In this document: positions 1 to 57,005 of the stretch, piece by piece | Numbering within the stretch: the stretch's first letter is position 1 | How the letters are laid out: each line of letters begins with the position of its first letter | DNA from: Alphaproteobacteria bacterium | GTDB taxonomy: Bacteria; Pseudomonadota; Alphaproteobacteria; RF32; CAG-239 | Reading direction: 5' to 3' | NCBI GenBank assembly: GCA_031550205.1 | Contig: JAVBOV010000028.1 | Coordinates: 1 to 57,005, forward strand | Length of the DNA stretch: 57,005 bases | Notes under the pieces: generated by a model | The model's input: the letters and a program-made list of their open reading frames with translations, nothing else | Database searches by the model: none | What the model was told of the DNA's origin: nothing | Program-made: the position numbers and the translations under genes

Positions 1-17
1 TTTTGTTACATGCTAAG

Positions 18-46
18 CAAAAATCTGACTTAAAGTCAGATTTTTG
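18..46. terminator. Perfect hairpin flanked by an A-run and a T-run (bidirectional terminator-like)
   Basis: caaaaatctgact taa agtcagatttttg read directly: 12-bp perfect stem, 3-nt loop. No gene inside the window can be assigned to it. Confidence 0.4.
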
Positions 47-445
47 TCTGCAAATGCCCGGCTATCTTGCTTTTAATAAGGAAGCGGCAGCGACTGTATT
101 AAAAGCTAGATACCCGGGATCCAGAAAACGAAGTTTTCTTCCCTCTCCTCTCTCCATCATTGTCATCCAGAGCATATTTTATAATTTTCCTGCATCGGCC
201 TTAGCCGTGCAGACCAGAAAAGTGTAAAATGTGCGTGGGATCCAAGACAAATAGGCCATATTATTAAGTTAAACTGCCACGCTCCGCTTAGTTCATGACG
301 TTTACAAAAACTCCAACCCTTGTCCCATTCTCATTCAACGCCTCATTGGATAAAATGTCTTTTTATAAAACATTATCCATTATATTGGATAAAATTCTTT
401 ACTTTGAACATTTTATCCAGTATAATCTCAAAAAAGGAGATAAAC

Positions 446-1735
446 ATGACCCTTATAAACCGCCCCCAATATCTCGACCAGCTAAAAATGTGGCAAAATC
501 AGCCCGATTTGGTAAAAATCATCACAGGAGTTAGGCGCTGTGGAAAATCAGTATTGTTCAACATTTTTCAAAACAATTTGCGCAATAGCGGTGTCAGCAA
601 TGACCAAATAATCAGCATAAATTTGGAAGATGACCTTCAAACAAAACAAATCGGCCTTAAATTAAACAACAAAACAAAACTGCTTAATGATTATGCCACC
701 CTGCTTAACCACATTAAAAACAAGCTCGTCAATAACAAAAAAACTTATGTTTTTTTGGATGAAATACAATTATTGGACAACTGGCAAAGGCTGGCCAACA
801 CTTTGCGGCTTATAAATGATGTCGATGTATATTTAACCGGTTCCAACGCCTATATGTTTTCAAGCGACCTGGCAAACGCCTTTGGCGGCCGCTACATAGA
901 AATCAAAATGCAGCCCTTGTCTTTTAAAGAATATCTGTCCAGTCAAAATATAAAAGCCCCCTTAATGGATGCTTACAATCAATACACCTCTCAAAGCGGC
1001 TTTCCTCAAACAATCTCCTTTAACCATAATCAGCAAATGATAAACAGCTATCTATTAGATTCGGTGTACAAAAACACTCTTCAAAAAGACATAATCCAAA
1101 GGTTTGGCATAAGCGATTCCATAAGACTTGATGAAATTGTAAAATTTATGTTCGACAACATAGGCAACGAAACCTCTTTGCTCAATGTTCAAAGAAAATT
1201 AAAAAGCACCGGCATAAACATCTCTCCAACAACATTAAATGCTTACATAAAAGGTTTGCTGGATAGCTATCTGATGTATAAGTGTGAAAAATATGACCTG
1301 AAAGGCAAAAGAATTCTTGAATCTGATGCCAAATACTATGTAGCCGACATAGGACTTCGCACAACCTTGCTCGGACGTCCGGATGTGGATTTTGGGCATG
1401 CTCTGGAAAATGTGGTCTATCTGGAGCTTATTCGCCGAGGATATGACGTTAAAACCGGCAAGGTAAAAACCAAATCCATAAAAATTGAAGGTAAAACGCA
1501 AACCAAAACCATAGAAATAGATTTCATTGCCACCAAAGCCGGCGGCAAAACTGAATATTATCAGGTTGCATGGAGTGTTCTTGGTGACATAAACACCCTA
1601 AAAAGAGAACTGGGGGCATTGGAAGAAATAAACGACAACTACCCAAAATACCTGCTGACCATGGACGCCGGCTCCGGTGAAAACAACGGCATAAAACGCA
1701 TCAACATATTAGACTGGCTCATTACCGAAGAATAA
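446..1735 (+). CDS. AAA+ ATPase of the AAA_14/DUF4143 type
   Basis: ATG at 446 is preceded by aaggaga (434-440). Walker A GVRRCGKS and Walker B-like VFLDEIQ are present, with a long C-terminal region as in DUF4143 ATPases. The ORF-track start at 320 is a TTG extension. Confidence 0.8.
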   Translation: MTLINRPQYLDQLKMWQNQPDLVKIITGVRRCGKSVLFNIFQNNLRNSGVSNDQIISINLEDDLQTKQIGLKLNNKTKLLNDYATLLNHIKNKLVNNKKTYVFLDEIQLLDNWQRLANTLRLINDVDVYLTGSNAYMFSSDLANAFGGRYIEIKMQPLSFKEYLSSQNIKAPLMDAYNQYTSQSGFPQTISFNHNQQMINSYLLDSVYKNTLQKDIIQRFGISDSIRLDEIVKFMFDNIGNETSLLNVQRKLKSTGINISPTTLNAYIKGLLDSYLMYKCEKYDLKGKRILESDAKYYVADIGLRTTLLGRPDVDFGHALENVVYLELIRRGYDVKTGKVKTKSIKIEGKTQTKTIEIDFIATKAGGKTEYYQVAWSVLGDINTLKRELGALEEINDNYPKYLLTMDAGSGENNGIKRINILDWLITEE

Positions 1736-1784
1736 AAAAACACCCCAAACCATTCTACCGGTTAAGGGTGTTCTATTAAGATTA

Positions 1785-2474
1785 CTAAATATTGATTACT
1801 TGTCCAGGTTCTAATAAACCGGCAAAACCTAAATTGCTACACATATCCTTTAGCAATTCTTGGTTTCTTCTTGAATAGTGAGTAATCCATGTCTTAGCTC
1901 TTGTTTCAGCATCAGTGGAATTTGCAAGAGTTTCCATTCCAACATGGATATATTCATTCTTTTTACCAGCAAGAAGCATATCGCTAATAAAGGCTTCGTG
2001 AATTATTACTTCTGCCCTCTTTGCTAGTTCGCTATCAAGAAGAGAATATCCCGTATCTCCAGAATAAAAAAGTTTGCCGAAGAAGAGAGCTCCTACAGAT
2101 TCCATATTTGGAACGTGCTCGGTTTTTATTAACTCTACCCCCTCAAATTCTTCTTTCTCTACAGCCATATCCCACATGGTTGGTCCAACCATATCAAGAT
2201 AAGGCTTCAAATCAACTCCACCTAGTCTTGTTTTTTTGCCTCTAACAAAGCAGTTATATTCCAACAACGCACAAAGTGAACCAGCATGGTCATTGTGCAC
2301 GTGCGAGATGAAAACATTATCGATGCTGTCTTGAATACCCAAATCAAACAGTTTAGGTAAAACAGTGTATCCACAATCAATAAGCGTGTTCTTTCCTTCA
2401 TTAGATACCAAAACGGAAGTATTGCCCAAAGACAAATCCAAACCACTTCCACAACCTAAAATTTTTACTTTCAT
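1785..2474 (-). CDS. MBL-fold metallo-hydrolase
   Basis: HxHxDH motif in ISHVHNDHAGS. The N-terminus is MKVKILGCGSG from the ATG at 2474. The track start at 2546 is an upstream extension. Confidence 0.8.
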   Translation of the reverse strand: MKVKILGCGSGLDLSLGNTSVLVSNEGKNTLIDCGYTVLPKLFDLGIQDSIDNVFISHVHNDHAGSLCALLEYNCFVRGKKTRLGGVDLKPYLDMVGPTMWDMAVEKEEFEGVELIKTEHVPNMESVGALFFGKLFYSGDTGYSLLDSELAKRAEVIIHEAFISDMLLAGKKNEYIHVGMETLANSTDAETRAKTWITHYSRRNQELLKDMCSNLGFAGLLEPGQVINI

Positions 2475-2592
2475 AATTTTTATTTTTAAATGAATAATAT
2501 TTGATACATAATTATAATCGTTTTTAACCCCCTCAGAATACCACACACACTCAAGATTTTCAACGTTTATAATGTTAAACTTTTGTTACAAG
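2475..2592 (-). promoter_or_regulatory. Conserved ~120-bp upstream leader block with a (CA)n tract and a distal TTGTAACAAAAGTTTAAC motif
   Basis: Aligns almost base for base with 22005-22127, which lies upstream of an unrelated gene. The distal motif recurs at 50078-50095 and 16500-16517, and is truncated at window positions 1-10. Confidence 0.45.
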
Positions 2593-2611
2593 ACTCGTTC
2601 CCCTCTTTCCC

Positions 2612-2737
2612 CGTCATTGCGGCCTCCGAGCCGCAATCCATTAAGAAAGGCAGACAATATACAGATTTCCCCACAAAACATTAAACAAAAACAAAATCAG
2701 CCCTTCACAATAGATTGCGGGTCAAGCCCGCAATGAC
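2612..2737. repeat. Inverted doublet of GTCATTGCG..CGCAATCC hairpin repeats (REPIN-like)
   Basis: cgtcattgcggcctccgagccgcaatcc (2612-2639) and gattgcgggtcaagcccgcaatgac (2713-2737) lie in opposite orientation with a 73-bp spacer. Confidence 0.6.
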
Positions 2738-2745
2738 AAGAATAA

Positions 2746-3031
2746 TCAACCAACCATCCTTATTATTTCCTCTTTCCTGCCTTAGTGCAGCTTTTTAGAT
2801 TTTGTTTGCTCGTTTTGCGTCCTCTGGCTCGTAGCGTGTTCTGCCGAAAGAACAATAAGATAGTCAAAGAAAGATAAAGGAGACAGGCAGAACTTTGCGA
2901 AGAGAGCAAAATGAGCATTACAAAATATTAAAAGCGGAACTCAGGCAGGGTCTTTTGGTTACTTTGGGACGCCAAAGTAACAAACCCCCGCGCAGGTAAA
3001 GGGCCGAAAAAAAAATAAGGATGAAATTGCC
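2746..3031 (+). repeat. Family-A ~280-bp structured intergenic element, copy 1
   Basis: Long imperfect hairpin (cctgccttag...gttctgcc / ggcagaac...ctcaggcagg), then a second hairpin ggttactttgg-gacg-ccaaagtaac (2957-2981), then an A-rich tail ending gaaattgc. Homologous to 17120-17397 and 43441-43733. Confidence 0.8.
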
Positions 3032-3063
3032 GCGTCGCTAACGCTCCTCACAATAACGCAAAC

Positions 3064-3096
3064 ACAAAAAAGGCCTCCCAATCAGGAAGCCTTTTT
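3064..3096 (-). terminator. Rho-independent terminator downstream of rplI
   Basis: On the minus strand ggcuucc-ugauug-ggaggcc is followed by a U-run (plus strand aaaaaaggcctcccaatcaggaagcc). Confidence 0.6.
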
Positions 3097-3116
3097 CTTA
3101 AACACTCATCAACAAA

Positions 3117-3602
3117 CTAAGCTTCAGAGTACATTTTCATTTGTTTCTTAGCCTCATCATCGGTTCTGGCAACGTTAACAAGAACGGTTTCCATAACTTC
3201 AGGGTGCAGGTTAAGCTTAACCTTATAAACGCCGAGGTCTTTAATCGGCTTGTCAAGCTGAACAAATCTGCGTTCAACCTCAAAACCGCCAACCTTAACT
3301 GCTTCGGCAACATCGCGCACGGTCACTGAACCGTATAATTGACCGGTCTCGGCAGCCTGACGAATGATGGTTGCGGCAAAGCCCTTAAGGGCCTTGGCTT
3401 TCTCAGAAGCTTTTTCAAGCAATGTGTTGTTGTAAGCTTCCAGCTCTTTTCTTTGTTTTTCAAAAACAGCCAGGTTTGCTTCAGTTGCGCGCAGGGCTTT
3501 TTTGTTCGGCAGCAAATAGTTGCGTGCATATCCGCTCTTAACCGATACTTTTTCGCCCATTTTGCCAAGTTTATCAACGTGTTCTAAAAGAATAACTTCC
3601 AT
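3117..3602 (-). CDS. rplI: 50S ribosomal protein L9
   Basis: MEVILLEHVDKLGKMGEKVSVKSGYARNYLLPNKKA is the canonical L9 N-terminus. Lies in rpsF-rpsR-rplI order. Confidence 0.97.
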   Translation of the reverse strand: MEVILLEHVDKLGKMGEKVSVKSGYARNYLLPNKKALRATEANLAVFEKQRKELEAYNNTLLEKASEKAKALKGFAATIIRQAAETGQLYGSVTVRDVAEAVKVGGFEVERRFVQLDKPIKDLGVYKVKLNLHPEVMETVLVNVARTDDEAKKQMKMYSEA

Positions 3603-3617
3603 TTCAGCTCTCCTCTC

Positions 3618-3845
3618 TTAATTTGCAACATAAGGAAGAAGGGCCAAAAAGCGAGCGCGTTTAATTGCTCTGGCCAGTTCTCTTTGTTTTTTTGCAGAAA
3701 CTGCAGTAATGCGGGAAGGAATAATCTTGCCTTTCTCAGAAATATAACGAGAAAGCAGTTTCACATCCTTATAGTCAATCTCCAGGCAGCCTTCGCCTGA
3801 AAACGGACACATTTTTTTTCTTCTAAAGAATACTTGTTTAGCCAT
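3618..3845 (-). CDS. rpsR: 30S ribosomal protein S18
   Basis: [50 protein letters not shown] is the canonical S18 core. Confidence 0.97.
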
Positions 3846-3856
3846 TTTCGTTCTCC

Positions 3857-4180
3857 CTATTCTTCGTCTTTAGAGTGGGCGGAAACTTCTTTGAAGTTTT
3901 CCACTTTAACTGTCATATAACGAATAATGTCTTCATTAAATCTCATAATGCGCTCAAATTCTGCAATTGCTGCAGCCGGAGCGCTGATGTTAAAGAGAAC
4001 ATAGTGGCCCTTGCGGTTCTTCTTAATGCGATACGCAAGGTTTTTCAAACCCCAGATATCGGCTTTCAAAACCTCTCCGCCGTTCTTTTTCAACAAATCG
4101 GTCAAATCAGCAACCAATGTGTTTACTTGAGCAGCGCCAAGATCCTGACGTGCAATCAGCACGCTTTCATAATTTGTCAT
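3857..4180 (-). CDS. rpsF: 30S ribosomal protein S6
   Basis: N-terminus [11 protein letters not shown], a [12 protein letters not shown] motif, and first position in the S6-S18-L9 operon. Confidence 0.95.
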
Positions 4181-4332
4181 AAAAAATCTCCTTATGGATT
4201 CTCAACAAATGGTTATTGTATAGCCGCATTCACCATAAACGCGGCAAGGAACCTGCCTTATATACCCTAAAACAATTAAATTGCAAGCATTTATTTATAT
4301 AAAATTAATCTTTTTTGATTTATAATGCGCCT

Positions 4333-4716
4333 ATGAAAATACGAACTTTAGCATTTTTGGCCTTTTTGCCGGCTCTTTCAAATTGTAAGGTACTCCCGCA
4401 ATATCAATATACCGAATGCGAAAAATGGTCCATGACCGCCAGCTGCAGAGCCCCGGTTCCGGTAGAAGTATACAAACCCGAACAGTTTGCAAACGAAGAA
4501 GGCACCATCAGTCTGCAAAACCTCACCTCAAGGGTCATTGTGCATTGCTACACCACTGAAAACATGGACGCTGAAACCTGCGCCCAAGCCTTTGAGAAAG
4601 AAAACTTTGTCCGCTTCCGTGAAATTCCGTATAGAACCGCCGATTATGACTTCCTCAAAAAAGACACCTACCCCACCCGCCGCTGGAGAAACGGTGAACG
4701 CGCCCCGAGGTGGTAG
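4333..4716 (+). CDS. Putative lipoprotein, unknown function
   Basis: MKIRTLAFLAFLPALSNC has a signal peptide plus lipobox (LSNC). ATG at 4333; the track start at 4315 is TTG. The stop abuts the comM ATG. Confidence 0.6.
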   Translation: MKIRTLAFLAFLPALSNCKVLPQYQYTECEKWSMTASCRAPVPVEVYKPEQFANEEGTISLQNLTSRVIVHCYTTENMDAETCAQAFEKENFVRFREIPYRTADYDFLKKDTYPTRRWRNGERAPRW

Positions 4717-6237
4717 ATGTTAGCTCGTGTACATACTGTTGCATTTAACGGCCTGGAAATCTTAAAAGTAGATTTGCAAATTCAACTCTCCCCCGGCCTG
4801 CCGGCTTTTAACATTGTCGGCCTGCCCGATAAAGCCGTGGCTGAAAGCAAAGAGCGCGTCCGCGCCGCCCTGCAAAACCTAAACCTGCACATTCCGGCCA
4901 AGCGCATCACCATCAACCTCTCCCCGGCTGATTTGCCCAAAGAAGGCTCTCACTTTGACCTGCCAGTGGCCTTGGGCCTGCTGGCTGTAATGGGCGTAAT
5001 ACCAAAAGAAAATCTTGATGATTATGTTGTGCTGGGCGAGCTTGGCTTAGATGGCGGGGTTGTGGCTGTTAATGGTGTTTTGCCGGTTGCCATGTATGCC
5101 GGCTCCAAACAAAAAGGCCTCATTTGTCCTGCCGCCCAAGGCAGCGAGGCCGTTTGGTCGGGCTTAAAAAGCATCATCGCTCCCGATACTCTTTTGGCGC
5201 TTATTAATCACTTTCAAAACAAACAAACCATTTCCTTTCCCGTTGCGCAAAAATTGGAAAGAACAACTTCCCTTCTGGATTTAAAAGACGTCAAAGGCCA
5301 GGAAAACGCCAAACGTGCCCTAGAAATTGCCGCTGCCGGCGCTCATAATATTCTTATGGTCGGCCCTCCCGGTTCCGGCAAATCCATGCTGGCCTCCCGT
5401 CTGCCTTCCATCCTGCCGCCCTTAACCGCTGAAGAAGCCTTGGAAACCTCAATGATTCACTCCGTCGCCGGAGAGTTAAAAGACGGCAAACTGAACTTTG
5501 AACGCCCCTACCGCTCTCCGCACCACAACGCCTCCACTCCGGCCTTGGTCGGCGGCGGTCGCAAAGCCCAGCCCGGAGAGATTTCTCTGGCTCACAACGG
5601 CGTTTTGTTCTTGGACGAGCTTCCCGAATTCAACCGCCCAACGCTTGAAGCCCTAAGACAGCCCCTTGAAAACGGCTGTGTCAGTATCTCCCGCGTTAAC
5701 GCCCATACGGTTTACCCGGCAAAATTCCAGCTTGTTGCCGCCATGAATCCCTGCCGCTGCGGCCACCTTGGCAATCACGCCCTGGAATGTAACCGCGCTC
5801 CGCTGTGCGCTGAAGAATACCAAAACAAACTTTCCGGTCCGCTCTTAGACCGCATTGACATGCACATTGATGTCCCGGCCGTCAGCCCTTTTGACATGGC
5901 CGATACCAAACCCGGAGAAAGCTCCGCGGCCGTTTTAGAAAGAGTAATAAAAGCCAGACAAATTCAGTCTGAACGCTTTAAAAAACTTGGACAACCCTGC
6001 TTAAAAACCAATTCCGAACTAAGAGGAGAGTTGCTGGAAACCGCCCTTTTTCTTGACTCAGACGCCAAAAACCTGCTGGTCGCCTTTGCCGATAAGAATC
6101 ACCTCTCGGCCCGCGCCTACCATCGCACTTTACGGTTAGCAAGAACAATTGCAGACTTGCAAAGTGAATCAAAAGTCCTTAAACTACACATAGCCGAGGC
6201 TTTATCTTATCGTCGGATATTGCCGCAAAAACGTTGA
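4717..6237 (+). CDS. comM: YifB/ComM family Mg-chelatase-like ATPase
   Basis: N-terminal Lon-protease-like ChlI domain, Walker A MVGPPGSGKS, Walker B VLFLDELPEF, C-terminal Mg-chelatase subunit domain. 506 aa. Confidence 0.93.
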   Translation: MLARVHTVAFNGLEILKVDLQIQLSPGLPAFNIVGLPDKAVAESKERVRAALQNLNLHIPAKRITINLSPADLPKEGSHFDLPVALGLLAVMGVIPKENLDDYVVLGELGLDGGVVAVNGVLPVAMYAGSKQKGLICPAAQGSEAVWSGLKSIIAPDTLLALINHFQNKQTISFPVAQKLERTTSLLDLKDVKGQENAKRALEIAAAGAHNILMVGPPGSGKSMLASRLPSILPPLTAEEALETSMIHSVAGELKDGKLNFERPYRSPHHNASTPALVGGGRKAQPGEISLAHNGVLFLDELPEFNRPTLEALRQPLENGCVSISRVNAHTVYPAKFQLVAAMNPCRCGHLGNHALECNRAPLCAEEYQNKLSGPLLDRIDMHIDVPAVSPFDMADTKPGESSAAVLERVIKARQIQSERFKKLGQPCLKTNSELRGELLETALFLDSDAKNLLVAFADKNHLSARAYHRTLRLARTIADLQSESKVLKLHIAEALSYRRILPQKR

Positions 6238-6256
6238 AAATCAGGAGCTTAAATAG

Positions 6257-8575
6257 ATGAAGTTGAAAAGCCTTTTCACCATTTTAGTCTTAGCAATTCT
6301 TGCAGCAAATTTTAATGCCGTTGCAGAAGTCAGCTTAAAAAAGACCTTTCAAAAAAGGGAAATCACCCGCGACACCAGAGCCAAAGCCCCGGAAAAAAGC
6401 ACTTCTGCTCCCATTTCAGACGCCAATACCGGCACCTTCACCTCAAGTTCAGCCGCTGCCGCTCCTCAAGCTCAAAGTGAAGAATGGGGCTTGTTCGGCA
6501 TATCTCCCAGAACCGATATCAAAGACCGCAGCATTTTCCCGAGCGATTCCTGCAACATCACCCCAAGCACTCTCATGGAAGACGGCCCCTGCAAAAAAGC
6601 CTGTGGCTCCAAGTGCATGAAACCTTGCGGCTCAAAATGCACCAAGCCGTGCGCGCCAAAATGCCAAGCCGCCCAGAAATGTCCCAAAAAATGCCCTCCT
6701 AAAGCCGCCCCCCTGCCTGCTCCTGCCCCGCGCGAAATGGTTGAAAGCTGCATAACCTTAATCACCGATGACATGTATGACGCCATCCACCAATGCAAAG
6801 ACCTTGCCCCTGTTGAACTGCAATGGGTGGATTTCCGCATTAAAAAAGACAAACAATACAGCGGTTTTTCAAACAAGCTCGGCAATTATCGCTTCCGCAT
6901 TTTCGGCTGCCGAAGAGATTCCAAAGAAATTTTCTTAAACCAAAACCGCGCCATGCAGCGCGATATGGAATTTATTGATATTTTCGACACCTTGGTTTCA
7001 GACTGCATCAACGTCGTAAAAGTCCCGACCGACCTTTGTCTGGATGAAACTCAGCAAACTCCCGAATATATCCTCACCGCCGAAATTACCGACTATTTCA
7101 TGAACGTTTGCGACGCCTATAACTGGAATGAAGCCCAAAAAGACAACAAGCGCGCCGGTTCCTCTGAAATCACCGTTACCTGGCGCCTAATGAACTTAAC
7201 CAAAACCAATGTCTATTGGAAAGGCACCACCAACGGCTACGGCGAACTCTTGGATGGCGAATTTAACGGAGAGGTTGTTCTGGCTGAACGTGCTTTTGCC
7301 GACGCCGTTAACAATCTGCGCCAACAGCCTGACTTTGAAAAGCAGCTTTCCATCCGCGTAAAGCCTGAAGAGCTGGCCAGACAAAAACGTGCCCTGGCAG
7401 AACTGCAAATGGCCGCAAATCCGGTAAAATGCCAATATCAAGAGGTTATTGAAGAAGCCGTTTGCGGCATTCCGGCTCCGGCTGTCCAAAAAACCATTGT
7501 TGAGGAAATCACCATCATCCCCGAGCTTCAAACCACTGAAGAAATCATCTCCATTCCCGCCAAGCAGGAAACCGTGGTTGAAGAGGTTTCCGTAATAGTC
7601 GGCGAAGCCCGCATCGGAGAGATTACGGAAGAAATCGTTAAAACCGAAATTATTGAAACCGGCGGCATCATTTCCGGCGGCTCAAACCAATCTTCAAGCG
7701 CCTCTTCTCAAAGCGTTTCGGTCAGCACGGTTTGCGTCATCACCGGAGAAGACGGCATAACCTCCCGCGAAGTTTGTCCCATTGAAAAGGTTGAAGAGGT
7801 TGAGGTTAAAGATTATTGGGTAGACATCAACACCTCTGAATCTGCCGCTTTTGACGCCAAAAACATGCTCTGCATCATCGGCCGTCAACCGTTTGACCTG
7901 CCGGCTCCGGAAAATATCTTAAAAATCCGCACCTCCGTTGTGTTGGTAACCAACGGCAGCGGCGAGCAAGGCGCAGGCCTTATTGTTTCCGAGCGTTTTA
8001 TCTTGACCTCGGCCGACTTAATCACCAAAGCCAACAACCGTTATGACATTGAAACCATCAAAGGCAAAAAGATGAAAGCCACTGCTTTCCGCATCAACCC
8101 GGTCAAAAATGTGGCCTTAATGCTTCTTGATGCCCCGACGTCCTACGACCCGCTGCCTTTAAACACCAAGCTTCCCGAAGTTGGCAAAGACAAGTTCATC
8201 ACCTTAGGCCTGCTCGATTTCTCAACCCGCAATGAAGAAGCCTTCCTGCAAGGCCAAGGCAAAATTGAAGGCTACCGTTATTCTGACGAAATGGGCGCCG
8301 AAATAATCGTTGATACCTTTGTGCAAAATGTCACCATCGGCGGAACCTTAATCGACCCTCAGGGCAACATCGTAGGCCTGGCTCACTCCGGCAAAAAGCT
8401 TGATGACGGCCCTGATTTGTTTATGCCGATTGAAGGCGCTTTAGAAGCCGTTGGTCTGGAAATCTGCGGACAAGAATACAAAGCCCCGCGTGAACCATAT
8501 AAACCAATTTCCGAGGCCTTGGCCACCGTAAAACAAGCTGAACCCGAAGCCATGCCCGAGAAAAAACGCAAATAA
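6257..8575 (+). CDS. Secreted multidomain protein: signal peptide, Cys-Lys ladder, acidic I/V/E-rich repeats, C-terminal trypsin-like (apparently inactive) domain
   Basis: aggag RBS at 6243-6247. Signal peptide MKLKSLFTILVLAILAANFNAVA. CxxxC ladder at aa 112-146. C-terminal region aligns by eye to the DegP/S1C protease core (GAGLIVSERFILTSADL, VALMLLDAP, TIGGTLIDPQGNIVGL). Confidence 0.8.
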   Translation: MKLKSLFTILVLAILAANFNAVAEVSLKKTFQKREITRDTRAKAPEKSTSAPISDANTGTFTSSSAAAAPQAQSEEWGLFGISPRTDIKDRSIFPSDSCNITPSTLMEDGPCKKACGSKCMKPCGSKCTKPCAPKCQAAQKCPKKCPPKAAPLPAPAPREMVESCITLITDDMYDAIHQCKDLAPVELQWVDFRIKKDKQYSGFSNKLGNYRFRIFGCRRDSKEIFLNQNRAMQRDMEFIDIFDTLVSDCINVVKVPTDLCLDETQQTPEYILTAEITDYFMNVCDAYNWNEAQKDNKRAGSSEITVTWRLMNLTKTNVYWKGTTNGYGELLDGEFNGEVVLAERAFADAVNNLRQQPDFEKQLSIRVKPEELARQKRALAELQMAANPVKCQYQEVIEEAVCGIPAPAVQKTIVEEITIIPELQTTEEIISIPAKQETVVEEVSVIVGEARIGEITEEIVKTEIIETGGIISGGSNQSSSASSQSVSVSTVCVITGEDGITSREVCPIEKVEEVEVKDYWVDINTSESAAFDAKNMLCIIGRQPFDLPAPENILKIRTSVVLVTNGSGEQGAGLIVSERFILTSADLITKANNRYDIETIKGKKMKATAFRINPVKNVALMLLDAPTSYDPLPLNTKLPEVGKDKFITLGLLDFSTRNEEAFLQGQGKIEGYRYSDEMGAEIIVDTFVQNVTIGGTLIDPQGNIVGLAHSGKKLDDGPDLFMPIEGALEAVGLEICGQEYKAPREPYKPISEALATVKQAEPEAMPEKKRK

Positions 8576-8580
8576 TCCTT

Positions 8581-8620
8581 TCTCCCTCTCCCCTTGCGGG
8601 AGAGGGTTGGGGTGAGGGGT
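8581..8620. repeat. GC-rich hairpin repeat (ctccc..gggag / ggggtgagggg type)
   Basis: tctccctctccccttgcgggagagggttggggtgaggggt. A related copy lies at 42728-42768. Confidence 0.6.
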
Positions 8621-8662
8621 AAAAAAAAGAGCTTCATCTTTTATAAGATTGAAGCTCTTTCA
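8621..8662 (+). terminator. Terminator-like hairpin after the 772-aa gene
   Basis: aagagcttcatc-ttttataa-gattgaagctctt is followed by a T-rich stretch. Confidence 0.5.
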
Positions 8663-8903
8663 CTTGTTCTTTTAACTGTTAGCATTTTCAGACACAACCC
8701 AATAATCCCTGAAAACGCATTAGCAAGATCTCAGCCCTGAGCTAAGTTTCATCGCCTTCTTTTTTTGGAATATCTCTCATAAAAGATGACATTGTTTTTA
8801 GTTAATAATAAGTGCAAAAATTTTTATAATGCTCGCAACATAGCACAAACTCTTCAAAAAATCAACTGTTGTTTTTTTCGCATCAATCGGTTATCTATAA
8901 GCC

Positions 8904-9947
8904 ATGTCAAACTTATCAATTTACATCCACTACCCTTTCTGTGAGCGCAAATGCCCCTATTGCGGCTTTTTCAGCAAGGCTGAAACGCCCGAGCAAAACA
9001 TAGCTGAATATCTGCAAGAGCTAGATTTCTATCATACCCTGACCGCAGACAGAACCGTCGATACCATCTTCTTCGGCGGCGGCACCCCGTCTTTGCTTGC
9101 CCCCTTAAACATTGCAAAAATCATCAATCACATTCATAAAAAATGGAAAACAACCAAAGACATTGAAATTTCTCTGGAAGCCAACCCGAACAGCCTCAAG
9201 GCAGAAGAACTTAAATCTGCCGGCATCAACCGCTTGTCTTTAGGCGTTCAGTCCTTAGATGATAACGAACTAAAGTTTTTAGGACGCATTCACAACTGCG
9301 CTTCCGCAATTAAAGCCATTGAAGAAACCTTAAAAAACTTTGATAACCACAATGCCGACATCATCTACGCCCTGCCCGGCCAAACCACGCAAATTCTGCA
9401 AAAAAAACTTACAGAACTCTGCTCTTTTGGTTTCAAACACCTGTCAATATATCAGTTGACCATTGACGAGAACACTGTATTTAAACAGCAAGGCATAAAA
9501 CCGCTGGAAGAAGACCAAGCTTCTGATTTTTATACTTTTACCGCCGCTTATTTGGCCAAACACGGCTACCCTCAATATGAGGTATCCAACTTCGGCCTGC
9601 CCTGCCGCCATAATTTAACCTATTGGCGCGGCGGAGATTATCTGGGCATCGGCAAAGGCGCCCATGGCCGCGTCGGACTCAAAGCCACTTCATATAACTG
9701 CCAAATTGAAAACTTAAGCAAAAAAGAGCGCGCCACAGAGCTGCTGTTGATGGGTTTGCGCATTGTTGAAGGCATTAATAAAGAAACCTTCTATAAAATC
9801 TGCAACATCGAATTAGATTCTTTCATCAATCAAAATAAATTGAAAGAATATGAAAAAATGGAACTGCTGAAGAGTTCCATTAATTCACTGAAAGCAACCC
9901 CTAAAGGTCTGCTGGTCTTAGACTGTCTTATTGAAGGCCTACTTTGA
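8904..9947 (+). CDS. hemW: Radical SAM HemN-like protein (heme chaperone HemW family)
   Basis: YIHYPFCERKCPYCGF contains the CxxxCxxC radical-SAM motif, followed by GGGTPS. 347 aa. Confidence 0.9.
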   Translation: MSNLSIYIHYPFCERKCPYCGFFSKAETPEQNIAEYLQELDFYHTLTADRTVDTIFFGGGTPSLLAPLNIAKIINHIHKKWKTTKDIEISLEANPNSLKAEELKSAGINRLSLGVQSLDDNELKFLGRIHNCASAIKAIEETLKNFDNHNADIIYALPGQTTQILQKKLTELCSFGFKHLSIYQLTIDENTVFKQQGIKPLEEDQASDFYTFTAAYLAKHGYPQYEVSNFGLPCRHNLTYWRGGDYLGIGKGAHGRVGLKATSYNCQIENLSKKERATELLLMGLRIVEGINKETFYKICNIELDSFINQNKLKEYEKMELLKSSINSLKATPKGLLVLDCLIEGLL

Positions 9948-10256
9948 AAAAGAGTTGACCCATTCCGTTAAAGTCGCTTTTGAGTTCAAACCCACTTTCA
10001 TATCAACCTGCTTGCCGTCTTTAAACAAAAACATGGTCGGAATACTTCTAATTCCATATTGCGAAGCCGTAGCCGGAGATTCATCCACGTTCATCTTACA
10101 GATTTTAATTTTGCCGTTCATGTCTTTGTCAAGCTCTTCCAAAACCGGGCCAAGCTGGCGGCACGGACCGCACCATTCTGCCCAAAAATCAATCAACACT
10201 AAACCTTTTGCCTTAAGAACTTCCTGCTCAAACTGAGCGTCTGTAATCGCTTTCAT
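9939..10256 (-). CDS. trxA: Thioredoxin
   Basis: WAEWCGPC active site, 105 aa. The 3' end overlaps the 3' end of hemW by 9 nt (convergent). Confidence 0.97.
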   Translation of the reverse strand: MKAITDAQFEQEVLKAKGLVLIDFWAEWCGPCRQLGPVLEELDKDMNGKIKICKMNVDESPATASQYGIRSIPTMFLFKDGKQVDMKVGLNSKATLTEWVNSFSK

Positions 10257-10317
10257 TTTTATACCTTCCTTTTTTTTAATCTTTTCTAAGCCTAATATAG
10301 TTCATAATTAATCATAA

Positions 10318-13300
10318 TTAAAGTGGTATTTGCATTAAATTTAGAGTATCCGTCCAAAGTATATAAACCTCAATAGTTTTGCTCGGATAAATCTGTGCAA
10401 TTAATTTTTTATAACATTCCATCTGCTTCAAATATTTCAAAGGAACCTCGCTTAAAAAATCTGCCGCCGGCCGATTTGTCTTATAATCAATAATCATAAC
10501 CGCATCATCCTTAACCACCAGGCGGTCAATCTGACCGGAGATAATCTTGTCTCCAACCTTGCCCATAATCGGGACTTCTGCCTTGGAATTATGCCCGAAC
10601 AAAACGGCAAATTTCTCCCTCAAATTCCAAACTTCTTTCTTAATCTTTTCTCTTTGAGCTTCGCTCAAATCGGTTGTTGCCAAAAACGCATCAATCGCAT
10701 CTGTGTTTTTAACTTCCGGCAAAAACTGCAAAATCTTATGAATAACGTTGCCGCGCAAATATCTGTTTTGCTTGTCCTTAGTCAGTGGAGAAATAAATAT
10801 CTCTTCTTCCTCGTCCTCTTCCGGTTTGGACGGAGCATAAGGCTTTGCCAGCGCCCCTTCTTGTTTTGCCGCTTCATAAATCCACTCAAACGGCGGCAGA
10901 CTTAAAACTTCGCTTTCTTCCTCTTTTTTGCTCTCCGCAAAAAATTCTTGGGCGCACTCAACTCCCTCCTTCGGCACGCGGCTTGAAACCTTTTCATACC
11001 AAGAGTTTTCAACTTTGCTTTTTTTCTTCTTATACCCGCAAACCACCAAACGGTCTTCGGCCCTGGTTAAAGCCACATATAAAAGGCGTTGGTGCTCCTC
11101 TTCCGCCAATTGCTTGTTTCTTTCGTGTATATCTTCGCAATGCTTGTTATATGCGCCGGCAGAAAGCGGATAATAAAACATATCGTCCCACAAAAACTTT
11201 GCTTCTCTTTTAGAGGGCGCCTGCCTGATCGTATCCGGCAAAATCACAATCGGCGCCTGCAAACCCTTTGAGCCGTGCACTGTCATAATCCGCACGGCAT
11301 CAAGCTCCGACTGCTCCAATTCGCGCTTAATCTCAATTTTATCTTGCGCAATCCAGCCCATAAAGCCCTGCAGACTTGGAATATGTTCTTTTTCAAATTC
11401 CAGAGTCAAATTAATAAACTCATCCAAACCGTCCAAAACTTCTTCGCCCATTCTTTCCAAATATGCCCTGCGCCCCTTAAACTGATTAAGCACATGAGAA
11501 AACAACTCAAACGGTCGCACAAAGTCCGCCATATTCAAAAGCTCTTGCAGCTTTGCATATATTCCCAGATATTTTTTATTTTCGCCCAAACGGCTCCACA
11601 GCGTTCTGCCGCCGCGGTCAAAACACAACTCAAATAAATCATCGTCACCAAGGGCAAAAATCGGTGTCTTAAGCGCTTCCGCCAAACTCAAATCATCCGT
11701 CGGCAGCAGCAGAAACTTACCTAAAGAAATTAAATCCTGCACCGCAATTTGCTCCAACAGCGTAATCTTATCAACCCCTGCCACCGCCACATTCAGATTT
11801 TTACACTCTCTCACCAGCTCGGTTACCAAGCCGGCGCGCTGCTGCACCAAAATCAAAAAATCCCTGTATCTCAGAGGTCGGTTTTGAGATATTAAAAGCT
11901 CTTTGCCTTCCACCATCTGCTTAATTTTTAAGGCAATTTCCCTGGCCAGCTTGGCCGATGCCGAAACCTTTTTAACCGCCGCTTTAGGAAAAAACTCACC
12001 GATATCATCTTCTTTATCCTCTTCAAACAGCGGCCAAATCTCAACTTTTCCGGCATCGCCCGCCCTGAAAGAAACATGCTCCGTCGCACCATCAAATATC
12101 TTGTCAACCGCCCCCAAAACCGCCGCCGTAGAACGAAAAGAAACATCAAGGCTCACTTCTTCAAAATTTTCAAACTCCAAAAATTTGTTGCGGTTTTTTT
12201 CAAACTCAGAAATATCCGCTCCCTGAAAACTGTAAATAGACTGCTTGCGGTCGCCCACCGCAAACACCGTGCGCGCCTGCATCTTGGTTCCGGCGCCTGA
12301 AAAAAACTCATTCACAATTGAAAGCACAATCGCCCACTGATCCGGAGAAGTGTCCTGCGCCTCATCAATCAACACATGGTCAATTCCGCCATCCAGCTTA
12401 AACAACACCCAGTCTGAAACATTTTTATTTTCCAGCAGCCCGCGTGCTAAAACAATCAAATCCTCATAATCCATCCGGCAGTTTTTTTTCTTAAAATTAT
12501 TGTACCCGGCAATCATATCTTTAGCCAGGTGCATCACCGCCCTTGTTGAGGCTGCCAGCCCAACCGCCAAAATCTTTTCTTCCAGCGCCGCCAGTTTTTC
12601 TCGCTCTTTTTCCAAATAAAGAGCAATTTCCGGCATCGCTTCAACAACTTTTTTGTTCATCGCCTGCTTGTTGTTTATGGCTTTGGCATATGCCTCAAAA
12701 TCACCCTGCTCCAAGAAGCTCCGAAGCTTTTCGGCTTTGCCGAAATCTTGTTTGGGGCTGCCCTTATAAAGCGCCTGCATCGTCTGCCTGGCAACATCTC
12801 TATCAATGTTTTTAACAAACTCCGACTGCAGAACTGAAACATCGTCTTTAAAAGAAACGCCCAAGCGTTCATAAAGCTCTCTTTCCCAGTCGGTTCCGCC
12901 TGCCAAAATTCTGCTTATCTGATTACGTTCAAAAGCCACCGCTTCCAAAAGCTTAGGAAAGTTTCTCTCCATCACATTACTTGTCAAAAAGCCCAGCGCT
13001 TTGGCTTCCTCGCTCATCGGCTCTCTTTCAATTTTCAAAAGAACTTTGTTTTGAATCTCTTTCAGTGCCTCGCGTGAAGAGCGCTCATCCATCACCTTAA
13101 AATATGGCGAAACACCGGCCTCCAGCGGAAACCTTTTCAACACCTCCTGGCAAAAACCGTGTATGGTCTGAATCTTCATCCCGCCCGGCGTGTCTAAAAA
13201 CACCGCAAACAACCTGCGCGCCGTATTAACAATTTTCTCATATTCTTTGCGCTCAGAAGGCATCTCTCCCAACAGTTCAACCAGCTCTTTTTCCAAAATT

Positions 13301-13572
13301 CCCGCTTCGCAAACCGCCCAGCGGCTAAGCCTTCCGGCAACGCGCGAACTCATTTCCACCGCCGCCGCCTTGGTATAAGTCAAACATAAAATCTTAAGAG
13401 GGTTAACCCCGCTCAAAAGCAAACGCAAAACCCGGTCTGAAAGCACTTTGGTCTTGCCGGTTCCGGCCGATGCCTCCACCCACACCGATTTATACGGGTT
13501 AGCTGCCGCGCGCTGCTTGTCGGTGGCTCTGTTGCCGATTACTTTTCTAATTTCCGCAGAGCTATTCTTCAT
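10318..13572 (-). CDS. addA: Double-strand break repair helicase AddA (UvrD-like helicase plus C-terminal PD-(D/E)XK nuclease)
   Basis: Walker A ASAGTGKT, LIDEAQDTSP, helicase motifs, C-terminal nuclease region (GQIDRLVV...IIDYKT). 1084 aa. Overlaps the addB stop by 11 nt. Confidence 0.9.
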   Translation of the reverse strand: MKNSSAEIRKVIGNRATDKQRAAANPYKSVWVEASAGTGKTKVLSDRVLRLLLSGVNPLKILCLTYTKAAAVEMSSRVAGRLSRWAVCEAGILEKELVELLGEMPSERKEYEKIVNTARRLFAVFLDTPGGMKIQTIHGFCQEVLKRFPLEAGVSPYFKVMDERSSREALKEIQNKVLLKIEREPMSEEAKALGFLTSNVMERNFPKLLEAVAFERNQISRILAGGTDWERELYERLGVSFKDDVSVLQSEFVKNIDRDVARQTMQALYKGSPKQDFGKAEKLRSFLEQGDFEAYAKAINNKQAMNKKVVEAMPEIALYLEKEREKLAALEEKILAVGLAASTRAVMHLAKDMIAGYNNFKKKNCRMDYEDLIVLARGLLENKNVSDWVLFKLDGGIDHVLIDEAQDTSPDQWAIVLSIVNEFFSGAGTKMQARTVFAVGDRKQSIYSFQGADISEFEKNRNKFLEFENFEEVSLDVSFRSTAAVLGAVDKIFDGATEHVSFRAGDAGKVEIWPLFEEDKEDDIGEFFPKAAVKKVSASAKLAREIALKIKQMVEGKELLISQNRPLRYRDFLILVQQRAGLVTELVRECKNLNVAVAGVDKITLLEQIAVQDLISLGKFLLLPTDDLSLAEALKTPIFALGDDDLFELCFDRGGRTLWSRLGENKKYLGIYAKLQELLNMADFVRPFELFSHVLNQFKGRRAYLERMGEEVLDGLDEFINLTLEFEKEHIPSLQGFMGWIAQDKIEIKRELEQSELDAVRIMTVHGSKGLQAPIVILPDTIRQAPSKREAKFLWDDMFYYPLSAGAYNKHCEDIHERNKQLAEEEHQRLLYVALTRAEDRLVVCGYKKKKSKVENSWYEKVSSRVPKEGVECAQEFFAESKKEEESEVLSLPPFEWIYEAAKQEGALAKPYAPSKPEEDEEEEIFISPLTKDKQNRYLRGNVIHKILQFLPEVKNTDAIDAFLATTDLSEAQREKIKKEVWNLREKFAVLFGHNSKAEVPIMGKVGDKIISGQIDRLVVKDDAVMIIDYKTNRPAADFLSEVPLKYLKQMECYKKLIAQIYPSKTIEVYILWTDTLNLMQIPL

Positions 13573-16378
13573 CTGCCTCTCCCTGCACCGACCATTCTTT
13601 TACTCTGGCCAAATGCAAATAGTCCTCATTACCCGGCACATATTTAGGGTTCGGACGGCAGATATACGCCGCTTCTTCTTCATAAAACATTTTAAACAGT
13701 GTATTTAAAGCTTTTTCGTTATATTCCAAAATCTCTTCAATTTCATCAAATGAACACTGTTCATTTCCCAAGCTCCAATACATCAAATCTTGCACATCAG
13801 CCGCCTCAACCCCCTTAAACCCGCCTTTCTGCGCAATCAAACCTTCAATCGGCAGCTGCGGAGCATATCCGGCTTTCACGTCTTTTTTGGCTTTCGCTCT
13901 TCCGGTCTTATAATCAATAATGTTAATTTTGCCGTCAACTGTCTCATCCACCCGGTCAGCCTTTGCGGTTATCTCAAGGCTGCCAATTTTCATGCTGCCC
14001 TCAATCTCGCTATGCACTTTTTTAATCATCGGACGATATCTTTTTTCAGCCTCAACCAGCCAATCAACCGTCTTAACAAATTTCGGCCACCAAAAAACTT
14101 TTGCGCTGAACACAACCTTGTTAGCCTTAAAAAACTCCTCGCCGATTTTCAAAAATTCCTCAACAGCATTATCCGGAAAGCCGCTTGGATGTTTTTTATT
14201 AAAGGCGTCCAAAATGCTGTGAACCAACGTGCCATATTCTTTGGCCCCCCAGTCCTGGTCCAAATCTTCCAGCGGCTTAAGTTTCAAAATATATTTTGCA
14301 AAAACCGCATATGGGTCGCTTCGCAGCAATTCAACTGCGCCGGCAGAAAGTTTTAACGGCCGCGAACTCAGCGGCGGCTTAGGCTGTGGCGGCGGCAAAC
14401 GGTTAAAGTTCTTTGCCTCGTCAAGCTTCACCGCCCAGGTCTTATAAGCAATATCTTCCATTCTTTTCAAATCTGCGCCCAGGGCTTTCAAAACCGTTTC
14501 CAAACGCAACAACCAGCGTGACTTCACCATCGGCGTTCCGCACACTCGGTTTGCCCTGACCACATAAACTTCCGGCCCGCATAATAGCGATGCAAAATCC
14601 TGCGCCATAACTCCCAAATTTTTTTGGGTCAGCCCGAAATCTTTTTTCATAAACCCCGACATCCAAGGGTCGGCTTTGCTTGCCGCCGGCCAAATTCCCT
14701 CATTAACCTCGCCGATAATACTCACGTCAAAGCTGTGCAAGCGCGCTTCCATCGGACCCAAAATCTTCAAACGCGGGTGCTGCCCGAAAGTTTTTCTCAC
14801 CACCGCTTTTGCCATCAGAGCTTCAATCAAGCTCAAATATTGCCCGGGTTCAACCTCTCCCAAAACATCTGCGTGCTGATATAACTCCGCAAAAAACTTT
14901 GCCGCCGCTTCGCCGTTCTCGCCGCGCCACACTGTCTTTTCATCAGCAAGCTTGGCCGCTGTTTCCAAATGCGCCTCTATCAATTTTTTCAAATTGGTCT
15001 TTGTGCCGGAAAACTGTTCATATAATGATGCAAATTTTGCTTTAATTTCGCTGATAAAGCTTTCCAACTCTGCATTTTCTTTCTTCTCGCGGCAAATATT
15101 TTTCTCATAATCCCTGACTTTTTTTCTAAAATCAGCCGTTTCAAAACCCGCCAAACAAAGCGGATGCTTGAGCAAAGCTAAAAAACTCTCCGGTGCAAAA
15201 TTGTCCTCACAAGCTTTAATCACTTGTCGCAAAAAAACGCCAAGCGGCGAAAGTGATAAGGGTTTGCCGGCAGAATCATCAACCTTAACCTCCCAGCGCT
15301 CCAGCTCTTTAGCCACCCGCCTGGCCAGATTTCTATCCGAGGTTACCAGCGCCGCGGTCTTTGAAGGCGTTTCCAAAACTCTGCGCATAATCAGGGCAAT
15401 TGCCGCTGTCTCTTCTCTAATTTCCGCACAGTTTATAAAGCTCAAATTTTTAGGAAGCTTAATGTCTTTGGCTGCAATATCCTGCCACTTATCCGTAGAC
15501 TTTGCCGGCCGCATCACCTCTGAAACCAGCAGGCTTAAATTCTTGTCCGCCTCAACATATTCCTTAACCTCAAAACGCGAAACGTTTAAAAAGTCCAAAA
15601 GTTCCTTAAGCTCAAACTGCGGGTGCTGTTCGTCAATCTCTCTCCAGTCTTCATCATCCAAAAACTTATCAAGACCGGACAAAATCAGCTCCGCGTTTTC
15701 AAACTTAAGAACGCTTTTCACCAGCTCTTTCATCATCGGATAAGTGGCGGTAACTCCGGCCATCACCACCCGCCCCTTGGGCTTCCAGTTGTTTGCCAGC
15801 GCCAAAATCATCTTGGCGTTCCACTCGCCGCAATCAACCTGCCCCTGCTCTTTCAAAATAGCTGGATAAAATTTGGTTATAATTTCCAAAAACCTCAAAG
15901 TTTCCTGCCAGTGTGTTGCATATTCTTCCGGCACCAGATTTTTTAAGTTTTCAAAGGAAAGATTATTTAAATGAACTTCATCAATCAAACCGGCCAATTC
16001 CTCGGCCAAAAAAACCGCCTGCGCCGCCGGCACTTCACCCAAAGCTGAAGACTTGGATAAAATCAGCCTCACAAACAACAATTGCCGCTCAAGTTTTGAT
16101 ATCGGCTTGCCCAAATTGCTTAATGCGTCAATGCCGGAAAGTAAAAGCTCACCTTCTTCAAAACTGCCGATTGGCAGCATCTGCGGCAAAAGTGTCGGCT
16201 CCAACCCCTTGGCTCTGACAAACGCCTCACGCAAAGTCTGGCAGGCACGGCGAGAAGGCAGCAAAAAAGTGACCGCCGCCAACTCCAAAGGATTTTGCTC
16301 ATACTCAGCCAAAAACCTCTCCGCCAAAACATCGGCAAAAGAGCAAGAAACCCCAATATTAAAAATCTTATTTCGCAT
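13562..16378 (-). CDS. addB: Double-strand break repair protein AddB (alphaproteobacterial type)
   Basis: Large protein immediately upstream of addA with a C-terminal PD-(D/E)XK-like region (ADRVDE...IIDYKTG). ATG at 16378 (MRNKIF); the track start at 16414 is TTG. Confidence 0.88.
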   Translation of the reverse strand: MRNKIFNIGVSCSFADVLAERFLAEYEQNPLELAAVTFLLPSRRACQTLREAFVRAKGLEPTLLPQMLPIGSFEEGELLLSGIDALSNLGKPISKLERQLLFVRLILSKSSALGEVPAAQAVFLAEELAGLIDEVHLNNLSFENLKNLVPEEYATHWQETLRFLEIITKFYPAILKEQGQVDCGEWNAKMILALANNWKPKGRVVMAGVTATYPMMKELVKSVLKFENAELILSGLDKFLDDEDWREIDEQHPQFELKELLDFLNVSRFEVKEYVEADKNLSLLVSEVMRPAKSTDKWQDIAAKDIKLPKNLSFINCAEIREETAAIALIMRRVLETPSKTAALVTSDRNLARRVAKELERWEVKVDDSAGKPLSLSPLGVFLRQVIKACEDNFAPESFLALLKHPLCLAGFETADFRKKVRDYEKNICREKKENAELESFISEIKAKFASLYEQFSGTKTNLKKLIEAHLETAAKLADEKTVWRGENGEAAAKFFAELYQHADVLGEVEPGQYLSLIEALMAKAVVRKTFGQHPRLKILGPMEARLHSFDVSIIGEVNEGIWPAASKADPWMSGFMKKDFGLTQKNLGVMAQDFASLLCGPEVYVVRANRVCGTPMVKSRWLLRLETVLKALGADLKRMEDIAYKTWAVKLDEAKNFNRLPPPQPKPPLSSRPLKLSAGAVELLRSDPYAVFAKYILKLKPLEDLDQDWGAKEYGTLVHSILDAFNKKHPSGFPDNAVEEFLKIGEEFFKANKVVFSAKVFWWPKFVKTVDWLVEAEKRYRPMIKKVHSEIEGSMKIGSLEITAKADRVDETVDGKINIIDYKTGRAKAKKDVKAGYAPQLPIEGLIAQKGGFKGVEAADVQDLMYWSLGNEQCSFDEIEEILEYNEKALNTLFKMFYEEEAAYICRPNPKYVPGNEDYLHLARVKEWSVQGEADEE

Positions 16379-16445
16379 AAAAAAGATTATAGAATCTTTT
16401 AAACCCACCTTCAAGCATAATAAAGCCTAAAGAACCCTGTTCTTT

Positions 16446-16470
16446 GTCATTCCAGCGAAAGCTGGAATCC
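16446..16470. repeat. Small hairpin repeat (GTCATTCC..GGAATCC type)
   Basis: gtcattccagcgaaagctggaatcc read directly. Confidence 0.6.
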
Positions 16471-16499
16471 AGGTCAACAAATCATCCATATTTCCCCTC

Positions 16500-16517
16500 T
16501 TGTAACAAAACTTTCAC
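16500..16517 (+). promoter_or_regulatory. TTGTAACAAAACTTTCAC upstream motif (variant of the shared motif)
   Basis: Lies 106-123 nt upstream of the ATG at 16623, in the same orientation and at a similar distance as the copies at 2575-2592, 22109-22126 and 50078-50095 relative to their genes. Confidence 0.4.
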
Positions 16518-16622
16518 AAAATTTGTCCAAAAAACTCTTGCCCTAACCCCAAAAATATGCTAAATTACCTTCATTCAAACAAATTATCATGTTAATATTA
16601 TAAATTAAAAAAACAAAAAATT

Positions 16623-17078
16623 ATGGAAACATTAACCACATTCCAACAATTTGCCCTAAGCCTAATGTCCGGATTTCTGTTCGTCCACTTCATCTTCATA
16701 ATCTGTAAAGCTTGGACCGGATGCGCAAACCCTCTTGAAAAGCTTTTTTGGGATTACAGAGACGAAAAACTTGAAAAAGATGACAAAGATAACCCCGGAA
16801 AAGAAGCAGACCGCTTTGCCCTTAGAGGTGATGGAGTTCTATACACATTAAGACAAAAGAAAAGAAGCGTTATTGCCTATTTAGCTATGACAATAATCTT
16901 AACCATTGCCTTCATCCCAATAAGCTGGTGGTTTTTATTATTACTTTTAACGGCAATCTTCCCGCAAGTTGTCCTCTTATTATTAGAATTTTTCGCTTTT
17001 ATCCTTGTTCTTATTTTTACAACCATCCCATACTACTTGTCAAAATACCTATACCAAGGCATAAAAAGCTTCTTCTAA
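16623..17078 (+). CDS. Hypothetical membrane protein
   Basis: Hydrophobic N-terminal segment and two C-terminal TM-like segments (ILTIAFIPISWWFLLLLLTAIFPQVVLLLLEFFAFILVLIF). Followed by a terminator. Confidence 0.55.
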   Translation: METLTTFQQFALSLMSGFLFVHFIFIICKAWTGCANPLEKLFWDYRDEKLEKDDKDNPGKEADRFALRGDGVLYTLRQKKRSVIAYLAMTIILTIAFIPISWWFLLLLLTAIFPQVVLLLLEFFAFILVLIFTTIPYYLSKYLYQGIKSFF

Positions 17079-17084
17079 ACCCCC

Positions 17085-17118
17085 AAAAGCCTCTCTTACG
17101 AGAGGCTTCTTTTATTTT
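17085..17118 (+). terminator. Rho-independent terminator
   Basis: aagcctctc-ttac-gagaggctt followed by cttttatttt. Confidence 0.7.
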
Positions 17119-17119
17119 A

Positions 17120-17397
17120 AAACCGCTCATCCATATAAAATTCGCCTTAGTGCAGCTTTTTAGATTTTGTTTGCTCGTTTTGCGGCCTTCGGCTCGTAGC
17201 GTGTTCTGCCGAAAGAAGAATGAGACAGCAGAAGAACAGTAAAAGAGGAAGGCAGAACTTTGCGGAGAGAGCAAAATGAGCATTACAAAATCTTAAAAGC
17301 GGAACTCAGGCGAAAGCCTTTGGTTACTTTGGGCTTTCAAAGTAACAAAACCCTATGCAGATAAAAAACTACGAAAAAAAATAAAGACGAGATTGCC
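17120..17397 (+). repeat. Family-A structured intergenic element, copy 2
   Basis: cgccttagtgcagctttttagattttgtttgctcgttttgcgg...ggcagaactttgcgg...cggaactcaggc, then hairpin gttactttg-ggcttt-caaagtaac (17322-17346), then an A-rich tail ending gagattgcc. Confidence 0.8.
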
Positions 17398-17475
17398 AAT
17401 TAAACCCACCCCAACCCCGCGGCCGACGTTCGGCTCCCTTAAAATTAAGGGAGGGCATTAAGAATAACGTTTTTC

Positions 17476-18051
17476 TTATTTTTGCACACTCAAAAACCCC
17501 AACAACTTCCTCATTGCATTCCCCCGATGCGAAATCTTATTCTTCTCTTCAGAAGAAAGCTCCCCCACCGTGCAGTTATATCCGTCAGGAATAAATATCG
17601 GATCATACCCAAATCCTACCCCTCTGGGCTTATCGGCAATAACCCCGTTCATCCTGCCTTCAAAAATTTCGGTTTTTCCACTCGGCTGGCAAAGCGCAAT
17701 CAAGCAAATAAAATATGCCGAATGGTCGTCTTTTCCCGCCAATTCTGCATTCAGCCTTTCAAAAGCCGCCGGATAATTCCCCGCCGCATATCTGGCCGAA
17801 AACAACCCCGGACGACCTCCCAAAGCATTAACGCACAACCCGCTGTCGTCAGCCAAACAAGGCAATCCGCTCAAATTTGCCAAGGTTTTGGCCTTTAAGG
17901 TCGCATTCTCCACAAACGTTGTGCCGGTTTCTTCAACCTCCGGCAAATTCAACTCCGCGGCTGAAACCACCTCAATCGCAAGCGGCGCCAACATCTCTCT
18001 CAGCTCTTTAATTTTTCCCTGATTATGCGAGGCCAGAACAATCTTCTTCAT
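17476..18051 (-). CDS. rdgB: Non-canonical purine NTP pyrophosphatase (RdgB/HAM1)
   Basis: IVLASHNQGKIKEL, ETGTTFVENA.LKA and LADDSGLCVNALGGRPG motifs. Overlaps the rph stop by 4 nt. Confidence 0.93.
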   Translation of the reverse strand: MKKIVLASHNQGKIKELREMLAPLAIEVVSAAELNLPEVEETGTTFVENATLKAKTLANLSGLPCLADDSGLCVNALGGRPGLFSARYAAGNYPAAFERLNAELAGKDDHSAYFICLIALCQPSGKTEIFEGRMNGVIADKPRGVGFGYDPIFIPDGYNCTVGELSSEEKNKISHRGNAMRKLLGFLSVQK

Positions 18052-18755
18052 TTAACCGCGGCCTTTTGTTTTTGAATAATCTCTTTAATCGCCGCTTTTG
18101 CCAGCTCCAAAAGCTCATTAAAATCTTTCTCCGCAAAAGGTTTATCTTCGGCTGTGCCCTGAATTTCAACAATTCCGCCCGATTCCGTCATCACAAAGTT
18201 CACATCAGCCTGCGCGTTTGAATCTTCAACATAATCCACATCCACAATCTTCTTGCCCTGATAAATGGCGCAAGAAACTGCCGCCACAAACTCGCGAATT
18301 GGGTTTTCCTTCAACCTTTTTTCTCTCATCAAGGCCTGGATTGCCAAATATAAAGCCACAAATCCGCCGGTCACCGATGCCGTTCTGGTTCCGCCGTCAG
18401 CCTGAATCACATCGCAGTCAATGCAAATTGAAATATCTTTCATCTTGCCCAAATCCACCACCGCGCGCAATGAACGCCCGATTAAACGCTGAATTTCCTG
18501 CGTGCGCCCTGAAGGCGCCTTGTGCTCGCGTGAAACGCGGTCTTTCGTGGCCCGCGGCAGCATCGCATATTCCGCCGTAATCCACCCGCGGTGCTGTCCC
18601 TTAAGCCAGTTTGGCACTTTTTCCTCAACCGAAGCCGTGCAAATCACGTGCGTGTTGCCAAACTTAATAAAACAAGAGCCCTCGGCATATGGGCTGAAGT
18701 TCGGAATAATCTCAATCTCTCTCAATTGATTTAACTCGCGCTTTGTATTTCTCAT
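18048..18755 (-). CDS. rph: Ribonuclease PH
   Basis: YAEGSCFIKFGNTHVICTAS, GWITAEYAMLPRAT and DCDVIQADGGTRTASVTG are canonical RNase PH blocks. Confidence 0.96.
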   Translation of the reverse strand: MRNTKRELNQLREIEIIPNFSPYAEGSCFIKFGNTHVICTASVEEKVPNWLKGQHRGWITAEYAMLPRATKDRVSREHKAPSGRTQEIQRLIGRSLRAVVDLGKMKDISICIDCDVIQADGGTRTASVTGGFVALYLAIQALMREKRLKENPIREFVAAVSCAIYQGKKIVDVDYVEDSNAQADVNFVMTESGGIVEIQGTAEDKPFAEKDFNELLELAKAAIKEIIQKQKAAVK

Positions 18756-18766
18756 TTAACAGTCCT

Positions 18767-20806
18767 CTAAATTCTACCGGTTTTCAATAGGTTATGATAT
18801 TTAAACACCGAACCGTTCGGCACATCCCAGCTAAAATCTTTTTTCATCGCTTTTTGCATCATCTCCTTAATCTTTGATGGATGATTATAAAAAACATCCA
18901 AAGCTTTGCTTAAAGATTCCACATAGGCGTTCACATTGTTCTTCAAGCGCTTGGCAGTCATATTGTTGCCGTAAACCCGCCTGTCCTGCACAAAGAAAAC
19001 CTTGGTTCTGAAACCGTCCACACAATCATCAATCGTATCCACCAAACCGCCGGTTGACATGGCAATCGGCAGCGTTCCCTTGGCCATTGCCTCCATCTGG
19101 GTCAAGCCGCAGGGCTCAAAGCGGCACGGCATCATATAAAAATCCGAAGCCAATTGAATTGCATATGCAAACTCATCGCGATACCCGCGGAACACAAAGA
19201 TTCTCTTTCCGGCTTTCTTATCCATAGCTGAGACCTTGTCCTTAAGCTGCTTCAAAATCTCATAATAAGCCGCATCTCCGGCACCGCCCAAAATCATAAT
19301 CGGATATTCTTTCTTGGCGTCATGATGCTTGGTTAAGAAGCTCAAAATAGCCTGTGCCGCAATATCATATCCCTTTTGTTCGGCCAAACGTGAGGTTGCA
19401 CAAAATACGGGAATTTTATCGGCTTTTTTAATCGCATCGGAAATATCTTCAAACTTATAGGTTTCAACCAGAGGAATTGTCTTGTTTTTATATTCCTTAT
19501 CCGTCGCCAGCCTTGACAACAACTTAATAAACTCCACCTTATTGTGCAGCTTGGTGCTTAAGCTGTTCTCGTCAAACACCTTAAAATCGAACCCGTCAAA
19601 ATATTTGTTAATGCCTTCAATCTTGGCTTTGTTCGGCGAAATCAGCTTTTTGTCATAACCGTTCACAATGCCGAAAAAGTTTCGGTGGTCTTTGCGCATT
19701 TTCAAAATATCACGAAAATCGAAACCAAAACCAAGTTCTTTTGAAACCTCTTCCAAATAATTTTTGGAAACCGTCACCACCCTGTCGGCCAAATGAAAGT
19801 TTGAAGAAGCCTGATTATAGCAGTCGTGCACAATCAAAACATTGGTCGCTCTGGGGTTGGAGTTCTTAATAGCCTTGGCGTTTTTAAACACCGTCATCAC
19901 CATATCTTCATATAAGGAGTTTAAGATTTTTGAGGTGTTTTCATAGTCCCAGCCCTGATACCCCAGATGGTGCGCCAAATGAATAATCGGAATAGATTTA
20001 ACCTTAGCCGCCAGCTCTTCAGGCATCTGCCCGTGCTCGCTTAAGGCGGTGGTAAAATATTTGGTAAGCCCGGCCAGAGCTCCGGAGTGCCAGTCATTGG
20101 CAATCAGCACGTTGGGCTTTTGAATTTTCTCATCAATCTTATAGCAAAGCTCTTTTAAGAGCGTAAAGACGGCTTTGGAAAAGAACGCAAAACGCTCCAC
20201 CTCATTAATGCCGAATTCGTTATAAACATAGCACCCGTCCTGTGCCGAAGGGTTTTCCTTATGCGGATTAATCGAAAAAAAGCGGTCGCTTGATAAAAAC
20301 AAATAATCGGCAGTTCCAAAACGCCCCTTATAAACATCAACTTTATACTTGGTCAAAACGTGCTTATCATTAAAAAATGGCACCGTAATTGTCTTAGCCT
20401 TTTCAAGCTTCACCGAATTTCCTTCGGCGCCGGTATAAACATCATCCTTCAAATGGCATTTTTTCTTGCCCGTATCGCCCAAATAAAGCGGCGTCACCAC
20501 CAAAAGCTTTTCACCGTTTTTTTCAAAGTTTTTATTAAAAGCTTCCGGCAGCTCGGTGGCAATTACGCCAAGCCCGCCCCATTTCATAAACGTTGCGGTT
20601 TCAGCGCTGATCATCCAGGAATTAATCTTGTCAATAACCGGCCACTCGTCTTTGCTTAAACACTGTTTTCTTGAAAAATTTTGAATCTCCAATAGATTCT
20701 TGTTATTCACCACCGGGTAGCTTATTGTGAGCTTTTTCTTGTTAAAACCTTTCGGAAGAGGATTTCTGTTAAGAACTTCTTCCGTTGCGGCGGCTTTAGG
20801 TATCAT
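18767..20806 (-). CDS. Long glycogen/starch synthase-like glycosyltransferase (GT5)
   Basis: N-terminal KWGGLGVIATELP (a variant of K[TS]GGLxDV) and C-terminal RFEPCGLTQMEAMAKGTLPIAMSTGGLVDTI. About 680 aa against about 480 for typical GlgA. ATG at 20806; the track start at 20833 is TTG. Confidence 0.85.
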   Translation of the reverse strand: MIPKAAATEEVLNRNPLPKGFNKKKLTISYPVVNNKNLLEIQNFSRKQCLSKDEWPVIDKINSWMISAETATFMKWGGLGVIATELPEAFNKNFEKNGEKLLVVTPLYLGDTGKKKCHLKDDVYTGAEGNSVKLEKAKTITVPFFNDKHVLTKYKVDVYKGRFGTADYLFLSSDRFFSINPHKENPSAQDGCYVYNEFGINEVERFAFFSKAVFTLLKELCYKIDEKIQKPNVLIANDWHSGALAGLTKYFTTALSEHGQMPEELAAKVKSIPIIHLAHHLGYQGWDYENTSKILNSLYEDMVMTVFKNAKAIKNSNPRATNVLIVHDCYNQASSNFHLADRVVTVSKNYLEEVSKELGFGFDFRDILKMRKDHRNFFGIVNGYDKKLISPNKAKIEGINKYFDGFDFKVFDENSLSTKLHNKVEFIKLLSRLATDKEYKNKTIPLVETYKFEDISDAIKKADKIPVFCATSRLAEQKGYDIAAQAILSFLTKHHDAKKEYPIMILGGAGDAAYYEILKQLKDKVSAMDKKAGKRIFVFRGYRDEFAYAIQLASDFYMMPCRFEPCGLTQMEAMAKGTLPIAMSTGGLVDTIDDCVDGFRTKVFFVQDRRVYGNNMTAKRLKNNVNAYVESLSKALDVFYNHPSKIKEMMQKAMKKDFSWDVPNGSVFKYHNLLKTGRI

Positions 20807-20943
20807 TTTTCTTCTTTCAAATTTATTTTGCAACTTAAGGATGTATCATATGCCAGAAAATATAATAATTCCTTAAATCTTGACTTATGTTCTTTCAATT
20901 CCTACAATATAGCCTAAGTAATTTCATATTTAAAGAGGAAAAG

Positions 20944-21486
20944 ATGAAAAAGCATAAAAAAGAAGAGCTTGAAGCCCTTGAGGCCGAACTTGCGGCTGAA
21001 GCCGCTGCCGCCGGAGAAACCATGGCAGAAATACCGGAAACAGATGAAGAACTGGAACTACTCAAGGTTGAAAACGCCCGCCTTAAGGAAGATTATCTGC
21101 GCTCATTAGCCGACGCTGAAAACATTAAAAAACGCTGCACCCAAGAAATTGAAAAAAATCAAAAATATGCCATATCCTCTTTCGCCAAAGAACTTTTAAG
21201 CGTGGCCGATAACTTGGAAAGAGCCCTGCAGGCCGAAAGCAAGTGTGAAACCTTAAGAAAAGGCGTGGAGCTGACCTTAGAAGGTTTAAAAAAAGTTTTC
21301 CATAAATTCGGTATTAAGAAAATGGAAACCTTAGACACCGTCTTTGACCCACATTTTCACCAGGTCATCCAAGAGGTTGAAGACAAAGAAAAGAAACCCG
21401 GCACAGTCATCTCCGAACTCCAAACCGGCTACATGATAAACGACCGCATCCTGCGCGAAGCCATGGTTGTTGTTAGCAAAAGATAA
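20944..21486 (+). CDS. grpE: Nucleotide exchange factor GrpE
   Basis: The ATG at 20944 follows aaagaggaaaag. Coiled-coil LKEDYLRSLADAENIKKR and C-terminal DPHFHQVI...GYMINDRILREAMV. Confidence 0.93.
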   Translation: MKKHKKEELEALEAELAAEAAAAGETMAEIPETDEELELLKVENARLKEDYLRSLADAENIKKRCTQEIEKNQKYAISSFAKELLSVADNLERALQAESKCETLRKGVELTLEGLKKVFHKFGIKKMETLDTVFDPHFHQVIQEVEDKEKKPGTVISELQTGYMINDRILREAMVVVSKR

Positions 21487-21492
21487 ATCTTT

Positions 21493-21527
21493 GTCATTGC
21501 GAGAGGGTGTCTGCCCCGAAGCAATCC
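21493..21527. repeat. GTCATTGCGAG..GAAGCAATCC hairpin repeat
   Basis: gtcattgcgagagggtgtctgccccgaagcaatcc is nearly identical to 29068-29102. Confidence 0.7.
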
Positions 21528-21554
21528 AGCCAAACCAGCCATCCTTATAAAACC

Positions 21555-21587
21555 AAAAAAGCACTCCTTCACGAAGTGCTTTTTTTA
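21555..21587. terminator. Bidirectional terminator between grpE and the 134-aa gene
   Basis: aaaaaagcact-ccttcacga-agtgcttttttt. Confidence 0.7.
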
Positions 21588-21599
21588 TACCTGGAAAGT

Positions 21600-22004
21600 T
21601 TAACAAATCCTATCCAAATATTTCTTAACAGCCTCAAGCCTGTTCAATTCTTCATCTTCAACATCTTTCCTAATACTGTCTTTGAGCTGCAGTTCAAGAA
21701 TTCTTTGAAAGGTTTTTTCTCTTTCCTTAAGCCTGTCTTCCATAGAAAGCGCCAATAGCCGTTTCTTTGTCTCCTTTGGAAAGTGAGAAACATTGTACAC
21801 TAGAGGAATAGACACCCACCCCAGAAAAAAGAAAACAATTGCAGCTATCCCATTGTCACTTGAAATCGACAAGTATACCAAGACAGCCAGAGTGGCAACA
21901 AAAAGAAATCCGTTAATAACAGCAGCCCTTGTTCTCTCAAGCGGAGAAATAATCACCAATAGCGAAACCGCCAACCAAACAAGAATAACAATTAAAATTT
22001 CCAT
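21600..22004 (-). CDS. Hypothetical membrane protein with a C-terminal coiled-coil tail
   Basis: Three hydrophobic segments in the first 75 aa, then a charged helical region. Shares its whole upstream leader with the MBL hydrolase gene. Confidence 0.55.
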   Translation of the reverse strand: MEILIVILVWLAVSLLVIISPLERTRAAVINGFLFVATLAVLVYLSISSDNGIAAIVFFFLGWVSIPLVYNVSHFPKETKKRLLALSMEDRLKEREKTFQRILELQLKDSIRKDVEDEELNRLEAVKKYLDRIC

Positions 22005-22127
22005 AATTTTTTGTTTTTTTAAAGTTAATAATATTTAAATATAATGATAAGCGTTTTTAACTCTTCCAGAGTACCACACACACACACAAGACTTTCAACA
22101 CTTTTAATATTAAACTTTTGTTACAAA
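22005..22127 (-). promoter_or_regulatory. Second copy of the conserved ~120-bp leader block with a (CA)n tract
   Basis: accacacacacacacaagactttcaacacttttaatattaaacttttgttacaa aligns with 2475-2592. The CA tract has 7 units here against 5 there. Confidence 0.45.
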
Positions 22128-22147
22128 ACCCCTTCAAAAAAAACATT

Positions 22148-22211
22148 TTACCGCTCAGTAAAAATTATCTCTTTTTGCAGCATAAAACACCAAATATTTA
22201 CCGAGAAGTAA
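22148..22211. promoter_or_regulatory. Two TTACC-N4-RGTAA palindromes downstream of hipA
   Basis: ttaccgctcagtaa (22148-22161) and ttaccgagaagtaa (22198-22211). Same motif as upstream of hipB. Confidence 0.4.
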
Positions 22212-22237
22212 AATATTTAGCATATATCATATTGATT

Positions 22238-23443
22238 TTACTTAATAGTTTGCTTTATTCTCTTCTTTATAATTGCCCTTATACTGCCTGCTGTTTTTTG
22301 CATTTTTTTCTCATCAAACTTCTCAAACAGCCATTCTGCCGCATCTTCAACGTTCTGCAGTGTAAAAGCCAAAGTCTCTTCTAAAACCTCTTCTCCCACC
22401 CCAATCTCTTCTGCCATTTTCATAAAATGCCGACGACTTATCTTATCCGGGTTATATTCTCCGCCGATACTCATCGCCATGCTTTTACTCAGCTTCGGAT
22501 AAACTTGCGTGGAAACCAAATCATAAAATGGAGCCAGTTTTATCCCTTGTTTAGTATATAAAAAAGAAAAATTTTTGCCATGCGCATCTGAGTTTCCAAT
22601 CACAAAATTAAAAACCGTCAAACGCAAAAACTGCATTTTATCTGCAAGCGGAGAAACCGAATGATTTTCAATAAGCTTAAAACACTGCTTAATCGAAGGT
22701 CCCCCGTCTTTTTGATATTTTTTACCCATCAACCCCAATGCTTGGCAAAAATCTTCCTGATGAACCCTCTTTATAGCCCGCTTCCCTCCCCTGTCATATC
22801 TCTTGGTGCAATAATATAGCCCCTTTTTTGTCTCCTCAATATCGCACTCTGCAACTTCAAACCCCAATATCTTTGCCAAAATCATGCAAAAATATTCATT
22901 ATATACCAAGCCCTCAAAGGCCAGGTTATCCGGCTTAATAATATGCGTAGAAACGTTCTCGCTGTTGGGAATATAAAATTCTCCACCTTTGCAAATCAAA
23001 GCAATTTTATCCTGTGCTCCGGCAAGAGAAAGCCTGACATCTTCTCCGACCAGCATTGGAACTTTCACCCTGTTTTCAAACAGTTCATCCAAATCTTTTT
23101 TCAAAAGCAAAACCGGCTTGGCGGTCTCTTTTTTCTTCAAGCCTGAAAGGTGCAGCGAAACCGCTCCCGCACACTCTTCGCCAAATTCTCTTAAAAAAGC
23201 AAACGGATTATTCGCTGAAAACCCCTTAAGTTTAGCAATAATTTTTCTCAAATCTCCTTCCGGCAAAAGGTTTTCAAAAAAACCTCTGCTCCACCTGTCG
23301 TCAAAAGCTTCTTTTTGCAAAGGAAGTGCCAAAGAAATCGGCCTTGAAGCAGTCTCAAGATACTTAAAGCTCAGTCTTGAATTTTTCTCGGTCAAAACTC
23401 CAACTTTTTCATCAAAAAAGTATACATCCAAAGAAGGCATCAT
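22238..23443 (-). CDS. hipA: HipA-family serine/threonine kinase toxin
   Basis: LSLAGAQDKIAL and VIGNSDAHGKNFSF catalytic-loop motifs. The ATG at 23443 overlaps the hipB TGA (ATGA coupling). The track start at 23458 is TTG. Confidence 0.9.
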   Translation of the reverse strand: MMPSLDVYFFDEKVGVLTEKNSRLSFKYLETASRPISLALPLQKEAFDDRWSRGFFENLLPEGDLRKIIAKLKGFSANNPFAFLREFGEECAGAVSLHLSGLKKKETAKPVLLLKKDLDELFENRVKVPMLVGEDVRLSLAGAQDKIALICKGGEFYIPNSENVSTHIIKPDNLAFEGLVYNEYFCMILAKILGFEVAECDIEETKKGLYYCTKRYDRGGKRAIKRVHQEDFCQALGLMGKKYQKDGGPSIKQCFKLIENHSVSPLADKMQFLRLTVFNFVIGNSDAHGKNFSFLYTKQGIKLAPFYDLVSTQVYPKLSKSMAMSIGGEYNPDKISRRHFMKMAEEIGVGEEVLEETLAFTLQNVEDAAEWLFEKFDEKKMQKTAGSIRAIIKKRIKQTIK

Positions 23444-23649
23444 CTGTTCTCCAGACAAACAACCAAACCAAGCTGCTCAATCACATATAAAACCTTACCA
23501 ACTTGGCAGGTCTCTTTTCCAGCCTCTAAATCAACAATAAAACGAACCCCAACCCTGCAAAAACCGGCCAGTTGCCCCTGCGTCAAACCTTGTTTTTTGC
23601 GCTCTTCTCTAACTCTCTCACCAATTTCTTTAAACTTTTTAACAATCAT
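23440..23649 (-). CDS. hipB: XRE-family HTH antitoxin (HipB-like)
   Basis: IGERVREERKKQGLTQGQLAG helix-turn-helix. Lies directly upstream of hipA and is translationally coupled to it. ATG at 23649. Confidence 0.8.
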   Translation of the reverse strand: MIVKKFKEIGERVREERKKQGLTQGQLAGFCRVGVRFIVDLEAGKETCQVGKVLYVIEQLGLVVCLENR

Positions 23650-23653
23650 CTTT

Positions 23654-23717
23654 TTACCCCTCGGTAAAAATATATACAAATTTCCTTAAAAAACAACTAA
23701 TATTTCCCGCTCAGTAC
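23654..23717. promoter_or_regulatory. Two operator-like palindromes upstream of hipB
   Basis: ttacccctcggtaa (23654-23667, overlapping the hipB RBS) and the degenerate ttcccgctcagtac (23704-23717). Confidence 0.45.
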
Positions 23718-23726
23718 ATTTAAAAT

Positions 23727-23758
23727 CAAAAAAGACTAGGTTTCCCTAGTCTTTTTTC
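23727..23758. terminator. Bidirectional terminator after the HAD gene
   Basis: aaaaaagactagg-tttc-cctagtctttttt. Confidence 0.7.
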
Positions 23759-23764
23759 TACTTT

Positions 23765-24352
23765 CTAAAGCAATAACTTTGCAATGTCTTCCGCCGATTT
23801 AACAACCTTAACAATATTAAGGTTCAGCTTATCTTTATGATGCATCAACGGCTCGTTCTCCCACCACATTGGCAAAGACACTATCCTATCTACATTCTCC
23901 ACGTTTTTCGGCGTGTCATCAACAAACGCCGAAAATTTATAACTAGCGGCATACATCCCCAAAAGTGGATATTTTTGACCGCTTCCCACAAAATGCAGCT
24001 CTTTAAAAGCATCTCCAAATAAGCTAAAGGCATTTTGTTTTCTTTGCTGAATCACATATGGGCTTGAAGGCGCAGACGTAATGACCGCTAAGTCATATTC
24101 GGCATCTTTTAAATCTTTCACCAATTTTTGCATTCCTATTTGAGCTGGAAGATTAGCAAAAACCTCAGAAGTATTAAAAAACTCTCCAAACTTAGCATAA
24201 GGCTTTGGGTCTTTGTCAAAATCACGAATGATATCAACCCATTCTTGATCCGTGAGACTAACCTTGAAAAATTCTTCATACAGAACTCTCATCGGCTCCC
24301 ACATATTGACTAACACACCATCAAAATCGAAAATTGCAATTTTTTGCTTCAT
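23765..24352 (-). CDS. HAD-superfamily hydrolase (nucleotidase-like)
   Basis: N-terminal IAIFDFDGVLV (DxDG motif I), ITSAP (motif II-like), FVDD (motif IV-like). Confidence 0.75.
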   Translation of the reverse strand: MKQKIAIFDFDGVLVNMWEPMRVLYEEFFKVSLTDQEWVDIIRDFDKDPKPYAKFGEFFNTSEVFANLPAQIGMQKLVKDLKDAEYDLAVITSAPSSPYVIQQRKQNAFSLFGDAFKELHFVGSGQKYPLLGMYAASYKFSAFVDDTPKNVENVDRIVSLPMWWENEPLMHHKDKLNLNIVKVVKSAEDIAKLLL

Positions 24353-24550
24353 GATATAATTATTAATATTTTAATTTTTAAACACCAAACCATTTATCAT
24401 TATTTAGACAAAATGTCAACCACATAATGACCCTGCCTCAAATAACCAACCACCCTTATTCTCTTTCTACCTCTTTATTGCCATAAAAAACCGTTTAGAT
24501 TCAGACAAAACAGCAGCGCAAAAGCCCCTCTGACTACTGACTACCGACTA

Positions 24551-26794
24551 CTATATAACCTCTCTTCTCCCCATGGCATCCGCCCTGGTCACAACTCCCT
24601 CGGTTTCCATACGGTCAACAATCGTCGCCGAGCGGTTATAGCCAATTCTCAATTTACGCTGAATCAAGCTGATTGAAACCTTGCGGTCTTCGCGCACAAT
24701 GGCCAAAGCCTGCGTATATAAATCATCTTCGCCGCTGCCCATCTCGCCTTTGTCAAAAACCGCGCCCTTATCGCCAAGCTCTCCGGCGGTCACTTCATCA
24801 ATATATTCCGGGTCTTTCTGCGATTTCAAAAACTCAACCACACGCTCCACTTCGCTGTCTTTCACAAAACTGCCGTGAATACGTATCGGCCTTTGCCCGG
24901 CCGGCATATAAAGCATATCGCCCATGCCCAAAAGCTGCTCGGCGCCTTGCTCGCCCAAAATGGTGCGGCTGTCAATTTTTGAGGTAACCTGAAAAGAAAT
25001 GCGGGTCGGGAAATTGGCCTTAATTGTGCCCGTAATCACATCCACCGACGGACGCTGGGTCGACATAATCAAATGAATTCCGGCCGCGCGCGCCATCTGC
25101 GCCAAACGCTGAATCGCCGCTTCCACGTCTTTTCCTGCCACCAGCATCAAATCGGCCATCTCATCAACCACCACCACAATATATGGCAGCGGAGACAAAT
25201 CCAGCTCCTGTTCCTCATAAATCGGCTTACCGGTTTCCATATCAAACCCGGTCTGCACCGTGCGCTTAACCGCCTCGCCTTTTTCTTTCAGCTCTTTGAG
25301 CTTCTGATTGTATCCCAAAATATTGCGCACATTAAGCTGCGCCATGGCCTTATAGCGGTCTTCCATCTCCTTAACCGCCCACTTAAGCCCCACCACCGCC
25401 TTGCCCGGATCCGTAATCACCGGCGTCAGCAGATGCGGAATGCCGTTATACATTGAAAACTCCAGCATCTTCGGGTCAATCAAAATAAACTTGCACTCAT
25501 CCGGCGAAAGTTTGTATAACAGCGATAAAATCATCGAATTCACGCCCACCGATTTTCCCGAACCGGTTGTTCCGGCCACCAAAAGGTGCGGCATCTTGGC
25601 CAAATCGGCATAAACGTTTTCTCCGCCGATATCTTTGCCCAAAACAATGTTAAGCGTATTTTTAGAAGCCATAAAACGCTCATCTTCAAACAGTTCTCTA
25701 ATCCAAACCGTGTCACGCTTGGGATTTGGCATCTCAATACCTATGGTGTTTGAACCTGAAACCACCGCAATACGCACTGAAGAAACGCTCATCGAGCGGG
25801 CAATATCATCCGCCAAACCAATAACTCTGGCGGTTTTTGTTCCGGCTGCCGGCTCCAGTTCATATAAGGTCACCACCGGACCCGGACGCACTTTAACAAT
25901 CTTGCCGTTCACTCCAAACTCTTGCAAAACCATCTCCAAATCGCGCGCAATCACATCCATTTCCTTGTCGCTCAACACGCTCCCGCCTTTGCCGGCCGGC
26001 TTGGAAATCAAATTAATATCCGGATAAACATAACCGTCGTTGGTTTGCTTGGCCTTTCTGGAAATTGTCTCAAAAGCCTTCTTTTCTTTAGGCTCTTTAA
26101 CCTTTTCTTCTTTAATCTTTGGCTCGGTACGCTCTTTTATCTTTCTTTCTCTTCTGATTTCAGAGCGTTTTTTGCTGAACATAACTTTCAAAAACGCCCA
26201 AGCTGCCTTACTTGATTTTGCAACCGCCCGGCAAGCCTGAACCATTGCCGCCCACCAATGTTTATAAGTAATTCCCGCCGCAAAATTAAACGCCAAAAGC
26301 GCAAATGCAAACAAAACCGCCTCAACAACAATCGGCGCATTATCATAAAAATAAATACGGTCAATCAAATACATAAGATGTCTGGAAATAAAAACACCCA
26401 TCATTCCGCCCAAATTAAAGTCGCCAAAATACGGTGGCAAAAGCGCCAGACAAGAAGACAAAAACAAGGTGCCCAAAATAAAGGCAAAAACCCTCGACGA
26501 TCCGAACACAAACTCCCGAAGGCGCATCAAGTCATATCCCCAAATTATCGGGGCAATTAAAAAGACCGGCAGCGCCGCGCCGAAGCTTTGCAAAATAATC
26601 GACGCCCAAAACGCACCGAAATACCCCAAAACATTGTTTGCCACGCGCGACGTAACCGTGTTAAAAGACGGGTCGTTGGCATCATAAGATATGGAGCTTA
26701 TAATTAAAGACAAAGAAAACACCACCAAAAACAGCCCGACCAGCTGCCAAAACACTTTTGCAAAAATAGATTTTTTCTTCTTCCTGTTCGCCAT
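24551..26794 (-). CDS. ftsK: DNA translocase FtsK
   Basis: N-terminal TM segments, linker, motor domain with GTTGSGKSVGVN Walker A and VVVDEMADL, and a C-terminal gamma winged helix (SISLIQRKLRIGYNRSATIVDRME). Confidence 0.96.
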   Translation of the reverse strand: MANRKKKKSIFAKVFWQLVGLFLVVFSLSLIISSISYDANDPSFNTVTSRVANNVLGYFGAFWASIILQSFGAALPVFLIAPIIWGYDLMRLREFVFGSSRVFAFILGTLFLSSCLALLPPYFGDFNLGGMMGVFISRHLMYLIDRIYFYDNAPIVVEAVLFAFALLAFNFAAGITYKHWWAAMVQACRAVAKSSKAAWAFLKVMFSKKRSEIRRERKIKERTEPKIKEEKVKEPKEKKAFETISRKAKQTNDGYVYPDINLISKPAGKGGSVLSDKEMDVIARDLEMVLQEFGVNGKIVKVRPGPVVTLYELEPAAGTKTARVIGLADDIARSMSVSSVRIAVVSGSNTIGIEMPNPKRDTVWIRELFEDERFMASKNTLNIVLGKDIGGENVYADLAKMPHLLVAGTTGSGKSVGVNSMILSLLYKLSPDECKFILIDPKMLEFSMYNGIPHLLTPVITDPGKAVVGLKWAVKEMEDRYKAMAQLNVRNILGYNQKLKELKEKGEAVKRTVQTGFDMETGKPIYEEQELDLSPLPYIVVVVDEMADLMLVAGKDVEAAIQRLAQMARAAGIHLIMSTQRPSVDVITGTIKANFPTRISFQVTSKIDSRTILGEQGAEQLLGMGDMLYMPAGQRPIRIHGSFVKDSEVERVVEFLKSQKDPEYIDEVTAGELGDKGAVFDKGEMGSGEDDLYTQALAIVREDRKVSISLIQRKLRIGYNRSATIVDRMETEGVVTRADAMGRREVI

Positions 26795-26804
26795 CTCTCA
26801 ACCT

Positions 26805-27233
26805 CTAATATTGCAGATATTTCCCGTCTCTCATCTTAATCTGAACTGCTTTTTTAATCAAAGCTGCCGTCTCTTCTTTTTTTGCTTTGGTATAAGGCTT
26901 GGAATGATTATTCCACACCGTAGTCGGCCAATCCGGGTCTTTTTTGCGGCGGCAAACCACATGCACATGCAGCTGCGGCGTCTTGTTGCCAATCATCGCC
27001 ACATTGGTCTGCTCATGCTCAAAGTTCTCAGCCATCACCTCTTCGCAAAGCGCAATTTCTCTCATCAGCTGCAGCCTCTCTTCCATGGTCAAGCCCAGCA
27101 TATTTTTAACATTTTTAACTCTGGGAATCAAAAGCACCCACGGATAATACGCATTATCTTCCAGCATCACGCTGCACAGCTTTAAATCAATAATATGTTC
27201 CTTTTCTGCAAAATTCGGCAACAATTCAAACAT
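26805..27233 (-). CDS. HIT-family protein
   Basis: Histidine triad QLHVHVV. 142 aa. Confidence 0.85.
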   Translation of the reverse strand: MFELLPNFAEKEHIIDLKLCSVMLEDNAYYPWVLLIPRVKNVKNMLGLTMEERLQLMREIALCEEVMAENFEHEQTNVAMIGNKTPQLHVHVVCRRKKDPDWPTTVWNNHSKPYTKAKKEETAALIKKAVQIKMRDGKYLQY

Positions 27234-27314
27234 CTAAAAACTCCCAGTTTAAGATTGACTTTTAAGATAATAATGTATAAATCTTCAAAAGTTATTAATA
27301 TTGGAAATAAATTG

Positions 27315-28262
27315 ATGAAATATTGTTTTGTCTTCCCCGGACAGGGATCTCAGTTTGTGGGAATGGGCAAAGACCTGGCAGACAACTTTGCTTCTGCCAA
27401 AGAAGTTTTTGGGGAAATAAACGACGCCCTTTCTCAAGATTTAACCTCTTTAATGTTCAAAGGCCCCGAACCGGAGCTTACCTTAACCGCTAACGCTCAG
27501 CCGGCCTTAATGTCTGTTTCCATGGCTCTTGTTAGAGTTTTGGAAAAAGACTTCGGCATTAAATTGAAAGAAAAAGCCGCATTTGTAGCCGGCCACTCCT
27601 TAGGTGAGTATTCTGCTGCTTGCGCTGCCGGTGTTTTCTCTTTAACCGACACCGCCAAACTGCTGCGCATTCGCGGAGACGCCATGCAAAAAGCTGTTCC
27701 GGTCGGAGTTGGCGGCATGGCCGCCGTAATGGGCGTATCTTTCAAAGACGTTCAGGCCTTGGCTGAAGCCTGCTCAAGTCCTGATGCAATCTGCGTTGCC
27801 GCCAATGATAATGCTGACGGCCAGGTTGTGCTTTCCGGACATCTTAAAGCCATTGACAAAGCTGTTGAAGTTGCTGCCGAATTCGGCGCCAAAAGATGCG
27901 TCAAGCTTCCGGTAAGTGCTCCTTTCCACAGCCCGCTGATGAAAGACGCTGCCGACGTAATGGCTCGAGCTTTAATGGAAGTTGAGGCCAAAGATGCCCA
28001 AATTCCTTTAATTTCCAATGTCTTGGCCTCTGCAATAACCGACCGCAAAGAAATCATCAAAAGGTTAATCGAGCAGGTAACCGGTTCGGTTCGTTGGCGT
28101 GAAAGCGTAATTTATATGCGTGAACAAGGCGTTACCGACGTTGTTGAACTCGGCGCCGGCAAAATATTGTCGGGCATTGTCAAAAGAAGCGACAAAGAAA
28201 TAAACGCAATTTCCGTCAGCACCCCTGCCGAAATTGAAGAGCTGGCCAAAATTTTAAAATAA
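27315..28262 (+). CDS. fabD: Malonyl-CoA:ACP transacylase
   Basis: FVFPGQGSQFVGMG and GHSLGEYSA active-site blocks. ATG at 27315; the track start at 27195 is an extension. Confidence 0.95.
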   Translation: MKYCFVFPGQGSQFVGMGKDLADNFASAKEVFGEINDALSQDLTSLMFKGPEPELTLTANAQPALMSVSMALVRVLEKDFGIKLKEKAAFVAGHSLGEYSAACAAGVFSLTDTAKLLRIRGDAMQKAVPVGVGGMAAVMGVSFKDVQALAEACSSPDAICVAANDNADGQVVLSGHLKAIDKAVEVAAEFGAKRCVKLPVSAPFHSPLMKDAADVMARALMEVEAKDAQIPLISNVLASAITDRKEIIKRLIEQVTGSVRWRESVIYMREQGVTDVVELGAGKILSGIVKRSDKEINAISVSTPAEIEELAKILK

Positions 28263-28273
28263 ACCCAAAGAGC

Positions 28274-28298
28274 GTCATGCTGAACTTGTTTCAGCATC
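28274..28298. repeat. GTCATGCTGAAC..GTTTCAGCATC hairpin repeat
   Basis: gtcatgctgaacttgtttcagcatc in the fabD-fabG spacer. Confidence 0.6.
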
Positions 28299-28326
28299 TC
28301 CTCAAAACTGAAAAGGAATATGTTAA

Positions 28327-29064
28327 ATGTTCAAACTAAACAATAAAGTAGCTTTAATCACCGGCGCTGCCGGCGGCATCGGCGAAAAAATCGCCCGCAC
28401 CTTATATGCTCAAGGCGCCATTGTGGCCCTGACCGATATGCGTGCAGAACCAATGGAAAAGCTGGCCAAAGAACTGGGTGAAAGAGCCCATGTATTTGTT
28501 GCCAACCTTACCAACTCTGAAGACGTTAACAACCTGGTTAAAAGTGTTGAAGAAAAACTGGAACGCATTGACATTTTGGTCAACAACGCCGGCTTAACCC
28601 GCGACAATTTGTTTATGCGCATGTCAGATGATGAATGGCAGCTGGTATTGGATGTTAACTTAACCGCCGGCTTCAAGCTGGCCCGTGCCGCCATCCGCGG
28701 CATGATGAAGCGCCGTTTTGGCCGCATCATCGGCATGGCTTCCGTTGTCGGCGTAATGGGCAACGCCGGACAAGCCAACTATTCCGCCTCCAAAGGCGGC
28801 ATGATTGCCATGAACAAATGCCTGGCTCAAGAAGTTGCCAGCCGTGGCATTACCGTAAATTCCATTGCTCCTGGCTTTATCAGAACCCCAATGACCGATG
28901 TCTTGACCGAAGAACAAAAGAAAGCTTTGTTAACCCGCGTTCCAACCGGCGCCTTGGGCGAACCTCAAGACATTGCCAACGTAGTTGCCTTCTTGGCATC
29001 AGATGAGGCAGGCTACATCACCGGCCAAACCATCAATATCAACGGCGGCATGATAATGATATAA
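28327..29064 (+). CDS. fabG: 3-oxoacyl-ACP reductase
   Basis: TGAAGGIG, NNAG and YSASKGG SDR motifs, directly after fabD. Confidence 0.95.
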   Translation: MFKLNNKVALITGAAGGIGEKIARTLYAQGAIVALTDMRAEPMEKLAKELGERAHVFVANLTNSEDVNNLVKSVEEKLERIDILVNNAGLTRDNLFMRMSDDEWQLVLDVNLTAGFKLARAAIRGMMKRRFGRIIGMASVVGVMGNAGQANYSASKGGMIAMNKCLAQEVASRGITVNSIAPGFIRTPMTDVLTEEQKKALLTRVPTGALGEPQDIANVVAFLASDEAGYITGQTININGGMIMI

Positions 29065-29067
29065 CCC

Positions 29068-29102
29068 GTCATTGCGAGAGGGCGTCTACCCCGAAGCAAT
29101 CC
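29068..29102. repeat. GTCATTGCGAG..GAAGCAATCC hairpin repeat
   Basis: gtcattgcgagagggcgtctaccccgaagcaatcc. Confidence 0.7.
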
Positions 29103-29104
29103 AC

Positions 29105-29136
29105 AAAAAAGACCTTGCAAAACAAGGTCTTTTTTC
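29105..29136 (+). terminator. Rho-independent terminator after fabG
   Basis: aaaaaagaccttg-caaaa-caaggtctttttt. Confidence 0.75.
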
Positions 29137-29185
29137 ACACCCAAAACCAACAAATTATCCAACATTATCAACATATTAGACGCTA

Positions 29186-29215
29186 AATATTACGTGACTC
29201 GAGTCACGTAATATT
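29186..29215. promoter_or_regulatory. Perfect 30-bp palindrome with a TACGTGA-N6-TCACGTA core
   Basis: aatattacgtgactc|gagtcacgtaatatt lies about 40 bp upstream of a TTGACA -35 element. The same core occurs at 42842-42861. Confidence 0.5.
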
Positions 29216-29254
29216 CACATCCAAACCCTCTCTTTAACCCCCCAAAAATCATCC

Positions 29255-29283
29255 TTGACATTTTAGACAAAAAATGCGATTAT
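29255..29283 (+). promoter_or_regulatory. Sigma-70-like promoter
   Basis: TTGACA-17 nt-GATTAT, 44 nt upstream of the ATG at 29327. Confidence 0.4.
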
Positions 29284-29326
29284 ACCCCACAAACAAACCT
29301 ATTATTTACTTAAAATATTATTATCT

Positions 29327-29938
29327 ATGGCAAAAATTATTCTACCCATGGGCCCTTCATCATGCGGTAAAGGCTACCTAACCAACGAAATTATCAAACC
29401 TTATTGCGAAAAGCATGGCAAAAGATTAGTAGTCATAAGCACCGGTGAGTTATTACGCGAAGAAGTCGCCAACCAAACAAATCTTGGGAAATTAGCAAAA
29501 ACCTTTATAGATAAGGGCATACTGGTCCCGGATAGGCTGATTTGGAGTATGTTTGAAAAAAAGCTCTTAAGCTTAGGGCCAAATATTCCCAATCTTTTTA
29601 TCATAATCGATGGCCTTCCGCGAAATTTATTCCAGCTTGGTGCTCTTTGGCATTTGATACCTCAGCATTTTGAAGATGAAAAAGTCGAAGTAATTGCTAT
29701 TAATGCCGAAGAGCGAATACTTATTGAGCGCATGCTAAAACGAGCCGAAAAAGAAAAACGCAGCGATGATTATAAGGAATCCTTCTATCAAAAGATGGAT
29801 GTCTACCGAAAAGATGTCTTCCCTACTGTACGGAAAGCAGCAGATATTATCGTTTGGAAAAATTTCCACATCATTGACGCAAATCAAGATCTAAAAGAAA
29901 TCGATCATTCGTCAATGCTAAATCAAATTTTCAACTAA
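29327..29938 (+). CDS. Divergent adenylate-kinase-family nucleoside monophosphate kinase
   Basis: P-loop GPSSCGKG, LVPDRLI and IIDGLPRN blocks parallel the adenylate kinase blocks GPPGxGKGT, LVPDE and LxDGFPR. Standalone gene. Confidence 0.7.
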   Translation: MAKIILPMGPSSCGKGYLTNEIIKPYCEKHGKRLVVISTGELLREEVANQTNLGKLAKTFIDKGILVPDRLIWSMFEKKLLSLGPNIPNLFIIIDGLPRNLFQLGALWHLIPQHFEDEKVEVIAINAEERILIERMLKRAEKEKRSDDYKESFYQKMDVYRKDVFPTVRKAADIIVWKNFHIIDANQDLKEIDHSSMLNQIFN

Positions 29939-29945
29939 ACCAAAA

Positions 29946-29974
29946 GGCCTTGAGTTCTCACTCAAGGCCTTTTT
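29946..29974 (+). terminator. Rho-independent terminator
   Basis: ggccttgagt-tctc-actcaaggcc followed by ttttt. Confidence 0.75.
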
Positions 29975-29991
29975 AAATAAATCAATTCAAT

Positions 29992-30095
29992 GAGTTTGAT
30001 TTGTGAGCGTGCTACGCAGTGATTTTGCGGGCGTGAGTGTACGCTTTTGTACATGAGCCCGCAAAATTACAAGTATGACGCCATAAATCAAACTC
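29992..30095. repeat. Family-B ~100-bp palindromic element, copy 1 (abuts the hydA stop codon)
   Basis: gagtttgattt...gattttgcgggc-gtgagtgtacgcttttgtacatga-gcccgcaaaatt...aaatcaaactc. Homologous to 40890-40992. Confidence 0.8.
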
Positions 30096-31885
30096 TACTT
30101 CGGCTCAACAGCTTCGTCTTTCTTATACGCCTCACGCTTAACATAATGCGTATGCAAAAGCTCGTGTGCCTTGTGCGAAGACGGTTTTTCCAAAAATTCA
30201 TCATAAAGCTTCTTAATCGATTCGTTATGGTGAGAGAAATGGTTCTTCATTCCCTTATCCTCATCCAGCAAACCTTTGGCGCGCTTTAAGCGAATATCGT
30301 TGGTAATGCCGCGAGGTTTCTGCTGATCAGGAAGCAAGGCTCTCGGCTGTCCGCCGCCGGAAATACATCCGCCGCGGCAAGCCATAACCTCAACAAAGTG
30401 ATACGGAGTTTCAAGGCCTGCCTTCTTGGCCTCGCGAACCTTTTGCAAAACCTTTTCCACATTTCCGGTTCCATGCGCCACCGCAATACGAACCTTGTTT
30501 CCGGCAACGTCAATTTCAGCTTCCTTAACGCCTTCCAAGCCTTCAATCTGCTTAAAATTAACCGTTTCCAGCTCTTTGCCGGTAATGTAAAAATAGGCCG
30601 TGCGCAAAGCCGCCGTCATAACCCCGCCGGTTGTGCCGAAGATTGTGCCAGCGCCGGAATATTCACCCAGCGGATTATCTGCCTGCTCATCTTTTAAAGC
30701 CCTGAAATTAATGCCCGACTGCTTAATCATTCTTGAAAGCTCTCTGGTGGTCAAAGACACGTCCACATCTTGGAACCCTGAAGATCTCATGTCTTCGCTG
30801 CGCCTGATTTCCCACTTTTTGGCTGTGCAGGGCATAATTGAAATCACCCTGACCTTAGCTGGGTCAAGCCCCATTTTCTGGGCATAATAAGTCTTGGCCA
30901 TAGAGCCCACCATCGATTGCGGAGACTTACAGCTTGAGAAATGAGAAATCATGTCATGATGATACTTTTCCATCAAATCCACCCAAGACGGGCAGCAAGA
31001 TGTAATCAAAGGCAGGCTGTCCGGCTGCTTGGTAAACCTGTTCACAAACTCGGTTGCTTCTTCAATAATGGTCAAATCTGCACCAAAGTTGGTGTCAAAT
31101 ACCTTGGAAAAGCCCAAGCGGCGCAAAGCGGCATAAAGCTTGCCGGTCAAATTTGTGCCGATTTCATAGCCGAAATCTTCGCCGATTGCCACTCTAACCG
31201 CCGGAGCAATCTGCACAATAGTGTGCAAATCTTTGTCATTAAGCATATCCCAAACCTTTTGGGTCTCGTCATACTCAACAATTGCACCGGTCGGACAGTG
31301 TGCCGAACATTGACCGCACTTAATGCACGGACTCTCGTTTAGTGGAATTCCGCCGGCAGCCGTAATTTTGGTTGCCAATCCGCGGTGCAAAAAGCCCAAA
31401 GCCCAAACGTTTTGCTGATGCTGACAAACTTCCACGCAGCGTCCGCAGGTAATGCATTTTGAAGCATCCAAAACAATCGATTTTGTAGAATCATCAATCG
31501 GGTGCATCTTAGTTAGGTTGGGAAGTCTGGCCTCTCTAATCCCAAAGTCCTGCGTAATATCTTGCAACTCGCAGGTTCCTGAGCGAATGCAGGTCAGACA
31601 GGAGTTCGGATGGTTGCTCAAAATCAGCTCCAAAACCGTTCTTCTCACGCTCACCAGTTCCGGGTCAGAGGTAATAATGTTCATACCTTCTTCCGCCGGC
31701 GTGCAGCAAGAGCGCAAAATTCTGCCGTTAACCTTAACAATGCACAATCCGCAGCCTGCTGACGGGTCAACATCCGGGTGCTTGCACAAAGTAGGAATAT
31801 CAATCTGAATGTTTCTGGCTGCTTCTAAAATTGTCGTACCCTGAGGAACTTCAACATCAAAATTATCAATCTTTAATTTCACCAT
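30095..31885 (-). CDS. hydA: [FeFe]-hydrogenase catalytic subunit (M3-type, with C-terminal small-subunit-like tail)
   Basis: H-cluster motifs TSCCPSW, MPCTAKKWE and EVMACRGGCISGGGQP. N-terminal 2Fe-2S domain, HPNSCLTCIRSGTC, and two CxxCxxCxxxC ferredoxin motifs. Confidence 0.95.
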   Translation of the reverse strand: MVKLKIDNFDVEVPQGTTILEAARNIQIDIPTLCKHPDVDPSAGCGLCIVKVNGRILRSCCTPAEEGMNIITSDPELVSVRRTVLELILSNHPNSCLTCIRSGTCELQDITQDFGIREARLPNLTKMHPIDDSTKSIVLDASKCITCGRCVEVCQHQQNVWALGFLHRGLATKITAAGGIPLNESPCIKCGQCSAHCPTGAIVEYDETQKVWDMLNDKDLHTIVQIAPAVRVAIGEDFGYEIGTNLTGKLYAALRRLGFSKVFDTNFGADLTIIEEATEFVNRFTKQPDSLPLITSCCPSWVDLMEKYHHDMISHFSSCKSPQSMVGSMAKTYYAQKMGLDPAKVRVISIMPCTAKKWEIRRSEDMRSSGFQDVDVSLTTRELSRMIKQSGINFRALKDEQADNPLGEYSGAGTIFGTTGGVMTAALRTAYFYITGKELETVNFKQIEGLEGVKEAEIDVAGNKVRIAVAHGTGNVEKVLQKVREAKKAGLETPYHFVEVMACRGGCISGGGQPRALLPDQQKPRGITNDIRLKRAKGLLDEDKGMKNHFSHHNESIKKLYDEFLEKPSSHKAHELLHTHYVKREAYKKDEAVEPK

Positions 31886-31896
31886 TTTCGTTTCCC

Positions 31897-33570
31897 CTAT
31901 TTCTTCTTCTCTTTTTTAATCTTATCCATATATTCTTTTTCAAAGAAATGCAGTGTTGAAAGCACCGGGTTGGGCGCTGTCTGACCCAATCCGCACAAAG
32001 ATGCCTTTTGCATTGCATGTGCAACGCCTTTCATTTCTTCAATATCTTCCATTGTAGCGCGGCCGGCAATAATCTTTTCCAGCAAAAGCACCAGCTGCTT
32101 GCCGCCCACACGGCACGGAGCGCACTTGCCGCAAGATTCATCAACTGTAAAGTCCAGATAAAACTTGGCAATATCCACCATGTTGGAAGTATCATCCATC
32201 ACAATCATGCCGCCCGAGCCCATAATCGAACCCACTTTTTTAAGTTCTTCATAACAAACCGGCAAATCCATCTGTGAAACCGGAATCACGCCGCCGGAAG
32301 GCCCGCCGGTCTGCACCGCTTTTAGTTTTTTGCCGTGCGGCACACCGCCGCCGATTTCATTAACAATTTCATTTAAAGTCGTACCCATCGGCACCTCAAT
32401 CAGGCCGATATGCTCAACCTGGCCTGAAAGCGCAAACACTTTGGTTCCCTTGGAAGTGGCCGTGCCAAAAGAACTGAACCAGTCTGCTCCTTTCAAGATA
32501 ATGGTCGGAATATTGGCCAAGGTCTCAACGTTGTTAACGCAAGAGGGCTTGCCCCACAAACCATGGTCTGTCGGATACGGCGGACGTGGACGCGGAGTAC
32601 CGCGGTTGCCTTCAATCGAGCGAATAAGCGCGGTTTCTTCGCCGCATACAAACGCGCCGGCACCAAGCCTCACTTCAATATTAAAAGAAAAATCCGTTCC
32701 CAGAATATTTTTGCCCAAAAGCTTATATTTGCGGGCATCTTTAATCGCCTTTTCCAAGCGCTCCACCGCCAAAGGATATTCGGCGCGCACATAAAACCAG
32801 CCTTCGGTCGCCCCAATGGCATAAGCGCCAATCATCATGCCCTCAATAACCTCGTGCGGGTTTCCTTCCAAAATTGAGCGGTCCATATACGCACCCGGGT
32901 CGCCTTCGTCACCGTTGCAGATAATAAACTTTTCATCCACGGTTGGAACTTTGGCCGCAAATTCCCACTTCATGCCGGTCGAAAAACCGCCGCCGCCGCG
33001 TCCGCGCAGACCGGATTTCTTAATTTCCGCCACCACATCGGCCGGCTTCATGGTTTTCAAAACCTTCTCCAAGCCCAAATATCCGCCGTGAGAAATATAT
33101 TCGGCAATATCTTCCGGGTCCAAGTGTCCGGCGTCTTTCAAAACCACTTTTTCCTGCTTGGTGAAAAAAGGCAAATCCAAAGAAAGAACGCACTCTTCCA
33201 AAACCTTCGGCAGGGTCATCTGCTTTCCGGACTCCAGCTTTAAAGCCGGCACCACATGCTCATCAATAATTGTTTTCATTGTTGGCGCATCAACCAGTTT
33301 ATACAGCACGTCTTTCTGACCCTTAACCTCAACCCTGATCAACGGCCCCTGAGCGCAAAGCCCCATGCATCCGGTTGGCACAATCCTGACCTTTTCTTCA
33401 ATTCCGTGCACTTTAAAAGCTTCTTTCATGGCCGCAATCAAATCATCGCTGCCAGAAGATTTGCAGCCGGTGGAATGGCAGCAATAAATGTTGCATAAAA
33501 ACTTGTCTAAAAGCTGTTTTTTTTCTTCTGCAACAAAGTGAATGTCGTATTTATTATCAACTTCTGCCAT
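31897..33570 (-). CDS. hydB: NuoF-like flavoprotein subunit of the trimeric hydrogenase
   Basis: N-terminal thioredoxin-like 2Fe-2S cysteines, FMN/NADH site GLRGRGGGGFSTGMKW, and 4Fe-4S ESCGKCAPCRVG...CGLGQ. The ATG at 33570 is preceded by aaggag; the track start at 33639 is TTG. Confidence 0.93.
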   Translation of the reverse strand: MAEVDNKYDIHFVAEEKKQLLDKFLCNIYCCHSTGCKSSGSDDLIAAMKEAFKVHGIEEKVRIVPTGCMGLCAQGPLIRVEVKGQKDVLYKLVDAPTMKTIIDEHVVPALKLESGKQMTLPKVLEECVLSLDLPFFTKQEKVVLKDAGHLDPEDIAEYISHGGYLGLEKVLKTMKPADVVAEIKKSGLRGRGGGGFSTGMKWEFAAKVPTVDEKFIICNGDEGDPGAYMDRSILEGNPHEVIEGMMIGAYAIGATEGWFYVRAEYPLAVERLEKAIKDARKYKLLGKNILGTDFSFNIEVRLGAGAFVCGEETALIRSIEGNRGTPRPRPPYPTDHGLWGKPSCVNNVETLANIPTIILKGADWFSSFGTATSKGTKVFALSGQVEHIGLIEVPMGTTLNEIVNEIGGGVPHGKKLKAVQTGGPSGGVIPVSQMDLPVCYEELKKVGSIMGSGGMIVMDDTSNMVDIAKFYLDFTVDESCGKCAPCRVGGKQLVLLLEKIIAGRATMEDIEEMKGVAHAMQKASLCGLGQTAPNPVLSTLHFFEKEYMDKIKKEKKK

Positions 33571-33574
33571 TTTC

Positions 33575-34057
33575 TTACTCCTTACCGCCGGCTTGGTTAT
33601 TCTGCTTCCACTCGTCAACAATCGGCTTAACGCCCTCAACGGTCATGCGGCCATAGGTTTTGCCGTTAACCACCACCACCGGAGCCAAACCGCAGCAGCC
33701 GACGCAGCGCACGCATTGCAGGTGAAACTCCTTATCCGGAGTGCTCTCGCCTTCCTTAATGTTAAGCAGTTTTTTAAACTCTTCCAAAACCTTGTCGTTG
33801 CCCTTAAGGTAGCAGGCCGTTCCGGTGCAAACCGAAACCACGGCCTTACCCGGAGCCTCAAGTTTGAAGAAGTTATAAAACGTAAGCACTTCATAAATTC
33901 TGGCCATGGGCACACCCATTCCGTAAGCCAGTTCCAAAGCGCTGTCCCAAGGAACATATCCGTTGGTTTCCTGAATTTCATGAAGAGCCATAATCAAAGA
34001 GCCTCTTTTGGCCTTCCACTTAATTGCGGCCTTTTGGGCTGCAGAAATTTCCGCCAT
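33575..34057 (-). CDS. hydC: NuoE-like 2Fe-2S subunit of the trimeric hydrogenase
   Basis: CTGTAC...CVRCVGCCGLAPVV cysteine pattern of NuoE/HydC. ATG at 34057 after ggtgg; the track start at 34066 is GTG. Confidence 0.92.
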   Translation of the reverse strand: MAEISAAQKAAIKWKAKRGSLIMALHEIQETNGYVPWDSALELAYGMGVPMARIYEVLTFYNFFKLEAPGKAVVSVCTGTACYLKGNDKVLEEFKKLLNIKEGESTPDKEFHLQCVRCVGCCGLAPVVVVNGKTYGRMTVEGVKPIVDEWKQNNQAGGKE

Positions 34058-34229
34058 TTTTACCACCTTTTCTTATAAAAAATCCAAATTTGAATTAGAC
34101 TTACCATATTATGTAAAATCTTCTTATTCAAGCATAAATTGCTCTCTTCCATAATAAACTTGTGTTTCAAAAAGTTTCACTCTAAAATTTGTTTGTTTTC
34201 TAAAAAATATTTGATTATACTCGTCCCTG

Positions 34230-35351
34230 ATGAAAAAATTAAACTTATACATTTCAAAGCAGCTTCTTGTCGGTTTTTTACTGGTTGCTTTCTCGCTGCT
34301 TTCCATTTTATGGCTGACTCAGTCTTTGCGCTTTGTTGAACTAATCACCAGCAAAGGCCTGCCGGTCAGCATTTTTGTTGAAATGACCTCTCTCTTAATG
34401 CCCAGGCTTTTTGTGCTTTTGTCACCCATATCAATCTTCATTGCCTGCCTCTTCACCTTCAACCGCCTGCTTTCCGACCGCGAACTGGTGGTCATGAAAT
34501 CCGCCGGCATCAGCCCTTGGCAAAGCTCCAAAGCAGTGTTTCTTGTGGGTGGCATATTAACCGTTTTCAGCATCTACATGAACAACTTCGGCATCCCCGG
34601 AGCCGAGAAATCCTTTAGCGAGCTTGAGTGGAAGGTTAAAAACGACCTTTCCCATCTTCTGTTTCGCGAAGGAGAGTTCACCACCCTGCAGTCCGGCTTA
34701 ACCATTTTCATCACCTCGCAGGAAAAAAACGGCTCGGTTTCCGGCATTTTAATTAATGATGAAAGAGACCCGCAGAAAAAGGTAACCGTTGTTGCCGATA
34801 AGGGCCGCATTGTCTATTCCGAAGACAAGCCGCGCATTCTTCTTATCAAAGGTGCCAGACAAGAAATAAACCTCAAAGACTCTCAGTTTTCTTCTCTTTC
34901 ATTTGACCGTTATTCCGTAGATTTTGCCACGCCCTCCGCCGGCAAAAAGAAAGACGCCGGCGTGCGCAGCCAAAACCTTTTTGAGCTCTTAAGCGCCGGC
35001 AGCAACCCAAACTTAACTCCTCAGGAAGCCAGCCGCTACATGGTTGAGGGGCACAAAAGGCTCCTTAACCCGTTTTACAACATTTTGTTTGCGCTTCTTG
35101 GGTGCGTAGGCTTCTTAATCGGCAGTTTTAACCGCCGCGGCCAGGCCAAAATCATCTTCACCTCCATATTTTTCATGGTCATTATCCAGGCCGGAGACCT
35201 GGCCTACGGCAACATGGCCGTTAAGCGTTTTTATCTGCTGCCTTTACTATATATAAACTTTTTTGTGCCTTTAATTATCTGCTTATGTTTATTAAAGTTT
35301 AACCGCATATCTTTCTTTCCGAAAAGAAAAAAAGAGACAGTTTATGAATAA
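34230..35351 (+). CDS. LptF/LptG-family LPS export permease
   Basis: YISKQLLVGFLLV N-terminus, six TM-like segments and a periplasmic beta-jellyroll region. Lies directly upstream of lptD and overlaps it by 8 nt. Confidence 0.85.
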   Translation: MKKLNLYISKQLLVGFLLVAFSLLSILWLTQSLRFVELITSKGLPVSIFVEMTSLLMPRLFVLLSPISIFIACLFTFNRLLSDRELVVMKSAGISPWQSSKAVFLVGGILTVFSIYMNNFGIPGAEKSFSELEWKVKNDLSHLLFREGEFTTLQSGLTIFITSQEKNGSVSGILINDERDPQKKVTVVADKGRIVYSEDKPRILLIKGARQEINLKDSQFSSLSFDRYSVDFATPSAGKKKDAGVRSQNLFELLSAGSNPNLTPQEASRYMVEGHKRLLNPFYNILFALLGCVGFLIGSFNRRGQAKIIFTSIFFMVIIQAGDLAYGNMAVKRFYLLPLLYINFFVPLIICLCLLKFNRISFFPKRKKETVYE

Positions 35352-37560
35352 AAAAGTTTATCTTTTTGCGCTTCTGGGCAGCACTTGCATCCACTCGCAG
35401 GCTTTTTGCGCGTCTTTTTCACCTGGCACTCCTCACAGTGCCATTGAGCCTTCTTATAACTTAACCAATGTCGCAGATATTACCTCCCCGAAAAACTTTG
35501 AAAAAGAAACCCCTGAAATTTATTTCAGCGCCGATGAAATGGAAAACAACCAAGAACTCCAAATCATCACTGCCTCCGGCGACGTAAACATCATCCGCAA
35601 TACTGTAAGCCTCAAGGCCGACAAGGTCATTTATAACCAAAAAGAAGACATTATCACCGCTGTCGGCAACGTGATTATCATTGAAAAAAACGGCAGTATG
35701 GTTTTTTCCGATTATGTGGAACTAAGCGATAAAATGTCTCAGGGTGAAATGCAAAATATTAAGGTTATTTTAAAAGACCAAAGCCGCATCGCTGCCCGCA
35801 AAATTAAAAAGTTTAAAAATGATGATAAGGAAATGTACAACGCGGTTTATTCCGCCTGCGACATCTGCAAAGGAGAAGAGCCTCTCTGGCAGATAAAAGC
35901 AGACAAAATCACCCACGATGCCGCCAAACAGGACATAGACTACAATAATGTGACCTTGGAGGCTAAAGGCGTTCCGGTTTTTTACACCCCTTTTCTTTCT
36001 CACCCTGACCCCAGCGTAAAAAGGCGTTCCGGCTTTTTAGCCCCGACCTTGGGCTCTAATTCTTATTTGGGTGCAACTTTGCAGCCCAGGTACTTCATTG
36101 ACATCTCCAAACATGAAGACTTCACTTTTTCTCCAATCTTAAGCTCCGATAAAGGCGTTGTTTTAGACGGCACCTACCGCAAAAACTTTTATAGCGGCAA
36201 TCTTGAGGCTCAGGGAAGTTTTTTAAGAGATGATGACAAATCCAAAGACCGCGGGCACTTGTTTGCAAACGGGCGTTATGAATTAAATGACTACTGGGTT
36301 GCCTCAACCAATGTCAACTATGCATCTGACGGCGCCTATCTCAAAGACCTCTCTCTTGATAAAAAAGATGATGCCTGGCTGACCTCTTCCGCCAAACTTG
36401 AAGGCTTTGACTACCGCAACTACGCCGCCGTTGAAGGATATTACTACAAACTCATCAGTACCGACCTGCCTGAGCTTGATAAACCCCACGTTTTCCCGAT
36501 AATGAGTTATGAAAACATCTCCGACCCGCAAAGTTACGGCGCTTATACCAAAACCAACTTAGAGTTTGCCTCTGTCAACCGCGAAGAAGAAACCTCTTCC
36601 CAAAGAGCCACCATGATAAATTCATGGATTCTGCCATATACCAGCCCCTTTGGCGAAAAATACCGCCTGCAGGCCTCCTTAAAATCCGACGCCTATTACG
36701 TTGACAACTACCTAAACCCCGATAATGAAACCTACGACGGCACCGTCGGCCGCATGTTTCCGCAGTTAGGTCTGGAATGGAAGCTTCCTTTTGTCAGGGC
36801 AACGGAAAGTTCCCGCCAAATCTTAGAACCGACAATTGTTGCGGTAGCGGCTCCTAGCGGCGGCAACAAAATCAACAAAATTCCCAATGACGACAGTCTT
36901 TACAAAGAACTCGACGACACCAATATCCTAGACCTTGACCGTTATTCCGGTTATGACCGCAACGATTCCGGCAGCCGCGTCAGCTATGGCTTAAACTGGA
37001 GCACCTACGGCGATAAAACCGGCCGCACCTCTGCCTTCATTGCTCAAAGCTATAATGTGGATTCCGACGAAAACTTTCCTTATGGAAACAGTGAAAAGAG
37101 CTCCAATTTCAGCGATTATGTCGGAAGAGTTTATGCCGCTCCCAATGAATATCTGGATTTAAACTATCGTTTCCGCATGGATAAAGACAACTATGAGTTG
37201 AAATATTCTGAACTTTCAGCCAATGCCGGCCCGCCGATCTTAAACGCATATGTCGGATATATTTATTTGCAAGAAGACGAAAATTCTGTTATTCAGGGAT
37301 ATGACGAACGAAAAGAACTGTTCACGTCCATTCGTTCCGCCTTAAGCCGCGATTGGTCGATTTTGGTTTACAACCGCCAAGACCTTACCAAAGACGGCGG
37401 CTCTCTGGAATATGGCAGCTCTTTAATTTATGAAGACGAGTGTTTAAAACTTATAACCAACATGAGAAGAAACAACTCTAGCGACCCTGATTTTGAAGGC
37501 GATTTTGAAGTTAGCGTTACCTTCTTGTTAAAAACTTTGGGAGGCTTCGGCTCAAAATGA
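35344..37560 (+). CDS. lptD: LPS assembly outer-membrane protein LptD
   Basis: Signal peptide, OstA-like N-terminal domain (ADEMENNQELQIITASGDV..), and a large beta-barrel region rich in aromatic/Gly alternation. ATGA overlap with surA. Confidence 0.88.
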   Translation: MNKKVYLFALLGSTCIHSQAFCASFSPGTPHSAIEPSYNLTNVADITSPKNFEKETPEIYFSADEMENNQELQIITASGDVNIIRNTVSLKADKVIYNQKEDIITAVGNVIIIEKNGSMVFSDYVELSDKMSQGEMQNIKVILKDQSRIAARKIKKFKNDDKEMYNAVYSACDICKGEEPLWQIKADKITHDAAKQDIDYNNVTLEAKGVPVFYTPFLSHPDPSVKRRSGFLAPTLGSNSYLGATLQPRYFIDISKHEDFTFSPILSSDKGVVLDGTYRKNFYSGNLEAQGSFLRDDDKSKDRGHLFANGRYELNDYWVASTNVNYASDGAYLKDLSLDKKDDAWLTSSAKLEGFDYRNYAAVEGYYYKLISTDLPELDKPHVFPIMSYENISDPQSYGAYTKTNLEFASVNREEETSSQRATMINSWILPYTSPFGEKYRLQASLKSDAYYVDNYLNPDNETYDGTVGRMFPQLGLEWKLPFVRATESSRQILEPTIVAVAAPSGGNKINKIPNDDSLYKELDDTNILDLDRYSGYDRNDSGSRVSYGLNWSTYGDKTGRTSAFIAQSYNVDSDENFPYGNSEKSSNFSDYVGRVYAAPNEYLDLNYRFRMDKDNYELKYSELSANAGPPILNAYVGYIYLQEDENSVIQGYDERKELFTSIRSALSRDWSILVYNRQDLTKDGGSLEYGSSLIYEDECLKLITNMRRNNSSDPDFEGDFEVSVTFLLKTLGGFGSK

Positions 37561-38540
37561 AAAAACTTTCCTTATTTTTGCTCAGCCTGGTTTTTGCCGG
37601 CAATTCCTTCGCTCAAAGCGTTGATATTCCTGAACAAAAACCCGACATCAGCTTTAAAAACTCTTCTTCTGCCCAAAGCCGCAGCAGCGGAGATTTCAAG
37701 ATTATTGCCTTGGTCAATGGTGATTTAATTACCGGTGAAGATATCAAAAACCGCATCAACGCCTTTGTCATGACCACCCAAATTCCCTTAAACGAGCAAA
37801 CCCGTCCTTTAATTTCTCAAAAAGTTTTGCAAAACGCCGTGGATGAAAAATTAAAAATACAAGACGCTGAGAAAAACGGCATAATCATAAGCAATTCTGA
37901 AATTAATGCCGCCGTCGCCTCTTTTGAAAAAAACAACTCCATCCGCCCCGGCGGCATGGAAAGCACCCTTAAAAAAGCCGGTGTTTCTCAAGACGCTTTT
38001 CGTGAACAAATTAAGGCCGATTTAGCCTGGCTTAAGCTTGTCCGCAAAAAAAACAGCTCAAACACTTTAACCCAAAAAGAAATTGAACAGGCGGAAGTTG
38101 AGGCCAAAGAAGATCTCTCCATTCAAAAATATATGGTTTCGGAAATCTTAATTAAGAAAAACAACGCCAAAGACATCGACGCTTTGGTAACCCGTCTGCG
38201 CGAAGACCCGCGTTTTGAACTGTACGCCATGCAGTTTTCGCAAAGCCCCAGCGCCTCAAACGGCGGCAAGCTCGGCTGGGTAAACAAAGGTAAATTGCTG
38301 CCTCAGCTTGAAAAAGCCTTAAGTAAAATGCAGGAAGGAGATGTTTCAAACGCCGTTAACATCAACGGTGATTACCATATCTTAAAGCTCCATAAGGTTT
38401 TTGACCCCGACAAAGACAGGGCTCAGGTGCCAAGTGAAGAAGATATTAAAAAATTTCTGGAAAACCAAAAGCTTGAAGCCTTTTCTGCCGATTATCTGCA
38501 AAAACTCCGCTCACAGGCCTTAATTGAACTCAGAAACTAA
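37557..38540 (+). CDS. surA: SurA-like periplasmic chaperone / parvulin PPIase
   Basis: Signal peptide, SurA N-domain, and one parvulin domain (FSQSPSASNGGKLGWVNKGKLLPQLEKAL). Conserved lptD-surA-rsmA order. Confidence 0.85.
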   Translation: MKKLSLFLLSLVFAGNSFAQSVDIPEQKPDISFKNSSSAQSRSSGDFKIIALVNGDLITGEDIKNRINAFVMTTQIPLNEQTRPLISQKVLQNAVDEKLKIQDAEKNGIIISNSEINAAVASFEKNNSIRPGGMESTLKKAGVSQDAFREQIKADLAWLKLVRKKNSSNTLTQKEIEQAEVEAKEDLSIQKYMVSEILIKKNNAKDIDALVTRLREDPRFELYAMQFSQSPSASNGGKLGWVNKGKLLPQLEKALSKMQEGDVSNAVNINGDYHILKLHKVFDPDKDRAQVPSEEDIKKFLENQKLEAFSADYLQKLRSQALIELRN

Positions 38541-39361
38541 TGGAAAACCTAAAAGAAATCATTGCCCGCCACGGCTTAACTGCCAAAAAATCTTTAGGCC
38601 AAAACTTTCTTTTTGACAGCAATATCACTGATAAAATCGTCAGTTTAAGCCTTGAAAAACAAGCCCTTAAAGACCTGTCGCAATCTTTTGTTTTTGAAAT
38701 CGGCTCCGGCCCCACCGGCCTAACCCGCTCCGTTTTAAAGAAAAACCCGCAAAAACTGACTTTGGTTGAAATGGATTCGCGCTGCATCGCCATCGCTGAA
38801 GAGCTGAAACAACAAACCGGCGCCAATATTGAGATTATAAACCAAGACGCCTTAAAAACCGACTTAAGTCAAATGGAAAGAAGCCCGCGTCATATTTTTG
38901 GCAATCTTCCATATAATATTTCCGTTCCGCTGCTCATCGGCTGGCTCAAAAATATTGAAAGTTTTGATAGCTTAACTTTAATGTTTCAAAAAGAAGTGGC
39001 GGAAAGAATTATGGCGCCGACCAAAACCAAAGACTACGGCCGCATTTCCATTCTTTCCCAACTGCTTTGCCAAACCGACAAGCTTTTTGACATCAGCCCA
39101 GAGAGCTTTATCCCCGCCCCCAAAATCTGGTCAACCGTGTTGCTGTTCCGCCCGCTTCATGCCGATATCAGCGCTAAAGACATTGAAAACATTGAAAAAT
39201 TAACTGCCATGGCCTTCGGCCAGCGCCGTAAAATGATTCGCTCCTCCTTAAAAAACATCCCCAACTTAGAAGGCCTTTGCCAAAAAATCGGCATCAAAAC
39301 CGATTCCCGCGCCGAAGAACTAACCCCGGCCCAATTCCTCTCCCTGGCCAAATTAATCTAA
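38540..39361 (+). CDS. rsmA: 16S rRNA (adenine1518/1519-N6)-dimethyltransferase
   Basis: KKSLGQNFL, EIGSGPTGLT and GNLPYNIS motifs. Confidence 0.95.
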   Translation: MENLKEIIARHGLTAKKSLGQNFLFDSNITDKIVSLSLEKQALKDLSQSFVFEIGSGPTGLTRSVLKKNPQKLTLVEMDSRCIAIAEELKQQTGANIEIINQDALKTDLSQMERSPRHIFGNLPYNISVPLLIGWLKNIESFDSLTLMFQKEVAERIMAPTKTKDYGRISILSQLLCQTDKLFDISPESFIPAPKIWSTVLLFRPLHADISAKDIENIEKLTAMAFGQRRKMIRSSLKNIPNLEGLCQKIGIKTDSRAEELTPAQFLSLAKLI

Positions 39362-39368
39362 CATTCAC

Positions 39369-39399
39369 GTCATTGCGAGGCCTTTAGGCCGCGGCAATC
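39369..39399. repeat. GTCATTGCGAGG..GCGGCAATC hairpin repeat
   Basis: gtcattgcgaggcctttaggccgcggcaatc is nearly identical to 54849-54879. Confidence 0.7.
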
Positions 39400-39496
39400 T
39401 CATTCTTACCATCCATATTTTGTCTAAATCTCTATTGCATTATCCCCAAACTTATGCTACCCTCCCCTCAAATCAAAATTATTAAATCATATCATT

Positions 39497-40633
39497 ATGG
39501 AAAAAACATTATTTAACGGCAACATCTTAAAAGTAAGACTAGCCAAATTTAACAAAAATCGTCGGGTTTTAACTATTGAAACGCCGGATGGCGAAGAGCT
39601 ATTCCGAAAAAAACTTTCTTTAAACTTCATAATTGCAACACATTTCAATTTTGTTTGCTTTTACGATTATAAGAACAATTTTTTCTCTTCAAATACCGCC
39701 TGGCTAACCGCCAACGGCCAACTCTTAAGCGACGACTACCAGCCTTTTGCAGAAGAAGACTTCGTTCCCGCCGGCATCATCGCCACCAACAAAATCAACG
39801 GTCTAACCGGTTTAATCGATTTTCTTGGCAATGAAATTATCCCCTGCGGATATAAAGACATCATTGAGTTCAAAAAAGCCACCCACCCCGGATGTCCGAA
39901 AGGTTGGTTTGCGCTAAGAAAAAGCAGCGATCTTCTTATGGGCTTAGCCAACAAAGAAGGAAATATTGTCATTCCGGCAATATATGATGATATCAGCTTC
40001 ACCCCGTTTCACATAATCGCCGAAGATTCTCAAAAAAATTATTTTCGCTTTTACGATTTTAAAGGAACAATAAAAGGTGAGCTCGAAAAAGTGGACTTTG
40101 ATAAGAAAAACAATGTTTACAAGGTCATGACTAAAGTCGGCTTTGACATTTTGTCCTCTGATTTAAAAAGCATTCTGCCAAATGAAGTGCAAAAAAACAT
40201 ATTAAAAGATACATTTGTTTTTACTGCTCGTCATACAAATCTTTTTAACGGTGGCAAGGTTATCCTCTATCCCGACAAAGAAGGCCGCATCAGGATTTAT
40301 GGTTCAAAAAACAACCATAAAAAAGGCAACGACGTTTCTGAATTTGACGACATGTGGTTTTTCAAACAGCAAATCTGCGAACAAGGCTTTGCCCTGTTAA
40401 ACCAAGACTGGGTTATCTTCGATAAACAAGGCAACGCTCTTGCTTCAATGCTGATAGATGATTTAAAGCTGCTTCCGGAGGGAATCGTGCTCTATAAGCG
40501 TTCTTTTTCCGGCAAAACCAAACAAGGTTTTATGGATTGGAAAGGAAAACTGCTCTATCCCATTACTTTTGATGAAATTGTATTCAAAAAAGGAGTAGCC
40601 CTCGGAAAAAACAATTCTATTTTCGACAAATGA
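39497..40633 (+). CDS. WG/KWG-repeat-like protein (paralogue of 53694-54764)
   Basis: Repeated units of the form G(L/F)xxxxGxxVIPxxYDxIxxF (GLIDFLGNEIIPCGYKDIIEF, GLANKEGNIVIPAIYDDISF). Clear paralogy to the second copy, including the leader. Confidence 0.65.
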   Translation: MEKTLFNGNILKVRLAKFNKNRRVLTIETPDGEELFRKKLSLNFIIATHFNFVCFYDYKNNFFSSNTAWLTANGQLLSDDYQPFAEEDFVPAGIIATNKINGLTGLIDFLGNEIIPCGYKDIIEFKKATHPGCPKGWFALRKSSDLLMGLANKEGNIVIPAIYDDISFTPFHIIAEDSQKNYFRFYDFKGTIKGELEKVDFDKKNNVYKVMTKVGFDILSSDLKSILPNEVQKNILKDTFVFTARHTNLFNGGKVILYPDKEGRIRIYGSKNNHKKGNDVSEFDDMWFFKQQICEQGFALLNQDWVIFDKQGNALASMLIDDLKLLPEGIVLYKRSFSGKTKQGFMDWKGKLLYPITFDEIVFKKGVALGKNNSIFDK

Positions 40634-40634
40634 C

Positions 40635-40662
40635 TTGACAAAAACATTTTTTGTGCTAATAT
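40635..40662 (+). promoter_or_regulatory. Near-consensus sigma-70 promoter overlapping the stop of the WG gene
   Basis: TTGACA (40635-40640), 16-nt spacer, TAATAT (40657-40662). Confidence 0.45.
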
Positions 40663-40668
40663 GAGTTC

Positions 40669-40873
40669 ATCTTATCAGTTACTGTCTAAATTATTTTATA
40701 CACATAAGCCCGAATTTACCGACCTCGGGCTCCTAAAACCAAACTATATGAATAAAACAATCCCAAATTTCGCACGCGTCCGCAACAAATCGCCGGCTGC
40801 TGTTTTGAATAATGGTTAATTTTTACTACATGACACTTAAAAAGCTTCCTTTGCACTGGGAAGCTTTTTTTTT
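40669..40873 (+). ncRNA. Candidate ~200-nt transcript of unknown class, bounded by a promoter and a terminator
   Basis: Begins just after the TTGACA/TAATAT promoter and ends at aaaagcttcc-tttgcact-gggaagctttttttt (40840-40873). Has an internal hairpin agcccga-N11-tcgggct. I could not match it to SRP, 6S, tmRNA or RNase P motifs. Confidence 0.3.
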
Positions 40874-40889
40874 AAAAAACCAATCGATA

Positions 40890-40992
40890 GGCTTGATGTG
40901 AGGGTGTGCTGCGCCGTAACTTTGCAGGCGCGAGTGTACACTTTAGTACATAAGCCTGCAAAATTACAAGCATGACGCCCTCAAAGCAAGCC
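40890..40992. repeat. Family-B palindromic element, copy 2 (abuts the aroK stop codon)
   Basis: ggcttgatgtgagggtg...ctttgcaggc-gcgagtgtacactttagtacataa-gcctgcaaaatt...cgccctcaaagcaagcc. Confidence 0.8.
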
Positions 40993-40994
40993 CC

Positions 40995-41528
40995 TTATCT
41001 GGAAAACCCCTTAATCGCCGAAACCACCCTTTCAACAGTATTATCCACCTGCTCTTCCTTGGTCTCGACAATAATATCGGCTTCGGAATAATACGGATAT
41101 TCCTCGCCGATATATTTTTCCAGCTTATCTTTAAGCTGAACATCGCTTTCTTTCAAAAACGGACGATGCTTGCGGCCGGCGGTGCGGCTGTATAAAATAT
41201 CAACATCGGCTTTCAGCCAGACTGTCACTGCATGTTCTTTGGCCAGCTCTCTGGTTTCTTCCGCCACAAAAGAGCCTCCGCCCGAAGCCAAAACGCAGGG
41301 CTCGCCTTTCAAAAGGCGCTTCATCACCCTCATTTCTCCGGCACGATACTCTTCTTCGCCAAAACACTTCAAAACATCAACCAAAGACAAGCCGGCGGCT
41401 TTTTCAAGTTCTTGGTCGCCATCCACAAACGGCAGCCCCAGCTTTTTAGCCAGTCTTTTTCCGACGCTGGTTTTACCGCTGCCCATCAGCCCCACCAGCA
41501 AAATAATCCTGTTTATTTTTTCAACCAT
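40995..41528 (-). CDS. aroK: Shikimate kinase
   Basis: LVGLMGSGKTSVGKRLAKKLGLPFVDGD and the ASGGG block. Confidence 0.93.
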   Translation of the reverse strand: MVEKINRIILLVGLMGSGKTSVGKRLAKKLGLPFVDGDQELEKAAGLSLVDVLKCFGEEEYRAGEMRVMKRLLKGEPCVLASGGGSFVAEETRELAKEHAVTVWLKADVDILYSRTAGRKHRPFLKESDVQLKDKLEKYIGEEYPYYSEADIIVETKEEQVDNTVERVVSAIKGFSR

Positions 41529-41576
41529 GTGTGTTATTATCTTAAAAAAAGTTCAACCTATAGAAAGTTATATATC

Positions 41577-41717
41577 ATGCGTCAAAAAAAATCAAAAAAA
41601 TTTTTATACATCCTTGCCGGCGTAGCCGTTTTGGGCATCTTATTTGCCGCCACGCGTGAAATGCCGATTAAAACCGAGCACGTTGAGCAGCCCTTAGAGA
41701 ACTCTTTCTTGAAATGA
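41577..41717 (+). CDS. Possible 46-aa single-pass membrane peptide
   Basis: MRQKKSKKFLYILAGVAVLGILFAAT.... The stop overlaps the xerD ATG (ATGA). No clear RBS. It is the only part of track ORF 41232-41717 that is not antisense to aroK. Confidence 0.3.
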   Translation: MRQKKSKKFLYILAGVAVLGILFAATREMPIKTEHVEQPLENSFLK

Positions 41718-42721
41718 ATAGACCTGTCTCAAAATTGAATTTTTCGGGTCAAATGGAGGAAGACCCGGAGCACAGAAGCGGAGTGTACACTTTAGTACCT
41801 GAGCATTCGAGCACCGGAAGCGACCACGCAGTTGAGCAGAAAAAACAATTTATAGACAGGTCTAAAGACCAGATCAGAAATTTCCTAAATACCATTGTCG
41901 CTGAAAAAGGCGCATCAAAAAACACAGTTGAAGCCTATAAAGCAGATCTGGAGCAATTTTTTGAATTCAGCTCCACCTGCAATAAGGAAGATTTATCTGA
42001 CTTTATCAGATATTTAAGCACTCAGGGCTTTGCCGCCAAAAGCATCAACCGCAAGGCCTCTGCCCTAAGAGAGTTTTTTAAGTTTTTGTTTTCTGAAAAA
42101 GAAATCAAAGAAAACCCGGCTGTCCACTTGTCCGGCCCCAAGGCTGAAAAACCGCTGCCCAAATTTTTAACCGAAACCGAAATCCGCAAATTGGCAGAAA
42201 ACGCCAACGACATCAAAATTCGCTGCATGATAGAACTGATGTACGCCTGCGGCCTGCGTGTTTCAGAACTGGTCAGCCTGCCTGAAAACTGCATCAATTT
42301 TGAAAGAAAGCAACTCTTGGTCCGCGGCAAAGGCTCCAAAGAAAGAATTGTGCCCATCAGCGATTCGGCCGCCAAAATCGCTTTGGAGTATTTAACTTTC
42401 AGAGAAAACAGCTTAAAAAGAAAATCGGTTTGGTTTTTTCCATCTTCCCGCTCCGCTTCCGGCCACCTAACCAGAAATGCTTTTTTCAAAAGAATTAAAG
42501 ACATCGGAGCCAAGGCCGGCATCTATGCCCAAAGGCTTTCCCCCCATGTCTTAAGACACTCTTTTGCCACTCATTTGTTAAACCACCACGCCGACCTGCG
42601 CAGCGTCCAAAAAATGCTCGGCCACGAAGACATCTCCACCACTGAAGTCTACACCCACATCATCACAGGCCAACTAATCAAAACCATCCAAAAAAACCAC
42701 CCCTTAGCTAAGAAACATTAA
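41714..42721 (+). CDS. xerD: Tyrosine recombinase XerD with a 48-aa N-terminal insertion
   Basis: SAM-like N-domain (IRNFLNTIVAEKGASKNTVEAYKADL) and catalytic region with RVSEL, GKGSKER, HVLRHSFATHLL and GHEDISTTEVYTH. There is no in-frame ATG/GTG/TTG between codon 14 and the conserved core. Confidence 0.93.
   Translation: MNRPVSKLNFSGQMEEDPEHRSGVYTLVPEHSSTGSDHAVEQKKQFIDRSKDQIRNFLNTIVAEKGASKNTVEAYKADLEQFFEFSSTCNKEDLSDFIRYLSTQGFAAKSINRKASALREFFKFLFSEKEIKENPAVHLSGPKAEKPLPKFLTETEIRKLAENANDIKIRCMIELMYACGLRVSELVSLPENCINFERKQLLVRGKGSKERIVPISDSAAKIALEYLTFRENSLKRKSVWFFPSSRSASGHLTRNAFFKRIKDIGAKAGIYAQRLSPHVLRHSFATHLLNHHADLRSVQKMLGHEDISTTEVYTHIITGQLIKTIQKNHPLAKKH
41720..41863. repeat. 144-bp inverted-repeat element inside the xerD coding sequence (family-B related)
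   Basis: Termini are agacctgtctcaaaattg ... caatttatagacaggtct. The core gcggagtgtacactttagtacctgagc matches the family-B core. Length is exactly 48 codons. Confidence 0.75.
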
Positions 42722-42727
42722 TCTTTC

Positions 42728-42768
42728 TTCTCCCTTCCCCTTGATGGGGAAGGGTTGGGGTGGGGGTG
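42728..42768. repeat. GC-rich hairpin repeat (cttcccc..ggggaag / ggggtggggg type)
   Basis: cttctcccttccccttgatggggaagggttggggtgggggt, related to 8581-8620. Confidence 0.6.
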
Positions 42769-42841
42769 ATAAACCCAACCACCCTTATTTCTCCTTGACT
42801 CCAAATCAATAAAGTCTTTACTTTTCAACAATCTTACCTGA

Positions 42842-42861
42842 TACGTGACGCGCATCACGTA
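42842..42861. promoter_or_regulatory. TACGTGA-N6-TCACGTA palindrome, second locus
   Basis: tacgtga cgcgca tcacgta lies immediately 3' of the XRE gene stop (42864). Same half-sites and spacing as 29191-29210. Confidence 0.45.
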
Positions 42862-42863
42862 AT

Positions 42864-43109
42864 TTAAATATCCTCGTCCAAAAACCCGCAAGCATCCATA
42901 ATTTTTGCAAAATCCAGCAGCCGAATTCTTTTTTCTCCAAGCTCCATATCATTCAAATCCACCTTCTCAACTCCTATTTTATCCGCCATTTCCACCACCG
43001 ATAACCCCTTAGCAGCTCTCATCTTAATAATCAAACGTCTTACAACCTTTTGATTACTCTCATAACTAAGTTCAAAGTCTTCTTCAGTATAGTGGCAACT
43101 TTCAGTCAT
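42864..43109 (-). CDS. XRE-family HTH protein
   Basis: AAKGLSVVEMADKIGVEKVDLNDMELGEKR helix-turn-helix. 81 aa. Confidence 0.7.
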   Translation of the reverse strand: MTESCHYTEEDFELSYESNQKVVRRLIIKMRAAKGLSVVEMADKIGVEKVDLNDMELGEKRIRLLDFAKIMDACGFLDEDI

Positions 43110-43197
43110 GGCTCAAATCCTATCTATAGCCCAATTTGGGCTTAGCCTATAATAGGTTTAACAAGTTGTCTAGGAAAAACTTTCTAGAGAATAAAAA

Positions 43198-43437
43198 ATG
43201 ACCAAATCTATGTATTCGGAAAGACACATCAAAATAAGAGCAATGCTCCTGGAAGAACGCCAAAACAGCGGGTTAAGCCAAGAAGCTTTGGCAGAAAAAC
43301 TGGGCGTAAATCAGACTTATGTTTCCAAATATGAAATCGGAGAAAGAAGGCTCGATATAGAAGAGTTTCTAGACATCGCCGAAGCCCTAAACTTCGACCC
43401 CGCCAACTTCATCAAAAAACTCCACAAAACCAACTAA
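43198..43437 (+). CDS. XRE-family HTH protein
   Basis: RQNSGLSQEALAEKLGVNQTYVSKYEIGERRL is the canonical HTH_XRE pattern. 79 aa. Divergent from 42864-43109. Confidence 0.75.
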   Translation: MTKSMYSERHIKIRAMLLEERQNSGLSQEALAEKLGVNQTYVSKYEIGERRLDIEEFLDIAEALNFDPANFIKKLHKTN

Positions 43438-43440
43438 AAA

Positions 43441-43733
43441 AACCAACTATCCTTATACTCTTTCTTTCCTGCCTTAGGAAAAGTATTTAGATTTTGTTAG
43501 CGTAGTCTTGCGTCCTTCGGCTTGAGCGTGAGTCCTGCCGACTTAGAAAGTAAGACAGCTAAAGAACAATAACTCACTAAGGCAGGACATTAGCGAGAGA
43601 GCAAAACGGGCATTACAAAATCTTAGAAAGCGGAACTCAGGCTGCCTTTTTTGCCATACTTTTTGGGCAAGCAAAAAGTATGAAAACTACGTGCAGGTAA
43701 TAAACTCTAGGAAAAAAATACGAATGAAATTGC
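43441..43733 (+). repeat. Family-A structured intergenic element, copy 3 (most diverged)
   Basis: aaccaactatccttat...cctgccttagg...gtcctgcc / ggcaggac...cggaactcaggctg, then hairpin catacttttt-gggcaagc-aaaaagtatg (43655-43682), then an A-rich tail ending gaaattgc. Confidence 0.75.
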
Positions 43734-43756
43734 AAAAACAGCTAAGGTAAAAAACC

Positions 43757-45160
43757 CTACATTGAGCCAATCAAAGAAACAGAAGAAATCGTATCCCCCA
43801 TCCCCACCAAAGTCTTCGGCTTTTCAATCAATATTGTCGGCACGGCAATCACATCAAACCCCTGATATTCAAAAAGCCCCGTTTCCAAAAGACTCTTGTC
43901 TTTCACCAGCTTTGCCAAATCTTCCAGCTCTTTAAGCCCGACATCTGAAACTTCTTTGCCCTTGGCCCACATCAGATTTTTATATTTATCAATGTCTCCA
44001 AGTCCGGCCTTGCTGGCTGAAACCGTGGCCGCCAGCATCATGCCTTTGCGGCTGTCTTTGGGAGAAATGGTAAAATCCTTGTCCTGCACCGTAATATAAA
44101 GCCCAAACATGTGCAGTTGAACTCGCGGCACCTTAATCTTTTCTTTCAAAGCCAAAATAGCTTGCAGCATATTGCCTGCCGTGGTTTTATCCTGACAAAG
44201 CTTTGCCAGCTTTTTCTCGCTGATAATTTCCAAAAAATCAATGGTTTCTCGCTCATTGCAGCCAATCGAAGCCGCCAATGGCGCCACTTTTTCAAAAATC
44301 GCCTTTCTAATCTTCAAATCCTGAGTCGAGGCAAGTTCCACGTGCAGCATTGCCTCGCTTTTTGCCCACTCTTTAATCATCGGCAAAGATTCCTTAATCA
44401 GCTTTTCCCCGCCGGCGCTTGCCGTCAAAGCATGATACCCTGAAACCACAATGCAGTCCGTTTTGGCTTTGCTTACCTTCTGCACAAAAGCCTCATCGCG
44501 CACTAAATTAAGATTTAAGGGGTCATAAGTGGCAATAAACCGATTCGCCTTCGGGCACACAAACCTCTGTCCCTCAATCTCCCAAACATCGCCCTTGTTA
44601 AACTCAATAATCCAATGAATCAGCGGCACGTCTGCCTTGCGGTTAATCTTATACGCCGGCTTTTCTTTGCCCTTGGCATCAAAAGAAACCAAATTTTTCA
44701 GCTTAACAAATTGCTCGGCCTGCATTTTGGGCAAAGAGTTGCAGTGCGCATATACTTTTTTCAAACCCAAAACCGCAAGGGCATTCGCCACAATTCCGCC
44801 CTGTCCGCCAATCTGCAAACGGTCATATCCCAGATTTTCAACCATCCAGTCATAAACCGCAATATCTTCTGAAATCCACTCTTCGGCAATACCCTGACTA
44901 AAACTCTTAAAAACTCCCCTAAGCACATCTTTGCCGGACTTTAACTTAAGCTCTTTAATGCTCTGCAAGTCTTTCAGGCACATTTCCTCCTGCTTGAGCA
45001 GGCGCAGAAACTTAACCGGCTTAATCTTCAGCACGGCGTCAATATTGGCATTAAAAGCGGCTGCAGCCGTTTTCTTGCCTTTAAGTTTTTTTAATGCTTT
45101 TGGAACAACTTTATAATTTTCAAGCCATACTTTTTTCAAATTTTCATCAGTCTTCATCAT
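43757..45160 (-). CDS. ADP-dependent sugar kinase (ADP-glucokinase/phosphofructokinase family)
   Basis: QIGGQGGIVANALAVLG, ANRFIATYDP, LHVELAST and C-terminal VGMGDTISSVSL match the blocks I recall for archaeal and eukaryotic ADP-dependent kinases. Overlaps the hemY-like stop by 14 nt. Confidence 0.85.
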   Translation of the reverse strand: MMKTDENLKKVWLENYKVVPKALKKLKGKKTAAAAFNANIDAVLKIKPVKFLRLLKQEEMCLKDLQSIKELKLKSGKDVLRGVFKSFSQGIAEEWISEDIAVYDWMVENLGYDRLQIGGQGGIVANALAVLGLKKVYAHCNSLPKMQAEQFVKLKNLVSFDAKGKEKPAYKINRKADVPLIHWIIEFNKGDVWEIEGQRFVCPKANRFIATYDPLNLNLVRDEAFVQKVSKAKTDCIVVSGYHALTASAGGEKLIKESLPMIKEWAKSEAMLHVELASTQDLKIRKAIFEKVAPLAASIGCNERETIDFLEIISEKKLAKLCQDKTTAGNMLQAILALKEKIKVPRVQLHMFGLYITVQDKDFTISPKDSRKGMMLAATVSASKAGLGDIDKYKNLMWAKGKEVSDVGLKELEDLAKLVKDKSLLETGLFEYQGFDVIAVPTILIEKPKTLVGMGDTISSVSLIGSM

Positions 45161-46229
45161 CTTCTTCTCTTAAATTTTTTTCTTCCAAAAGGCTTTCTTC
45201 CACATCCAAATAAATCTGCCACTCTATTTTGCCAAAAGCCCCGCAATTAGAACATGTTGCCTGCCATTTGTCATATGCGCTGCCGCAAACTCCGCAGACC
45301 CAGGCGGAATTTTCCGCGCAGTTCTCAATTTTTCCCTGCCAGCTCTTTGCCGCTTTTTTATCATTGTTATGATTGGTCTCATACTTGGCAATCATTTTGC
45401 ACATTTCTTTAGTACACGGATTATTAATCAAAAACTGCTCAAACTGCGCCTTGGCCTTGGCCCAAAGCCCGGCTTTAGAATAAAGCTCCGCCAAAATCAT
45501 GTTGTTAAGCGCCGGAAGATTGCGATTATAACTGGTAAAATGCTCCATTTTTTCAACTTTTTCCAACGGTCCCAGACCGTGAAAAATTTTCAAATATTCA
45601 TCCGCCAAATCTCTAACCGGATTTTTCTCCCAGGCACCAAGCAGCATCTTGGCGGCTTTTTTGCGGTCTTTTTCATATTTTGCCATCAAAACCACCGCCG
45701 GAACCAAAGAGCCATCCGTATTAACCGCATGCTGACAAAGCCGGTTAAAGTTTTCTTCATCTCCTTTGAGCTTAACCTCTTTAGCAATTTCAAACAAAAT
45801 TATCGCCTTATATTTTTTATATTTTTCAATCGAAATCAATTCTTTGCCGAAAGCCCCGTCCAAAACCTTAAGCGCGCCATACCAGTTTTTTTGCTTGGTT
45901 CTTGCTTCCAGAGCGCTTTCCACTGCCCAGCGTAAATCCTGAGTTTGTTTTTCCCCTTTAAATTTTCCGCTTAAAATGTTCAAATCCGTATCCCGCAGAC
46001 TAACCTCATGCAGGGTGTTGGGATTATGTTTAAAAAGCCTTTCCAAAAGGTTTCCCAAAAATTCTGCCAAAATCACATATACCAAAACCAAAATCAACGC
46101 TTCCAGCAAAGAAAATTTTTCAAGACTGCCGTTCCAAGAAACATTAATATAGCTCTTCCTGTCCACGCCCCAAATCGCCACGGCAATAATCAGTCCGGCC
46201 AATATAAAGCTGGGAACTTTCCTGCTCAT
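45147..46229 (-). CDS. HemY-like TPR membrane protein with a C-terminal zinc ribbon
   Basis: Two N-terminal TM segments, TPR-like helical repeats, and C-terminal CGVCGSAYDKWQATCSNCG. Sits directly after the mic60-like gene, as in alphaproteobacteria. Confidence 0.75.
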   Translation of the reverse strand: MSRKVPSFILAGLIIAVAIWGVDRKSYINVSWNGSLEKFSLLEALILVLVYVILAEFLGNLLERLFKHNPNTLHEVSLRDTDLNILSGKFKGEKQTQDLRWAVESALEARTKQKNWYGALKVLDGAFGKELISIEKYKKYKAIILFEIAKEVKLKGDEENFNRLCQHAVNTDGSLVPAVVLMAKYEKDRKKAAKMLLGAWEKNPVRDLADEYLKIFHGLGPLEKVEKMEHFTSYNRNLPALNNMILAELYSKAGLWAKAKAQFEQFLINNPCTKEMCKMIAKYETNHNNDKKAAKSWQGKIENCAENSAWVCGVCGSAYDKWQATCSNCGAFGKIEWQIYLDVEESLLEEKNLREEDDED

Positions 46230-46230
46230 T

Positions 46231-47112
46231 TCAGTTCTCCTTTAACTGGTTAATTTTCATCAACGCCAAAGAGCCGGCAGATATCTTGGAAAAAGCGCTC
46301 TCAAACTCAACCCTTTGTCTGGCTTTTGCCTTCCAGCCCTCAAAAGAAGGGTTATCCGAGTTTTCCATCTTTTTCAAAGCTCCGGAAAAATTGCCTTTCA
46401 AAACATCTTCCCTGGCCAAATCCAAAGAGTTATCTTCATTGTCTGTCGCCAAGTTGGTTTTTCTAATCTGAACAATTTCCTTAAACTTATCCATCAGCCT
46501 TTGCTTCCAGCTGAGCTTTTCGGTTTCTTCCTTTTTGCCGGTCTTTTTATATATGCTTTCAAAGCCGTTTATCAAATCTCTCTCAGTGCTGATGCCTGTT
46601 TCGGAAGCGGCAGCAATAACTTTAACCGGCTCGGCAATCTCTTGGTTTTTTGCCGTCATTTGGCGCAAAATTTCCGCCTCAAAAGCAAACTCCTCACCTC
46701 TGTCTGCTCTGTCCTTAACCAACATCAGAGCGTTCAAAATCAAAGCTCCGCTGTCGCTGACCTTGGCAACCGTATCAACCTTGCTTTCCATCTTGTCTAA
46801 ACGTGTTACCAAACCCAAAACCGTGGCAATATCCGCCTTAGAATCAATAATGCTGATATTTTGCTTTTCCATGCGCTCCAGCTTGGCATCCAGACCTGAT
46901 AAATCGACCTTTTCATGCGTATTGTTCTGTAAAAACAACACTTCTTTTCTTAAAGACTCAACTTCAGCCTGAAGAGAATTTATCTCTTTTTGATTATTAA
47001 ATTTAGCCGCCGTTTCTTCTATAATTTTCGGGTTCTGATAAATAAAATATCCGCCGCCGCCGATTGCCGCCAAAAAGATAATAAGATAAAAAAAGCTTTT
47101 GATTTTTTGCAT
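46231..47112 (-). CDS. Alphaproteobacterial Mic60-like (HemX-like) protein: TM anchor, coiled coil, mitofilin-like C-terminus
   Basis: N-terminal TM segment FFYLIIFLAAIGGGGYFIY, a long coiled coil, and a C-terminal block LAREDVLKGNFSGALKKMENSD..FEGWKAKARQRVEFESAFSKIS. Lies between hemY-like and divergent tsaD. Confidence 0.6.
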   Translation of the reverse strand: MQKIKSFFYLIIFLAAIGGGGYFIYQNPKIIEETAAKFNNQKEINSLQAEVESLRKEVLFLQNNTHEKVDLSGLDAKLERMEKQNISIIDSKADIATVLGLVTRLDKMESKVDTVAKVSDSGALILNALMLVKDRADRGEEFAFEAEILRQMTAKNQEIAEPVKVIAAASETGISTERDLINGFESIYKKTGKKEETEKLSWKQRLMDKFKEIVQIRKTNLATDNEDNSLDLAREDVLKGNFSGALKKMENSDNPSFEGWKAKARQRVEFESAFSKISAGSLALMKINQLKEN

Positions 47113-47196
47113 TTTGATTCCTCTAGAATGAATCTTGATTATAAACTTTATGTAGTTTATTATTCTTTAACAAAAATATCAACTTGGAAAATGTTC

Positions 47197-48261
47197 ATGT
47201 TAGTCTTAGGCATTGAAAGCAGCTGCGACGAAACCGCCGCCGCAATTGTAAATGAAAAAAAAGAAATTCTGGCTGAAAGCCTGCTCTCGCAAAAAGAGCA
47301 CCAGGCCTTTGGCGGCGTTGTGCCCGAGGTTGCCGCCCGCTCACACCTGGAACATATTGATGAAATCATTGAAAACACCTTAAAAGCCGCCAATATAAAA
47401 CCCGAACAACTGGACGCCATAGCCGCATCTTCCGGCCCCGGCTTAATCGGCGGCGTAGTGGTTGGCGCCATGGCCGGCAAAGCCTTGTCTTTGGCGCTTG
47501 ATAAACCTTTTATCGCCGTCAACCACCTTGAAGGACACGCTCTTGCCGCACGCTTAACCAATGACATTGCTTTTCCATATCTTTTGCTTCTGGTTTCCGG
47601 CGGCCACTGCCAAATTTTAATTGTTAAAGACGTCGGCGAATATGAAAAACTCGGCACCACCATCGATGACGCGGCAGGAGAGGCTTTTGACAAAGTTGCA
47701 AAAATGCTGGGCCTCGGCTACCCCGGCGGCCCGATGATTGAAAAAAATGCCGCCGCCGGAGATTCTTCCCGCTTTGCCCTGCCCCGCCCTCTTTTAAGTT
47801 CTCCAGACTGCAACATGTCTTTTTCCGGCCTCAAAACCGCTGTCCGCAAAATTGTTGAATCATACGCTGAAGACGGCAAAATCGAGCACGCCATCATCAA
47901 CAAACAAGACATTGCCGATATCTGCGCCTGCTTCCAACTGGCTGCTTCAGACTGCTTAATCGGCAAGCTTGAAAAAGCCATTAAAATCTTCAAACAAAAA
48001 TACCCCGAGGGCAAAGACTGCGTGGTTTCCGGCGGTGTGGCTGCCAACCAGTTCCTGCGCCAAAACATGCGCCAATTGTGTGAAAAACACCGGCTTGTTT
48101 TTTCCGCTCCTCCCATCAAATTCTGCACCGACAACGGCGTCATGATTGCCTGGGCAGGCTTAGAACGCTTTCAAAAAGGGCTGATAAATGACCTCACCTT
48201 CAAACCCCGTCCCCGCTGGCCGCTTGATGAAACTTCTGCAGCCGAAGGAGCCAAAGCATGA
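47197..48261 (+). CDS. tsaD: tRNA N6-adenosine threonylcarbamoyltransferase
   Basis: MLVLGIESSCDETAAAIV, VNHLEGHAL and GVAAN blocks. An alternative ATG lies at 47191. The track start at 46990 runs antisense into the mic60-like gene. Confidence 0.95.
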   Translation: MLVLGIESSCDETAAAIVNEKKEILAESLLSQKEHQAFGGVVPEVAARSHLEHIDEIIENTLKAANIKPEQLDAIAASSGPGLIGGVVVGAMAGKALSLALDKPFIAVNHLEGHALAARLTNDIAFPYLLLLVSGGHCQILIVKDVGEYEKLGTTIDDAAGEAFDKVAKMLGLGYPGGPMIEKNAAAGDSSRFALPRPLLSSPDCNMSFSGLKTAVRKIVESYAEDGKIEHAIINKQDIADICACFQLAASDCLIGKLEKAIKIFKQKYPEGKDCVVSGGVAANQFLRQNMRQLCEKHRLVFSAPPIKFCTDNGVMIAWAGLERFQKGLINDLTFKPRPRWPLDETSAAEGAKA

Positions 48262-48884
48262 GCCGTGTAACTGAGATATTAGATATTTTAGATAAATATA
48301 TTGAAAATCCTAAAAGCGATCTGGAATATACCAATGCTTACACTTTGTTGGTTGCCGTGGTTTTGTCGGCTCAAAGCACCGACAAAGGCGTCAACAAAGC
48401 CACCTCTAGCCTTTTTGCCAAAGTTGACACGCCGCAAAAAATGCTGGCTTTAGGCTTAGACGGCTTAAAGGAATATATCAAATCTATCGGGCTTTATAAC
48501 AACAAAGCCAAAAGCATCATCTCTTTTAGCCAAGACTTGGTAAACAAATTTAACGGCCAAGTGCCAAACACCCGCGAAGAGCTTGAAACCCTGGCCGGCG
48601 TCGGCCGTAAAACCGCCAACGTGGTCTTAAATGTCTGGTTCAAACAGCCTACTTTGGCGGTCGACACTCACGTCACCAGAGTAGCCCATAGACTGGACTT
48701 CAGCACCGGCAAAACCCCGCTGGCCATAGAGCTGGACTTAGAAAAAATCATCCCCGACCAATACAAACTGAAAGCCCACCATTTACTAATCCTCTTCGGC
48801 CGCTACACCTGCAAAGCCCAAAAACCCGCCTGCCCAACCTGCCCCATCTCCCATCTCTGCAATAGCATTGACAAAAGAATTTAG
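48258..48884 (+). CDS. nth: Endonuclease III
   Basis: HhH-GPD (LAGVGRKTANVVL) and 4Fe-4S loop CKAQKPACPTCPISHLC. ATGA overlap with tsaD. Confidence 0.96.
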   Translation: MSRVTEILDILDKYIENPKSDLEYTNAYTLLVAVVLSAQSTDKGVNKATSSLFAKVDTPQKMLALGLDGLKEYIKSIGLYNNKAKSIISFSQDLVNKFNGQVPNTREELETLAGVGRKTANVVLNVWFKQPTLAVDTHVTRVAHRLDFSTGKTPLAIELDLEKIIPDQYKLKAHHLLILFGRYTCKAQKPACPTCPISHLCNSIDKRI

Positions 48885-48889
48885 ATATC

Positions 48890-48937
48890 GTCATCCTGAG
48901 CCTGACCACCAAATTTTGGTTGTCGGGCGTGAGGATC
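48890..48937. repeat. GTCATCCTGAG..GAGGATC long hairpin repeat
   Basis: gtcatcctgagcctgaccaccaaattttggttgtcgggcgtgaggatc. This is the first unit of a 670-bp ORF-free repeat cluster. Confidence 0.6.
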
Positions 48938-49060
48938 CCGGCTATTTTATGTCCTCCTTACCCCTTCTCTCTGTCACCCTCGAGCTTGACCCGAGGGTCC
49001 AGGTAGCAACCCATCCTTATCACTCTTAACCACAACCCCATCACCCTGAACTCCAACCAC

Positions 49061-49154
49061 GTCATCCTGGAGTCGATAGTTGCTGAAAGCAAGCCGTAGG
49101 CGCAGCTTGAAGCTTACGTGACGTTCACGCAAGTGAACAATCTGTTTCAGGATC
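49061..49154 (+). repeat. Family-C element, copy 1
   Basis: gtcatcctggagtcgatagttgctga...gcttacgtgacg...ctgtttcaggatc. Shares the ggagtcgatagttg and ttacgtgacg blocks with 50157-50248. Confidence 0.65.
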
Positions 49155-49344
49155 TCCCCTTCCTAAGTCCGATTCTCCCCACCCGCACCAGTTTTAAGTT
49201 TCCTCCTTTGGGGGAAAATTTTGCGCTTGTAGGGTTAGACCCTGCGAGTCCGATAATATGCTTCCCCAAAATGGCACTTTTGATGGCTTATCGGACTTTT
49301 GGTTGAAAATGTTGCAAAGCTTAACTTTCATTTTTGACATCAAT

Positions 49345-49453
49345 GTCCGGAGTTGATAGTTGGTGAAATGAGGTGCAAAATTTTAGCTTTAGCTTAATTT
49401 TGTGCCGAAATTGAACCCTACGAGACGAAAGGGACCCGCTTTGCAAAGCAAAG
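49345..49453 (+). repeat. Family-C element, copy 2
   Basis: gtccggagttgatagttggtga, then hairpin ggtgcaaaatt...aattttgtgcc, then ctacgagacg and gggacccgctttgcaaagc. Confidence 0.6.
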
Positions 49454-49555
49454 AAAGGAATTTACATTATTACGTCCCCATTTTTGCTATTTAAAAACAA
49501 AAAACACCTAAACCATGACGGCTTAGATGTCTCTTGTATTCTCAGATATTGAGCT

Positions 49556-49945
49556 TTAGTTGATATCTTTCAACTTTTTCTCATTTTCTGCAATACCTCT
49601 TTTTAGGAAAGTTATAGCAACCTGAGCTTTGCTGACTTCTTCATACATAGCAGATGAGCGATCCAACTTTTGCATGGCTTCAACGGTGTTAAAATCTGCA
49701 CAACCGGTCTCGTTGTACATTTCTCTTACCTTCTCTTCTGCAATTTTCATTTCGTTAGCTTCTTTTGTGAATTTTGATACTCTAAATTGAGCTTCTGCCA
49801 AAAGGAGTTTCTGAAATTTGATTTGTGCTTCAATTTTTTCCTTAGGAGAAAGCTCTTTACTCCTGTTCTTGTTAGGATTATTACCATTGCAACTGCAAAG
49901 CACTAATGCAAGCATCATAAAAGATGCAAAAACTAAATTTTTCAT
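49556..49945 (-). CDS. Putative lipoprotein with a coiled-coil body
   Basis: MKNLVFASFMMLALVLCSC has a signal peptide plus lipobox. The remainder is helical and charged. Confidence 0.6.
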   Translation of the reverse strand: MKNLVFASFMMLALVLCSCNGNNPNKNRSKELSPKEKIEAQIKFQKLLLAEAQFRVSKFTKEANEMKIAEEKVREMYNETGCADFNTVEAMQKLDRSSAMYEEVSKAQVAITFLKRGIAENEKKLKDIN

Positions 49946-50077
49946 ACTCTTTTGTTTTAAACGTTTATATTTTTGTTATTTTAATTTTAAAAGAAAAAAG
50001 CATTTGCTGATTATACAGTAATAAACAGAATAATGCTTTTGATTTGATTAATGTATCACAGTTTTAGTCATTTTTGT

Positions 50078-50095
50078 GTTAAACTTTTGTTACAA
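50078..50095 (-). promoter_or_regulatory. TTGTAACAAAAGTTTAAC upstream motif
   Basis: Plus strand reads gttaaacttttgttacaa. Lies 133-150 nt upstream of the ATG at 49945, in the same orientation as the other copies. Confidence 0.4.
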
Positions 50096-50156
50096 AATTT
50101 ATATTTTCCTTAAAAACCTCAATCCTTCTTGAAAGTTCAGCCCAATCAGCCTCCCC

Positions 50157-50248
50157 GTCAGTCCGGAGTCGATAGTTGGCGATTGGCAAGCCCGAAGGGC
50201 TAAGACAGAGCCTTACGTGACGAGGAGGACCCGCTTGCGGGAGTACCC
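50157..50248 (+). repeat. Family-C element, copy 3
   Basis: gtcagtccggagtcgatagttggcga...agcccgaagggct...ccttacgtgacg...ggacccgcttgcgggagtaccc. It is followed by the hairpin gcccgccgtcgctaaagctatggcgggc. Confidence 0.65.
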
Positions 50249-50307
50249 ATAATTGCTCAGCAAGCCGCACCCGCCGTCGCTAAAGCTATGGCGGGCAAGC
50301 CAGTTTC

Positions 50308-50335
50308 AAAAAACCACCCATTAGGGTGGTTTTTC
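50308..50335. terminator. Terminator downstream of secB
   Basis: aaaaaaccaccc-atta-gggtggttttt. Confidence 0.75.
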
Positions 50336-50349
50336 CTTAAAAGCAAGCC

Positions 50350-50784
50350 TTATTGCTTGGCTTTCCTGCTTGTATACAAGCTCAAAAAGTCTATCGGCGC
50401 AATCATAAACGGCGGCAAACCTCCGTCCACCATGCAGTTGGTGATAATGCTGCGCGCAAATGGGAACAGCATGCGCGGCACTTCCACCATCAAAATCGGC
50501 TCAACATGTTCTTCTGCCACGTTCAGGCTCACCACAGCCGCATATTCCAACTCCAAAATAAACAGTTTTTTGCCTTTAATATCGCCGTTTAAATGAAACT
50601 TCAGCACCACATTTGAAACGTTGTTTTCAATCTTCTCGGCATTAACTTCCACCTCAATATTAATTTTCGGCGATTCGGTAATTTCCTTAAAAATTTGCGG
50701 TGCCAACGGAATTTCCAAAGACAAGTCTTTGATATATTGCACATTAATGGCAATCGCCGGTGCCTGATTTTTTTCGCTCATCAT
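50350..50784 (-). CDS. secB: Protein-export chaperone SecB
   Basis: INVQYIKDLSLE, then LELEYAAVV...EVPRMLFPFARSIITNCMVDGGLPPFMIAPIDF. Confidence 0.93.
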   Translation of the reverse strand: MMSEKNQAPAIAINVQYIKDLSLEIPLAPQIFKEITESPKINIEVEVNAEKIENNVSNVVLKFHLNGDIKGKKLFILELEYAAVVSLNVAEEHVEPILMVEVPRMLFPFARSIITNCMVDGGLPPFMIAPIDFLSLYTSRKAKQ

Positions 50785-50878
50785 CTTTCCTCTTATTATG
50801 TTTATAAATATGGTTGATAAAACCTCTTAACTGCCTTATATAATATATAGGTTTTTCAAAAACGGAAAGATAAATATA

Positions 50879-51514
50879 ATGTCTCTTAACATCATTGTTC
50901 TGCTTCTTGTGGTCGCCGTGGTTTTTTACCGCTTATATTCGCTTTTGGGCACCCGTCCTGACGGCTTTGAAAAGCACGAAATTGACGATAAAGAGGCCGC
51001 CAAATTGTTCGACCTGATTGTTAAAGAGACCTCAAAAACCATCAACGGCGAAGCCGAAGAAGTTGTTGAGCCCACCGGCATCGATGCCGTTTTTGCCAAA
51101 ATCCCCGGTTTTAATAAGGAAAAATTCATCAATGGCGCCAAAAAATCTTTTGAAATGATCTTAAACGCCTTTGCCAAAGGCGATATTGATGTCTTAAAAA
51201 TGCTGCTTGGCAAAAACCTGCTCAAAAAGTTTCAAGACATCATCAAAAAACGCCAGGAAGAAGGCGTTAGCGCCGAAGCCGAACTCATCGGCTTTACCAA
51301 AGCCGAAATTAAAGACGCACAGATTTCCGCCTCTAAAATCGCCAAAATCACCGTCGATTTCATCTCCGAACAGGTAAACCTGCTTAAAAACTCCAAAGGC
51401 GATGTGGTTGAAGGCGACGCCAACTTCATCCAGAGCATTTCCGATACTTGGACCTTTGAAAAAGACATTACATCTCCCAACCCTAACTGGCTTTTGGTAT
51501 CCACAAAAAAATGA
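50879..51514 (+). CDS. Tim44-like domain protein
   Basis: N-terminal TM segment followed by a Tim44-like C-terminal domain (FINGAKKSFEMILNAFAKGDIDVLKMLL...WTFEKD...NWLLVST). Conserved position next to secB and mltA. Confidence 0.8.
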   Translation: MSLNIIVLLLVVAVVFYRLYSLLGTRPDGFEKHEIDDKEAAKLFDLIVKETSKTINGEAEEVVEPTGIDAVFAKIPGFNKEKFINGAKKSFEMILNAFAKGDIDVLKMLLGKNLLKKFQDIIKKRQEEGVSAEAELIGFTKAEIKDAQISASKIAKITVDFISEQVNLLKNSKGDVVEGDANFIQSISDTWTFEKDITSPNPNWLLVSTKK

Positions 51515-52605
51515 ACCGCAAATTAACCTTAATTATCCTGCTTTTATATTTTTTCATAATGTCTGCCGCTTTGGTTTGGCTTAAAGAAGAAAAACCTTCA
51601 AAACCAGCTGTTGCAAAGCTTGCTTTTGTTCCTCATTCTTTCAAAGACCTCAAAAACTGGAAAAAAGACCACCTTGCCGAAGCTTTCCACGCGTATCAAT
51701 TGTCCTGTCAAAAAACCAAATCCTGCCAAATAAATAATGCCAAAGACTTTCGCAAGTTCTTAGAACAAAACTTTGTTCCCCATCTGGTAGTTTATAACGG
51801 CTCCTCCGAGGGTAAGTTCACCTCATATTATGAATCCGCCTTAAGCGCTTCTTATCACCGCTCGGAAAAATACCAATATCCGGTTTATGGTAAACCCAAA
51901 GATTTGGTTGAGTTTAACCTTAAAGACTTTGATAAAAACGCCGATTCCAAACGTTTTGTCGGCCGTGTTAAAGACGGCAGATTAATTCCCTATTACACCC
52001 GCGCTGAAATAGATAACGCCCCGCTTGACGCCCCCGTCATCCTCTGGGCGGATGATGCAATTGACATTTATGTTATGCAAATTCAAGGCTCTGCCGTGGC
52101 TGAACTTGATAACGGCTCCAAAGTCCGCATTGGTTATGCCGACAACAACGGCCACCCCTTCCGCGGCATCGGCAGCATTTTGCTTGAACAGGGCTTAATC
52201 GGCAAAGGCCAAGTCTCCATGGGCAAAATCAAAATCTGGCTCAAAGAAAACGGCGAACTTGCCAGCCAGAATATGCTCAAAAATGACCGTTTTGTCTTCC
52301 ACCGCCTGATAGACGCTGAAGGTCCCATCGGCGCCCAGGGCGTGCCTTTAACTCCCGGCCGTTCTTTGGCCGTAGATAAAAAATATATCCCGCTTGGCTC
52401 ATTGCTGTGGCTTGAAACCACCGGTCCAGATAATGAAAAAATTGAAAAACTGGTGGTGGCGCAAGATATCGGCAGCGCCATAGAGGGGCCGATTCGCGGA
52501 GACTACTTCTGGGGCTCCGGCGGTGACGACATTTTGGAACTGGCCGGCCGCATGAACTCCAAGGGCCGCTATTTCATCCTGCTTCCTAAAAAGGAAAAAC
52601 CATGA
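51511..52605 (+). CDS. mltA: Membrane-bound lytic murein transglycosylase A
   Basis: MltA-specific and 3D-domain blocks (IQGSAVAELDNGSKVRIGYADNNGHPF, RSLAVDKKYIPLGSLLWLE, AQDIGSAIEGPIRGDYFWG). ATGA overlaps on both sides. Confidence 0.88.
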   Translation: MNRKLTLIILLLYFFIMSAALVWLKEEKPSKPAVAKLAFVPHSFKDLKNWKKDHLAEAFHAYQLSCQKTKSCQINNAKDFRKFLEQNFVPHLVVYNGSSEGKFTSYYESALSASYHRSEKYQYPVYGKPKDLVEFNLKDFDKNADSKRFVGRVKDGRLIPYYTRAEIDNAPLDAPVILWADDAIDIYVMQIQGSAVAELDNGSKVRIGYADNNGHPFRGIGSILLEQGLIGKGQVSMGKIKIWLKENGELASQNMLKNDRFVFHRLIDAEGPIGAQGVPLTPGRSLAVDKKYIPLGSLLWLETTGPDNEKIEKLVVAQDIGSAIEGPIRGDYFWGSGGDDILELAGRMNSKGRYFILLPKKEKP

Positions 52606-53123
52606 TAACCAAACCCAAAACCAGCCGCCAAGATTTGCTTATTTACAAAGCTTTCAGAAAAGCCGTTGAACTGGACAAGCTGCGCATTTATCTCGATTAT
52701 TCCAAAATCAACCGCCCCTCTTCCCCGGTTTATGACCCCTGGGAAAGCCTGCTGCCCATTTTGGTTCCGGTTTTGCTCGGACTGCTCTTAATCTTATGCG
52801 TCGGAATTTTCTTCGGCTTGCTGTTCATCATTGCCATGGTTTTTGCCTACACCGCATATTTTAAGAGAAAGCTCCACAAAAGGCTCATTTTCCGCACCAA
52901 AAACTTCTTAACCGCCAACATCGACAACTGCCAAAAGCTTTGGGATTTCGGCGGCATTGTTTTTGTAAACACTGAAAACAAGCAGGTCGGGTGTGTTTCT
53001 CCGGAAGGAGACTGGAAAGAATTTGTGGTTGCCAATTACAACGAATTTATGACCGAGAAAAAAGAGCCGCAAAAAGAAGAAAAGACCAGAAAACATGACA
53101 AGCCGCTCCGCAGAAAAAGATAA
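52602..53123 (+). CDS. Hypothetical membrane protein
   Basis: Central double-TM hydrophobic block (LLPILVPVLLGLLLILCVGIFFGLLFIIAMVFAY). Translationally coupled to mltA. Confidence 0.5.
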   Translation: MITKPKTSRQDLLIYKAFRKAVELDKLRIYLDYSKINRPSSPVYDPWESLLPILVPVLLGLLLILCVGIFFGLLFIIAMVFAYTAYFKRKLHKRLIFRTKNFLTANIDNCQKLWDFGGIVFVNTENKQVGCVSPEGDWKEFVVANYNEFMTEKKEPQKEEKTRKHDKPLRRKR

Positions 53124-53562
53124 TTCCTGGTCAGAATTTATCAAAGACATTAAAGAACAGCCGCAAAAAATTGCCGTTGAAAAACCCCTAAAGAAAATCA
53201 CCGTAAAAAGAAACCTCTCAATTCCGCACGCCTTAACCATAGGCAAAGCCAACGGCATGGATAAATCCACCGAAAAAAAGTTTCGCCAATCCAAATTTGA
53301 AATTGAAGCCGCCTTAGATTTGCATGGTTTCAGAGAATCTGAGGCTTTTGAAAAAGTAAACGCCTTCATCAAAACCTCATATGCCTTAAACCGCCGCTGC
53401 ATCTTAATCATCAGCGGCAAAGGTGAGGTCTTAAAAGAAGCCCTGCCCCGCTGGCTTAAATCTGAAGAACTAAGCCCTTTCATCTTATCTTCCCGCCACC
53501 CCGAACCCACCCTCGGCGGCACCGGCGCCCTTTACATCCTCCTAAGAAGAAAAAGACCTTAA
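53095..53562 (+). CDS. Smr-domain protein
   Basis: LDLHGFRESEAFEKVNAFI...ILIISGKG...LKEALPRWL is the Smr/MutS2 C-terminal domain pattern. Confidence 0.85.
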   Translation: MTSRSAEKDNSWSEFIKDIKEQPQKIAVEKPLKKITVKRNLSIPHALTIGKANGMDKSTEKKFRQSKFEIEAALDLHGFRESEAFEKVNAFIKTSYALNRRCILIISGKGEVLKEALPRWLKSEELSPFILSSRHPEPTLGGTGALYILLRRKRP

Positions 53563-53576
53563 ACCCTCTTCAAAAC

Positions 53577-53602
53577 GTCATTCTGAGCGCAGCGTAAGAA
53601 TC
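53577..53602. repeat. GTCATTCTGAGCG..GTAAGAATC hairpin repeat
   Basis: gtcattctgagcgcagcgtaagaatc. Confidence 0.6.
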
Positions 53603-53630
53603 TCGGCAAAACACTTTGTCTAAAAACCTC

Positions 53631-53659
53631 TTGCTTTAGACCAAAAAATCTGTTATATT
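53631..53659 (+). promoter_or_regulatory. Sigma-70-like promoter of the second WG-repeat gene
   Basis: TTGCTT-17 nt-TATATT. The paralogous position at 39435-39463 reads TTGCAT-17 nt-TACCCT. Confidence 0.4.
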
Positions 53660-53693
53660 CCTCTCAAATCAAAATTATTAAATTTATATCATT

Positions 53694-54764
53694 ATGGAAA
53701 ATATTAAAAAAACCCTCGAAAACGGCAACATCTTGGAAAGACGTTTATCCCGCTTAAGTTCAAAACGCTCCGTTCTCACCATCAAAAACCCTCAGGGCAA
53801 AACCCTCTTCAGAGGAAACTTCTTAAGCGATCAAGCTTTAACCTTTGAAAACGGCATCATCCGCATTGCAGATTGCTGGCTAACCATAAACGGTGAAGAT
53901 TTAAGCAAAGCTTATCTCTACCCGTCTTTTGTTTCCTGTGGCATCAAAATAACCAGCCGCAAAACCAACAAAGACGGAGTGGTCAACAGCTTGGGAGAAC
54001 CTATCATCCAACTGCGCTATGATTTAATTGAGCCTCTTAATGTTCAAAACAGCCCTGAAGGCTGGCTGCTTTTAAAAAACACAAGCGAAGATAAAAAAGA
54101 TTTGTATTCCGGCCTGGCCAATGAAGAAGGAAATGTTGTTATTGAAGCAAACCAATTTCACCGCTTCTTTTTCACTCCTTTCCACATCATCGCCTCAGAC
54201 GGTAATCATGACTATGCGCGAAGCTATAAAAACCTACCGCTTGCAAAATATAAGAACATTTCTTATAACCGCGAGCAAATGGTTTATATTGCCGAGCAAA
54301 CCCTTAAAGAAAAAAGATACATGGTTTTATCATCAGAGCTTCAAACGTTGATTACCGGCACTGCTGAAATCTTAAGGATTTACAATAGCGGCAATGTCAT
54401 CATCTACAAAGATGAAAACAATTTCATCCGCGTTAAAGGCGCCGCGGACAAAGAAGATAAATCTTTTGATAATGAATTGTTCAGAAACAGCCTAGCCAAC
54501 AAACACGGCTTCGCTCTTTTACAAAAAAATGAATGGCGCATCTTCGATTCAAATGGTGCTTATTGTTTTAAAGCGACCCTTAAAGGCATAGAAAAGATAG
54601 AAATTTTTAAACAAGGTATAAAATTTTCTCTGTCTCCTAAAAAACAGCTCTTTTCTGACTGGAACGGTAGATTCCCTGACGGTTTAGAATCCGAATACGA
54701 TGAAATAGAGGTCACCGACTTCGAAGTCATCGGAAAAAAACACGACATCCACCGTTTCGCATAA
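53694..54764 (+). CDS. WG/KWG-repeat-like protein (paralogue of 39497-40633)
   Basis: Shares NGNIL..RL......R.VLTI..P.G..LFR, GLANEEGNVVIEA and FTPFHIIASD with the first copy. The leader ctcaaatcaaaattattaaat..atatcattATG is conserved. Confidence 0.65.
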   Translation: MENIKKTLENGNILERRLSRLSSKRSVLTIKNPQGKTLFRGNFLSDQALTFENGIIRIADCWLTINGEDLSKAYLYPSFVSCGIKITSRKTNKDGVVNSLGEPIIQLRYDLIEPLNVQNSPEGWLLLKNTSEDKKDLYSGLANEEGNVVIEANQFHRFFFTPFHIIASDGNHDYARSYKNLPLAKYKNISYNREQMVYIAEQTLKEKRYMVLSSELQTLITGTAEILRIYNSGNVIIYKDENNFIRVKGAADKEDKSFDNELFRNSLANKHGFALLQKNEWRIFDSNGAYCFKATLKGIEKIEIFKQGIKFSLSPKKQLFSDWNGRFPDGLESEYDEIEVTDFEVIGKKHDIHRFA

Positions 54765-54770
54765 CCACAT

Positions 54771-54802
54771 AAAAACAGGCTCCAACCGGAGCCTGTTTTT
54801 TT
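54771..54802 (+). terminator. Rho-independent terminator
   Basis: aaaaacaggctcc-aacc-ggagcctgttttttt. Confidence 0.8.
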
Positions 54803-54848
54803 ATACCCAAACACCCTCTTCCCTGCCTTAGTGTATATATAAAAAAAC

Positions 54849-54961
54849 GTCATTGCGAGGGCTTTAGCCCGCGGCAATCTCATCTGAATTTTTTTCTAGA
54901 ATATTTTACAATTAGATAGATAGGATTCTGCTGAGATTGCCGCACTCCGCTCGCAATGACG
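54849..54961. repeat. Inverted doublet of GTCATTGCGAG hairpin repeats (REPIN-like)
   Basis: gtcattgcgagggctttagcccgcggcaatc (54849-54879) and gattgccgcactccgctcgcaatgacg (54935-54961) face each other across a 55-bp AT-rich spacer. A solo family-A left terminus cctgccttagtg lies at 54822-54833. Confidence 0.6.
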
Positions 54962-55002
54962 TTTTTAAAACCGCCTTTACTCTTTTTGTGCAAACAAAAA
55001 AC

Positions 55003-55680
55003 CTAACCCCAAACCGGTTCCTTAATCTTCTTCATAAATTCCTCATGCGCTGCCAGCTCTTCTGCGCTCAAACCAAAGTTTCTTGGCTCTCTGAATTTTC
55101 TATCAATATCTCCGCTTAAAGCTGAAGCGGCCTTTTTTGCCTCTATTTCCAGTGCCATTTTCGGCTCAATTCCGCCCAAAAGCTCATAATAAACCTTGGC
55201 CAGAATCTGACTGTCCAAAAGCGCCCCGTGCAATGTGCGGTCAGAATTATCAACTCCCAAACGCTTACATAATGCATCCAAATTATTTCTGGCTCCAGGA
55301 TAAAGCCTTCTGGCCATCTCCAACGTATCAACCACCCTGCCCCATTCCAAAAGCTCTCGGTTGGCTCTTTTAAATTCGGCATTCAAAAAATTAATATCAA
55401 AAGAAGCATTATGCGCCACCAAAATTGCGTCGCCGATAAACTCCAAAAACTCATCAGCAATTTCTTCAAACCCCGGAAACTTGGCCAAAAATTCATCAGA
55501 CAAGCCATGCACAGCCTTAGCCTCTTCCGGCATACCACGCTTCGGATTAATATATTGATGATAAGTCTTTCCGGTCGGTATGTGGTTCCACAGCTCAATT
55601 GCGCCAATCTCAACCACTCTGTCATCATCATTAAATTTTAAACCGGTAGTTTCCGTATCAAAAACAATTTCTCTAACCAT
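55003..55680 (-). CDS. dnaQ: DNA polymerase III epsilon subunit (3'-5' exonuclease)
   Basis: Exo I IVFDTETTGL, Exo II LVAHNASFDINFL, Exo III HGALLDSQILAKVY. Confidence 0.95.
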   Translation of the reverse strand: MVREIVFDTETTGLKFNDDDRVVEIGAIELWNHIPTGKTYHQYINPKRGMPEEAKAVHGLSDEFLAKFPGFEEIADEFLEFIGDAILVAHNASFDINFLNAEFKRANRELLEWGRVVDTLEMARRLYPGARNNLDALCKRLGVDNSDRTLHGALLDSQILAKVYYELLGGIEPKMALEIEAKKAASALSGDIDRKFREPRNFGLSAEELAAHEEFMKKIKEPVWG

Positions 55681-56254
55681 TTATTTTCTCTATAATCTGA
55701 ATTAATTCCATTTTTAATATATTTTTAGGCTTATCCGTGTCTATAATAATGTCCGATAAAATTTCCTTATCTCTCATATCAAGCTGCACCTTGTTGATTT
55801 TTTCAAAATCCTCGGCTGAAATATTATCTCTTTCCATCACCCTTTTTTTCTGCAGTTCATAATCAACATAGGCTAAAATCACATAATCGCAATATTTTTG
55901 CCAGCCCATTTCAAACAAAAGCGCAATATCAATAAAAAACAACTCGCTTGATGTTTTATTTTTTCTAATAAGCCTTTTTAAAGTTTGTTTCAAAAACGGA
56001 TGAATTAAAGATTCTAAAAGCTTTAATTGTTTATTGTCGCTAAACACAATATTACGCAAAGCTCTTTTATTAACCGCACACCCTTGAACAATGGTAGGAA
56101 AGTGATTAGATATAACCGCAATAAAGTCTTTTTGATAATAAAGTCTTGCAACCCAGGCATCGACATCATAAACAACATACCCAAGCTCTTTAACCAAACC
56201 CGCTAATGTTGTTTTTCCGCAGCCGACCGAGCCTGTTATTGCTACTATTTTCAA
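55673..56254 (-). CDS. coaE: Dephospho-CoA kinase
   Basis: IVAITGSVGCGKTT P-loop. The probable start is the TTG at 56254, 8 nt after aaggag. The track start at 56308 (also TTG) would add 18 aa running through a DnaA box. Overlaps the dnaQ start by 8 nt. Confidence 0.88.
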   Translation of the reverse strand: MKIVAITGSVGCGKTTLAGLVKELGYVVYDVDAWVARLYYQKDFIAVISNHFPTIVQGCAVNKRALRNIVFSDNKQLKLLESLIHPFLKQTLKRLIRKNKTSSELFFIDIALLFEMGWQKYCDYVILAYVDYELQKKRVMERDNISAEDFEKINKVQLDMRDKEILSDIIIDTDKPKNILKMELIQIIEKING

Positions 56255-56721
56255 ATACTTAAACTCCTTATCCACAAAACTTGTCCAGCTCTGTGTATAA
56301 ATAACCAATTATTAACCTTTATACTATTTAATACACAATACCACAAATCTGCTCTACTACTTACCAACATCTTAATAACTTAAATCCACATCTCTTAAAT
56401 ATCTTAATAAAAGATTCTATTCACAAACACAATAAAAAATCATTTACACGGTAAAATATAAGATTCCACATCTAAAAAATTTTTTATCACACAACTTTAC
56501 CAACATCCCTTTTCCTTGTGCACAAACCTATGCACTCTTTTTAATCCACACCTCTAACAAGCATATACTAACAACAACTAATTTTTTAAAATATATATTA
56601 GGGTAGGCTTGTCTGTGTATAATTTCCTTTGACACTTTCCAATTTAAATCATATAACAAAAGTATTCAAAAAGACATATTCTTGTCGCAAATTTCCCTCA
56701 CATACACATAAAGGCACTTAC
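56255..56721. other. Candidate chromosomal replication origin (oriC)
   Basis: AT-rich ORF-free spacer between divergent coaE-dnaQ and rho. Perfect DnaA box TTATCCACA at 56268-56276. Near-matches at 56292-56300, 56382-56390, 56462-56470, 56542-56550 and 56614-56622. Pure A/T 20-mer at 56581-56600. Confidence 0.5.
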
Positions 56722-57005
56722 ATGCATTTAAACGATTTAAAGAAAAAATCTTCTCAGGCTTTGTTAACTCAGGCAGAGGAGTTAGGTATTGAAGAAGCAT
56801 CTTCCATGCGTAAACAAGACCTAATGTTTGCTATTCTGAAGAAACTCTCATCAGATGACACTATAATCTATGGCGAAGGAACGATAGAAGTTCTTCAAGA
56901 TGGCTTTGGTTTCCTACGCTCATCTCAATCAAACTACCTTGCCGGACCCGATGATATATATGTTTCTCCGGCTCAGGTTAAGCGTTTCTCTTTGAAAACC
57001 GGTGA
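56722..57005 (+). CDS. rho: Transcription termination factor Rho (N-terminal part; continues beyond the window)
   Basis: MHLNDLKKKSSQALLTQAEELGIEEASSMRKQDLMFAILKK...GEGTIEVLQDGFGFLRS is the canonical Rho N-terminal and RNA-binding domain start. Confidence 0.95.
   Translation, partial: MHLNDLKKKSSQALLTQAEELGIEEASSMRKQDLMFAILKKLSSDDTIIYGEGTIEVLQDGFGFLRSSQSNYLAGPDDIYVSPAQVKRFSLKTG

What the first reader, a model, noticed from the sequence alone, without database searches (positions are those of the whole stretch)
2746..3031. Family-A ~280-bp element: three same-strand copies with compensatory stem changes (structured RNA or MITE)
Copies at 2746-3031, 17120-17397 and 43441-43733 are all intergenic and all in the same orientation. 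Each has three parts. The first is a ~170-nt imperfect hairpin with termini cctgcctTAG...cTCAggcagg. The second is a separate short hairpin. The third is an A-rich tail ending g(a/g)aattgc. Copy 3 is about 25-30% diverged yet keeps pairing. The base of the long hairpin is gttctgcc/ggcagaac in copies 1-2 and gtcctgcc/ggcaggac in copy 3. The second hairpin is gttactttg/caaagtaac in copies 1-2 and catacttttt/aaaaagtatg in copy 3, an entirely different sequence with the same structure and position. A solo left terminus (cctgccttagtg) is at 54822-54833. No transposase is in the window. The element is either a non-autonomous mobile element with hairpin-dependent mobilisation or a multicopy structured RNA. 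I do not recognise it as any named family.
Basis: seen in the sequence. Interest (0 to 1): 0.65.

Follow-up and report, generated by a model that had tools for sequence, protein, structure and literature searches.

The report
Hairpin-rich intergenic repeat, probably mobile DNA
Three ~285-bp non-coding copies of one lineage-specific repeat sit between genes of an uncultured gut alphaproteobacterium; it looks like a hairpin-forming, REP-associated selfish DNA element rather than a conserved RNA gene, so it is a new family of an ordinary kind.

Summary
The three same-strand, intergenic copies are real (2748-3033, 17120-17399, 43440-43735). Copies 1 and 2 fold into a ~175-nt hairpin far better than shuffled sequence. 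"Copy 3 keeps pairing" is only partly true. Its long hairpin is no more stable than shuffles. All its changes in the main 27-bp helix break pairs. Two-sided changes occur only in the base helix (copy 1 vs 2), one or two apical pairs, and the short second hairpin.

The window also holds truncated left-end fragments, all on the + strand. The A-rich tail ending GA(A/G)ATTGCC is the inverted flank of this genome's abundant REP palindrome. Copy 1 runs into a whole degenerate REP.

No match was found in Rfam, in two public contig collections, or among viral, phage and plasmid records. The family was absent from 116 kb of syntenic DNA from the closest relatives found (about 62% aa identity). One more copy exists in an NCBI contig. 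Assembly depth suggests about 6-9 copies. RNA evidence is low-level and unstranded. The window has no transposase.

Best reading: a non-autonomous, REPIN/MITE-like mosaic repeat, possibly moved as single-stranded hairpin DNA by an enzyme encoded elsewhere. A structured-RNA gene family is less likely but not excluded.

The parts
2748..3033 (+). Copy 1, full length. Left module 2748-2778; long hairpin 2776-2952 (5' arm about 2779-2846, purine-rich loop about 2847-2885, 3' arm about 2886-2949); second hairpin 2958-2981; A-rich tail 2982-3033.
3012..3060 (-). Degenerate whole REP unit in inverted orientation. It overlaps and continues the tail of copy 1 (GATGAAATTGCCGCG...CTCACAATAACG).
   Evidence: Read; compared by eye with the REP at 39367-39403.
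17120..17399 (+). Copy 2, full length. It has an 8-nt deletion of the CT-rich part of the left module. Long hairpin 17141-17317; second hairpin 17323-17346. It starts about 5 nt after the intrinsic terminator of the upstream gene (17086-17115).
   Evidence: RNA contig over 17125-17323
43440..43735 (+). Copy 3, diverged (about 75% identity in the 5' arm, 85-89% in the 3' arm). Long-hairpin region 43468-43648 is no longer significantly stable. Second hairpin 43655-43682 is kept through compensated changes.
24444..24505 (+). Degenerate truncated copy: left module plus the start of the 5' arm.
   Evidence: (E 1.2); weak on its own
21532..21550 (+). Solo left-end motif AAACCAGCCATCCTTAT, immediately after the REP at 21493-21528.
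42772..42788 (+). Solo left-end motif AACCCAACCACCCTTAT.
54816..54833 (+). Solo piece CTCTTCCCTGCCTTAGTG: the CT-rich end of the left module plus the base of the 5' arm.
54872..54909 (-). Tail-like module (GAAAAAAATTCAGATGAGATTGCC on the - strand) fused to the REP at 54847-54883. It shows that the family-A tail is the REP flank.
2613..2740 (.). Inverted REP doublet (REPs at 2616-2637 and 2714-2734), REPIN-like, abutting the left side of copy 1.
   Evidence: One search shows very high depth and variable spacers for this doublet in the metagenome.

Best explanation
Family A is a lineage-specific, non-coding, hairpin-forming interspersed repeat. I read it as a non-autonomous, REP-associated mosaic element of the MITE/REPIN kind, not as an RNA gene.

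The ~285-bp unit has four parts. A left module ends in CATCCTTAT. A ~175-nt imperfect palindrome follows, whose arms are strongly conserved while its loop drifts. Then comes a small hairpin. The right module begins with the inverted motif ATAAGGATG and ends in the half-site GA(A/G)ATTGCC of the genome's REP palindrome.

Inferred mechanism: the unit is, or was, copied to new intergenic sites, often just past terminators. A transposase encoded elsewhere in the genome would do this. The most plausible type is a single-strand-DNA, hairpin-recognising HUH/Y1 enzyme (RAYT or IS200/IS605-like). That type would account for three things: the absence of target-site duplications, the uniform orientation relative to the replication strand, and the link to REPs. 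Old copies then decay (copy 3, truncated left ends). Transcription is incidental, from read-through or weak local initiation.

Shown: the repeat family, its anatomy, hairpin stability in copies 1 and 2, decay in copy 3, partial copies, REP homology of the tail, orientation bias, absence from relatives, and absence of a transposase in the window.

Inferred: mobility, the enzyme class, and the single-stranded intermediate.
For: Conservation and decay
- Three full copies lie in unrelated intergenic contexts.
- Between copies 1 and 2 the arms are 96-97% identical, the loop 70%, the linker 45% and the tail 72%. REPINs show the same pattern of conserved arms and a drifting spacer (PMC3116915).
- The copy 3 hairpin is not more stable than shuffles. 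It has 18 mismatches. The main helix has 0 compensated and 7 broken cells. This looks like decay, not purifying selection on a fold.

Fragments, orientation and REP link
- Truncated or solo left ends occur at 21532, 24444, 42772 and 54816.
- The left-end motif has 6 hits, all on the + strand, against 0.4 expected.
- GC skew is negative across the whole window, so it lies in one replichore.
- The tail matches the inverted REP flank at 54873-54894. Copy 1 continues into a whole REP unit. The window has seven REP palindromes and two inverted doublets.
- The hairpins are equally significant as ssDNA.

Distribution
- Assembly graph depth of the shared 5' arm (unitigs at 50-72x against 6-10x flanks) suggests about 6-9 copies.
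- Loose ends show other flanks and partial or tandem arrangements.
- One further copy is seen as a spurious 72-aa ORF from an NCBI contig.
- The family is absent from 116 kb of syntenic DNA of relatives, which also lack the REPs.
- Copy 3 sits at a synteny breakpoint.
- Rfam gives nothing.
Against: - No target-site duplication, empty site or excision joint was seen. No cognate transposase is in the window. Mobility is therefore not demonstrated.
- The element is not a symmetric REP doublet. Its left end lacks a REP core.
- Arm conservation is asymmetric in copy 3 (3' arm 85-89%, 5' arm 75%). A pure hairpin-recognition model does not predict this.
- At least two copies appear in metatranscriptome contigs.
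- The second hairpin and the base helix show genuine two-sided changes.
- The orientation argument rests on 6-7 sites within one 57-kb stretch.
Confidence: 0.58

Rival explanations
1. A multicopy structured non-coding RNA gene family. The ~175-nt hairpin plus the second hairpin would be the functional fold of a small RNA, for example a protein-sequestering or RNase III-processed RNA, expressed from several loci.
For: - Copies 1 and 2 fold very stably.
- Two-sided changes occur in the base helix, one or two apical pairs and the second hairpin.
- The arms are much more conserved than the loops.
- In copy 3 the 3' arm is conserved in sequence even where pairing is lost.
- An RNA contig matches copy 2 exactly over 17125-17323 while the downstream genes have none. 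A second diverged copy is also present in RNA contigs.
Against: - No Rfam match even at E up to 1-10.
- No promoter-like or terminator-like site inside copy 1 on either strand.
- RNA depth is about 2-3 against 21.5 for the neighbouring gene, and nothing is seen for copy 3.
- The copy 3 fold is no better than random.
- G-U and A-C mismatch counts do not favour a strand.
- Truncated fragments exist and the ends are shared with REPs.
- No homologue in relatives' loci.
- Compensated changes also occur in mobile hairpin DNA (PMC3116915).
Confidence: 0.17
2. A domesticated cis-acting intergenic module. The hairpins would act on neighbouring genes at the DNA or RNA level, for example as a 3'-end mRNA stabiliser, a transcription insulator between convergent genes, or a binding platform for a nucleoid protein, as proposed for some REP/BIME and ERIC elements.
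For: - All copies lie at gene 3' ends. Copies 2 and 3 sit between convergent genes. Copy 2 and the 54816 fragment lie just after terminators.
- RNA contigs covering copy 2 lie downstream of an expressed gene.
- The arms are conserved.
Against: - Placement at 3' ends is also where selfish insertions are least harmful.
- Orientation relative to the neighbouring genes is not consistent. Copy 1 is antisense to both neighbours.
- There are decayed and truncated copies.
- Nothing tested here bears directly on function.
Confidence: 0.15
3. Non-mobile leftovers. The copies would be remnants of segmental duplications, or of the ends of a decayed insertion sequence or prophage, with no present activity of any kind.
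For: - There is no transposase, target-site duplication or empty site.
- Copy 3 is degenerate and several pieces are fragments.
Against: - The flanks of the copies share no homology, so these are not segmental duplications.
- Arms at 96-97% identity against a loop at 70% argue for constraint, or for recent copying from constrained masters.
- About 6-9 copies share an identical 5' arm segment.
Confidence: 0.1

Closest known systems
REPINs / REP sequences with RAYT transposases (Bertels and Rainey 2011, PMC3116915)
   Same: Both are extragenic and multicopy. Both form a long hairpin in ssDNA or RNA, with conserved arms and a less conserved spacer, and with compensatory changes across the hairpin. 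Decayed singlets occur. There is no autonomous gene inside. The element ends in, and in copy 1 is fused to, this genome's REP palindrome. Genuine inverted REP doublets lie nearby (2613-2740, 54847-54960).
   Different: The hairpin arms are not REP sequences. The unit is larger (about 285 bp against about 100 bp) and asymmetric, with an extra small hairpin and a tail. Only the right end carries a REP half-site. No RAYT was found, because only 57 kb is available. Copy number appears low (about 6-9).
Classical bacterial MITEs and imperfect-palindrome repeats (ERIC, Correia/NEMIS, RUP, Rickettsia palindromic elements); features recalled from general knowledge
   Same: Small, non-coding, interspersed and intergenic. 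Most of the element folds into a long imperfect hairpin. It is sometimes co-transcribed with neighbours. The family is lineage-specific.
   Different: Classical MITEs have terminal inverted repeats at their very ends, flanked by target-site duplications, and match a parent IS. Here the long palindrome is internal. The outer inverted repeat is only 9 nt (6-8 matching in copies 2 and 3). No duplication is seen and no parent IS is known.
Mosaic intergenic elements (BIMEs of enterobacteria, RIMEs of rhizobia); recalled from general knowledge
   Same: Built from modules that also occur separately: the left-end motif, the REP flank or tail, and REP cores. The modules combine in different ways in intergenic DNA.
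   Different: No sequence relationship. The central ~175-nt hairpin module was seen only within family A.
IS200/IS605-derived non-autonomous elements (palindrome-associated transposable elements); recalled from general knowledge
   Same: No target duplication, sub-terminal hairpins, strand-specific orientation with respect to replication, and asymmetric ends.
   Different: No conserved tetra- or pentanucleotide target next to the left end could be identified. The hairpins are much longer than the usual ~20-nt sub-terminal hairpins. No TnpA or TnpB was found nearby.

Membership tests
REPIN (REP doublet forming a hairpin) | [quoted passage not shown] | tested here: not met
   The arms of the long hairpin are not the genome's REP (one search compared). 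Only the right end carries a REP half (copies 2 and 3) or a whole degenerate REP (copy 1). The outer ends share only CATCCTTAT/ATAAGGATG.
REPIN (REP doublet forming a hairpin) | Conserved arms, less conserved spacer, compensatory changes across the hairpin | tested here: met
   Arms 96-97% against loop 70% between copies 1 and 2. Five pairs show two-sided change. The criterion comes from PMC3116915.
REPIN (REP doublet forming a hairpin) | A cognate single-copy RAYT (Y1 transposase) in the genome | not testable with these tools
   None among about 50 ORFs of the window. The rest of the genome could not be retrieved.
Classical MITE | Terminal inverted repeats at the element ends | tested here: inconclusive
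   9/9 nt in copy 1 (CATCCTTAT/ATAAGGATG), 8/11 in copy 2, 6/8-9 in copy 3. These repeats are short, and they lie inside the conserved boundaries rather than at them.
Classical MITE | Target-site duplication flanking each copy | tested here: not met
   Flanks of the three copies were inspected and none carries a direct repeat on both sides. The duplicated AAAACCAACTA at copy 3 lies on the left side only.
Classical MITE | Sequence match of the ends to a parent IS with a transposase | tested here: not met
   No transposase in the window. No match in plasmid or phage records, viral contigs, genome or metagenome collections.
IS200/IS605-type non-autonomous element | Insertion 3' of a fixed short target, sub-terminal hairpins, orientation tied to the replication strand | tested here: inconclusive
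   Orientation is uniform: 3 full copies plus 3-4 fragments, all on +, within one replichore. No common target sequence was recognisable at the junctions.
Described structured RNA family (Rfam 15) | Covariance-model match at or near the gathering score | tested here: not met
   No hit at gathering score in the window. Only chance-level hits at E 0.08-4 on the three copies, and a different family each time.
Structured RNA gene in general | Fold maintained in diverged copies by compensated substitutions; discrete transcript | tested here: inconclusive
   The second hairpin, base helix and apical helix are compensated. The main helix is not. The copy 3 fold has z -0.7. RNA exists only as unstranded contigs at depth 2-3.

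The most novel reading that the evidence does not exclude
Family A could be a previously undescribed multicopy structured RNA, or an RNA/DNA element with a dual life. The conserved 3' arm and second hairpin would be functional, for example as a guide-like or protein-binding RNA that travels with REP-type mobile DNA in a gut alphaproteobacterial lineage. That would explain three observations: the 3' arm stays conserved in copy 3 although pairing is lost, the second hairpin is strictly compensated, and at least two copies are transcribed.
Probability: 0.12. Interest if true: 0.6.

Novelty: new member of a known kind. Interest (0 to 1): 0.3.

Why it matters
If the reading is right, this is one more lineage-specific family of hairpin-forming selfish intergenic DNA.

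- It is useful for annotation, because its spurious ORFs get called as proteins (P0121 is one).
- It helps explain why the short-read (Logan) contigs of this sample break at these loci.
- It marks a repeat expansion in an uncultured gut alphaproteobacterium whose closest relatives found here show none of these repeats in the 116 kb of their DNA examined.

The fusion of a large structured module to a REP half-site is a small but concrete lead on how REP-type systems pick up cargo. It does not open a long-standing question.

Tried and rejected
1. Rfam was run at gathering score on the whole window and in E-value mode on each copy. Nothing consistent came up.

2. Exact and gapped DNA patterns from the most conserved block found 0 hits in genome contigs, metagenome contigs and viral contigs. 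A second, AT-rich gapped pattern in metagenome contigs returned at least 120 loci. All were chance matches: nhmmer found none homologous.

3. blastn against plasmid and phage records found nothing.

4. Spurious-ORF trick. A profile of the element's minus-strand ORF found one protein (P0121, 72 aa, NCBI, 9.5-kb contig), which is another copy. Its DNA could not be fetched. A protein-guided scan of genome contigs found nothing. A concatenated six-frame query returned nothing and wasted the last protein search.

5. A conserved small ORF was rejected. Copies 1 and 2 share a possible 34-aa frame, but copy 3 and P0121 carry frameshifts in it.

6. The covariance model R1 and nhmmer were run on relatives' syntenic loci L002-L007. 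No homologue was found.

7. Strand assignment from G-U against A-C mismatches was uninformative: 3 vs 1 in copy 2 and 3 vs 3 in copy 3.

8. The apparent 40-fold excess depth of the 5' arm was rejected as an artefact of summing overlapping unitigs. Single unitig depths of 50-72 are the better estimate.

9. The 'skip 78' joint at 2860-2939 was rejected as an excision product. It is a diverged copy that aligns only at its ends.

10. 6S RNA, retron msr/msd, integron attC, CRISPR and tmRNA were considered. None is supported by model matches, neighbouring genes or motif checks.

Full report
WHAT IS THERE

The window is a chromosomal stretch of a Gram-negative bacterium. It carries LptD/LptF, SurA, AddAB, ribosomal protein L9, RNase PH, a Tim44-like protein, MltA, FtsK and an FeFe hydrogenase. 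G+C is 43.6%. Its ADP-dependent kinase is at most 62-63% identical to proteins of MAGs labelled 'Alphaproteobacteria bacterium'. The DNA is found in a single public sample, an invertebrate gut metagenome.

Three homologous non-coding segments lie at 2748-3033, 17120-17399 and 43440-43735. All are on the + strand and all are intergenic. nhmmer scores them at E 1e-84 to 1e-94. A covariance model of the long hairpin finds exactly these three.

The shared anatomy is as follows:
- a left module (A)AACCAACYATCCTTAT followed by a CT-rich tract, which is deleted in copy 2;
- a ~175-nt imperfect palindrome with a ~40-nt purine-rich loop;
- a 9-11-bp second hairpin;
- an A-rich tail ending GA(A/G)ATTGC(C).

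HOW GOOD IS THE STRUCTURE

Copies 1 and 2 fold far better than dinucleotide shuffles. This holds for RNA on either strand (z -6.3, -5.2, -5.3) and for ssDNA (z -5.9). In copy 1 an outer 9-bp pairing, CATCCTTAT/ATAAGGATG, closes the whole unit. The same pairing is 8/11 in copy 2 and about 6/8-9 in copy 3.

Copy 3 is different. Its long-hairpin region has z -0.68 on the + strand and -1.76 on the - strand. Aligning the 5' arm to the reverse complement of the 3' arm gives these counts:

| copy | Watson-Crick | G-U | A-C | other mismatches | gaps |
|---|---|---|---|---|---|
| copy 3 | 40 | 3 | 3 | 18 | 9 |
| copy 2 | 51 | 3 | 1 | 8 | 8 |

On the RNAalifold consensus of 53 pairs, five pairs show a change on both sides. 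Three are in the base helix: copy 1 CCUGCC/GGCAGG against copy 2 UUCGCC/GGCGAA. The main 27-bp helix has no two-sided change and seven broken cells.

The second hairpin is genuinely compensated in copy 3. GT/AC becomes CA/TG, and there is a 2-bp insertion on both strands. Seven of its nine stem positions are nevertheless unchanged, so it is not 'an entirely different sequence'. G-U against A-C counts do not point to a transcribed strand.

CONSERVATION PATTERN

Identities by segment:

| segment | copy 1 vs copy 2 | copy 3 vs copies 1 and 2 |
|---|---|---|
| 5' arm | 96% | 75-76% |
| 3' arm | 97% | 85-89% |
| loop | 70% | 58-62% |
| linker | 45% | 36-64% |
| tail | 72% | 70-71% |

The arms are therefore constrained, or the copies derive from constrained masters, while the spacer drifts. 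[quoted passage not shown] Compensation therefore cannot separate an RNA gene from hairpin-forming mobile DNA. In DNA palindromes, template-switch correction can also create two-sided changes without selection on RNA. That last point is from established knowledge and was not tested here.

FRAGMENTS, MODULES AND THE REP CONNECTION

The left-end motif occurs six times in the window, always on the + strand, against 0.4 expected. Besides the full copies it sits at three places:
- 21532, directly after a REP palindrome;
- 24443, the start of a degenerate ~60-nt left part;
- 42772.

The window has seven intergenic copies of a REP-type palindrome, CGTCATTGCGAG...CGCGGCAATC(TC/C). They include two inverted doublets, at 2613-2740 and 54847-54960. 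These palindromes are enormously abundant in the metagenome.

The tail of family A matches the inverted flank of that REP. The sequence GAAAAAAATTCAGATGAGATTGCC lies on the minus strand at 54873-54894 and is fused to the REP at 54847-54883. In copy 1 the homology continues through a whole degenerate REP unit to about 3060. In copies 2 and 3 it stops at ATTGC(C). Family A is therefore a mosaic: a private central hairpin module joined to modules shared with the REP system.

GC skew is negative over the entire window. All these same-orientation pieces therefore lie in one replichore with the same polarity to replication.

OTHER COPIES AND DISTRIBUTION

In the Logan contigs of the DNA run, flanks have depth 6-10. 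Unitigs of the shared 5'-arm segment have depth 50-72. This suggests about 6-9 copies. Summed depths of 300-500 are an artefact of overlapping unitigs.

Loose ends reveal other flanks, more diverged copies, and left parts followed closely by another element start. No joint that would represent an empty site or a precise excision was seen at any of the three loci.

A profile of the element's spurious minus-strand ORF found one 72-aa 'protein' from an NCBI contig. It is another copy, with indels relative to copy 2. Its DNA was not retrievable.

Nothing related was found in the GTDB species genomes, JGI metagenome contigs, IMG/VR, or plasmid and phage records.

Syntenic loci from relatives (L002-L007, 116 kb, G+C 30-35%) contain no family-A homologue, no left-end or 3'-arm motif and no REP palindrome. 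Copy 3 lies at a synteny breakpoint between XerD and the ADP-dependent kinase, relative to those loci.

RNA

A metatranscriptome of the same study has a 199-nt contig identical to copy 2 over 17125-17323, at depth 2.9. The upstream gene is at 21.5 and the downstream genes at 0. A diverged further copy is also present in RNA at depth 2.2. Copy 3 has none.

The contigs are unstranded, and their ends coincide with repeat-induced graph breaks. They therefore show low-level transcription of some copies and nothing about a discrete RNA. No sigma-70-like promoter or intrinsic terminator was found inside copy 1. No Rfam family matches. No ORF is conserved across copies.

INTERPRETATION

The weight of evidence favours a non-autonomous, hairpin-forming, REP-associated interspersed repeat:
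- lineage-restricted and dispersed;
- modular, with truncated and decayed members;
- REPIN-like conservation pattern;
- uniform polarity;
- insertion next to terminators and REPs;
- no RNA-family match.

I infer, but have not shown, that it is mobilised in trans by a hairpin-recognising single-strand DNA transposase of the RAYT or IS200/IS605 type encoded elsewhere. It fails the strict definitions of a REPIN, because its arms are not REPs. It also fails those of a classical MITE, because it has no target-site duplication, no terminal long inverted repeats and no parent IS. I therefore file it as a new family of a known kind rather than as a member of either.

A structured-RNA gene family remains possible at about 0.15-0.2. 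Three observations support it: the strict compensation of the second hairpin, the sequence conservation of the 3' arm in copy 3, and the RNA contigs.

VERDICT

It is probably selfish or mosaic intergenic DNA. Interest is modest.

Noticed in passing
window 2613-2640, 2711-2740, 21493-21528, 29068-29103, 39367-39403, 54847-54883, 54931-54960: Seven copies of a REP-type palindrome (CGTCATTGCGAG...GCGGCAATC). Two pairs form inverted, REPIN-like doublets. In the metagenome these palindromes reach depths in the thousands, in both DNA and RNA contigs, with variable spacers.
   Followed up: partly
window 29985-30100 and 40880-40990: A second palindromic intergenic repeat family of about 110 nt at 77% identity (GAGTTTGATTT...TTTTGCGGGC...GCCCGCAAAA...AAATCAAACTC). 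Each copy lies just after an intrinsic terminator.
   Followed up: no
window 8580-8625 and 42728-42773: A third short repeat of the 'CCCTCTCCCC..GGGAGAGGGTTGGGGTG' type. The second copy lies directly before a solo family-A left-end motif.
   Followed up: no
window 2567-2593, 22102-22128, 34146-34172, 50071-50097; also 2477-2600 against 22010-22135: A conserved block TTAAACTTTTGTTACAA occurs four times. Around two of the sites, at 2477-2600 and 22010-22135, about 125 nt of sequence is 73-85% identical, and both stretches lie upstream of minus-strand ORFs. It may be a shared promoter or operator.
   Followed up: no
window 16522-16630, 39419-39504, 53615-53701: Three similar upstream regions precede three + strand genes (16623-17078, 39497-40633, 53694-54764). 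Each of these genes is followed by repeat elements: copy 2, the ~110-nt palindrome, and the solo terminus plus REP doublet.
   Followed up: no
window 34230-45160 compared with L002 and L006: Gene order is collinear with the relatives from the ADP-dependent kinase to CoaE. The block XerD-SK-LptF-LptD-SurA-RsmA is inverted or rearranged. One breakpoint is the repeat-rich interval 42722-43756, which holds an HTH gene pair and copy 3.
   Followed up: partly
window 1-57005: GC skew is strongly and uniformly negative (-0.09 to -0.28). G+C is 43.6%, against 30-35% in the syntenic loci of the nearest relatives.
   Followed up: partly
window 43426-43449: The direct repeat AAAACCAACTA occurs twice, 3 nt apart. 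The first copy forms the last codons and stop of the 79-aa HTH gene. The second is the left end of copy 3. The element may have supplied or replaced the gene's 3' end.
   Followed up: no
window 22238-23458 and 42864-43437: A HipA-like kinase gene, and a divergent pair of small XRE-type HTH genes. These are possible toxin-antitoxin or mobile-island remnants close to the repeat elements.
   Followed up: no

Follow-up and report, generated by a model that had tools for sequence, protein, structure and literature searches.

The window analysed here, a 57,005-nucleotide stretch of alphaproteobacterial DNA, carries an operon that we read, with a probability of roughly 60%, as native and vertically inherited, encoding an NAD(H)-linked heterotrimeric [FeFe]-hydrogenase that derives from bifurcating HydABC and has lost the ferredoxin branch. 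The host is an uncultured gut-type alphaproteobacterium whose lineage has been deposited under the names 'Azospirillum sp. CAG:239 / 51_20' or 'uncultured Alphaproteobacteria'.

An intact hydCBA operon

Open reading frames, family matches and motifs agree that the HydC/HydB/HydA operon proposed in the initial annotation is genuine, and hydCBA is confirmed as an intact three-gene [FeFe]-hydrogenase operon (Table 1). The genes lie close together on the minus strand, separated by 4 nt (hydC-hydB) and 11 nt (hydB-hydA), and the flanks are as first described, fabD and fabG on one side and LptF_LptG, LptD, SurA and RrnaAD on the other. The hydC ATG is preceded by an AGGTGG ribosome-binding site; the ORF-list starts lie further upstream, at a GTG (34066) for hydC and a TTG (33639) for hydB. 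The hyd promoter presumably lies in the hydC/lptF intergenic region, where a sigma-70-like match, a consensus match only, falls on the minus strand at 34180-34151. At the other end the terminator is common to hydA and a convergent adk-like gene.

Table 1. Features of the hyd locus, in window coordinates.
Feature	Coordinates	Strand	Description
hydC	33575-34057	(-)	NuoE-like [2Fe-2S] subunit, 160 aa counted from ATG
hydB	31897-33570	(-)	NuoF-like FMN/NADH subunit, 557 aa counted from ATG
hydA	30095-31885	(-)	M3-type catalytic [FeFe]-hydrogenase subunit, 596 aa
hydC/lptF divergent intergenic region	34058-34229		sigma-70-like match; conserved hydC-lptF adjacency
Intrinsic terminator, bidirectional	29942-29973		14-bp stem, T-runs on both strands
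Dispersed repeat, 118 nt	29970-30087	(-)	long imperfect hairpin, hydA 3' untranslated region

HydA and HydC

The three H-cluster motifs of HydA are present exactly as originally quoted: L1 TSCCPSW at residues 295-301, L2 MPCTAKKWE at residues 351-359 and L3 EVMACRGGCISGGGQP at residues 499-514. They follow the patterns that define a group A [FeFe]-hydrogenase catalytic subunit (L1 TSCCPxW, L2 MPCxxKxxE, L3 ExMxCxxGCxxGGGQP, inside the Fe_hyd_lg_C domain). Pfam matched Fe_hyd_lg_C (PF02906) at 9e-96 and Fe_hyd_SSU at 2e-22, and the protein scored 792.8 bits against NF040763 (cut-off 765) and 515 bits against TIGR02512 (cut-off 406). The accessory domains are those of the M3 type, with Fer2_4, NADH-G_4Fe-4S_3 and Fer4 matches and the corresponding motifs for an N-terminal [2Fe-2S] cluster, a His-ligated [4Fe-4S] cluster (H92...C105) and two ferredoxin-type [4Fe-4S] clusters (two CxxCxxCxxxC motifs). 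Among solved structures HydA is closest to HydA1 of A. woodii and T. kivui (573 bits); its best match overall is at 82%. HydC matches 2Fe-2S_thioredx (PF01257; 7e-46), contains the cysteine pattern CxxxxC...CxxxC and shares 66-74% identity with 20 alphaproteobacterial orthologues. The spacing and the expected Pfam domains bear out the group A3 subunit set; a group A HydA beside a NuoF-like HydB and a NuoE-like HydC is the HydDB group A3 organisation, a rule that rests on gene context.

HydB is without its ferredoxin branch

Judged by its sequence, HydB has lost the C-terminal 2x[4Fe-4S] ferredoxin-docking domain. BfuB has a 4Fe-4S ferredoxin-type domain (IPR017896; clusters B3/B4) besides the NuoF core, and the Bfu family definition demands it (Schut et al. 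2022, PMC9304861). In the window HydB, which has neither this domain nor the B2/Zn hinge ligands of BfuB, Pfam matched Complex1_51K (1e-46) and NADH_4Fe-4S (1.5e-29), with the domains ending at residue 548 of 557; no Fer4 domain was found by Pfam, nor in its relatives by precomputed Pfam. The chain stops 5 aa past the aligned core without a CxxCxxCxxxC motif, and in the alignment the bifurcating HydB chains of A. woodii (599 aa), T. maritima (626 aa) and A. mobile (597 aa) continue for about 68 aa beyond its end. Across the 57 kb this motif occurs only in HydA, and hydB and hydA have no gene between them, the hydA start lying 11 nt past the hydB stop. In the PDB alignment HydB ends at about residue 565 of 630 in T. 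kivui HydB, where the C-terminal domain is the ferredoxin docking site and deletion of P565-G630 leads to low bifurcation activity (PMC10021017).

In A. mobile the Zn/[2Fe-2S] (B2 hinge) ligands are C438, C476, H525, C531 and C536 (PMC8880783). Aligned to A. mobile, the window HydB retains none of the five: C438 is replaced by N, C476 by I and H525 by K, and C531 and C536 are absent. The loss of the ferredoxin branch is common to all 20 orthologues. At each of these alphaproteobacterial loci HydB ends 14-19 aa beyond the last aligned NuoF-core residue, with N or D in place of C438 and K in place of H525 throughout. A Melainabacteria locus (L019) has retained the C-terminal domain, and C438 and H525 are kept there, in A. 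mobile and in A. woodii. Clusters of the B3/B4 type are missing from non-bifurcating homologues (PMC9304861; PMC11406978).

Other parts of HydB are of the bifurcating type. The N-terminal thioredoxin-like [2Fe-2S] domain is kept (PF01257 match, residues 27-103), C31, C36, C68 and C72 are invariant within the clade, as are the B1 [4Fe-4S] cysteines, and HydB and HydC together have the N-terminal [2Fe-2S] of BfuB and the NuoE-like [2Fe-2S] of BfuC. The flavin site reads PGAYMD (A..M), GAGAFVCG (F) and GGPSG. The closest 50%-identity HydB representatives are 50-56% identical, most of them with C438/H525 and two ferredoxin motifs, and in a neighbour-joining tree the alphaproteobacterial clade is nested among full-length bifurcating-type HydB. 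Because the bifurcating flavin residues and the N-terminal [2Fe-2S] domain are kept and the clade is nested in this way, the evidence points to secondary loss of the ferredoxin branch. Cysteines C30, C344 and C439, which are clade-invariant, and C26, found in all orthologues except one, are missing from the canonical references.

We also considered HydB as a NuoF of complex-I lineage. This was ruled out by bit scores of 533-661 to HydB/BfuB chains as against about 270-391 to complex-I NuoF/NDUFV1 (391 for Thermus Nqo1, about 270-306 for mitochondrial NDUFV1 chains), and by the N-terminal domain, which is missing from complex-I Nqo1/NDUFV1 chains.

Predicted function

The initial annotation took the label 'electron-confurcating' from gene order only, and the label is made doubtful by the finding that HydB is without the ferredoxin branch, the defining feature of bifurcating BfuB/HydB (PMC9304861, PMC10021017). 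The complex probably does not work as an electron-confurcating enzyme and is most likely a ferredoxin-independent, reversible NADH:H2 enzyme. The catalytic and core electron-transfer motifs are complete, comprising the H-cluster, the HydA clusters, the HydB FMN/NADH site, B1 and N-terminal [2Fe-2S], and the HydC [2Fe-2S]. Electrons would pass from NADH to FMN, B1, the HydA clusters and the H-cluster, reversibly and uncoupled from ferredoxin. NADH would support H2 evolution only at low H2 partial pressure, and at higher H2, possible in the gut, H2 would be used for NAD+ reduction. Ferredoxin from pyruvate oxidation would fall to a different hydrogenase whose genes lie elsewhere in the genome; a second [FeFe]-hydrogenase type and PFOR have been reported in relatives (PMC4967309). 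Enzymes of S. wolfei and S. aciditrophicus produce H2 with NADH as the sole electron donor (PMC7311640).

It is possible, if unlikely, that the enzyme is still electron-confurcating (group A3/Bfu-type), with ferredoxin or flavodoxin docking away from the lost HydB domain; the HydB N-terminal [2Fe-2S] domain, HydC or a site built from the clade-specific cysteines are tentative candidates. The clade shows no variation in the flavin-site residues, the N-terminal [2Fe-2S] cysteines or the HydC cysteines, every one of the closest solved relatives is a bifurcating enzyme, and relatives are reported with PFOR and ferredoxin (PMC4967309), all of which would suit such an enzyme, as would the additional cysteines. 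Set against this, HydB has lost both the ferredoxin exit (B3/B4) and the Zn/B2 site, a BfuB by definition has the ferredoxin-type domain (PMC9304861), and most bifurcation activity disappears when the matching region is deleted experimentally (PMC10021017). Four points sit uneasily with ferredoxin independence. HydB has every bifurcating beta-subunit marker residue of Losey et al. 2020, and keeps an N-terminal [2Fe-2S] domain that S. wolfei-type enzymes are without; activity in the T. kivui variant was "low", not zero; and ferredoxin could feed the HydA clusters directly, as in monomeric CpI-type enzymes.

Origin of the operon

Of 20 species genomes from related alphaproteobacterial MAGs, 12 have the order hydCBA-lptF-lptD-surA-rsmA, and HydA and its flanks diverge in step (r=0.90 between their identities). 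A comparison of codon usage and GC, suggested at the outset, gave a GC3 of 0.53-0.59 for the hyd genes (0.485+/-0.067 in other genes) and synonymous-codon distances among the lowest in the window, with usage matching housekeeping genes. Given this codon usage, the recurrent synteny and the co-divergence of HydA with its flanks, we regard the operon as native. The alphaproteobacterial, non-chimeric backbone was upheld by relatives labelled as Alphaproteobacteria or 'Azospirillum' gut MAGs, and by one locus (L002) that is collinear over about 21 kb, from aroK-xerD to GT5.

The competing view, a recent island from Firmicutes or Thermotogae delimited by repeats, or a chimeric contig, is extremely unlikely. 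Both repeats noted initially exist: 29068-29103 matches 21493-21528 at 94%, and the dispersed repeat in Table 1 recurs at 40867-40984 (77%) and, in part, at 41781-41804, the region 29940-30094 folding at -65 kcal/mol (z = -9.5). Their position between fabG and hydA would suit an island, as would the Firmicutes origin of the closest solved HydA structures and the neighbouring adk-like gene (29327-29938), which is atypical in composition and missing from relatives. The repeats said to bound the block are no sign of mobility, as they occur only past the hydA end, around this extra gene, and the hydC-lptF junction is repeat-free and conserved in 12 species genomes. Synteny, codon usage and co-divergence with the flanks contradict a recent transfer or chimera, and in the species-genome scan the best non-alphaproteobacterial HydA relatives are only 57-59% identical.

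The operon in an alphaproteobacterium is not new, since a 2016 study had already described this NuoE/NuoF/HydA cluster from gut alphaproteobacteria (Degli Esposti et al., PMC4967309); it also placed the M3 hydrogenases of these bacteria next to eukaryotic ones. The relevance to hydrogenosome origins that had been proposed for the window was already argued for the clade in 2016, and was later contested (PMC7449678). In published trees, NuoE/F of hydrogenosomes fall with mitochondrial complex I (PMC7449678, PMC13556243), and the claim of the same NuoE/NuoF as in hydrogenosomes reduces to an analogy, given the bit scores above; because HydB and HydC are not complex-I-type NuoF and NuoE, the parallel is functional only. 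It is very unlikely that hydrogenosomal HydA and NuoE/NuoF metabolism came from this operon's ancestors or close kin, and that the operon bears directly on hydrogenosome origin. The alphaproteobacterial host, the shared subunit logic and the 2016 placement favour such a link, and a ferredoxin-independent enzyme would mirror the Hyd-NuoEF complex of anaerobic fungi, which is non-bifurcating (PMC13556243). The link is opposed by the HydB-type affinity and derived architecture (secondary loss) of the window HydB, by the grouping of eukaryotic NuoE/F with alphaproteobacterial complex I, and by a eukaryotic HydA that is polyphyletic with no alphaproteobacterial signal (PMC7449678; PMC13556243).

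Elsewhere in the window, the ADP-dependent kinase (ADP_PFK_GK, 43757-45160), starch-synthase-like (GT5, 18767-20833) and Tim44-like (50879-51514) genes named earlier were recovered, and hydE/F/G maturases are indeed absent among ORFs of at least 150 aa. The Mic60-like assignment was not borne out, the positional candidates (46231-47112 and 45147-46229) giving no Mitofilin match at E<=0.05.

Comparison with known systems

In organism type, genes and argument the operon resembles the hymABC-like cluster of Azospirillum sp. CAG:239 (CDB53275-77) and Acetobacter sp. CAG:977, described in PMC4967309; the relatives we found include 'Azospirillum sp. 51_20' and MGYG-HGUT-03859. The window represents another species, and the loss of the HydB ferredoxin branch goes unremarked in the sections of that paper drawn on here. 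The hydrogenosomal Hyd+NuoE+NuoF systems of Trichomonas and Caecomyces churrovis, the latter shown to be ferredoxin-independent, likewise feed an [FeFe]-hydrogenase from a NuoE/NuoF-type NADH module (PMC13556243), but their NuoE/F come from mitochondrial complex I, not from HydB/HydC.

For all subunits the closest solved relatives are the bifurcating HydABC of Acetobacterium woodii, Thermoanaerobacter kivui and Thermotoga maritima (PDB 7q4v, 8a6t, 7p5h) and the NiFe-HydABCSL of Acetomicrobium mobile (7t2r). The operon shares with bifurcating HydABC the M3 architecture of HydA, the HydB N-terminal [2Fe-2S], FMN site, B1 and flavin-site residues (A..M, F, GGPSG), and the HydC C1 cluster. It differs in a HydB without the C-terminal B3/B4 domain and the Zn/[2Fe-2S] ligands, which ends where the T. 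kivui P565-G630 deletion starts.

The S. wolfei type (PMC7311640) is also a NuoE/NuoF/HydA trimer with a beta subunit without ferredoxin-domain clusters and a predicted NADH-only reaction. Its beta subunits, which carry fewer Fe-S cluster domains than bifurcating ones, form a separate clade, marked by T/S and K/S/A at T. maritima positions 232 and 234, by Y at 367 and by the lack of GGPSG (Losey et al. 2020, PMC7311640). The window HydB instead shows A and M (PGAYMD), F (GAGAFVCG) and GGPSG at these sites, nests among bifurcating HydB, and retains the N-terminal [2Fe-2S] while the C-terminal clusters are absent. The ferredoxin-branch loss in the window HydB is independent of the S. wolfei type. 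The 'sub-type II' BfuABC of Hydrogenedentota and Acidobacteriota, called non-bifurcating (PMC11406978), similarly has a BfuB without B3/B4, but there the N-terminal cluster (B5 in that study) is gone as well, and the window HydB keeps it.

Organisation of the hydrogenase operon

The three hydrogenase genes run head to tail with spacers of 4 nt and 11 nt, the start of hydA lying 11 nt beyond the hydB stop codon. HydA shows the full M3 architecture in Pfam, with Fer2_4, NADH-G_4Fe-4S_3, two Fer4, Fe_hyd_lg_C (9e-96) and Fe_hyd_SSU domains, and scores 792.8 bits against the NCBIfam model NF040763 ('NADH-dependent [FeFe] hydrogenase, group A6'), passing the cut-off of 765. HydB combines an N-terminal thioredoxin-like [2Fe-2S] domain with Nuo51 FMN, SLBB and NuoF [4Fe-4S] domains, and HydC is a NuoE-like [2Fe-2S] protein. 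The initial annotation had located all three ORFs correctly and had quoted the three H-cluster motifs verbatim (HydA residues 295-301, 351-359 and 499-514). Its flanking genes, fabD-fabG beyond hydA and lptF/G-lptD-surA-rsmA beyond hydC, were recovered too, as were an ADP-dependent kinase, a GT5 starch-synthase-like gene and a Tim44-like gene, and the window contains none of the maturases hydE, hydF or hydG. A Mic60-like protein could not be verified. Two ORFs adjoining tsaD occupy the usual alphaproteobacterial position of Mic60 and its TPR partner, but these candidates have no detectable Mitofilin/Mic60 domain in Pfam and only weak TPR matches. The tRNA and Rfam scans of the window returned no matches. 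Three further genes look accessory, one of which, a low-GC metallo-beta-lactamase-fold gene, gave a weak match to the Anti-Pycsar protein Apyc1, under the cut-off.

Features of the hydrogenase region and of the repeat families in the window
Feature	Position	Strand	Remarks
hydC	33575-34057	-	ATG preceded by AGGTGG ribosome-binding site
hydB	31897-33570	-	Coordinates from ATG
hydA	30095-31885	-	Third ORF of the set
Adenylate-kinase-family gene	29327-29938	+	PF00406, 5e-23; under every NCBIfam adk cut-off
Promoter-like site of the adenylate-kinase-family gene	29255-29283
Short REP-like palindromes	21493-21528, 29068-29103, 39367-39403, 54847-54883		GTCATTGCGAG...GCAATC
118-nt element	29970-30087, 40867-40984, 41781-41804		Two full copies, 77% identical; third partial
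~240-nt intergenic repeat	2771-3015, 17136-17380, 43463-43653		Two full copies, 84% identical; third partial
~70-90-nt conserved segment	16522-16630, 39419-39504, 53615-53701
ORFs behind the ~70-90-nt segment	16623-17078, 39497-40633, 53694-54764		Two of three encode WG-repeat proteins
Two ORFs in Mic60/TPR-partner position	45147-47112	-
tsaD	46990-48261
Metallo-beta-lactamase-fold gene	1785-2546
HipA-family kinase	22238-23458
AAA_14/DUF4143 ATPase	320-1735

The operon is native to a gut alphaproteobacterial lineage

We scanned the GTDB species, each represented by a single genome, and obtained 22 related loci. Twenty come from MAGs labelled 'uncultured Alphaproteobacteria bacterium', 'Azospirillum sp. 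51_20', 'uncultured Azospirillum sp. MGYG-HGUT-03859' or similar, whose sample names suggest an origin in human, rabbit and ruminant guts. Their HydA proteins are 66-79% identical to that of the window. All 20 carry hydC-hydB-hydA, and in 12 the operon adjoins lptF-lptD-surA-rsmA in the divergent arrangement seen here. One locus, L002, keeps the gene order of the window from aroK-xerD to fabG-fabD-HIT-ftsK-grpE-GT5, over ~21 kb spanning both sides of the operon, which rules out a chimeric contig. Across the 12 syntenic loci HydA identity follows mean flank identity (r=0.90). The comparison of codon usage and GC proposed in the initial annotation gave no foreign signature: the hyd genes have a GC3 of 0.53-0.59, inside the housekeeping-gene range, and their synonymous-codon distances are among the smallest in the window. 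Because synteny, co-divergence and codon usage agree, recent transfer or a genomic island is ruled out, and the operon is both native to the lineage and long established in it. In GTDB the lineage would fall in family CAG-239 of the order RF32.

The clade is densely sampled in a large protein collection, with clusters of 441, 329 and 199 members and one HydA allele recorded on 531 contigs; a contig of 1.95 Mb also carries a HydA allele of the clade. Since the best match there to the window HydA is 82% identical and the exact protein has no record in public assemblies, the window adds one more species-level member to an already well-sampled group. The MAG names 'Lactobacillus sp.' and 'Lactobacillaceae bacterium' are attached to two close HydA homologues of 79-80% identity (P0007 and P0010; also locus L023). 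Their HydC/HydB/HydA organisation is of the alphaproteobacterial-clade type, and the labels are therefore probably wrong.

Repeats flank an adenylate-kinase-like gene

The hydrogenase block had been described as bounded by repeat elements. Both repeats are real, but they flank the adenylate-kinase-family gene that sits between fabG and hydA, not the hyd operon. The first is a 36-nt REP-like palindrome immediately past the fabG stop codon; copies of this family lie directly 3' of the grpE, fabG and rsmA stops, with another ~80 nt past the ORF ending at 54764. The second, a 118-nt element, separates the hydA stop from a strong bidirectional terminator. It forms a long imperfect hairpin, reaching -65 kcal/mol together with the adjacent terminator (z = -9.5 against shuffled sequence), resembles structured elements of the MITE or REP kind and would form part of the transcribed hydA 3' untranslated region.

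The adenylate-kinase-like gene has a GC3 of 0.37, atypical codon usage and a promoter-like site of its own, and has its bidirectional terminator in common with hydA. None of the 22 related loci has it, which makes a lineage-specific insertion probable; the atypical, possibly inserted segment is this gene, not the hydrogenase operon. Two more repeat families are present in the window. A ~240-nt intergenic repeat has no Rfam match at gathering thresholds, and a conserved ~70-90-nt segment upstream of three ORFs may be a common promoter or 5' leader.

HydB has lost the ferredoxin branch

Against solved chains, HydB scores 661 bits with Acetomicrobium mobile, 646 with A. woodii, 567 with T. kivui and 533 with T. 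maritima, and HydA scores 573 bits with both A. woodii and T. kivui. The solved HydB chains are 597-630 residues long and run ~68 residues past the last aligned position, whereas the window HydB has 557. In bifurcating enzymes this C-terminal domain carries the [4Fe-4S] clusters B3 and B4 and was identified as the low-potential exit where ferredoxin docks; when P565-G630 is deleted from T. kivui HydB, bifurcation activity is low (PMC10021017). As the window HydB ends at the equivalent of about T. kivui residue 565, it is a natural counterpart of that deletion. The metal site neighbouring this domain is lost as well. The T. maritima model has a Zn 'hinge' here (PMC9499530), the A. mobile model a five-ligand [2Fe-2S] cluster (C438, C476, H525, C531, C536; PMC8880783). 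In the window HydB C438 is replaced by N, C476 by I and H525 by K, and C531 and C536 have no counterpart residues.

Each of the 20 alphaproteobacterial orthologues shows both losses. Locus L019, from Melainabacteria and with a HydA 57% identical, retains C438 and H525 as well as the CxxxxC pair and the two ferredoxin motifs. Relocation of the domain to a separate nearby gene was rejected: the 57-kb window has no ferredoxin-type motif elsewhere, and the operons of the relatives have no extra gene. The alphaproteobacterial orthologues have four other conserved cysteines, C26, C30, C344 and C439, that HydB of A. mobile, A. woodii and the Melainabacteria locus lacks; C30, C344 and C439 are invariant and found also in P0121, a 50%-identity HydB representative, and C26 is substituted in one orthologue.

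We ran HydB against a set of 1.84 billion 50%-identity representatives, tabulated features and built a neighbour-joining tree of the core region. Most of the nearest representatives (50-56% identical) have C438, H525 and a tail of ~70 residues with two CxxCxxCxxxC motifs. The window clade nests among these full-length proteins together with P0121, which is tail-less (565 residues, 63% identical). Judged by the markers that Losey et al. 2020 (PMC7311640) proposed, HydB of the window resembles bifurcating enzymes, with A and M in PGAYMD, F in GAGAFVCG, and GGPSG, and its N-terminal [2Fe-2S] cysteines are invariant across the clade. Sequences with the non-bifurcating signature (T-K, Y) are placed elsewhere in the tree, away from the window clade. 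Residue markers and tree position rule out membership of the S. wolfei type, and the HydB architecture appears instead to be a secondary loss. Tail-less HydB without C438 and H525 also occurs outside gut alphaproteobacteria, in the Planctomycetota locus L018 (1-688, JBBREK010000013.1), in P0121 and in P0127, another representative, which has an additional N-terminal extension of ~100 residues. Loss of the ferredoxin branch is therefore wider than the window clade. We found no description of a clade-wide loss of this kind in an otherwise bifurcating-type HydB in the literature, our coverage of which was incomplete, and provisionally regard it as undescribed.

Predicted mechanism

The operon had been called a group A3, electron-confurcating hydrogenase. 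Its nearest solved relatives are indeed bifurcating, but its HydB has neither the B3/B4 domain nor the ligands of the Zn/[2Fe-2S] site, and this variant architecture alters the predicted mechanism. The two published predictors give conflicting answers for this protein. The residue markers class it as bifurcating, whereas the cluster-complement criterion classes HydB without B3/B4 as non-bifurcating (PMC9304861; PMC11406978). We rate the cluster complement above the residue markers, as its loss removes the physical route to ferredoxin and this criterion has experimental support, which makes a ferredoxin-independent mechanism most likely. We put the probability that the window HydABC is a ferredoxin-independent, reversible NADH:H+ oxidoreductase at roughly 0.6. 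NADH-driven H2 formation requires H2 of roughly 1-40 Pa (PMC13556243, PMC7311640); above this the same enzyme would reduce NAD+.

It is less probable, by some way, that confurcation is retained through another route, as the residue markers would allow; the missing B3/B4 and Zn/B2 complement speaks against it, as this removes the ferredoxin route. Less probable again, and in our view improbable, is a naturally minimised HydABC in which ferredoxin (or flavodoxin) and NADH remain coupled without the Zn/B2 site and B3/B4 domain. Such an enzyme would use the bifurcating-type flavin pocket, the N-terminal [2Fe-2S] cluster and HydC, possibly also a site built from the clade-specific C26, C30, C344 and C439, and would contradict structural models with the HydB C-terminal domain as ferredoxin exit. 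As the predictors conflict, the clade is a natural test of the roles of this domain and of the Zn/[2Fe-2S] site.

Should the NADH-only hydrogenase be correct, these bacteria would be tied to low-H2 niches or would themselves consume H2, which bears on models of gut H2 cycling. The gene-order rule that equates group A3 with confurcation would misassign a whole, very widely sampled gut lineage.

Relation to hydrogenosomes

The study of Degli Esposti et al. 2016 (PMC4967309) already describes this NuoE-like/NuoF-like/M3-hydrogenase cluster in the gut metagenomic alphaproteobacteria Azospirillum sp. CAG:239 and Acetobacter sp. CAG:977, reports maturases, PFOR and a second hydrogenase type, and draws the hydrogenosome-origin inference. 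The CAG:239 and CAG:977 accessions of that study were absent among the cluster members listed in our search. Because such clusters were published in 2016, a trimeric [FeFe]-hydrogenase operon in gut alphaproteobacteria is not in itself news, and the window adds an ordinary example of a gene cluster already in print, though one with a variant HydB architecture.

The evolutionary reading in the initial annotation, relevance to the origin of hydrogenosomes, is weak. Work after 2016 found that eukaryotic NuoE/NuoF group with alphaproteobacterial complex I, not with HydB/HydC, and that HydA of eukaryotes is polyphyletic and carries no alphaproteobacterial signal (PMC7449678; PMC13556243). The window HydB is of the HydB/BfuB type. 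Its bit scores against HydB/BfuB chains are about twice those against complex-I NuoF/NDUFV1 chains, a limited test that agrees with this later work. The window operon adds little to the question of origin. The best explanation of its features is that this HydABC was independently 'de-bifurcated' and would parallel, in a bacterium, the Hyd-NuoEF of fungal hydrogenosomes, with the difference that ferredoxin independence was shown for the fungal system and is predicted here.

Follow-up and report, generated by a model that had tools for sequence, protein, structure and literature searches.

The window, by which we mean the whole 57-kb stretch of DNA that was analysed, carries a xerD gene whose ATG at 41714 overlaps the stop codon of a small upstream ORF (ATGA), as the earlier note on this DNA had stated, and whose second and third codons are separated by a palindromic element. 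The host, an uncultured alphaproteobacterium, has a GC content of 43.6%, and the relatives of its XerD protein are labelled "Alphaproteobacteria bacterium" at most. The features at the locus are:

41578–41717, plus strand: conserved ORF for a small membrane protein, 46 aa; its TGA overlaps the xerD ATG
41714–42721, plus strand: xerD ORF, 335 aa, reading through the element; ATG at 41714 is the orthologous start
41719–41864, plus strand: palindromic element of the RPE-1 type (TAGACCT...AGGTCTA), 146 nt when its outermost T and A are counted
41719–41743, plus strand: left terminal inverted repeat arm, 25 nt, from the repeat search; TA at 41719–41720
41753–41755, plus strand: alternative in-frame ATG (codon 14), within the left hairpin arm; start chosen by the automated gene call
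41780–41802, plus strand: apex module GGAGTGTACACTTTAGTACCTGA, with tandem G.A/A.G pairs, a 6-bp stem (GUGUAC/GUACNU) and a hexaloop
41840–41864, plus strand: right terminal inverted repeat arm, 25 nt, from the repeat search; TA at 41863–41864
41864–42721, plus strand: part of xerD homologous to ordinary XerD (residues 51–335), from domain, PDB and alignment homology

The net in-frame gain brought by the element is 144 nt, corresponding to 48 codons (41720–41863). At its two ends, AGACCTGTCTCAAAATTG and CAATTTATAGACAGGTCT form an inverted repeat that has two mismatches in 18 positions (0.05 matches expected by chance), and the two 25-nt arms are 84% complementary. When single-stranded, the 144 nt fold into a single long hairpin with an energy of -50.4 kcal/mol; relative to dinucleotide shuffles its z is -5.95, and none of 200 shuffles was as good. 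The insertion site at codons 2/3 of xerD is A/T-rich, and both ends of the element are flanked by TA, which also belongs to the inverted repeat. Possibly, a target TA was duplicated on insertion (142 + 2 = 144), the TA at 41719–41720 being one of the two copies. Such a duplication is unproven, since TA is itself palindromic and some Holosporales copies of the element family end in TG...CA; the empty xerD sites of relatives are too diverged to display the target sequence. The 25-nt inverted repeats and the TA at both ends might be those of a MITE of the TA-duplicating type (IS630/mariner-mobilised), subject to the same reservations.

The 48-codon segment is an insertion into an otherwise intact xerD gene. 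The earlier note had described a 144-nt palindrome placed in frame after codon 2, which is confirmed by the inverted termini, by the hairpin and by orthologues that do not have the segment. The closest XerD homologues (best of 8000 scored) are 63–66% identical, have 298–301 aa and cover 84–85% of the query; when 12 and when 49 sequences were aligned, the N-termini of the homologues fell at the point where the protein of the window continues past residue 50. Two related loci (L035 and L036) have the same gene order, aroK(-)/small ORF(+)/xerD(+), and the element is missing in both. Their small ORFs encode 47–48 aa, with a junction to xerD that reads ATGA in L035 and TAAATG in L036. Once the 144 nt are removed, the gene in the window reads ATG AAT AAA GAC CAG ATC..., i.e. 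MNKDQIRNFLNTIVAEKGASKNTVEAY, for which the L035 counterpart is MSKNPVDNFLNMIVAEKGASKNTVDAY. The element-free N-terminus MNKDQIRNFLN... lines up with MSKNPVDNFLN and MKNPVANFLE of the orthologues, so that the normal XerD N-terminus is restored as had been proposed.

Downstream of the insert, an ordinary tyrosine recombinase is encoded. The earlier note had suggested aligning XerD orthologues and recording the HMM start of the N-terminal domain; this start is at residue 54, beyond the insert (PF02899, residues 54–129), with PF00589 following at residues 150–316. Homology to XerD begins at residue 49 in NCBIfam and at residue 53 in PDB 1a0p (E 1.7e-55), and overall its onset lies within residues 49–56. 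The protein scores 306.7 with NF001399 (cutoff 279) and 296.6 with the XerD equivalog model (cutoff 329.6). The catalytic residues R182, K206, H278, R281, H304 and Y313, invariant in the alignment of 49 sequences, are all retained; the protein has the N-terminal SAM-like domain and the catalytic domain with the R-K-H-R-H-Y set that define a tyrosine recombinase. The segment is absent from orthologues, its frame is open and the recombinase core is intact.

Relationship to the Rickettsia palindromic element RPE-1

The Rickettsia palindromic element RPE-1 was reportedly described by Ogata et al. in 2000, and the phenomenon of in-frame insertion is said to have been known since that year. We searched the window by nhmmer with an RPE-1 DNA HMM for which one copy from Rickettsia and four from Holosporales were used, the window element being excluded. 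A single match was obtained, at 41720–41822 (103 nt, 55.6 bits, E 1.7e-16), and the 57-kb contig has exactly one RPE-1-type copy. In a global alignment with the Rickettsia copy (153 columns), 96 of the 146 bases are identical (66%, z 7.9 against shuffles). Counted from T to A, the xerD element, the Rickettsia copy (L038) and a Holosporales copy (L039) each have exactly 146 nt, and the ends of all three are of the form T[A/G]GACCT...AGGTC[T/C]A. For a sequence-based alignment of five copies, RNAalifold predicts a shared hairpin with 54 pairs; compensatory changes are seen in 23 of these.

At the peptide level, a word-indexed protein search with the insert alone gave no match, and the link to RPE1 was seen only by exhaustive phmmer search, which yielded four matches at E < 1e-3 among 1.84 billion representatives. 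Three of these four carry repeated modules of the type ...GDTERRSGVYKEVHEHSSTGST..., two of the three being from a Holosporales MAG. The Holosporales protein P0121 matches the xerD peptide at E 3e-4 (1.8e9 proteins) and the RPE1 model TIGR01045 at 61.9 bits. When these modules and the xerD peptide were combined into a profile, 76 proteins matched it, and roughly three in four of them are named "palindromic element RPE1 domain-containing protein"; Holosporales MAGs, Rickettsia conorii, R. felis, R. honei, Midichloria and others are represented. Residues 4–50 of the xerD peptide align to positions 2–48 of the 48 positions in TIGR01045, but the score is 15.1 bits where the cutoff is 30 (E 0.017), so that by the protein model alone membership in RPE1 would be sub-threshold; the R. 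conorii RPE1 peptide scores 86.1 bits. The xerD insert RPVSKLNFSGQMEEDPEHRSGVYTLVPEHSSTGSDHAVEQKKQFIDRS and the R. conorii peptide both consist of 48 residues and align without gaps, 19 of the 48 being identical.

At the sequence level, the DNA HMM match, the length of 146 nt, the termini, the shared hairpin and the peptide alignment identify the xerD element as a divergent RPE-1. They contradict the earlier assignment to a different repeat family, the peptide alignment through its extension over TIGR01045 positions 2–48. The comparison with the behaviour of Rickettsia palindromic elements, made in the same note, was apt, as the element is inserted in frame and its RPE1 frame is open. Its size falls within the range of RPE-1 (about 105–150 bp), and both the 48-codon frame and the preservation of the host frame are those of RPE-1. 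The host is not a Rickettsia species; residence in Rickettsia is a historical rather than a defining trait of RPE-1, since the RPE1 family is also annotated in Holosporales and Midichloria MAGs.

Several other identities were considered for the element. With gathering thresholds, neither the window nor any of three related loci had an Rfam match, and when E was relaxed to 10 there was still none that overlapped the element; a known structured RNA was rejected on these scans. A phage or plasmid origin was likewise discarded, as the blastn matches in PLSDB and INPHARED (23–31 nt) were no better than chance. Integron attC sites, dif, K-turns, SRP RNA, 6S RNA and hammerhead were compared by eye, and none of their consensus motifs fits.

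The apex module and the intergenic palindromes

The earlier note had attributed to the xerD element a core common to two intergenic palindromes of a "family B":

29992–30095, plus strand: family B intergenic palindrome, z -8.6; it ends on the first stop-codon base of the minus-strand gene 30095–31885
40890–40992, plus strand: second family B intergenic palindrome, z -8.6; 3 nt from the aroK stop codon

The core GAGTGTACACTTTAGTAC does recur, at 40932 (exact) and at 30035 (two mismatches), with a chance expectation of 0.01. The likeness is, however, confined to the apical 18–24 nt: the arms of the xerD element and of family B are unrelated (z 0.5 or less), and the family B HMM matches the apex alone. 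The open frames of family B gave no match to NCBIfam. The palindrome at 40890–40992 is missing from the orthologous spacer downstream of aroK in L035.

The apex consensus, RGYGTAC-N6-GTACRTGAG, comprises tandem G.A pairs, a 6-bp stem and a hexaloop, and in the RPE1 frame the apex encodes GVYTLVPE. An alignment of 15 copies has 18 invariant apex columns; the xerD copy has a C at 41799 in place of the A in the other 14, by which one stem pair is broken. Scans of metagenomes and of GTDB representatives, among which the genome of the window is not included, revealed the same apex of 22–23 nt on long hairpins with different arms (z -3.5 to -8.6). Such hairpins were found in gut Alphaproteobacteria (L004, between gatC and gatA, and L005-type Ca. 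Scatocola, on ~16 mostly human-gut contigs), in a Rickettsiales MAG (L010), in an Arcobacteraceae MAG (L006) and on environmental contigs. The hairpins from the scans are all intergenic and occur in both orientations without a conserved neighbour gene. The four GTDB genomes bearing them have one exact-core match each, and the apex is found on no viral contig. The possibility that the apex hairpins represent an ncRNA gene, present once per genome and in conserved synteny, was rejected because of the differing neighbours and the two orientations, and this reading is further contradicted by uncompensated polymorphisms among the ~16 orthologous gut copies. When RNAalifold was applied to a MAFFT alignment of 15 apex-sharing hairpins, only the invariant apex stem was recovered.

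Some of the hairpins (L028, L021, L022 and L010) are RPE-1-like beyond the apex, in the case of L010 also in the 3' arm, and the 5' arm of L010 resembles family B. A loose superfamily linking RPE-1-like and family B hairpins is therefore plausible as judged from the sequences. That the conserved part of an RPE superfamily would be the apex rather than the ends is a speculative proposal, to which we give a rather low probability. Conservation of the apex together with unrelated arms may possibly reflect a trans-acting factor that recognises the apex, or gene conversion between elements. To our knowledge, the mobility of RPEs has been unexplained since 2000. If the apex were the recognition site of a factor that mobilises or maintains RPEs, it would provide a handle on this mobility, and the "Rickettsia-specific" elements would turn out to be part of a much wider superfamily defined by its apex. 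Of all that the locus shows, only this apex, conserved although the arms are unrelated, might lead to something new, namely a mechanism of RPE spread.

Two further accounts of the 48 residues have to be weighed against membership in RPE-1. The insert might belong to a new family B, distinct from the RPEs, that became RPE-like in its behaviour independently. This would agree with the 18-nt apex in common with the palindromes at 30035 and 40932 and with a TIGR01045 score below the cutoff, but it is already contradicted by the dissimilar arms, by the 103-nt match to the RPE-1 DNA HMM and by a length, termini and reading frame that are all those of RPE-1, and we regard it as very improbable. Still harder to maintain is the view that XerD has here an ancestral N-terminal domain, specific to the lineage, whose 48 residues are encoded by palindromic DNA by coincidence. 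The insert-free comparators do come from other species; however, none of the 8000 scored XerD homologues aligns to the insert, and at the DNA level the insert shares homology with RPE-1 copies that lie between genes in other genomes, which already speaks against an ancestral domain and leaves it hardly any probability.

Probable translation through the element and the fate of XerD

Only one of the six frames of the element is free of stop codons; it is the RPE1 frame and it is in phase with xerD. For a random 48-codon stretch of this base composition, the probability of being open is about 0.08. The xerD frame has stayed open because the net gain is 144 nt (3n) and the element lies in its only stop-free frame. 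The survival of the gene would thereby reflect a filter on insertions, as has been explained for Rickettsia.

The automated gene call for the contig, P0001 with 322 aa, begins at codon 14. Other in-frame candidates are a TTG at codon 8 and a GTG at codon 24 (41783), the latter within the apex of the element, and there is no in-frame ATG, GTG or TTG from codon 25 to codon 124 of xerD. From any canonical start, at least codons 24–50 are thus translated, and a start that gives the complete N-terminal domain of XerD has to lie within or upstream of the element. The earlier note had stated that there is no in-frame start between codon 14 and the conserved core; the GTG at codon 24 is at odds with this, but the consequence drawn there, that part of the element must be translated, remains valid. 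A Shine-Dalgarno sequence is absent before ATG 41714, ATG 41753 and GTG 41783, and also before the xerD starts of the relatives (L035, L036).

The best overall explanation, which we consider reasonably probable, is that RPE-1 inserted into xerD with the frame kept, that the ancestral start is used, and that XerD is made with a 48-residue N-terminal insert. In this scenario, an RPE-1 copy would have landed in the A/T-rich site between codons 2 and 3. Translation would most likely start from the ancestral ATG 41714, coupled to the stop codon of the small ORF; termination-reinitiation is a likely mode of initiation since the ATG overlaps this stop codon and a Shine-Dalgarno sequence is lacking. 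The hairpin (-50 kcal/mol) begins 6 nt past the ATG, and its position right after the start could block initiation; the ribosome terminating on the small ORF would presumably also open the base of the hairpin. We infer that this start codon is chosen and that active protein is produced, the product being XerD with its 48-residue N-terminal insert.

Would the 48 residues form a surface appendage, as the earlier note had asked? An AlphaFold2 model (49 homologues) answers this in part: residues 1–33 are predicted to be disordered (pLDDT about 30), and residues 36–50 to prolong helix A N-terminally (H36–65). The pLDDT of the core is mostly 83–94, with ~61 at residues 141–150 and 55–75 over the last ~40 residues. 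According to the model, the insert would consist of a disordered tail (its first ~33 residues) and a longer helix A (its last ~15 residues), leaving the recombinase core unchanged. Such a tail and helix extension, as predicted, would match what has been reported for RPE inserts, which are solvent-exposed and in the case of guanylate kinase compatible with activity. By analogy with the RPE inserts in Rickettsia proteins, the insert in XerD is probably neutral or mildly deleterious. The stable mRNA hairpin just past the start may lower xerD expression.

Translation could instead begin within the element, with codon 14 (ATG, 41753) or codon 24 (GTG, 41783) as the start, which would leave an extension of 27–37 residues. 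Both codons are in frame and the automated gene call begins at the first of them, but both are located within paired hairpin arms or apex with no upstream Shine-Dalgarno sequence, and it is the ancestral ATG that keeps the stop-start overlap seen in relatives; we consider an internal start unlikely. Even less probable in our view is that the insertion silenced xerD through the hairpin at its start, the ORF being intact because the event is recent and another recombinase resolving chromosome dimers. A very stable hairpin beginning at +6 and an XerD equivalog score below the cutoff (296.6 versus 329.6) would be in line with silencing, and the data cover the 57-kb window, outside which paralogues may lie. 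Against this, the catalytic and structural invariants of 49 homologues are kept over 285 residues with no frameshift or stop codon, and the arms have diverged to 84% complementarity, which suggests that the insertion is not brand new. Moreover, RPE-containing Rickettsia genes are expressed and active (PMC2229807).

With translation from the ancestral ATG through the element, the locus would represent a clean natural case of a protein that gains 48 residues from selfish DNA while the reading frame is kept; empty sites in orthologues, together with conserved synteny, pinpoint where the element went in. An RPE-1 copy outside the genus that defined the element adds to the evidence, mostly buried in automated annotation, against specificity for Rickettsia. 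To the specialist, an in-frame RPE-1 in a non-Rickettsia alphaproteobacterium is a tidy example rather than a surprise. Gene callers truncate such genes, the database call for the present one starting at codon 14, and an RPE mask in the form of an HMM or CM would improve the annotation of alphaproteobacterial MAGs.

Comparison with known palindromic elements

In Rickettsia, RPE-1, -2 and -3 are often found in frame in ORFs, at solvent-exposed positions, and a guanylate kinase that contains an RPE is both translated and active, its affinity being altered (PMC10969869; PMC2229807; PMC3767692). The xerD copy resembles Rickettsia RPE-1 in its 146 nt, its TAGACCT/AGGTCTA ends, its long imperfect hairpin with a GTAC-N6-GTAC apex, and its single open 48-codon frame that starts with RP..KL and ends with F..RS. 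As in Rickettsia, the gene that received it is a conserved housekeeping gene, and the insertion is in frame and at a position predicted to be solvent-exposed. Unlike Rickettsia RPE-1, it resides in a non-Rickettsia alphaproteobacterium. The apex is GAGTGTAC..GTACCTGAG in the xerD copy, whereas the Rickettsia and Holosporales RPE-1 copies have the variant CAGCGTAC-N6-GTACGTGAG.

The RPE1 modules of Holosporales MAGs (e.g. GCA_031257795.1; P0121–P0123) are closest at the peptide level, with 44–48% identity over the full 48 aa. Like the xerD copy, they are of the same length and lie in frame within conserved genes (DapF, and a GTPase gene in L039); the DapF protein P0123 carries three RPE1 modules. 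The Holosporales contigs are dense in RPE-1, with ~5 copies per 16–20 kb, some of them within called genes, whereas the window has one copy in 57 kb. Also, the Holosporales copies often end in TGGACC...GGTCCA, unlike the TAGACCT...AGGTCTA of the xerD copy.

A more general likeness is to further MITE-like palindromes of bacteria, the ERIC/IRU, 107-bp Correia/NEMIS and YPAL elements, which have a size of 100–150 bp, a long stem-loop, a terminal TA and occasional in-frame gene fusions (PMC2229807). These elements have no sequence relationship to the xerD element. Their conserved part is the termini, whereas in the element type found in xerD the apex is the most conserved part.

Setting of the family-B palindromes and the xerD-coupled ORF

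Both family-B palindromes, intergenic hairpins of the window (29992-30095 and 40890-40992) that share only their apex with the Rickettsia palindromic element 1 (RPE-1) copy in xerD, each adjoin a minus-strand gene at its stop codon, and each is directly preceded by a terminator-like hairpin of its plus-strand neighbour. At 30095 the first palindrome runs into CTA, i.e. the TAG stop of an Fe-hydrogenase-like gene, of which this base is the first; the aroK-side palindrome ends at 40992, 3 nt from the aroK stop. At the orthologous position of the latter in L035, a locus with the same aroK/small ORF/xerD gene order that lacks the RPE-1 element (as does L036), the spacer is just 59 nt. The small ORF, 46-48 aa long across the three genomes, is conserved directly 5' of xerD:

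Window 41578-41717: small ORF (46 aa)
L035 2858-3004: small ORF
L036 2857-3000: small ORF

Its product begins with MRQKKSK, followed by one hydrophobic helix and EHVEQPLENxFLK, and no Pfam match is on record for it. Stop-start coupling to xerD is seen in all three genomes.

The apex outside the window

A scan of genomes for the apex, the hairpin-tip module of the xerD element, led to a further hairpin in the Alphaproteobacteria MAG HGM16780:

L004 2966-3134, antisense to the operon: hairpin with the xerD-element apex

This hairpin fills the gatC-gatA intergenic spacer. An element roughly 80% similar to it was found in Ca. Scatocola (L005), in a different context. In four Flavobacteriales/Crocinitomicaceae MAGs (L001, L002, L003 and L008), the 18-nt core of the apex lies within a conserved sequence that is not a hairpin (TTGAGTGTACGCTTTAGTACCAGCAATCAAAAT...), apparently at one orthologous locus in all four, with about 90 nt around the core conserved among them; this occurrence is probably a chance match.

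Further repeats of the window and protein-coding palindromes

Two additional types of repeats were detected in the window:

2771-3015, 17136-17380 and 43463-43653, plus strand: ~240-nt repeat, three copies, 81% mean identity
54843-54966, intergenic: nested palindrome of 124 nt, AAAAACGTCATTGCGAG...GCGGCAATCTCA...TGAGATTGCCGC...CTCGCAATGACGTTTTT

Inverted repeats occur inside the ~240-nt repeat, and its terminal hairpin reads TTGGTTACTTTGGG...CAAAGTAACAAA. The repeat has no match in Rfam, and its third copy directly follows two small XRE/HTH-like ORFs. It may represent a multi-copy ncRNA or the end of a mobile element. The nested palindrome, with partially similar stretches at 39366-39404 and 53569-53619, carries stop codons in all six frames. 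Because it resembles the Rickettsiales palindromic repeats of the CGTCATTGCGAG type, it may constitute a second RPE-like family of this genome.

Extreme examples of protein-coding palindromes beyond Rickettsia are two Holosporales proteins: the diaminopimelate epimerase of a Holosporales MAG (MDR1333019.1), with two sense and one antisense in-frame RPE1 modules, and the 743-aa protein MDR1333324.1, which harbours four.

Follow-up and report, generated by a model that had tools for sequence, protein, structure and literature searches.

A predicted ADP-dependent glucokinase encoded behind a mic60-like operon in gut alphaproteobacteria

A contig of 57,005 nt from an alphaproteobacterium (the window, to which all positions refer) carries a gene for a sugar kinase directly behind two genes resembling mic60 and hemY. 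In reviews of glycolysis, ADP-dependent glucokinase figures as an enzyme of archaea (and of eukaryotes). The locus raises two questions: which reaction this kinase is likely to catalyze, and what its position behind genes for membrane proteins means. An initial sequence-only reading had proposed an ADP-dependent glucokinase/phosphofructokinase from a family only sporadic in bacteria, coupled to a membrane-architecture operon. We followed up this proposal computationally.

Family, fold and sugar pocket of the kinase

The gene under study is the following:

43757..45160, minus strand: ADP-dependent sugar kinase gene (467 aa), with a full-length PF04587 match, PDB matches and AF2/Foldseek matches

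The reading frame starts with ATG, and the four motifs quoted from it in the sequence-only reading are all present, with GGQGG at residue 118, NRFIATYD at 206, HVELAS at 273 and GMGDTIS at 453. The PF04587 search proposed there as a check was positive far beyond chance (240.3 bits against a curated cut-off of 27 bits; E = 4e-71; model positions 4-429 of 430). All 14 matches in a PDB sequence search were ADP-dependent kinases, headed by the phosphofructokinase (PFK) ancestor AncMsPFK (198 bits), with PfGK at 150 bits. The AF2 model of the protein (pLDDT 85.7, pTM 0.85) was compared with known structures using Foldseek. Ranks 1-22 were all occupied by ADP-dependent kinases (TM 0.59-0.85), the first ATP-dependent enzyme appeared with E = 2.8e-6 and TM 0.38, and TM did not exceed 0.42 for any ATP-dependent ribokinase-fold match. 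The modelled two-domain fold, in which a small lid domain accompanies a large Rossmann-like one, is closer to the ADP-dependent than to the ATP-dependent enzymes of the ribokinase family. Membership in the ADP-dependent glucokinase (GK)/PFK family is therefore borne out by Pfam, PDB and structure-model matches.

Within this family, the NCBIfam ADP-GK equivalog models NF010642 and NF010641 scored the kinase at 190 bits (cut-off 387) and 179 bits (cut-off 554), about level with the ADP-PFK model TIGR02045 (186 bits, cut-off 408). Because these scores fall below the cut-offs, the protein is, by the NCBI standard, no equivalog of the characterized archaeal glucokinases, and its subfamily is separate from them by the same standard.

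The Thermococcales ADP-GKs (P. furiosus 1UA4, P. horikoshii 1L2L and T. litoralis 1GC5; EC 2.7.1.147) share with the kinase the Pfam family, the two-domain fold (TM 0.82-0.85), the catalytic and Mg-ADP motifs and the glucose signature E; x-I-H-[YW]-I; NRFIxxxD. They differ from it in sequence, with only 24-29% identity, in having a Cys before the His where the kinase and its close homologues have Leu or Met, and in their sugar-metabolism gene context, whereas the kinase comes from a mesophilic bacterium and lies in a mic60 operon. The highest overall similarity is to AncMsPFK (6C8Z/6XIO; about 30% identity), which, together with the bifunctional ancMT and M. jannaschii PFK/GK enzymes, has the fold, the nucleotide site and the Glu (E90/E72) in common with the kinase. 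Asgard ADP-GK-like proteins from Heimdallarchaeota and Promethearchaeota MAGs, also from mesophilic anaerobes, carry the same GK signature at only about 31-33% identity. Mouse ADPGK matches far less well (42 bits, TM about 0.6).

The residues that bear on substrate choice and catalysis are encoded at four sites:

44879..44881, minus strand: E94 codon, aligned with AncMsPFK E90 and ancMT E72; glucose-binding Glu
44615..44623, minus strand: L180-I181-H182 codons; Leu in place of Lys179, His in place of Asn181, the GK-specific state
44522..44542, minus strand: R207..D213 codons (RFIATYD); the universal Arg for the beta-phosphate (R207), and Asp (D213) where PFK and bifunctional enzymes have Arg212
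43793..43804, minus strand: G453-M-G-D456 codons; GXGD motif, whose Asp is the catalytic base

The Glu of the E90/E72 type is kept only in GKs and bifunctional enzymes, and the roles of the GXGD catalytic Asp, the Mg-ADP motifs and the beta-phosphate Arg have been described in the same work (PMC7948494). In AncMsPFK, the phosphate of fructose-6-phosphate (F6P) is bound by Lys179, Asn181 and Arg212, three residues whose conservation is confined to PFKs and bifunctional enzymes. With K179A the Km for F6P rises about 1000-fold, and with N181A or R212A about 200-fold (PMC7948494). Alignments place L180, H182 and D213 of the kinase at these three positions, so use of F6P is not expected. The Pyrococcus GKs read cIHYIYEF and NRFIGxAD in the two segments, in agreement with H182 and D213, and the complete pattern of E94, H182, D213 and no Lys at position 180 is that of PfGK and PhGK. 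All glucose contacts of the archaeal GKs are kept (D41, E94, G119, Q120, H182, R207, D456 and H243, the last at a position that is Q or H in GKs).

The glucose-specificity signature was found in all 120 close homologues and in every member of a 17-representative subfamily. Among the 120, position 180 is Leu in 108, Met in 12 and Lys in none, while H182 and E94 are present in every sequence; the Mg-ADP motifs H273-V-E275 and N302-E-R-E305, R207 and the GXGD motif are likewise invariant. H350, in the nucleotide site, is also conserved in the kinase. From family membership and the nucleotide-site residues H350 and R207 we infer that ADP is the phosphoryl donor, and from the pocket that glucose is the substrate. 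With specificity residues defined on archaeal and ancestral enzymes and carried over to the bacterial subfamily, the kinase is predicted to be a glucose-specific ADP-glucokinase (EC 2.7.1.147), neither a PFK nor bifunctional.

Of the double designation in the sequence-only reading, the glucokinase part thus stands on the active site, and the phosphofructokinase part is not expected to hold, given the missing F6P-phosphate Lys and Arg. The accompanying notion of ADP-dependent glycolysis was overstated, because the enzyme covers only the hexokinase step and no ADP-PFK is in evidence; neither glk nor pfkA lies within the 57-kb window.

Members of the subfamily in non-alphaproteobacterial lineages have sugar-metabolism neighbours and no mic60. 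One lies 4 nt after a GH31 alpha-glucosidase gene and one between a glycogen synthase gene and a GH57 gene, and PGM and PGI genes occur nearby. These neighbours give indirect support to glucose specificity.

The mic60-like operon and the place of the kinase in it

The genes upstream of the kinase, and the two junctions that matter for its expression, are arranged as follows:

45147..45160, minus strand: 14-nt overlap of the hemY-like end and the kinase start; no terminator-like site in the scan
45147..46229, minus strand: hemY-like gene (360 aa, Orf52-type membrane protein), by TIGR00540, Pfam matches of orthologues and transmembrane (TM) segments
46231..47112, minus strand: mic60-like gene (293 aa), with an N-terminal TM segment, a coiled coil and, at the C terminus, a conserved helical domain
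47113..47190, no strand: divergent mic60-like/tsaD intergenic region (78 nt), likely operon promoter by consensus matches only

The spacing described in the sequence-only reading is exact. The kinase start, ATGATG, is embedded in the last hemY-like codons (...GAAGATGATGAAGACTGA), giving an overlap of 14 nt from M1 or 11 nt from M2, so that neither a promoter nor a terminator could fit between the two genes. The mic60-like stop codon TGA (46231-46233) is followed, after one base, by the hemY-like ATG at 46229, whose AAGGAG Shine-Dalgarno sequence lies within the end of the mic60-like gene. A scan of the window found no terminator-like sites at the junctions of the three genes. Given the 14-nt overlap, the 1-nt spacer and the lack of an intervening terminator, the three genes look co-transcribed, as had been proposed, with the kinase as the last gene of the putative transcription unit. 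The two outcomes named in advance as counter-evidence, assignment to the ATP-dependent PfkB kinases and an uncoupling terminator in the window, were both looked for and neither was found.

The 78-nt tsaD/mic60-like spacer likely holds the operon promoter. It contains two minus-strand consensus matches, TTGATA-17-TAAACT (47182..47154) and a perfect TATAAT (47143-47138), and a GAGGAA Shine-Dalgarno sequence precedes the mic60-like ATG. A candidate kinase promoter inside the hemY-like gene, a single weak sigma-70-like match (45391..45363, 9/12), was treated as noise; this region has 6 such matches, compared with 7.6 in shuffled sequence. Scanning the locus with Rfam yielded no RNA element, whether gathering thresholds or E <= 1 were applied, and a search of the spacer 3' of the kinase for repeats found none. 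In the metatranscriptome of the same study, the window is represented by just two short low-depth contigs on the mic60-like gene (46296-46617) and by none on the kinase.

Both upstream genes resemble the mic60-orf52 part of a known cluster. The mic60-like protein has a single TM segment (residues 6-25) and coiled-coil matches. A direct Pfam scan of it and 40 orthologues did not detect Mitofilin (PF09731), only coiled-coil noise; Foldseek comparison of its AF2 model (pLDDT 72, long flexible helices) with the PDB gave nothing meaningful (best E = 0.26). A profile of the 40 orthologues, by contrast, matched a Mitofilin-domain protein at E = 7e-8 (hhalign 95.9% over the PF09731 region) and, weakly, MIC60 in the PDB (7pv1, E = 0.95). 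In the hemY-like protein, two TM segments at the N terminus are followed by TPR repeats, and the C terminus carries a zinc ribbon of the LapB type. It matches TIGR00540 at E = 1.5e-8, under the cut-off of that model, and among 26 orthologues HemY_N was found in 13, TPR_19 in 25 and Zn_ribbon_LapB in 21. The copy in the window is short by about 112 residues that are present in at least 95% of orthologues.

The canonical alphaproteobacterial order is hemC-hemD-mic60-orf52 (bioRxiv 10.1101/2022.06.14.496148). As in that cluster, a one-TM mic60-like gene is followed tightly, on the same strand, by a gene for a two-TM Orf52/'HemY_N' TPR protein. The window differs in that hemC and hemD are absent, a divergent tsaD lies upstream, a sugar kinase gene has been added at the 3' end, Orf52 is shortened (and missing altogether from half of the clade), and homology to canonical Mic60 is detectable only through the profile link.

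To assess the linkage more broadly, we compared 82 distinct loci of relatives. Every one has the order divergent tsaD, mic60-like, hemY-like (in 40 of them) and kinase; in the other 42 the hemY-like gene is lost, and it is decaying in some of those that keep it. The gap before the kinase has a median of 14 nt and is at most 30 nt in 66 loci, with a Shine-Dalgarno site within the tiny spacer. On its downstream side the kinase has at least seven different neighbours, but the upstream junction is never broken, and the same arrangement occurs in a further locus (L092) with a kinase only about 43% identical.

RNA from relatives bears on both ends of the unit. In an rRNA-depleted mouse-gut metatranscriptome, a 1,740-nt contig covers the 3' end of the mic60-like gene, the junction and the whole kinase gene of a relative, with zero coverage at the promoter gap and over the convergent aroK, and metatranscriptome contigs of relatives cross the junction and break precisely at the tsaD/mic60-like gap; these Logan contigs are unstranded and may include DNA. 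In about ten species the junction contains a terminator-like hairpin, at which the signal of one low-depth RNA run ends, so co-transcription is not universal.

The proposed coupling of the kinase to the mic60/hemY-like operon accordingly survives as adjacency, seen in all 82 loci, and is improbable as a functional link. The loss of the hemY-like gene from half of the clade and the hairpins in about ten species point to a link that is positional and based on promoter sharing. The association appears to be historical, the gene having been taken up at the 3' end of a housekeeping operon on whose promoter it depends.

Distribution and descent

Relatives of the kinase are encoded in 461 species-level genomes, the best 80 of which are all alphaproteobacterial MAGs from gut or rumen. 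Kinase distances correlate with those of the housekeeping proteins TsaD and Nth (Mantel r = 0.67 and 0.65) nearly as well as these do with each other (0.72), and the GC and GC3 of the gene are native. The kinase is clade-wide and vertically inherited in a large group of uncultured gut alphaproteobacteria, which we take to be GTDB order RF32. For this lineage, the view that the family is only sporadic in bacteria does not hold.

A bootstrapped neighbour-joining tree of 130 sequences recovered the gut clade with 100% support and the 17-representative subfamily with 99%, and no deeper node exceeded 24%. All outgroups lie at nearly the same distance from the subfamily, which is about 67-72% divergent from every characterized enzyme; the nearest named sequences outside it are proteins of Asgard MAGs. 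By alignment and tree, it is a distinct, well-supported and mostly bacterial subfamily with a putative glucokinase-type sugar pocket in every member. The phylogeny suggested for tracing a donor lineage was run; with unsupported deep branching and near-equidistant outgroups it names none; the acquisition was not a recent transfer. The literature searched contained nothing specific on ADP-GK in gut alphaproteobacteria or on a metabolic reconstruction of the clade.

A proposed history and competing explanations

We propose, with a probability of roughly 75%, that the kinase is an ADP-dependent glucokinase of mesophilic bacteria whose gene was anciently acquired, vertically inherited and captured behind mic60-orf52, and is expressed by read-through. 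The enzyme, with its ribokinase-superfamily fold, would convert glucose and ADP to glucose-6-phosphate and AMP, with Asp456 of the GXGD motif as catalytic base and with Arg207 and the HXE and NXXE motifs binding Mg-ADP. An ancestor of the large anaerobic gut-associated clade would have gained the gene long ago, and the gene would have landed immediately 3' of the mic60-orf52 (hemY-like) pair and been passed on vertically since. In most species it would lack a promoter of its own. Transcription would reach it by read-through from the promoter between the divergent tsaD and mic60 genes, whereas for translation it would use a separate Shine-Dalgarno site; such dependence on read-through would explain why no rearrangement ever split it from the upstream gene. 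In the cell, the kinase may act on free glucose, whether taken from the gut or released by alpha-glucan/glycogen breakdown, and adenylate kinase may recycle the AMP.

Competing explanations concern the substrate and the meaning of the adjacency. An ADP-dependent PFK or bifunctional PFK/GK, which with an unseen partner would give a fully ADP-dependent upper glycolysis, could draw on the top PDB sequence and Foldseek match, the ancestral Methanosarcinales ADP-PFK (198 bits; E = 6e-37), and on a TIGR02045 score about equal to those of the GK models. Yet every NCBIfam score is far under its cut-off, and the three residues whose change to Ala greatly raises the Km for F6P (PMC7948494) are Leu (or Met in homologues), His and Asp in the kinase and its 120 homologues, which makes this very improbable. 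It is unlikely that the GK-like pocket misleads and that the kinase acts on some other sugar without a phosphate, for example glucosamine, mannose, 1,5-anhydroglucitol or a further hexose of the gut or the envelope. The divergence of the subfamily, its scores below the equivalog cut-offs, the promiscuity of ADP-GKs towards 1,5-anhydroglucitol (PMC12965863) and the otherwise unexplained conserved place beside envelope proteins speak for such a substrate; the retention of all archaeal-GK glucose contacts and the glucose/alpha-glucan genes beside the subfamily in other lineages speak against it.

A functional tie to Mic60/Orf52, for example if envelope or membrane-contact-site biogenesis required the kinase protein or its product, with selection keeping the genes together, would account for an adjacency that holds in all 82 loci and in L092 although the downstream side has been rearranged many times. 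We consider it quite improbable: Orf52 is gone from 42 of the 82 loci and decaying in others, terminator-like hairpins lie between the genes of about 10 species, where RNA coverage falls, relatives outside the alphaproteobacteria have sugar-metabolism neighbours and no mic60, and a promoter-less 3' gene is expected to remain linked for transcriptional reasons alone. A bolder version, in which the kinase is no passenger but an ancient archaeal-type (possibly Asgard-like) recruit to the operon of a protein common to alphaproteobacteria and mitochondria, is a comparably long shot. It would have stayed beside Mic60 throughout the history of the clade because the envelope or membrane-contact-site function of Mic60 is coupled to its activity, either a local supply of glucose-6-phosphate or the sensing of ADP/AMP.

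Under the preferred reading, an ancient glucokinase captured behind mic60-orf52, a coherent and vertically inherited bacterial ADP-GK subfamily is now seen in hundreds of gut-associated alphaproteobacterial species, with an active site predicted to accept glucose and not F6P. Such a mesophilic enzyme should be easy to produce and assay, would widen ADP-dependent sugar phosphorylation to common members of animal-gut communities and could let a gut fermenter prime glycolysis under ATP scarcity. The position behind mic60 would be a clean example of a transferred gene fixed by dependence on a host-operon promoter. None of this overturns current understanding. The position behind mic60 further singles out a lineage where mic60-orf52 persists with no heme genes beside it and where loss of orf52 is under way.

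As supporting context, the window also contains genes for adenylate kinase, a glycogen-synthase-like protein and an [FeFe]-hydrogenase; the anaerobic lifestyle suggested by the sequence-only reading fits the hydrogenase.

Family assignment and sugar specificity

The genes of the locus are:
43757-45160, minus strand, kinase, predicted ADP-dependent glucokinase
45147-46229, minus strand, hemY-like gene
46231-47112, minus strand, mic60-like gene

The kinase open reading frame is real, encodes 467 residues and contains every motif on which the sequence-only reading had based its assignment to the ADP-dependent glucokinase/phosphofructokinase (GK/PFK) family. That assignment was borne out by the PF04587 (ADP_PFK_GK) profile (240 bits, model positions 4-429 of 430), and all 14 PDB sequence matches were ADP-dependent glucokinases or phosphofructokinases. 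When an AlphaFold2 model (pLDDT 85.7, pTM 0.85) was compared with the PDB, ranks 1-22 were all ADP-dependent kinases (TM 0.59-0.85, lowest E 6e-37), and ATP-dependent ribokinase-fold enzymes first appeared at E >= 3e-6 with TM <= 0.42. With ADP-dependent kinases first in profile, PDB and model matches, an ordinary ATP-dependent PfkB kinase, which would have overturned the assignment, is not supported.

Among the residues with described catalytic and nucleotide-site roles in ADP-dependent kinases (PMC7948494), the GXGD aspartate (D456), the Mg-ADP motifs HXE (H273/E275) and NXXE (N302/E305), the beta-phosphate arginine (R207) and the ribose-contacting histidine (H350) are all present and invariant among close homologues. 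The kinase scores 179-190 bits against NCBIfam equivalog models with cut-offs of 387-554; it belongs to a separate subfamily and is no equivalog of the characterised archaeal enzymes. Bacterial and uncharacterised, it is a new representative of a known enzyme type.

The top PDB match, the reconstructed ancestral enzyme AncMsPFK, is the subject of a structural and mutagenesis study that provides a specificity rule (PMC7948494). In that study, only PFK-specific and bifunctional enzymes conserve K179, N181 and R212, conservation of E90 is limited to the GK-specific and bifunctional groups, and GK-specific enzymes carry His at the N181 position; the Km for fructose-6-phosphate rises ~1000-fold in K179A and ~200-fold in N181A and R212A. 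We mapped these residues onto the kinase using pairwise PDB alignments and a 130-sequence alignment.

Specificity residues of AncMsPFK and their counterparts in the kinase.
AncMsPFK E90; kinase E94; GK or bifunctional
AncMsPFK K179; kinase L180; not PFK
AncMsPFK N181; kinase H182; GK-specific
AncMsPFK R212; kinase D213; not PFK

E94, H182 and D213 occur in 120/120 best homologues, and position 180 is L or M. Locally, the sequences pLIHWIIEF and NRFIATYD agree with those of Pyrococcus glucokinases (cIHYIYEF, NRFIGxAD) but not those of ancMT, a bifunctional reconstructed ancestor (iKINRIFEF, NRFIVASR). Because the four residues and these motifs fit the GK rule, we predict a glucose-specific ADP-glucokinase. 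Of the original double label, the glucokinase half is retained (E94, H182), whereas the phosphofructokinase half is not supported, K179 and R212 being replaced by L180 and D213. A literature search found no paper with an assay of any subfamily member.

Operon position, transcripts and upstream genes

The kinase start, ATGATG, lies within the final hemY-like codons (...GAAGATGATGAAGACTGA), giving the previously claimed 14-nt overlap from the first Met or 11 nt if the second is used. The hemY-like ATG follows the mic60-like stop by 1 nt, also as first read, and the end of mic60-like contains an AAGGAG ribosome-binding site. Because the genes overlap, a separate terminator uncoupling the kinase, the other finding that would have spoken against co-transcription, is excluded in the window, and a scan between hemY-like and kinase found none. 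Promoter-like matches ahead of the kinase in the window are no commoner than in shuffled sequence, which makes a dedicated promoter there unlikely; the 78-nt tsaD/mic60 spacer contains promoter-like hexamers, one of them a perfect TATAAT. The unit ends with the kinase, since the next gene (43198-43437) is convergent with it.

The order nth <- tsaD <- | -> mic60-like -> (hemY-like) -> kinase was found in 82/82 distinct relatives; 40 of these loci contain hemY-like and 42 lack it. The kinase is separated from the preceding gene by a median of 14 nt (<=30 nt in 66/82 loci), and this gap normally holds only a stop codon, a GGAG-type Shine-Dalgarno sequence and the ATG. The arrangement extends to a relative (L092) with a kinase just ~43% identical, where the upstream protein gives a 99.9% match with the mic60-like profile. 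Downstream, the genes vary (GATase, His_Phos_1, acylphosphatase, dnaE, CNNM transporter, rplM, aroK; an HTH gene in the window). Rearrangements in the relatives' loci occur directly after the kinase and never before it, as expected for a kinase gene that lacks its own promoter.

Metatranscriptome contigs of two relatives cover the junction. In a mouse-gut relative (L057; rRNA-depleted metatranscriptome X17), a single 1,740-nt contig begins within mic60-like, crosses the junction and covers the entire kinase, with zero coverage at the divergent tsaD/mic60 spacer and over the convergent aroK. A chicken-gut relative (L038) has a hairpin in the junction 5' of the kinase; in two runs, a 6.4-kb contig extends from just past the divergent spacer over mic60-like, hemY-like and kinase, in a third run depth falls by half just past the hairpin, and in a fourth, of low depth, coverage ends at the hemY-like stop codon. 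A strong GC hairpin with a T-run separates the upstream gene from the kinase in ~10 species (L013, L029, L031, L034, L037, L038, L041, L043, L051, L084). Because chicken-gut coverage drops or stops at the hairpin, attenuation rather than strict co-expression is suggested for these lineages.

Calling the gene hemY-like is justified if the alphaproteobacterial Orf52 protein is meant. Its product combines two TM segments with TPR repeats and a zinc ribbon of the LapB type, and orthologues match HemY_N (13/26), TPR_19 (25/26) and Zn_ribbon_LapB (21/26). The window copy lacks ~112 residues of the first TPR region that are present in >=95% of orthologues, and in L023 and L025 (5677-5871) only a 65-aa remnant lies within a 313-nt spacer; decay of the gene seems to be under way across the clade. 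The mic60-like protein has no direct Pfam match. Searched against a database of 5.8 billion sequences, a profile of 40 orthologues reached a Mitofilin-domain protein (E = 7e-8), and hhalign over the PF09731 region of that protein gave 95.9% probability. With the published alphaproteobacterial mic60-orf52 pair, the mic60-like gene shares a single TM, a coiled coil and a position directly upstream of orf52; that pair normally lies downstream of hemC-hemD (preprint 10.1101/2022.06.14.496148), whereas both hem genes are missing at the window locus.

Next to the kinase, the window has two further genes:
42864-43109, minus strand, small XRE-type HTH gene, 81 aa
43198-43437, plus strand, small XRE-type HTH gene, 79 aa

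These genes are divergent, in a cI/Cro-switch-like layout between kinase and xerD, where relatives have none. In metagenome run X1 the assembly graph breaks up at 43490-43657, a sign that the insertion may be strain-variable.

Distribution and inheritance

More than 1000 kinase homologues were found at E <= 1e-10, the best 120 being 57-63% identical and, where named, labelled 'MAG: Alphaproteobacteria bacterium'. With each GTDB species represented by a single genome, 461 genomes proved to encode a relative. The best 80 are without exception MAGs from gut or rumen, their hosts being humans, mice, chickens, deer, rabbits and ruminants; the window originates from the gut metagenome of an invertebrate. 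Names among the kinase-bearing MAGs include 'Proteobacteria bacterium CAG:495', 'uncultured Azospirillum sp. UMGS' and 'Candidatus Scatocola', the last placed by NCBI taxonomy in Alphaproteobacteria, order Rhodospirillales; the GTDB order of the clade is probably RF32.

Kinase distances correlate with those of TsaD (r = 0.67) and Nth (r = 0.65) to about the extent that TsaD and Nth do with each other (r = 0.72; each P = 0.001), and by all three the window is a relatively divergent clade member. Because the kinase tracks these distances and its GC (0.444) and GC3 (0.513) are typical for the window, the data indicate an old acquisition followed by vertical inheritance rather than a recent transfer. 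With a relative encoded in 461 species genomes and this vertical pattern, the description 'only sporadic in bacteria' does not hold for this lineage.

The whole ADP-dependent family comprises only 608 clusters in an exhaustive search of 1.84 billion representatives. A tight, mostly bacterial subfamily (P0121-P0133) lies at 37-58% identity, followed by a sharp fall to ~30%. In a bootstrapped neighbour-joining tree, the gut-associated clade has 100% support and the 17-representative subfamily 99%, and the GK signature occurs in all 17; one subfamily representative, P0128, shares its 90% cluster with a protein whose name derives from a Myxococcota MAG. The closest named outgroups, Asgard MAG proteins P0139, P0143 and P0145 (Heimdallarchaeota, Promethearchaeota), also carry the signature. 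The phylogeny proposed for finding a donor lineage thus resolved clade and subfamily but identified no donor: the subfamily is about equidistant from all else, deeper nodes lack resolution, and the tree is too poorly resolved to decide either way on the Asgard proteins.

Proposed role and other features of the window

The features relevant to metabolism are:
18767-20833, minus strand, glycogen/starch-synthase-like protein, unusually long (688 aa), Glyco_transf_5 and GT1 domains
29327-29938, adenylate kinase
30095-31885 and 31897-33639, both minus strand, [FeFe]-hydrogenase large subunit with NuoG-like N-terminal domains and adjoining NuoF-like flavoprotein

In the proposed reaction, glucose would receive the beta-phosphate of Mg-ADP on its O6, D456 acting as base and AMP being released, and adenylate kinase would regenerate ADP. 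Elsewhere, a subfamily gene begins 4 nt behind a GH31 alpha-glucosidase, another lies close to PGM and PGI, and another is flanked by a glycogen synthase and a GH57 gene; given these neighbours and the window's glycogen-synthase-like protein, which may be relevant to the substrate source, the likely substrate would be free glucose, either present in the gut or released by alpha-glucan turnover. The pair 30095-31885 and 31897-33639 resembles a multimeric hydrogenase, possibly of the electron-bifurcating kind, in this alphaproteobacterium. A strictly fermentative life in the gut would agree with it, and the anaerobic lifestyle proposed earlier fits it.

The conserved position could reflect an obligatory functional tie of the kinase to mic60/orf52. 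Against this stand the loss of orf52 in half the clade, the attenuating hairpins in some species and the other gene contexts outside alphaproteobacteria. The linkage is best explained by historical capture, in which a constitutively expressed mic60/orf52 operon would have gained the kinase at its 3' end; the position of the kinase is unusually conserved but probably incidental. The sequence-only reading is confirmed as an observation and partly supported as an interpretation.

Other features were noted in the window:
1785-2546, minus strand, metallo-beta-lactamase-fold protein
22238-23458, minus strand, HipA-family toxin kinase (HipA_C and Couple_hipA domains)
39497-40633, plus strand, 378-aa protein with WG-containing beta repeats
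50879-51514, plus strand, Tim44-like domain gene
51511-52605, plus strand, MltA lytic transglycosylase gene

The 1785-2546 protein, with a sub-threshold match to anti-Pycsar Apyc1 (43 bits, cut-off 50), is probably an ordinary MBL-fold hydrolase. The WG-repeat gene is inserted between ksgA and aroK; ksgA directly follows surA in relatives, and none of the inspected loci has the insertion. The HipA-family kinase probably belongs to a toxin-antitoxin module. The Tim44-like gene, another mitochondria-related alphaproteobacterial marker near mic60, overlaps the start of the MltA gene, and the Tim44-MltA-Smr block recurs in relatives L001, L003 and L008.
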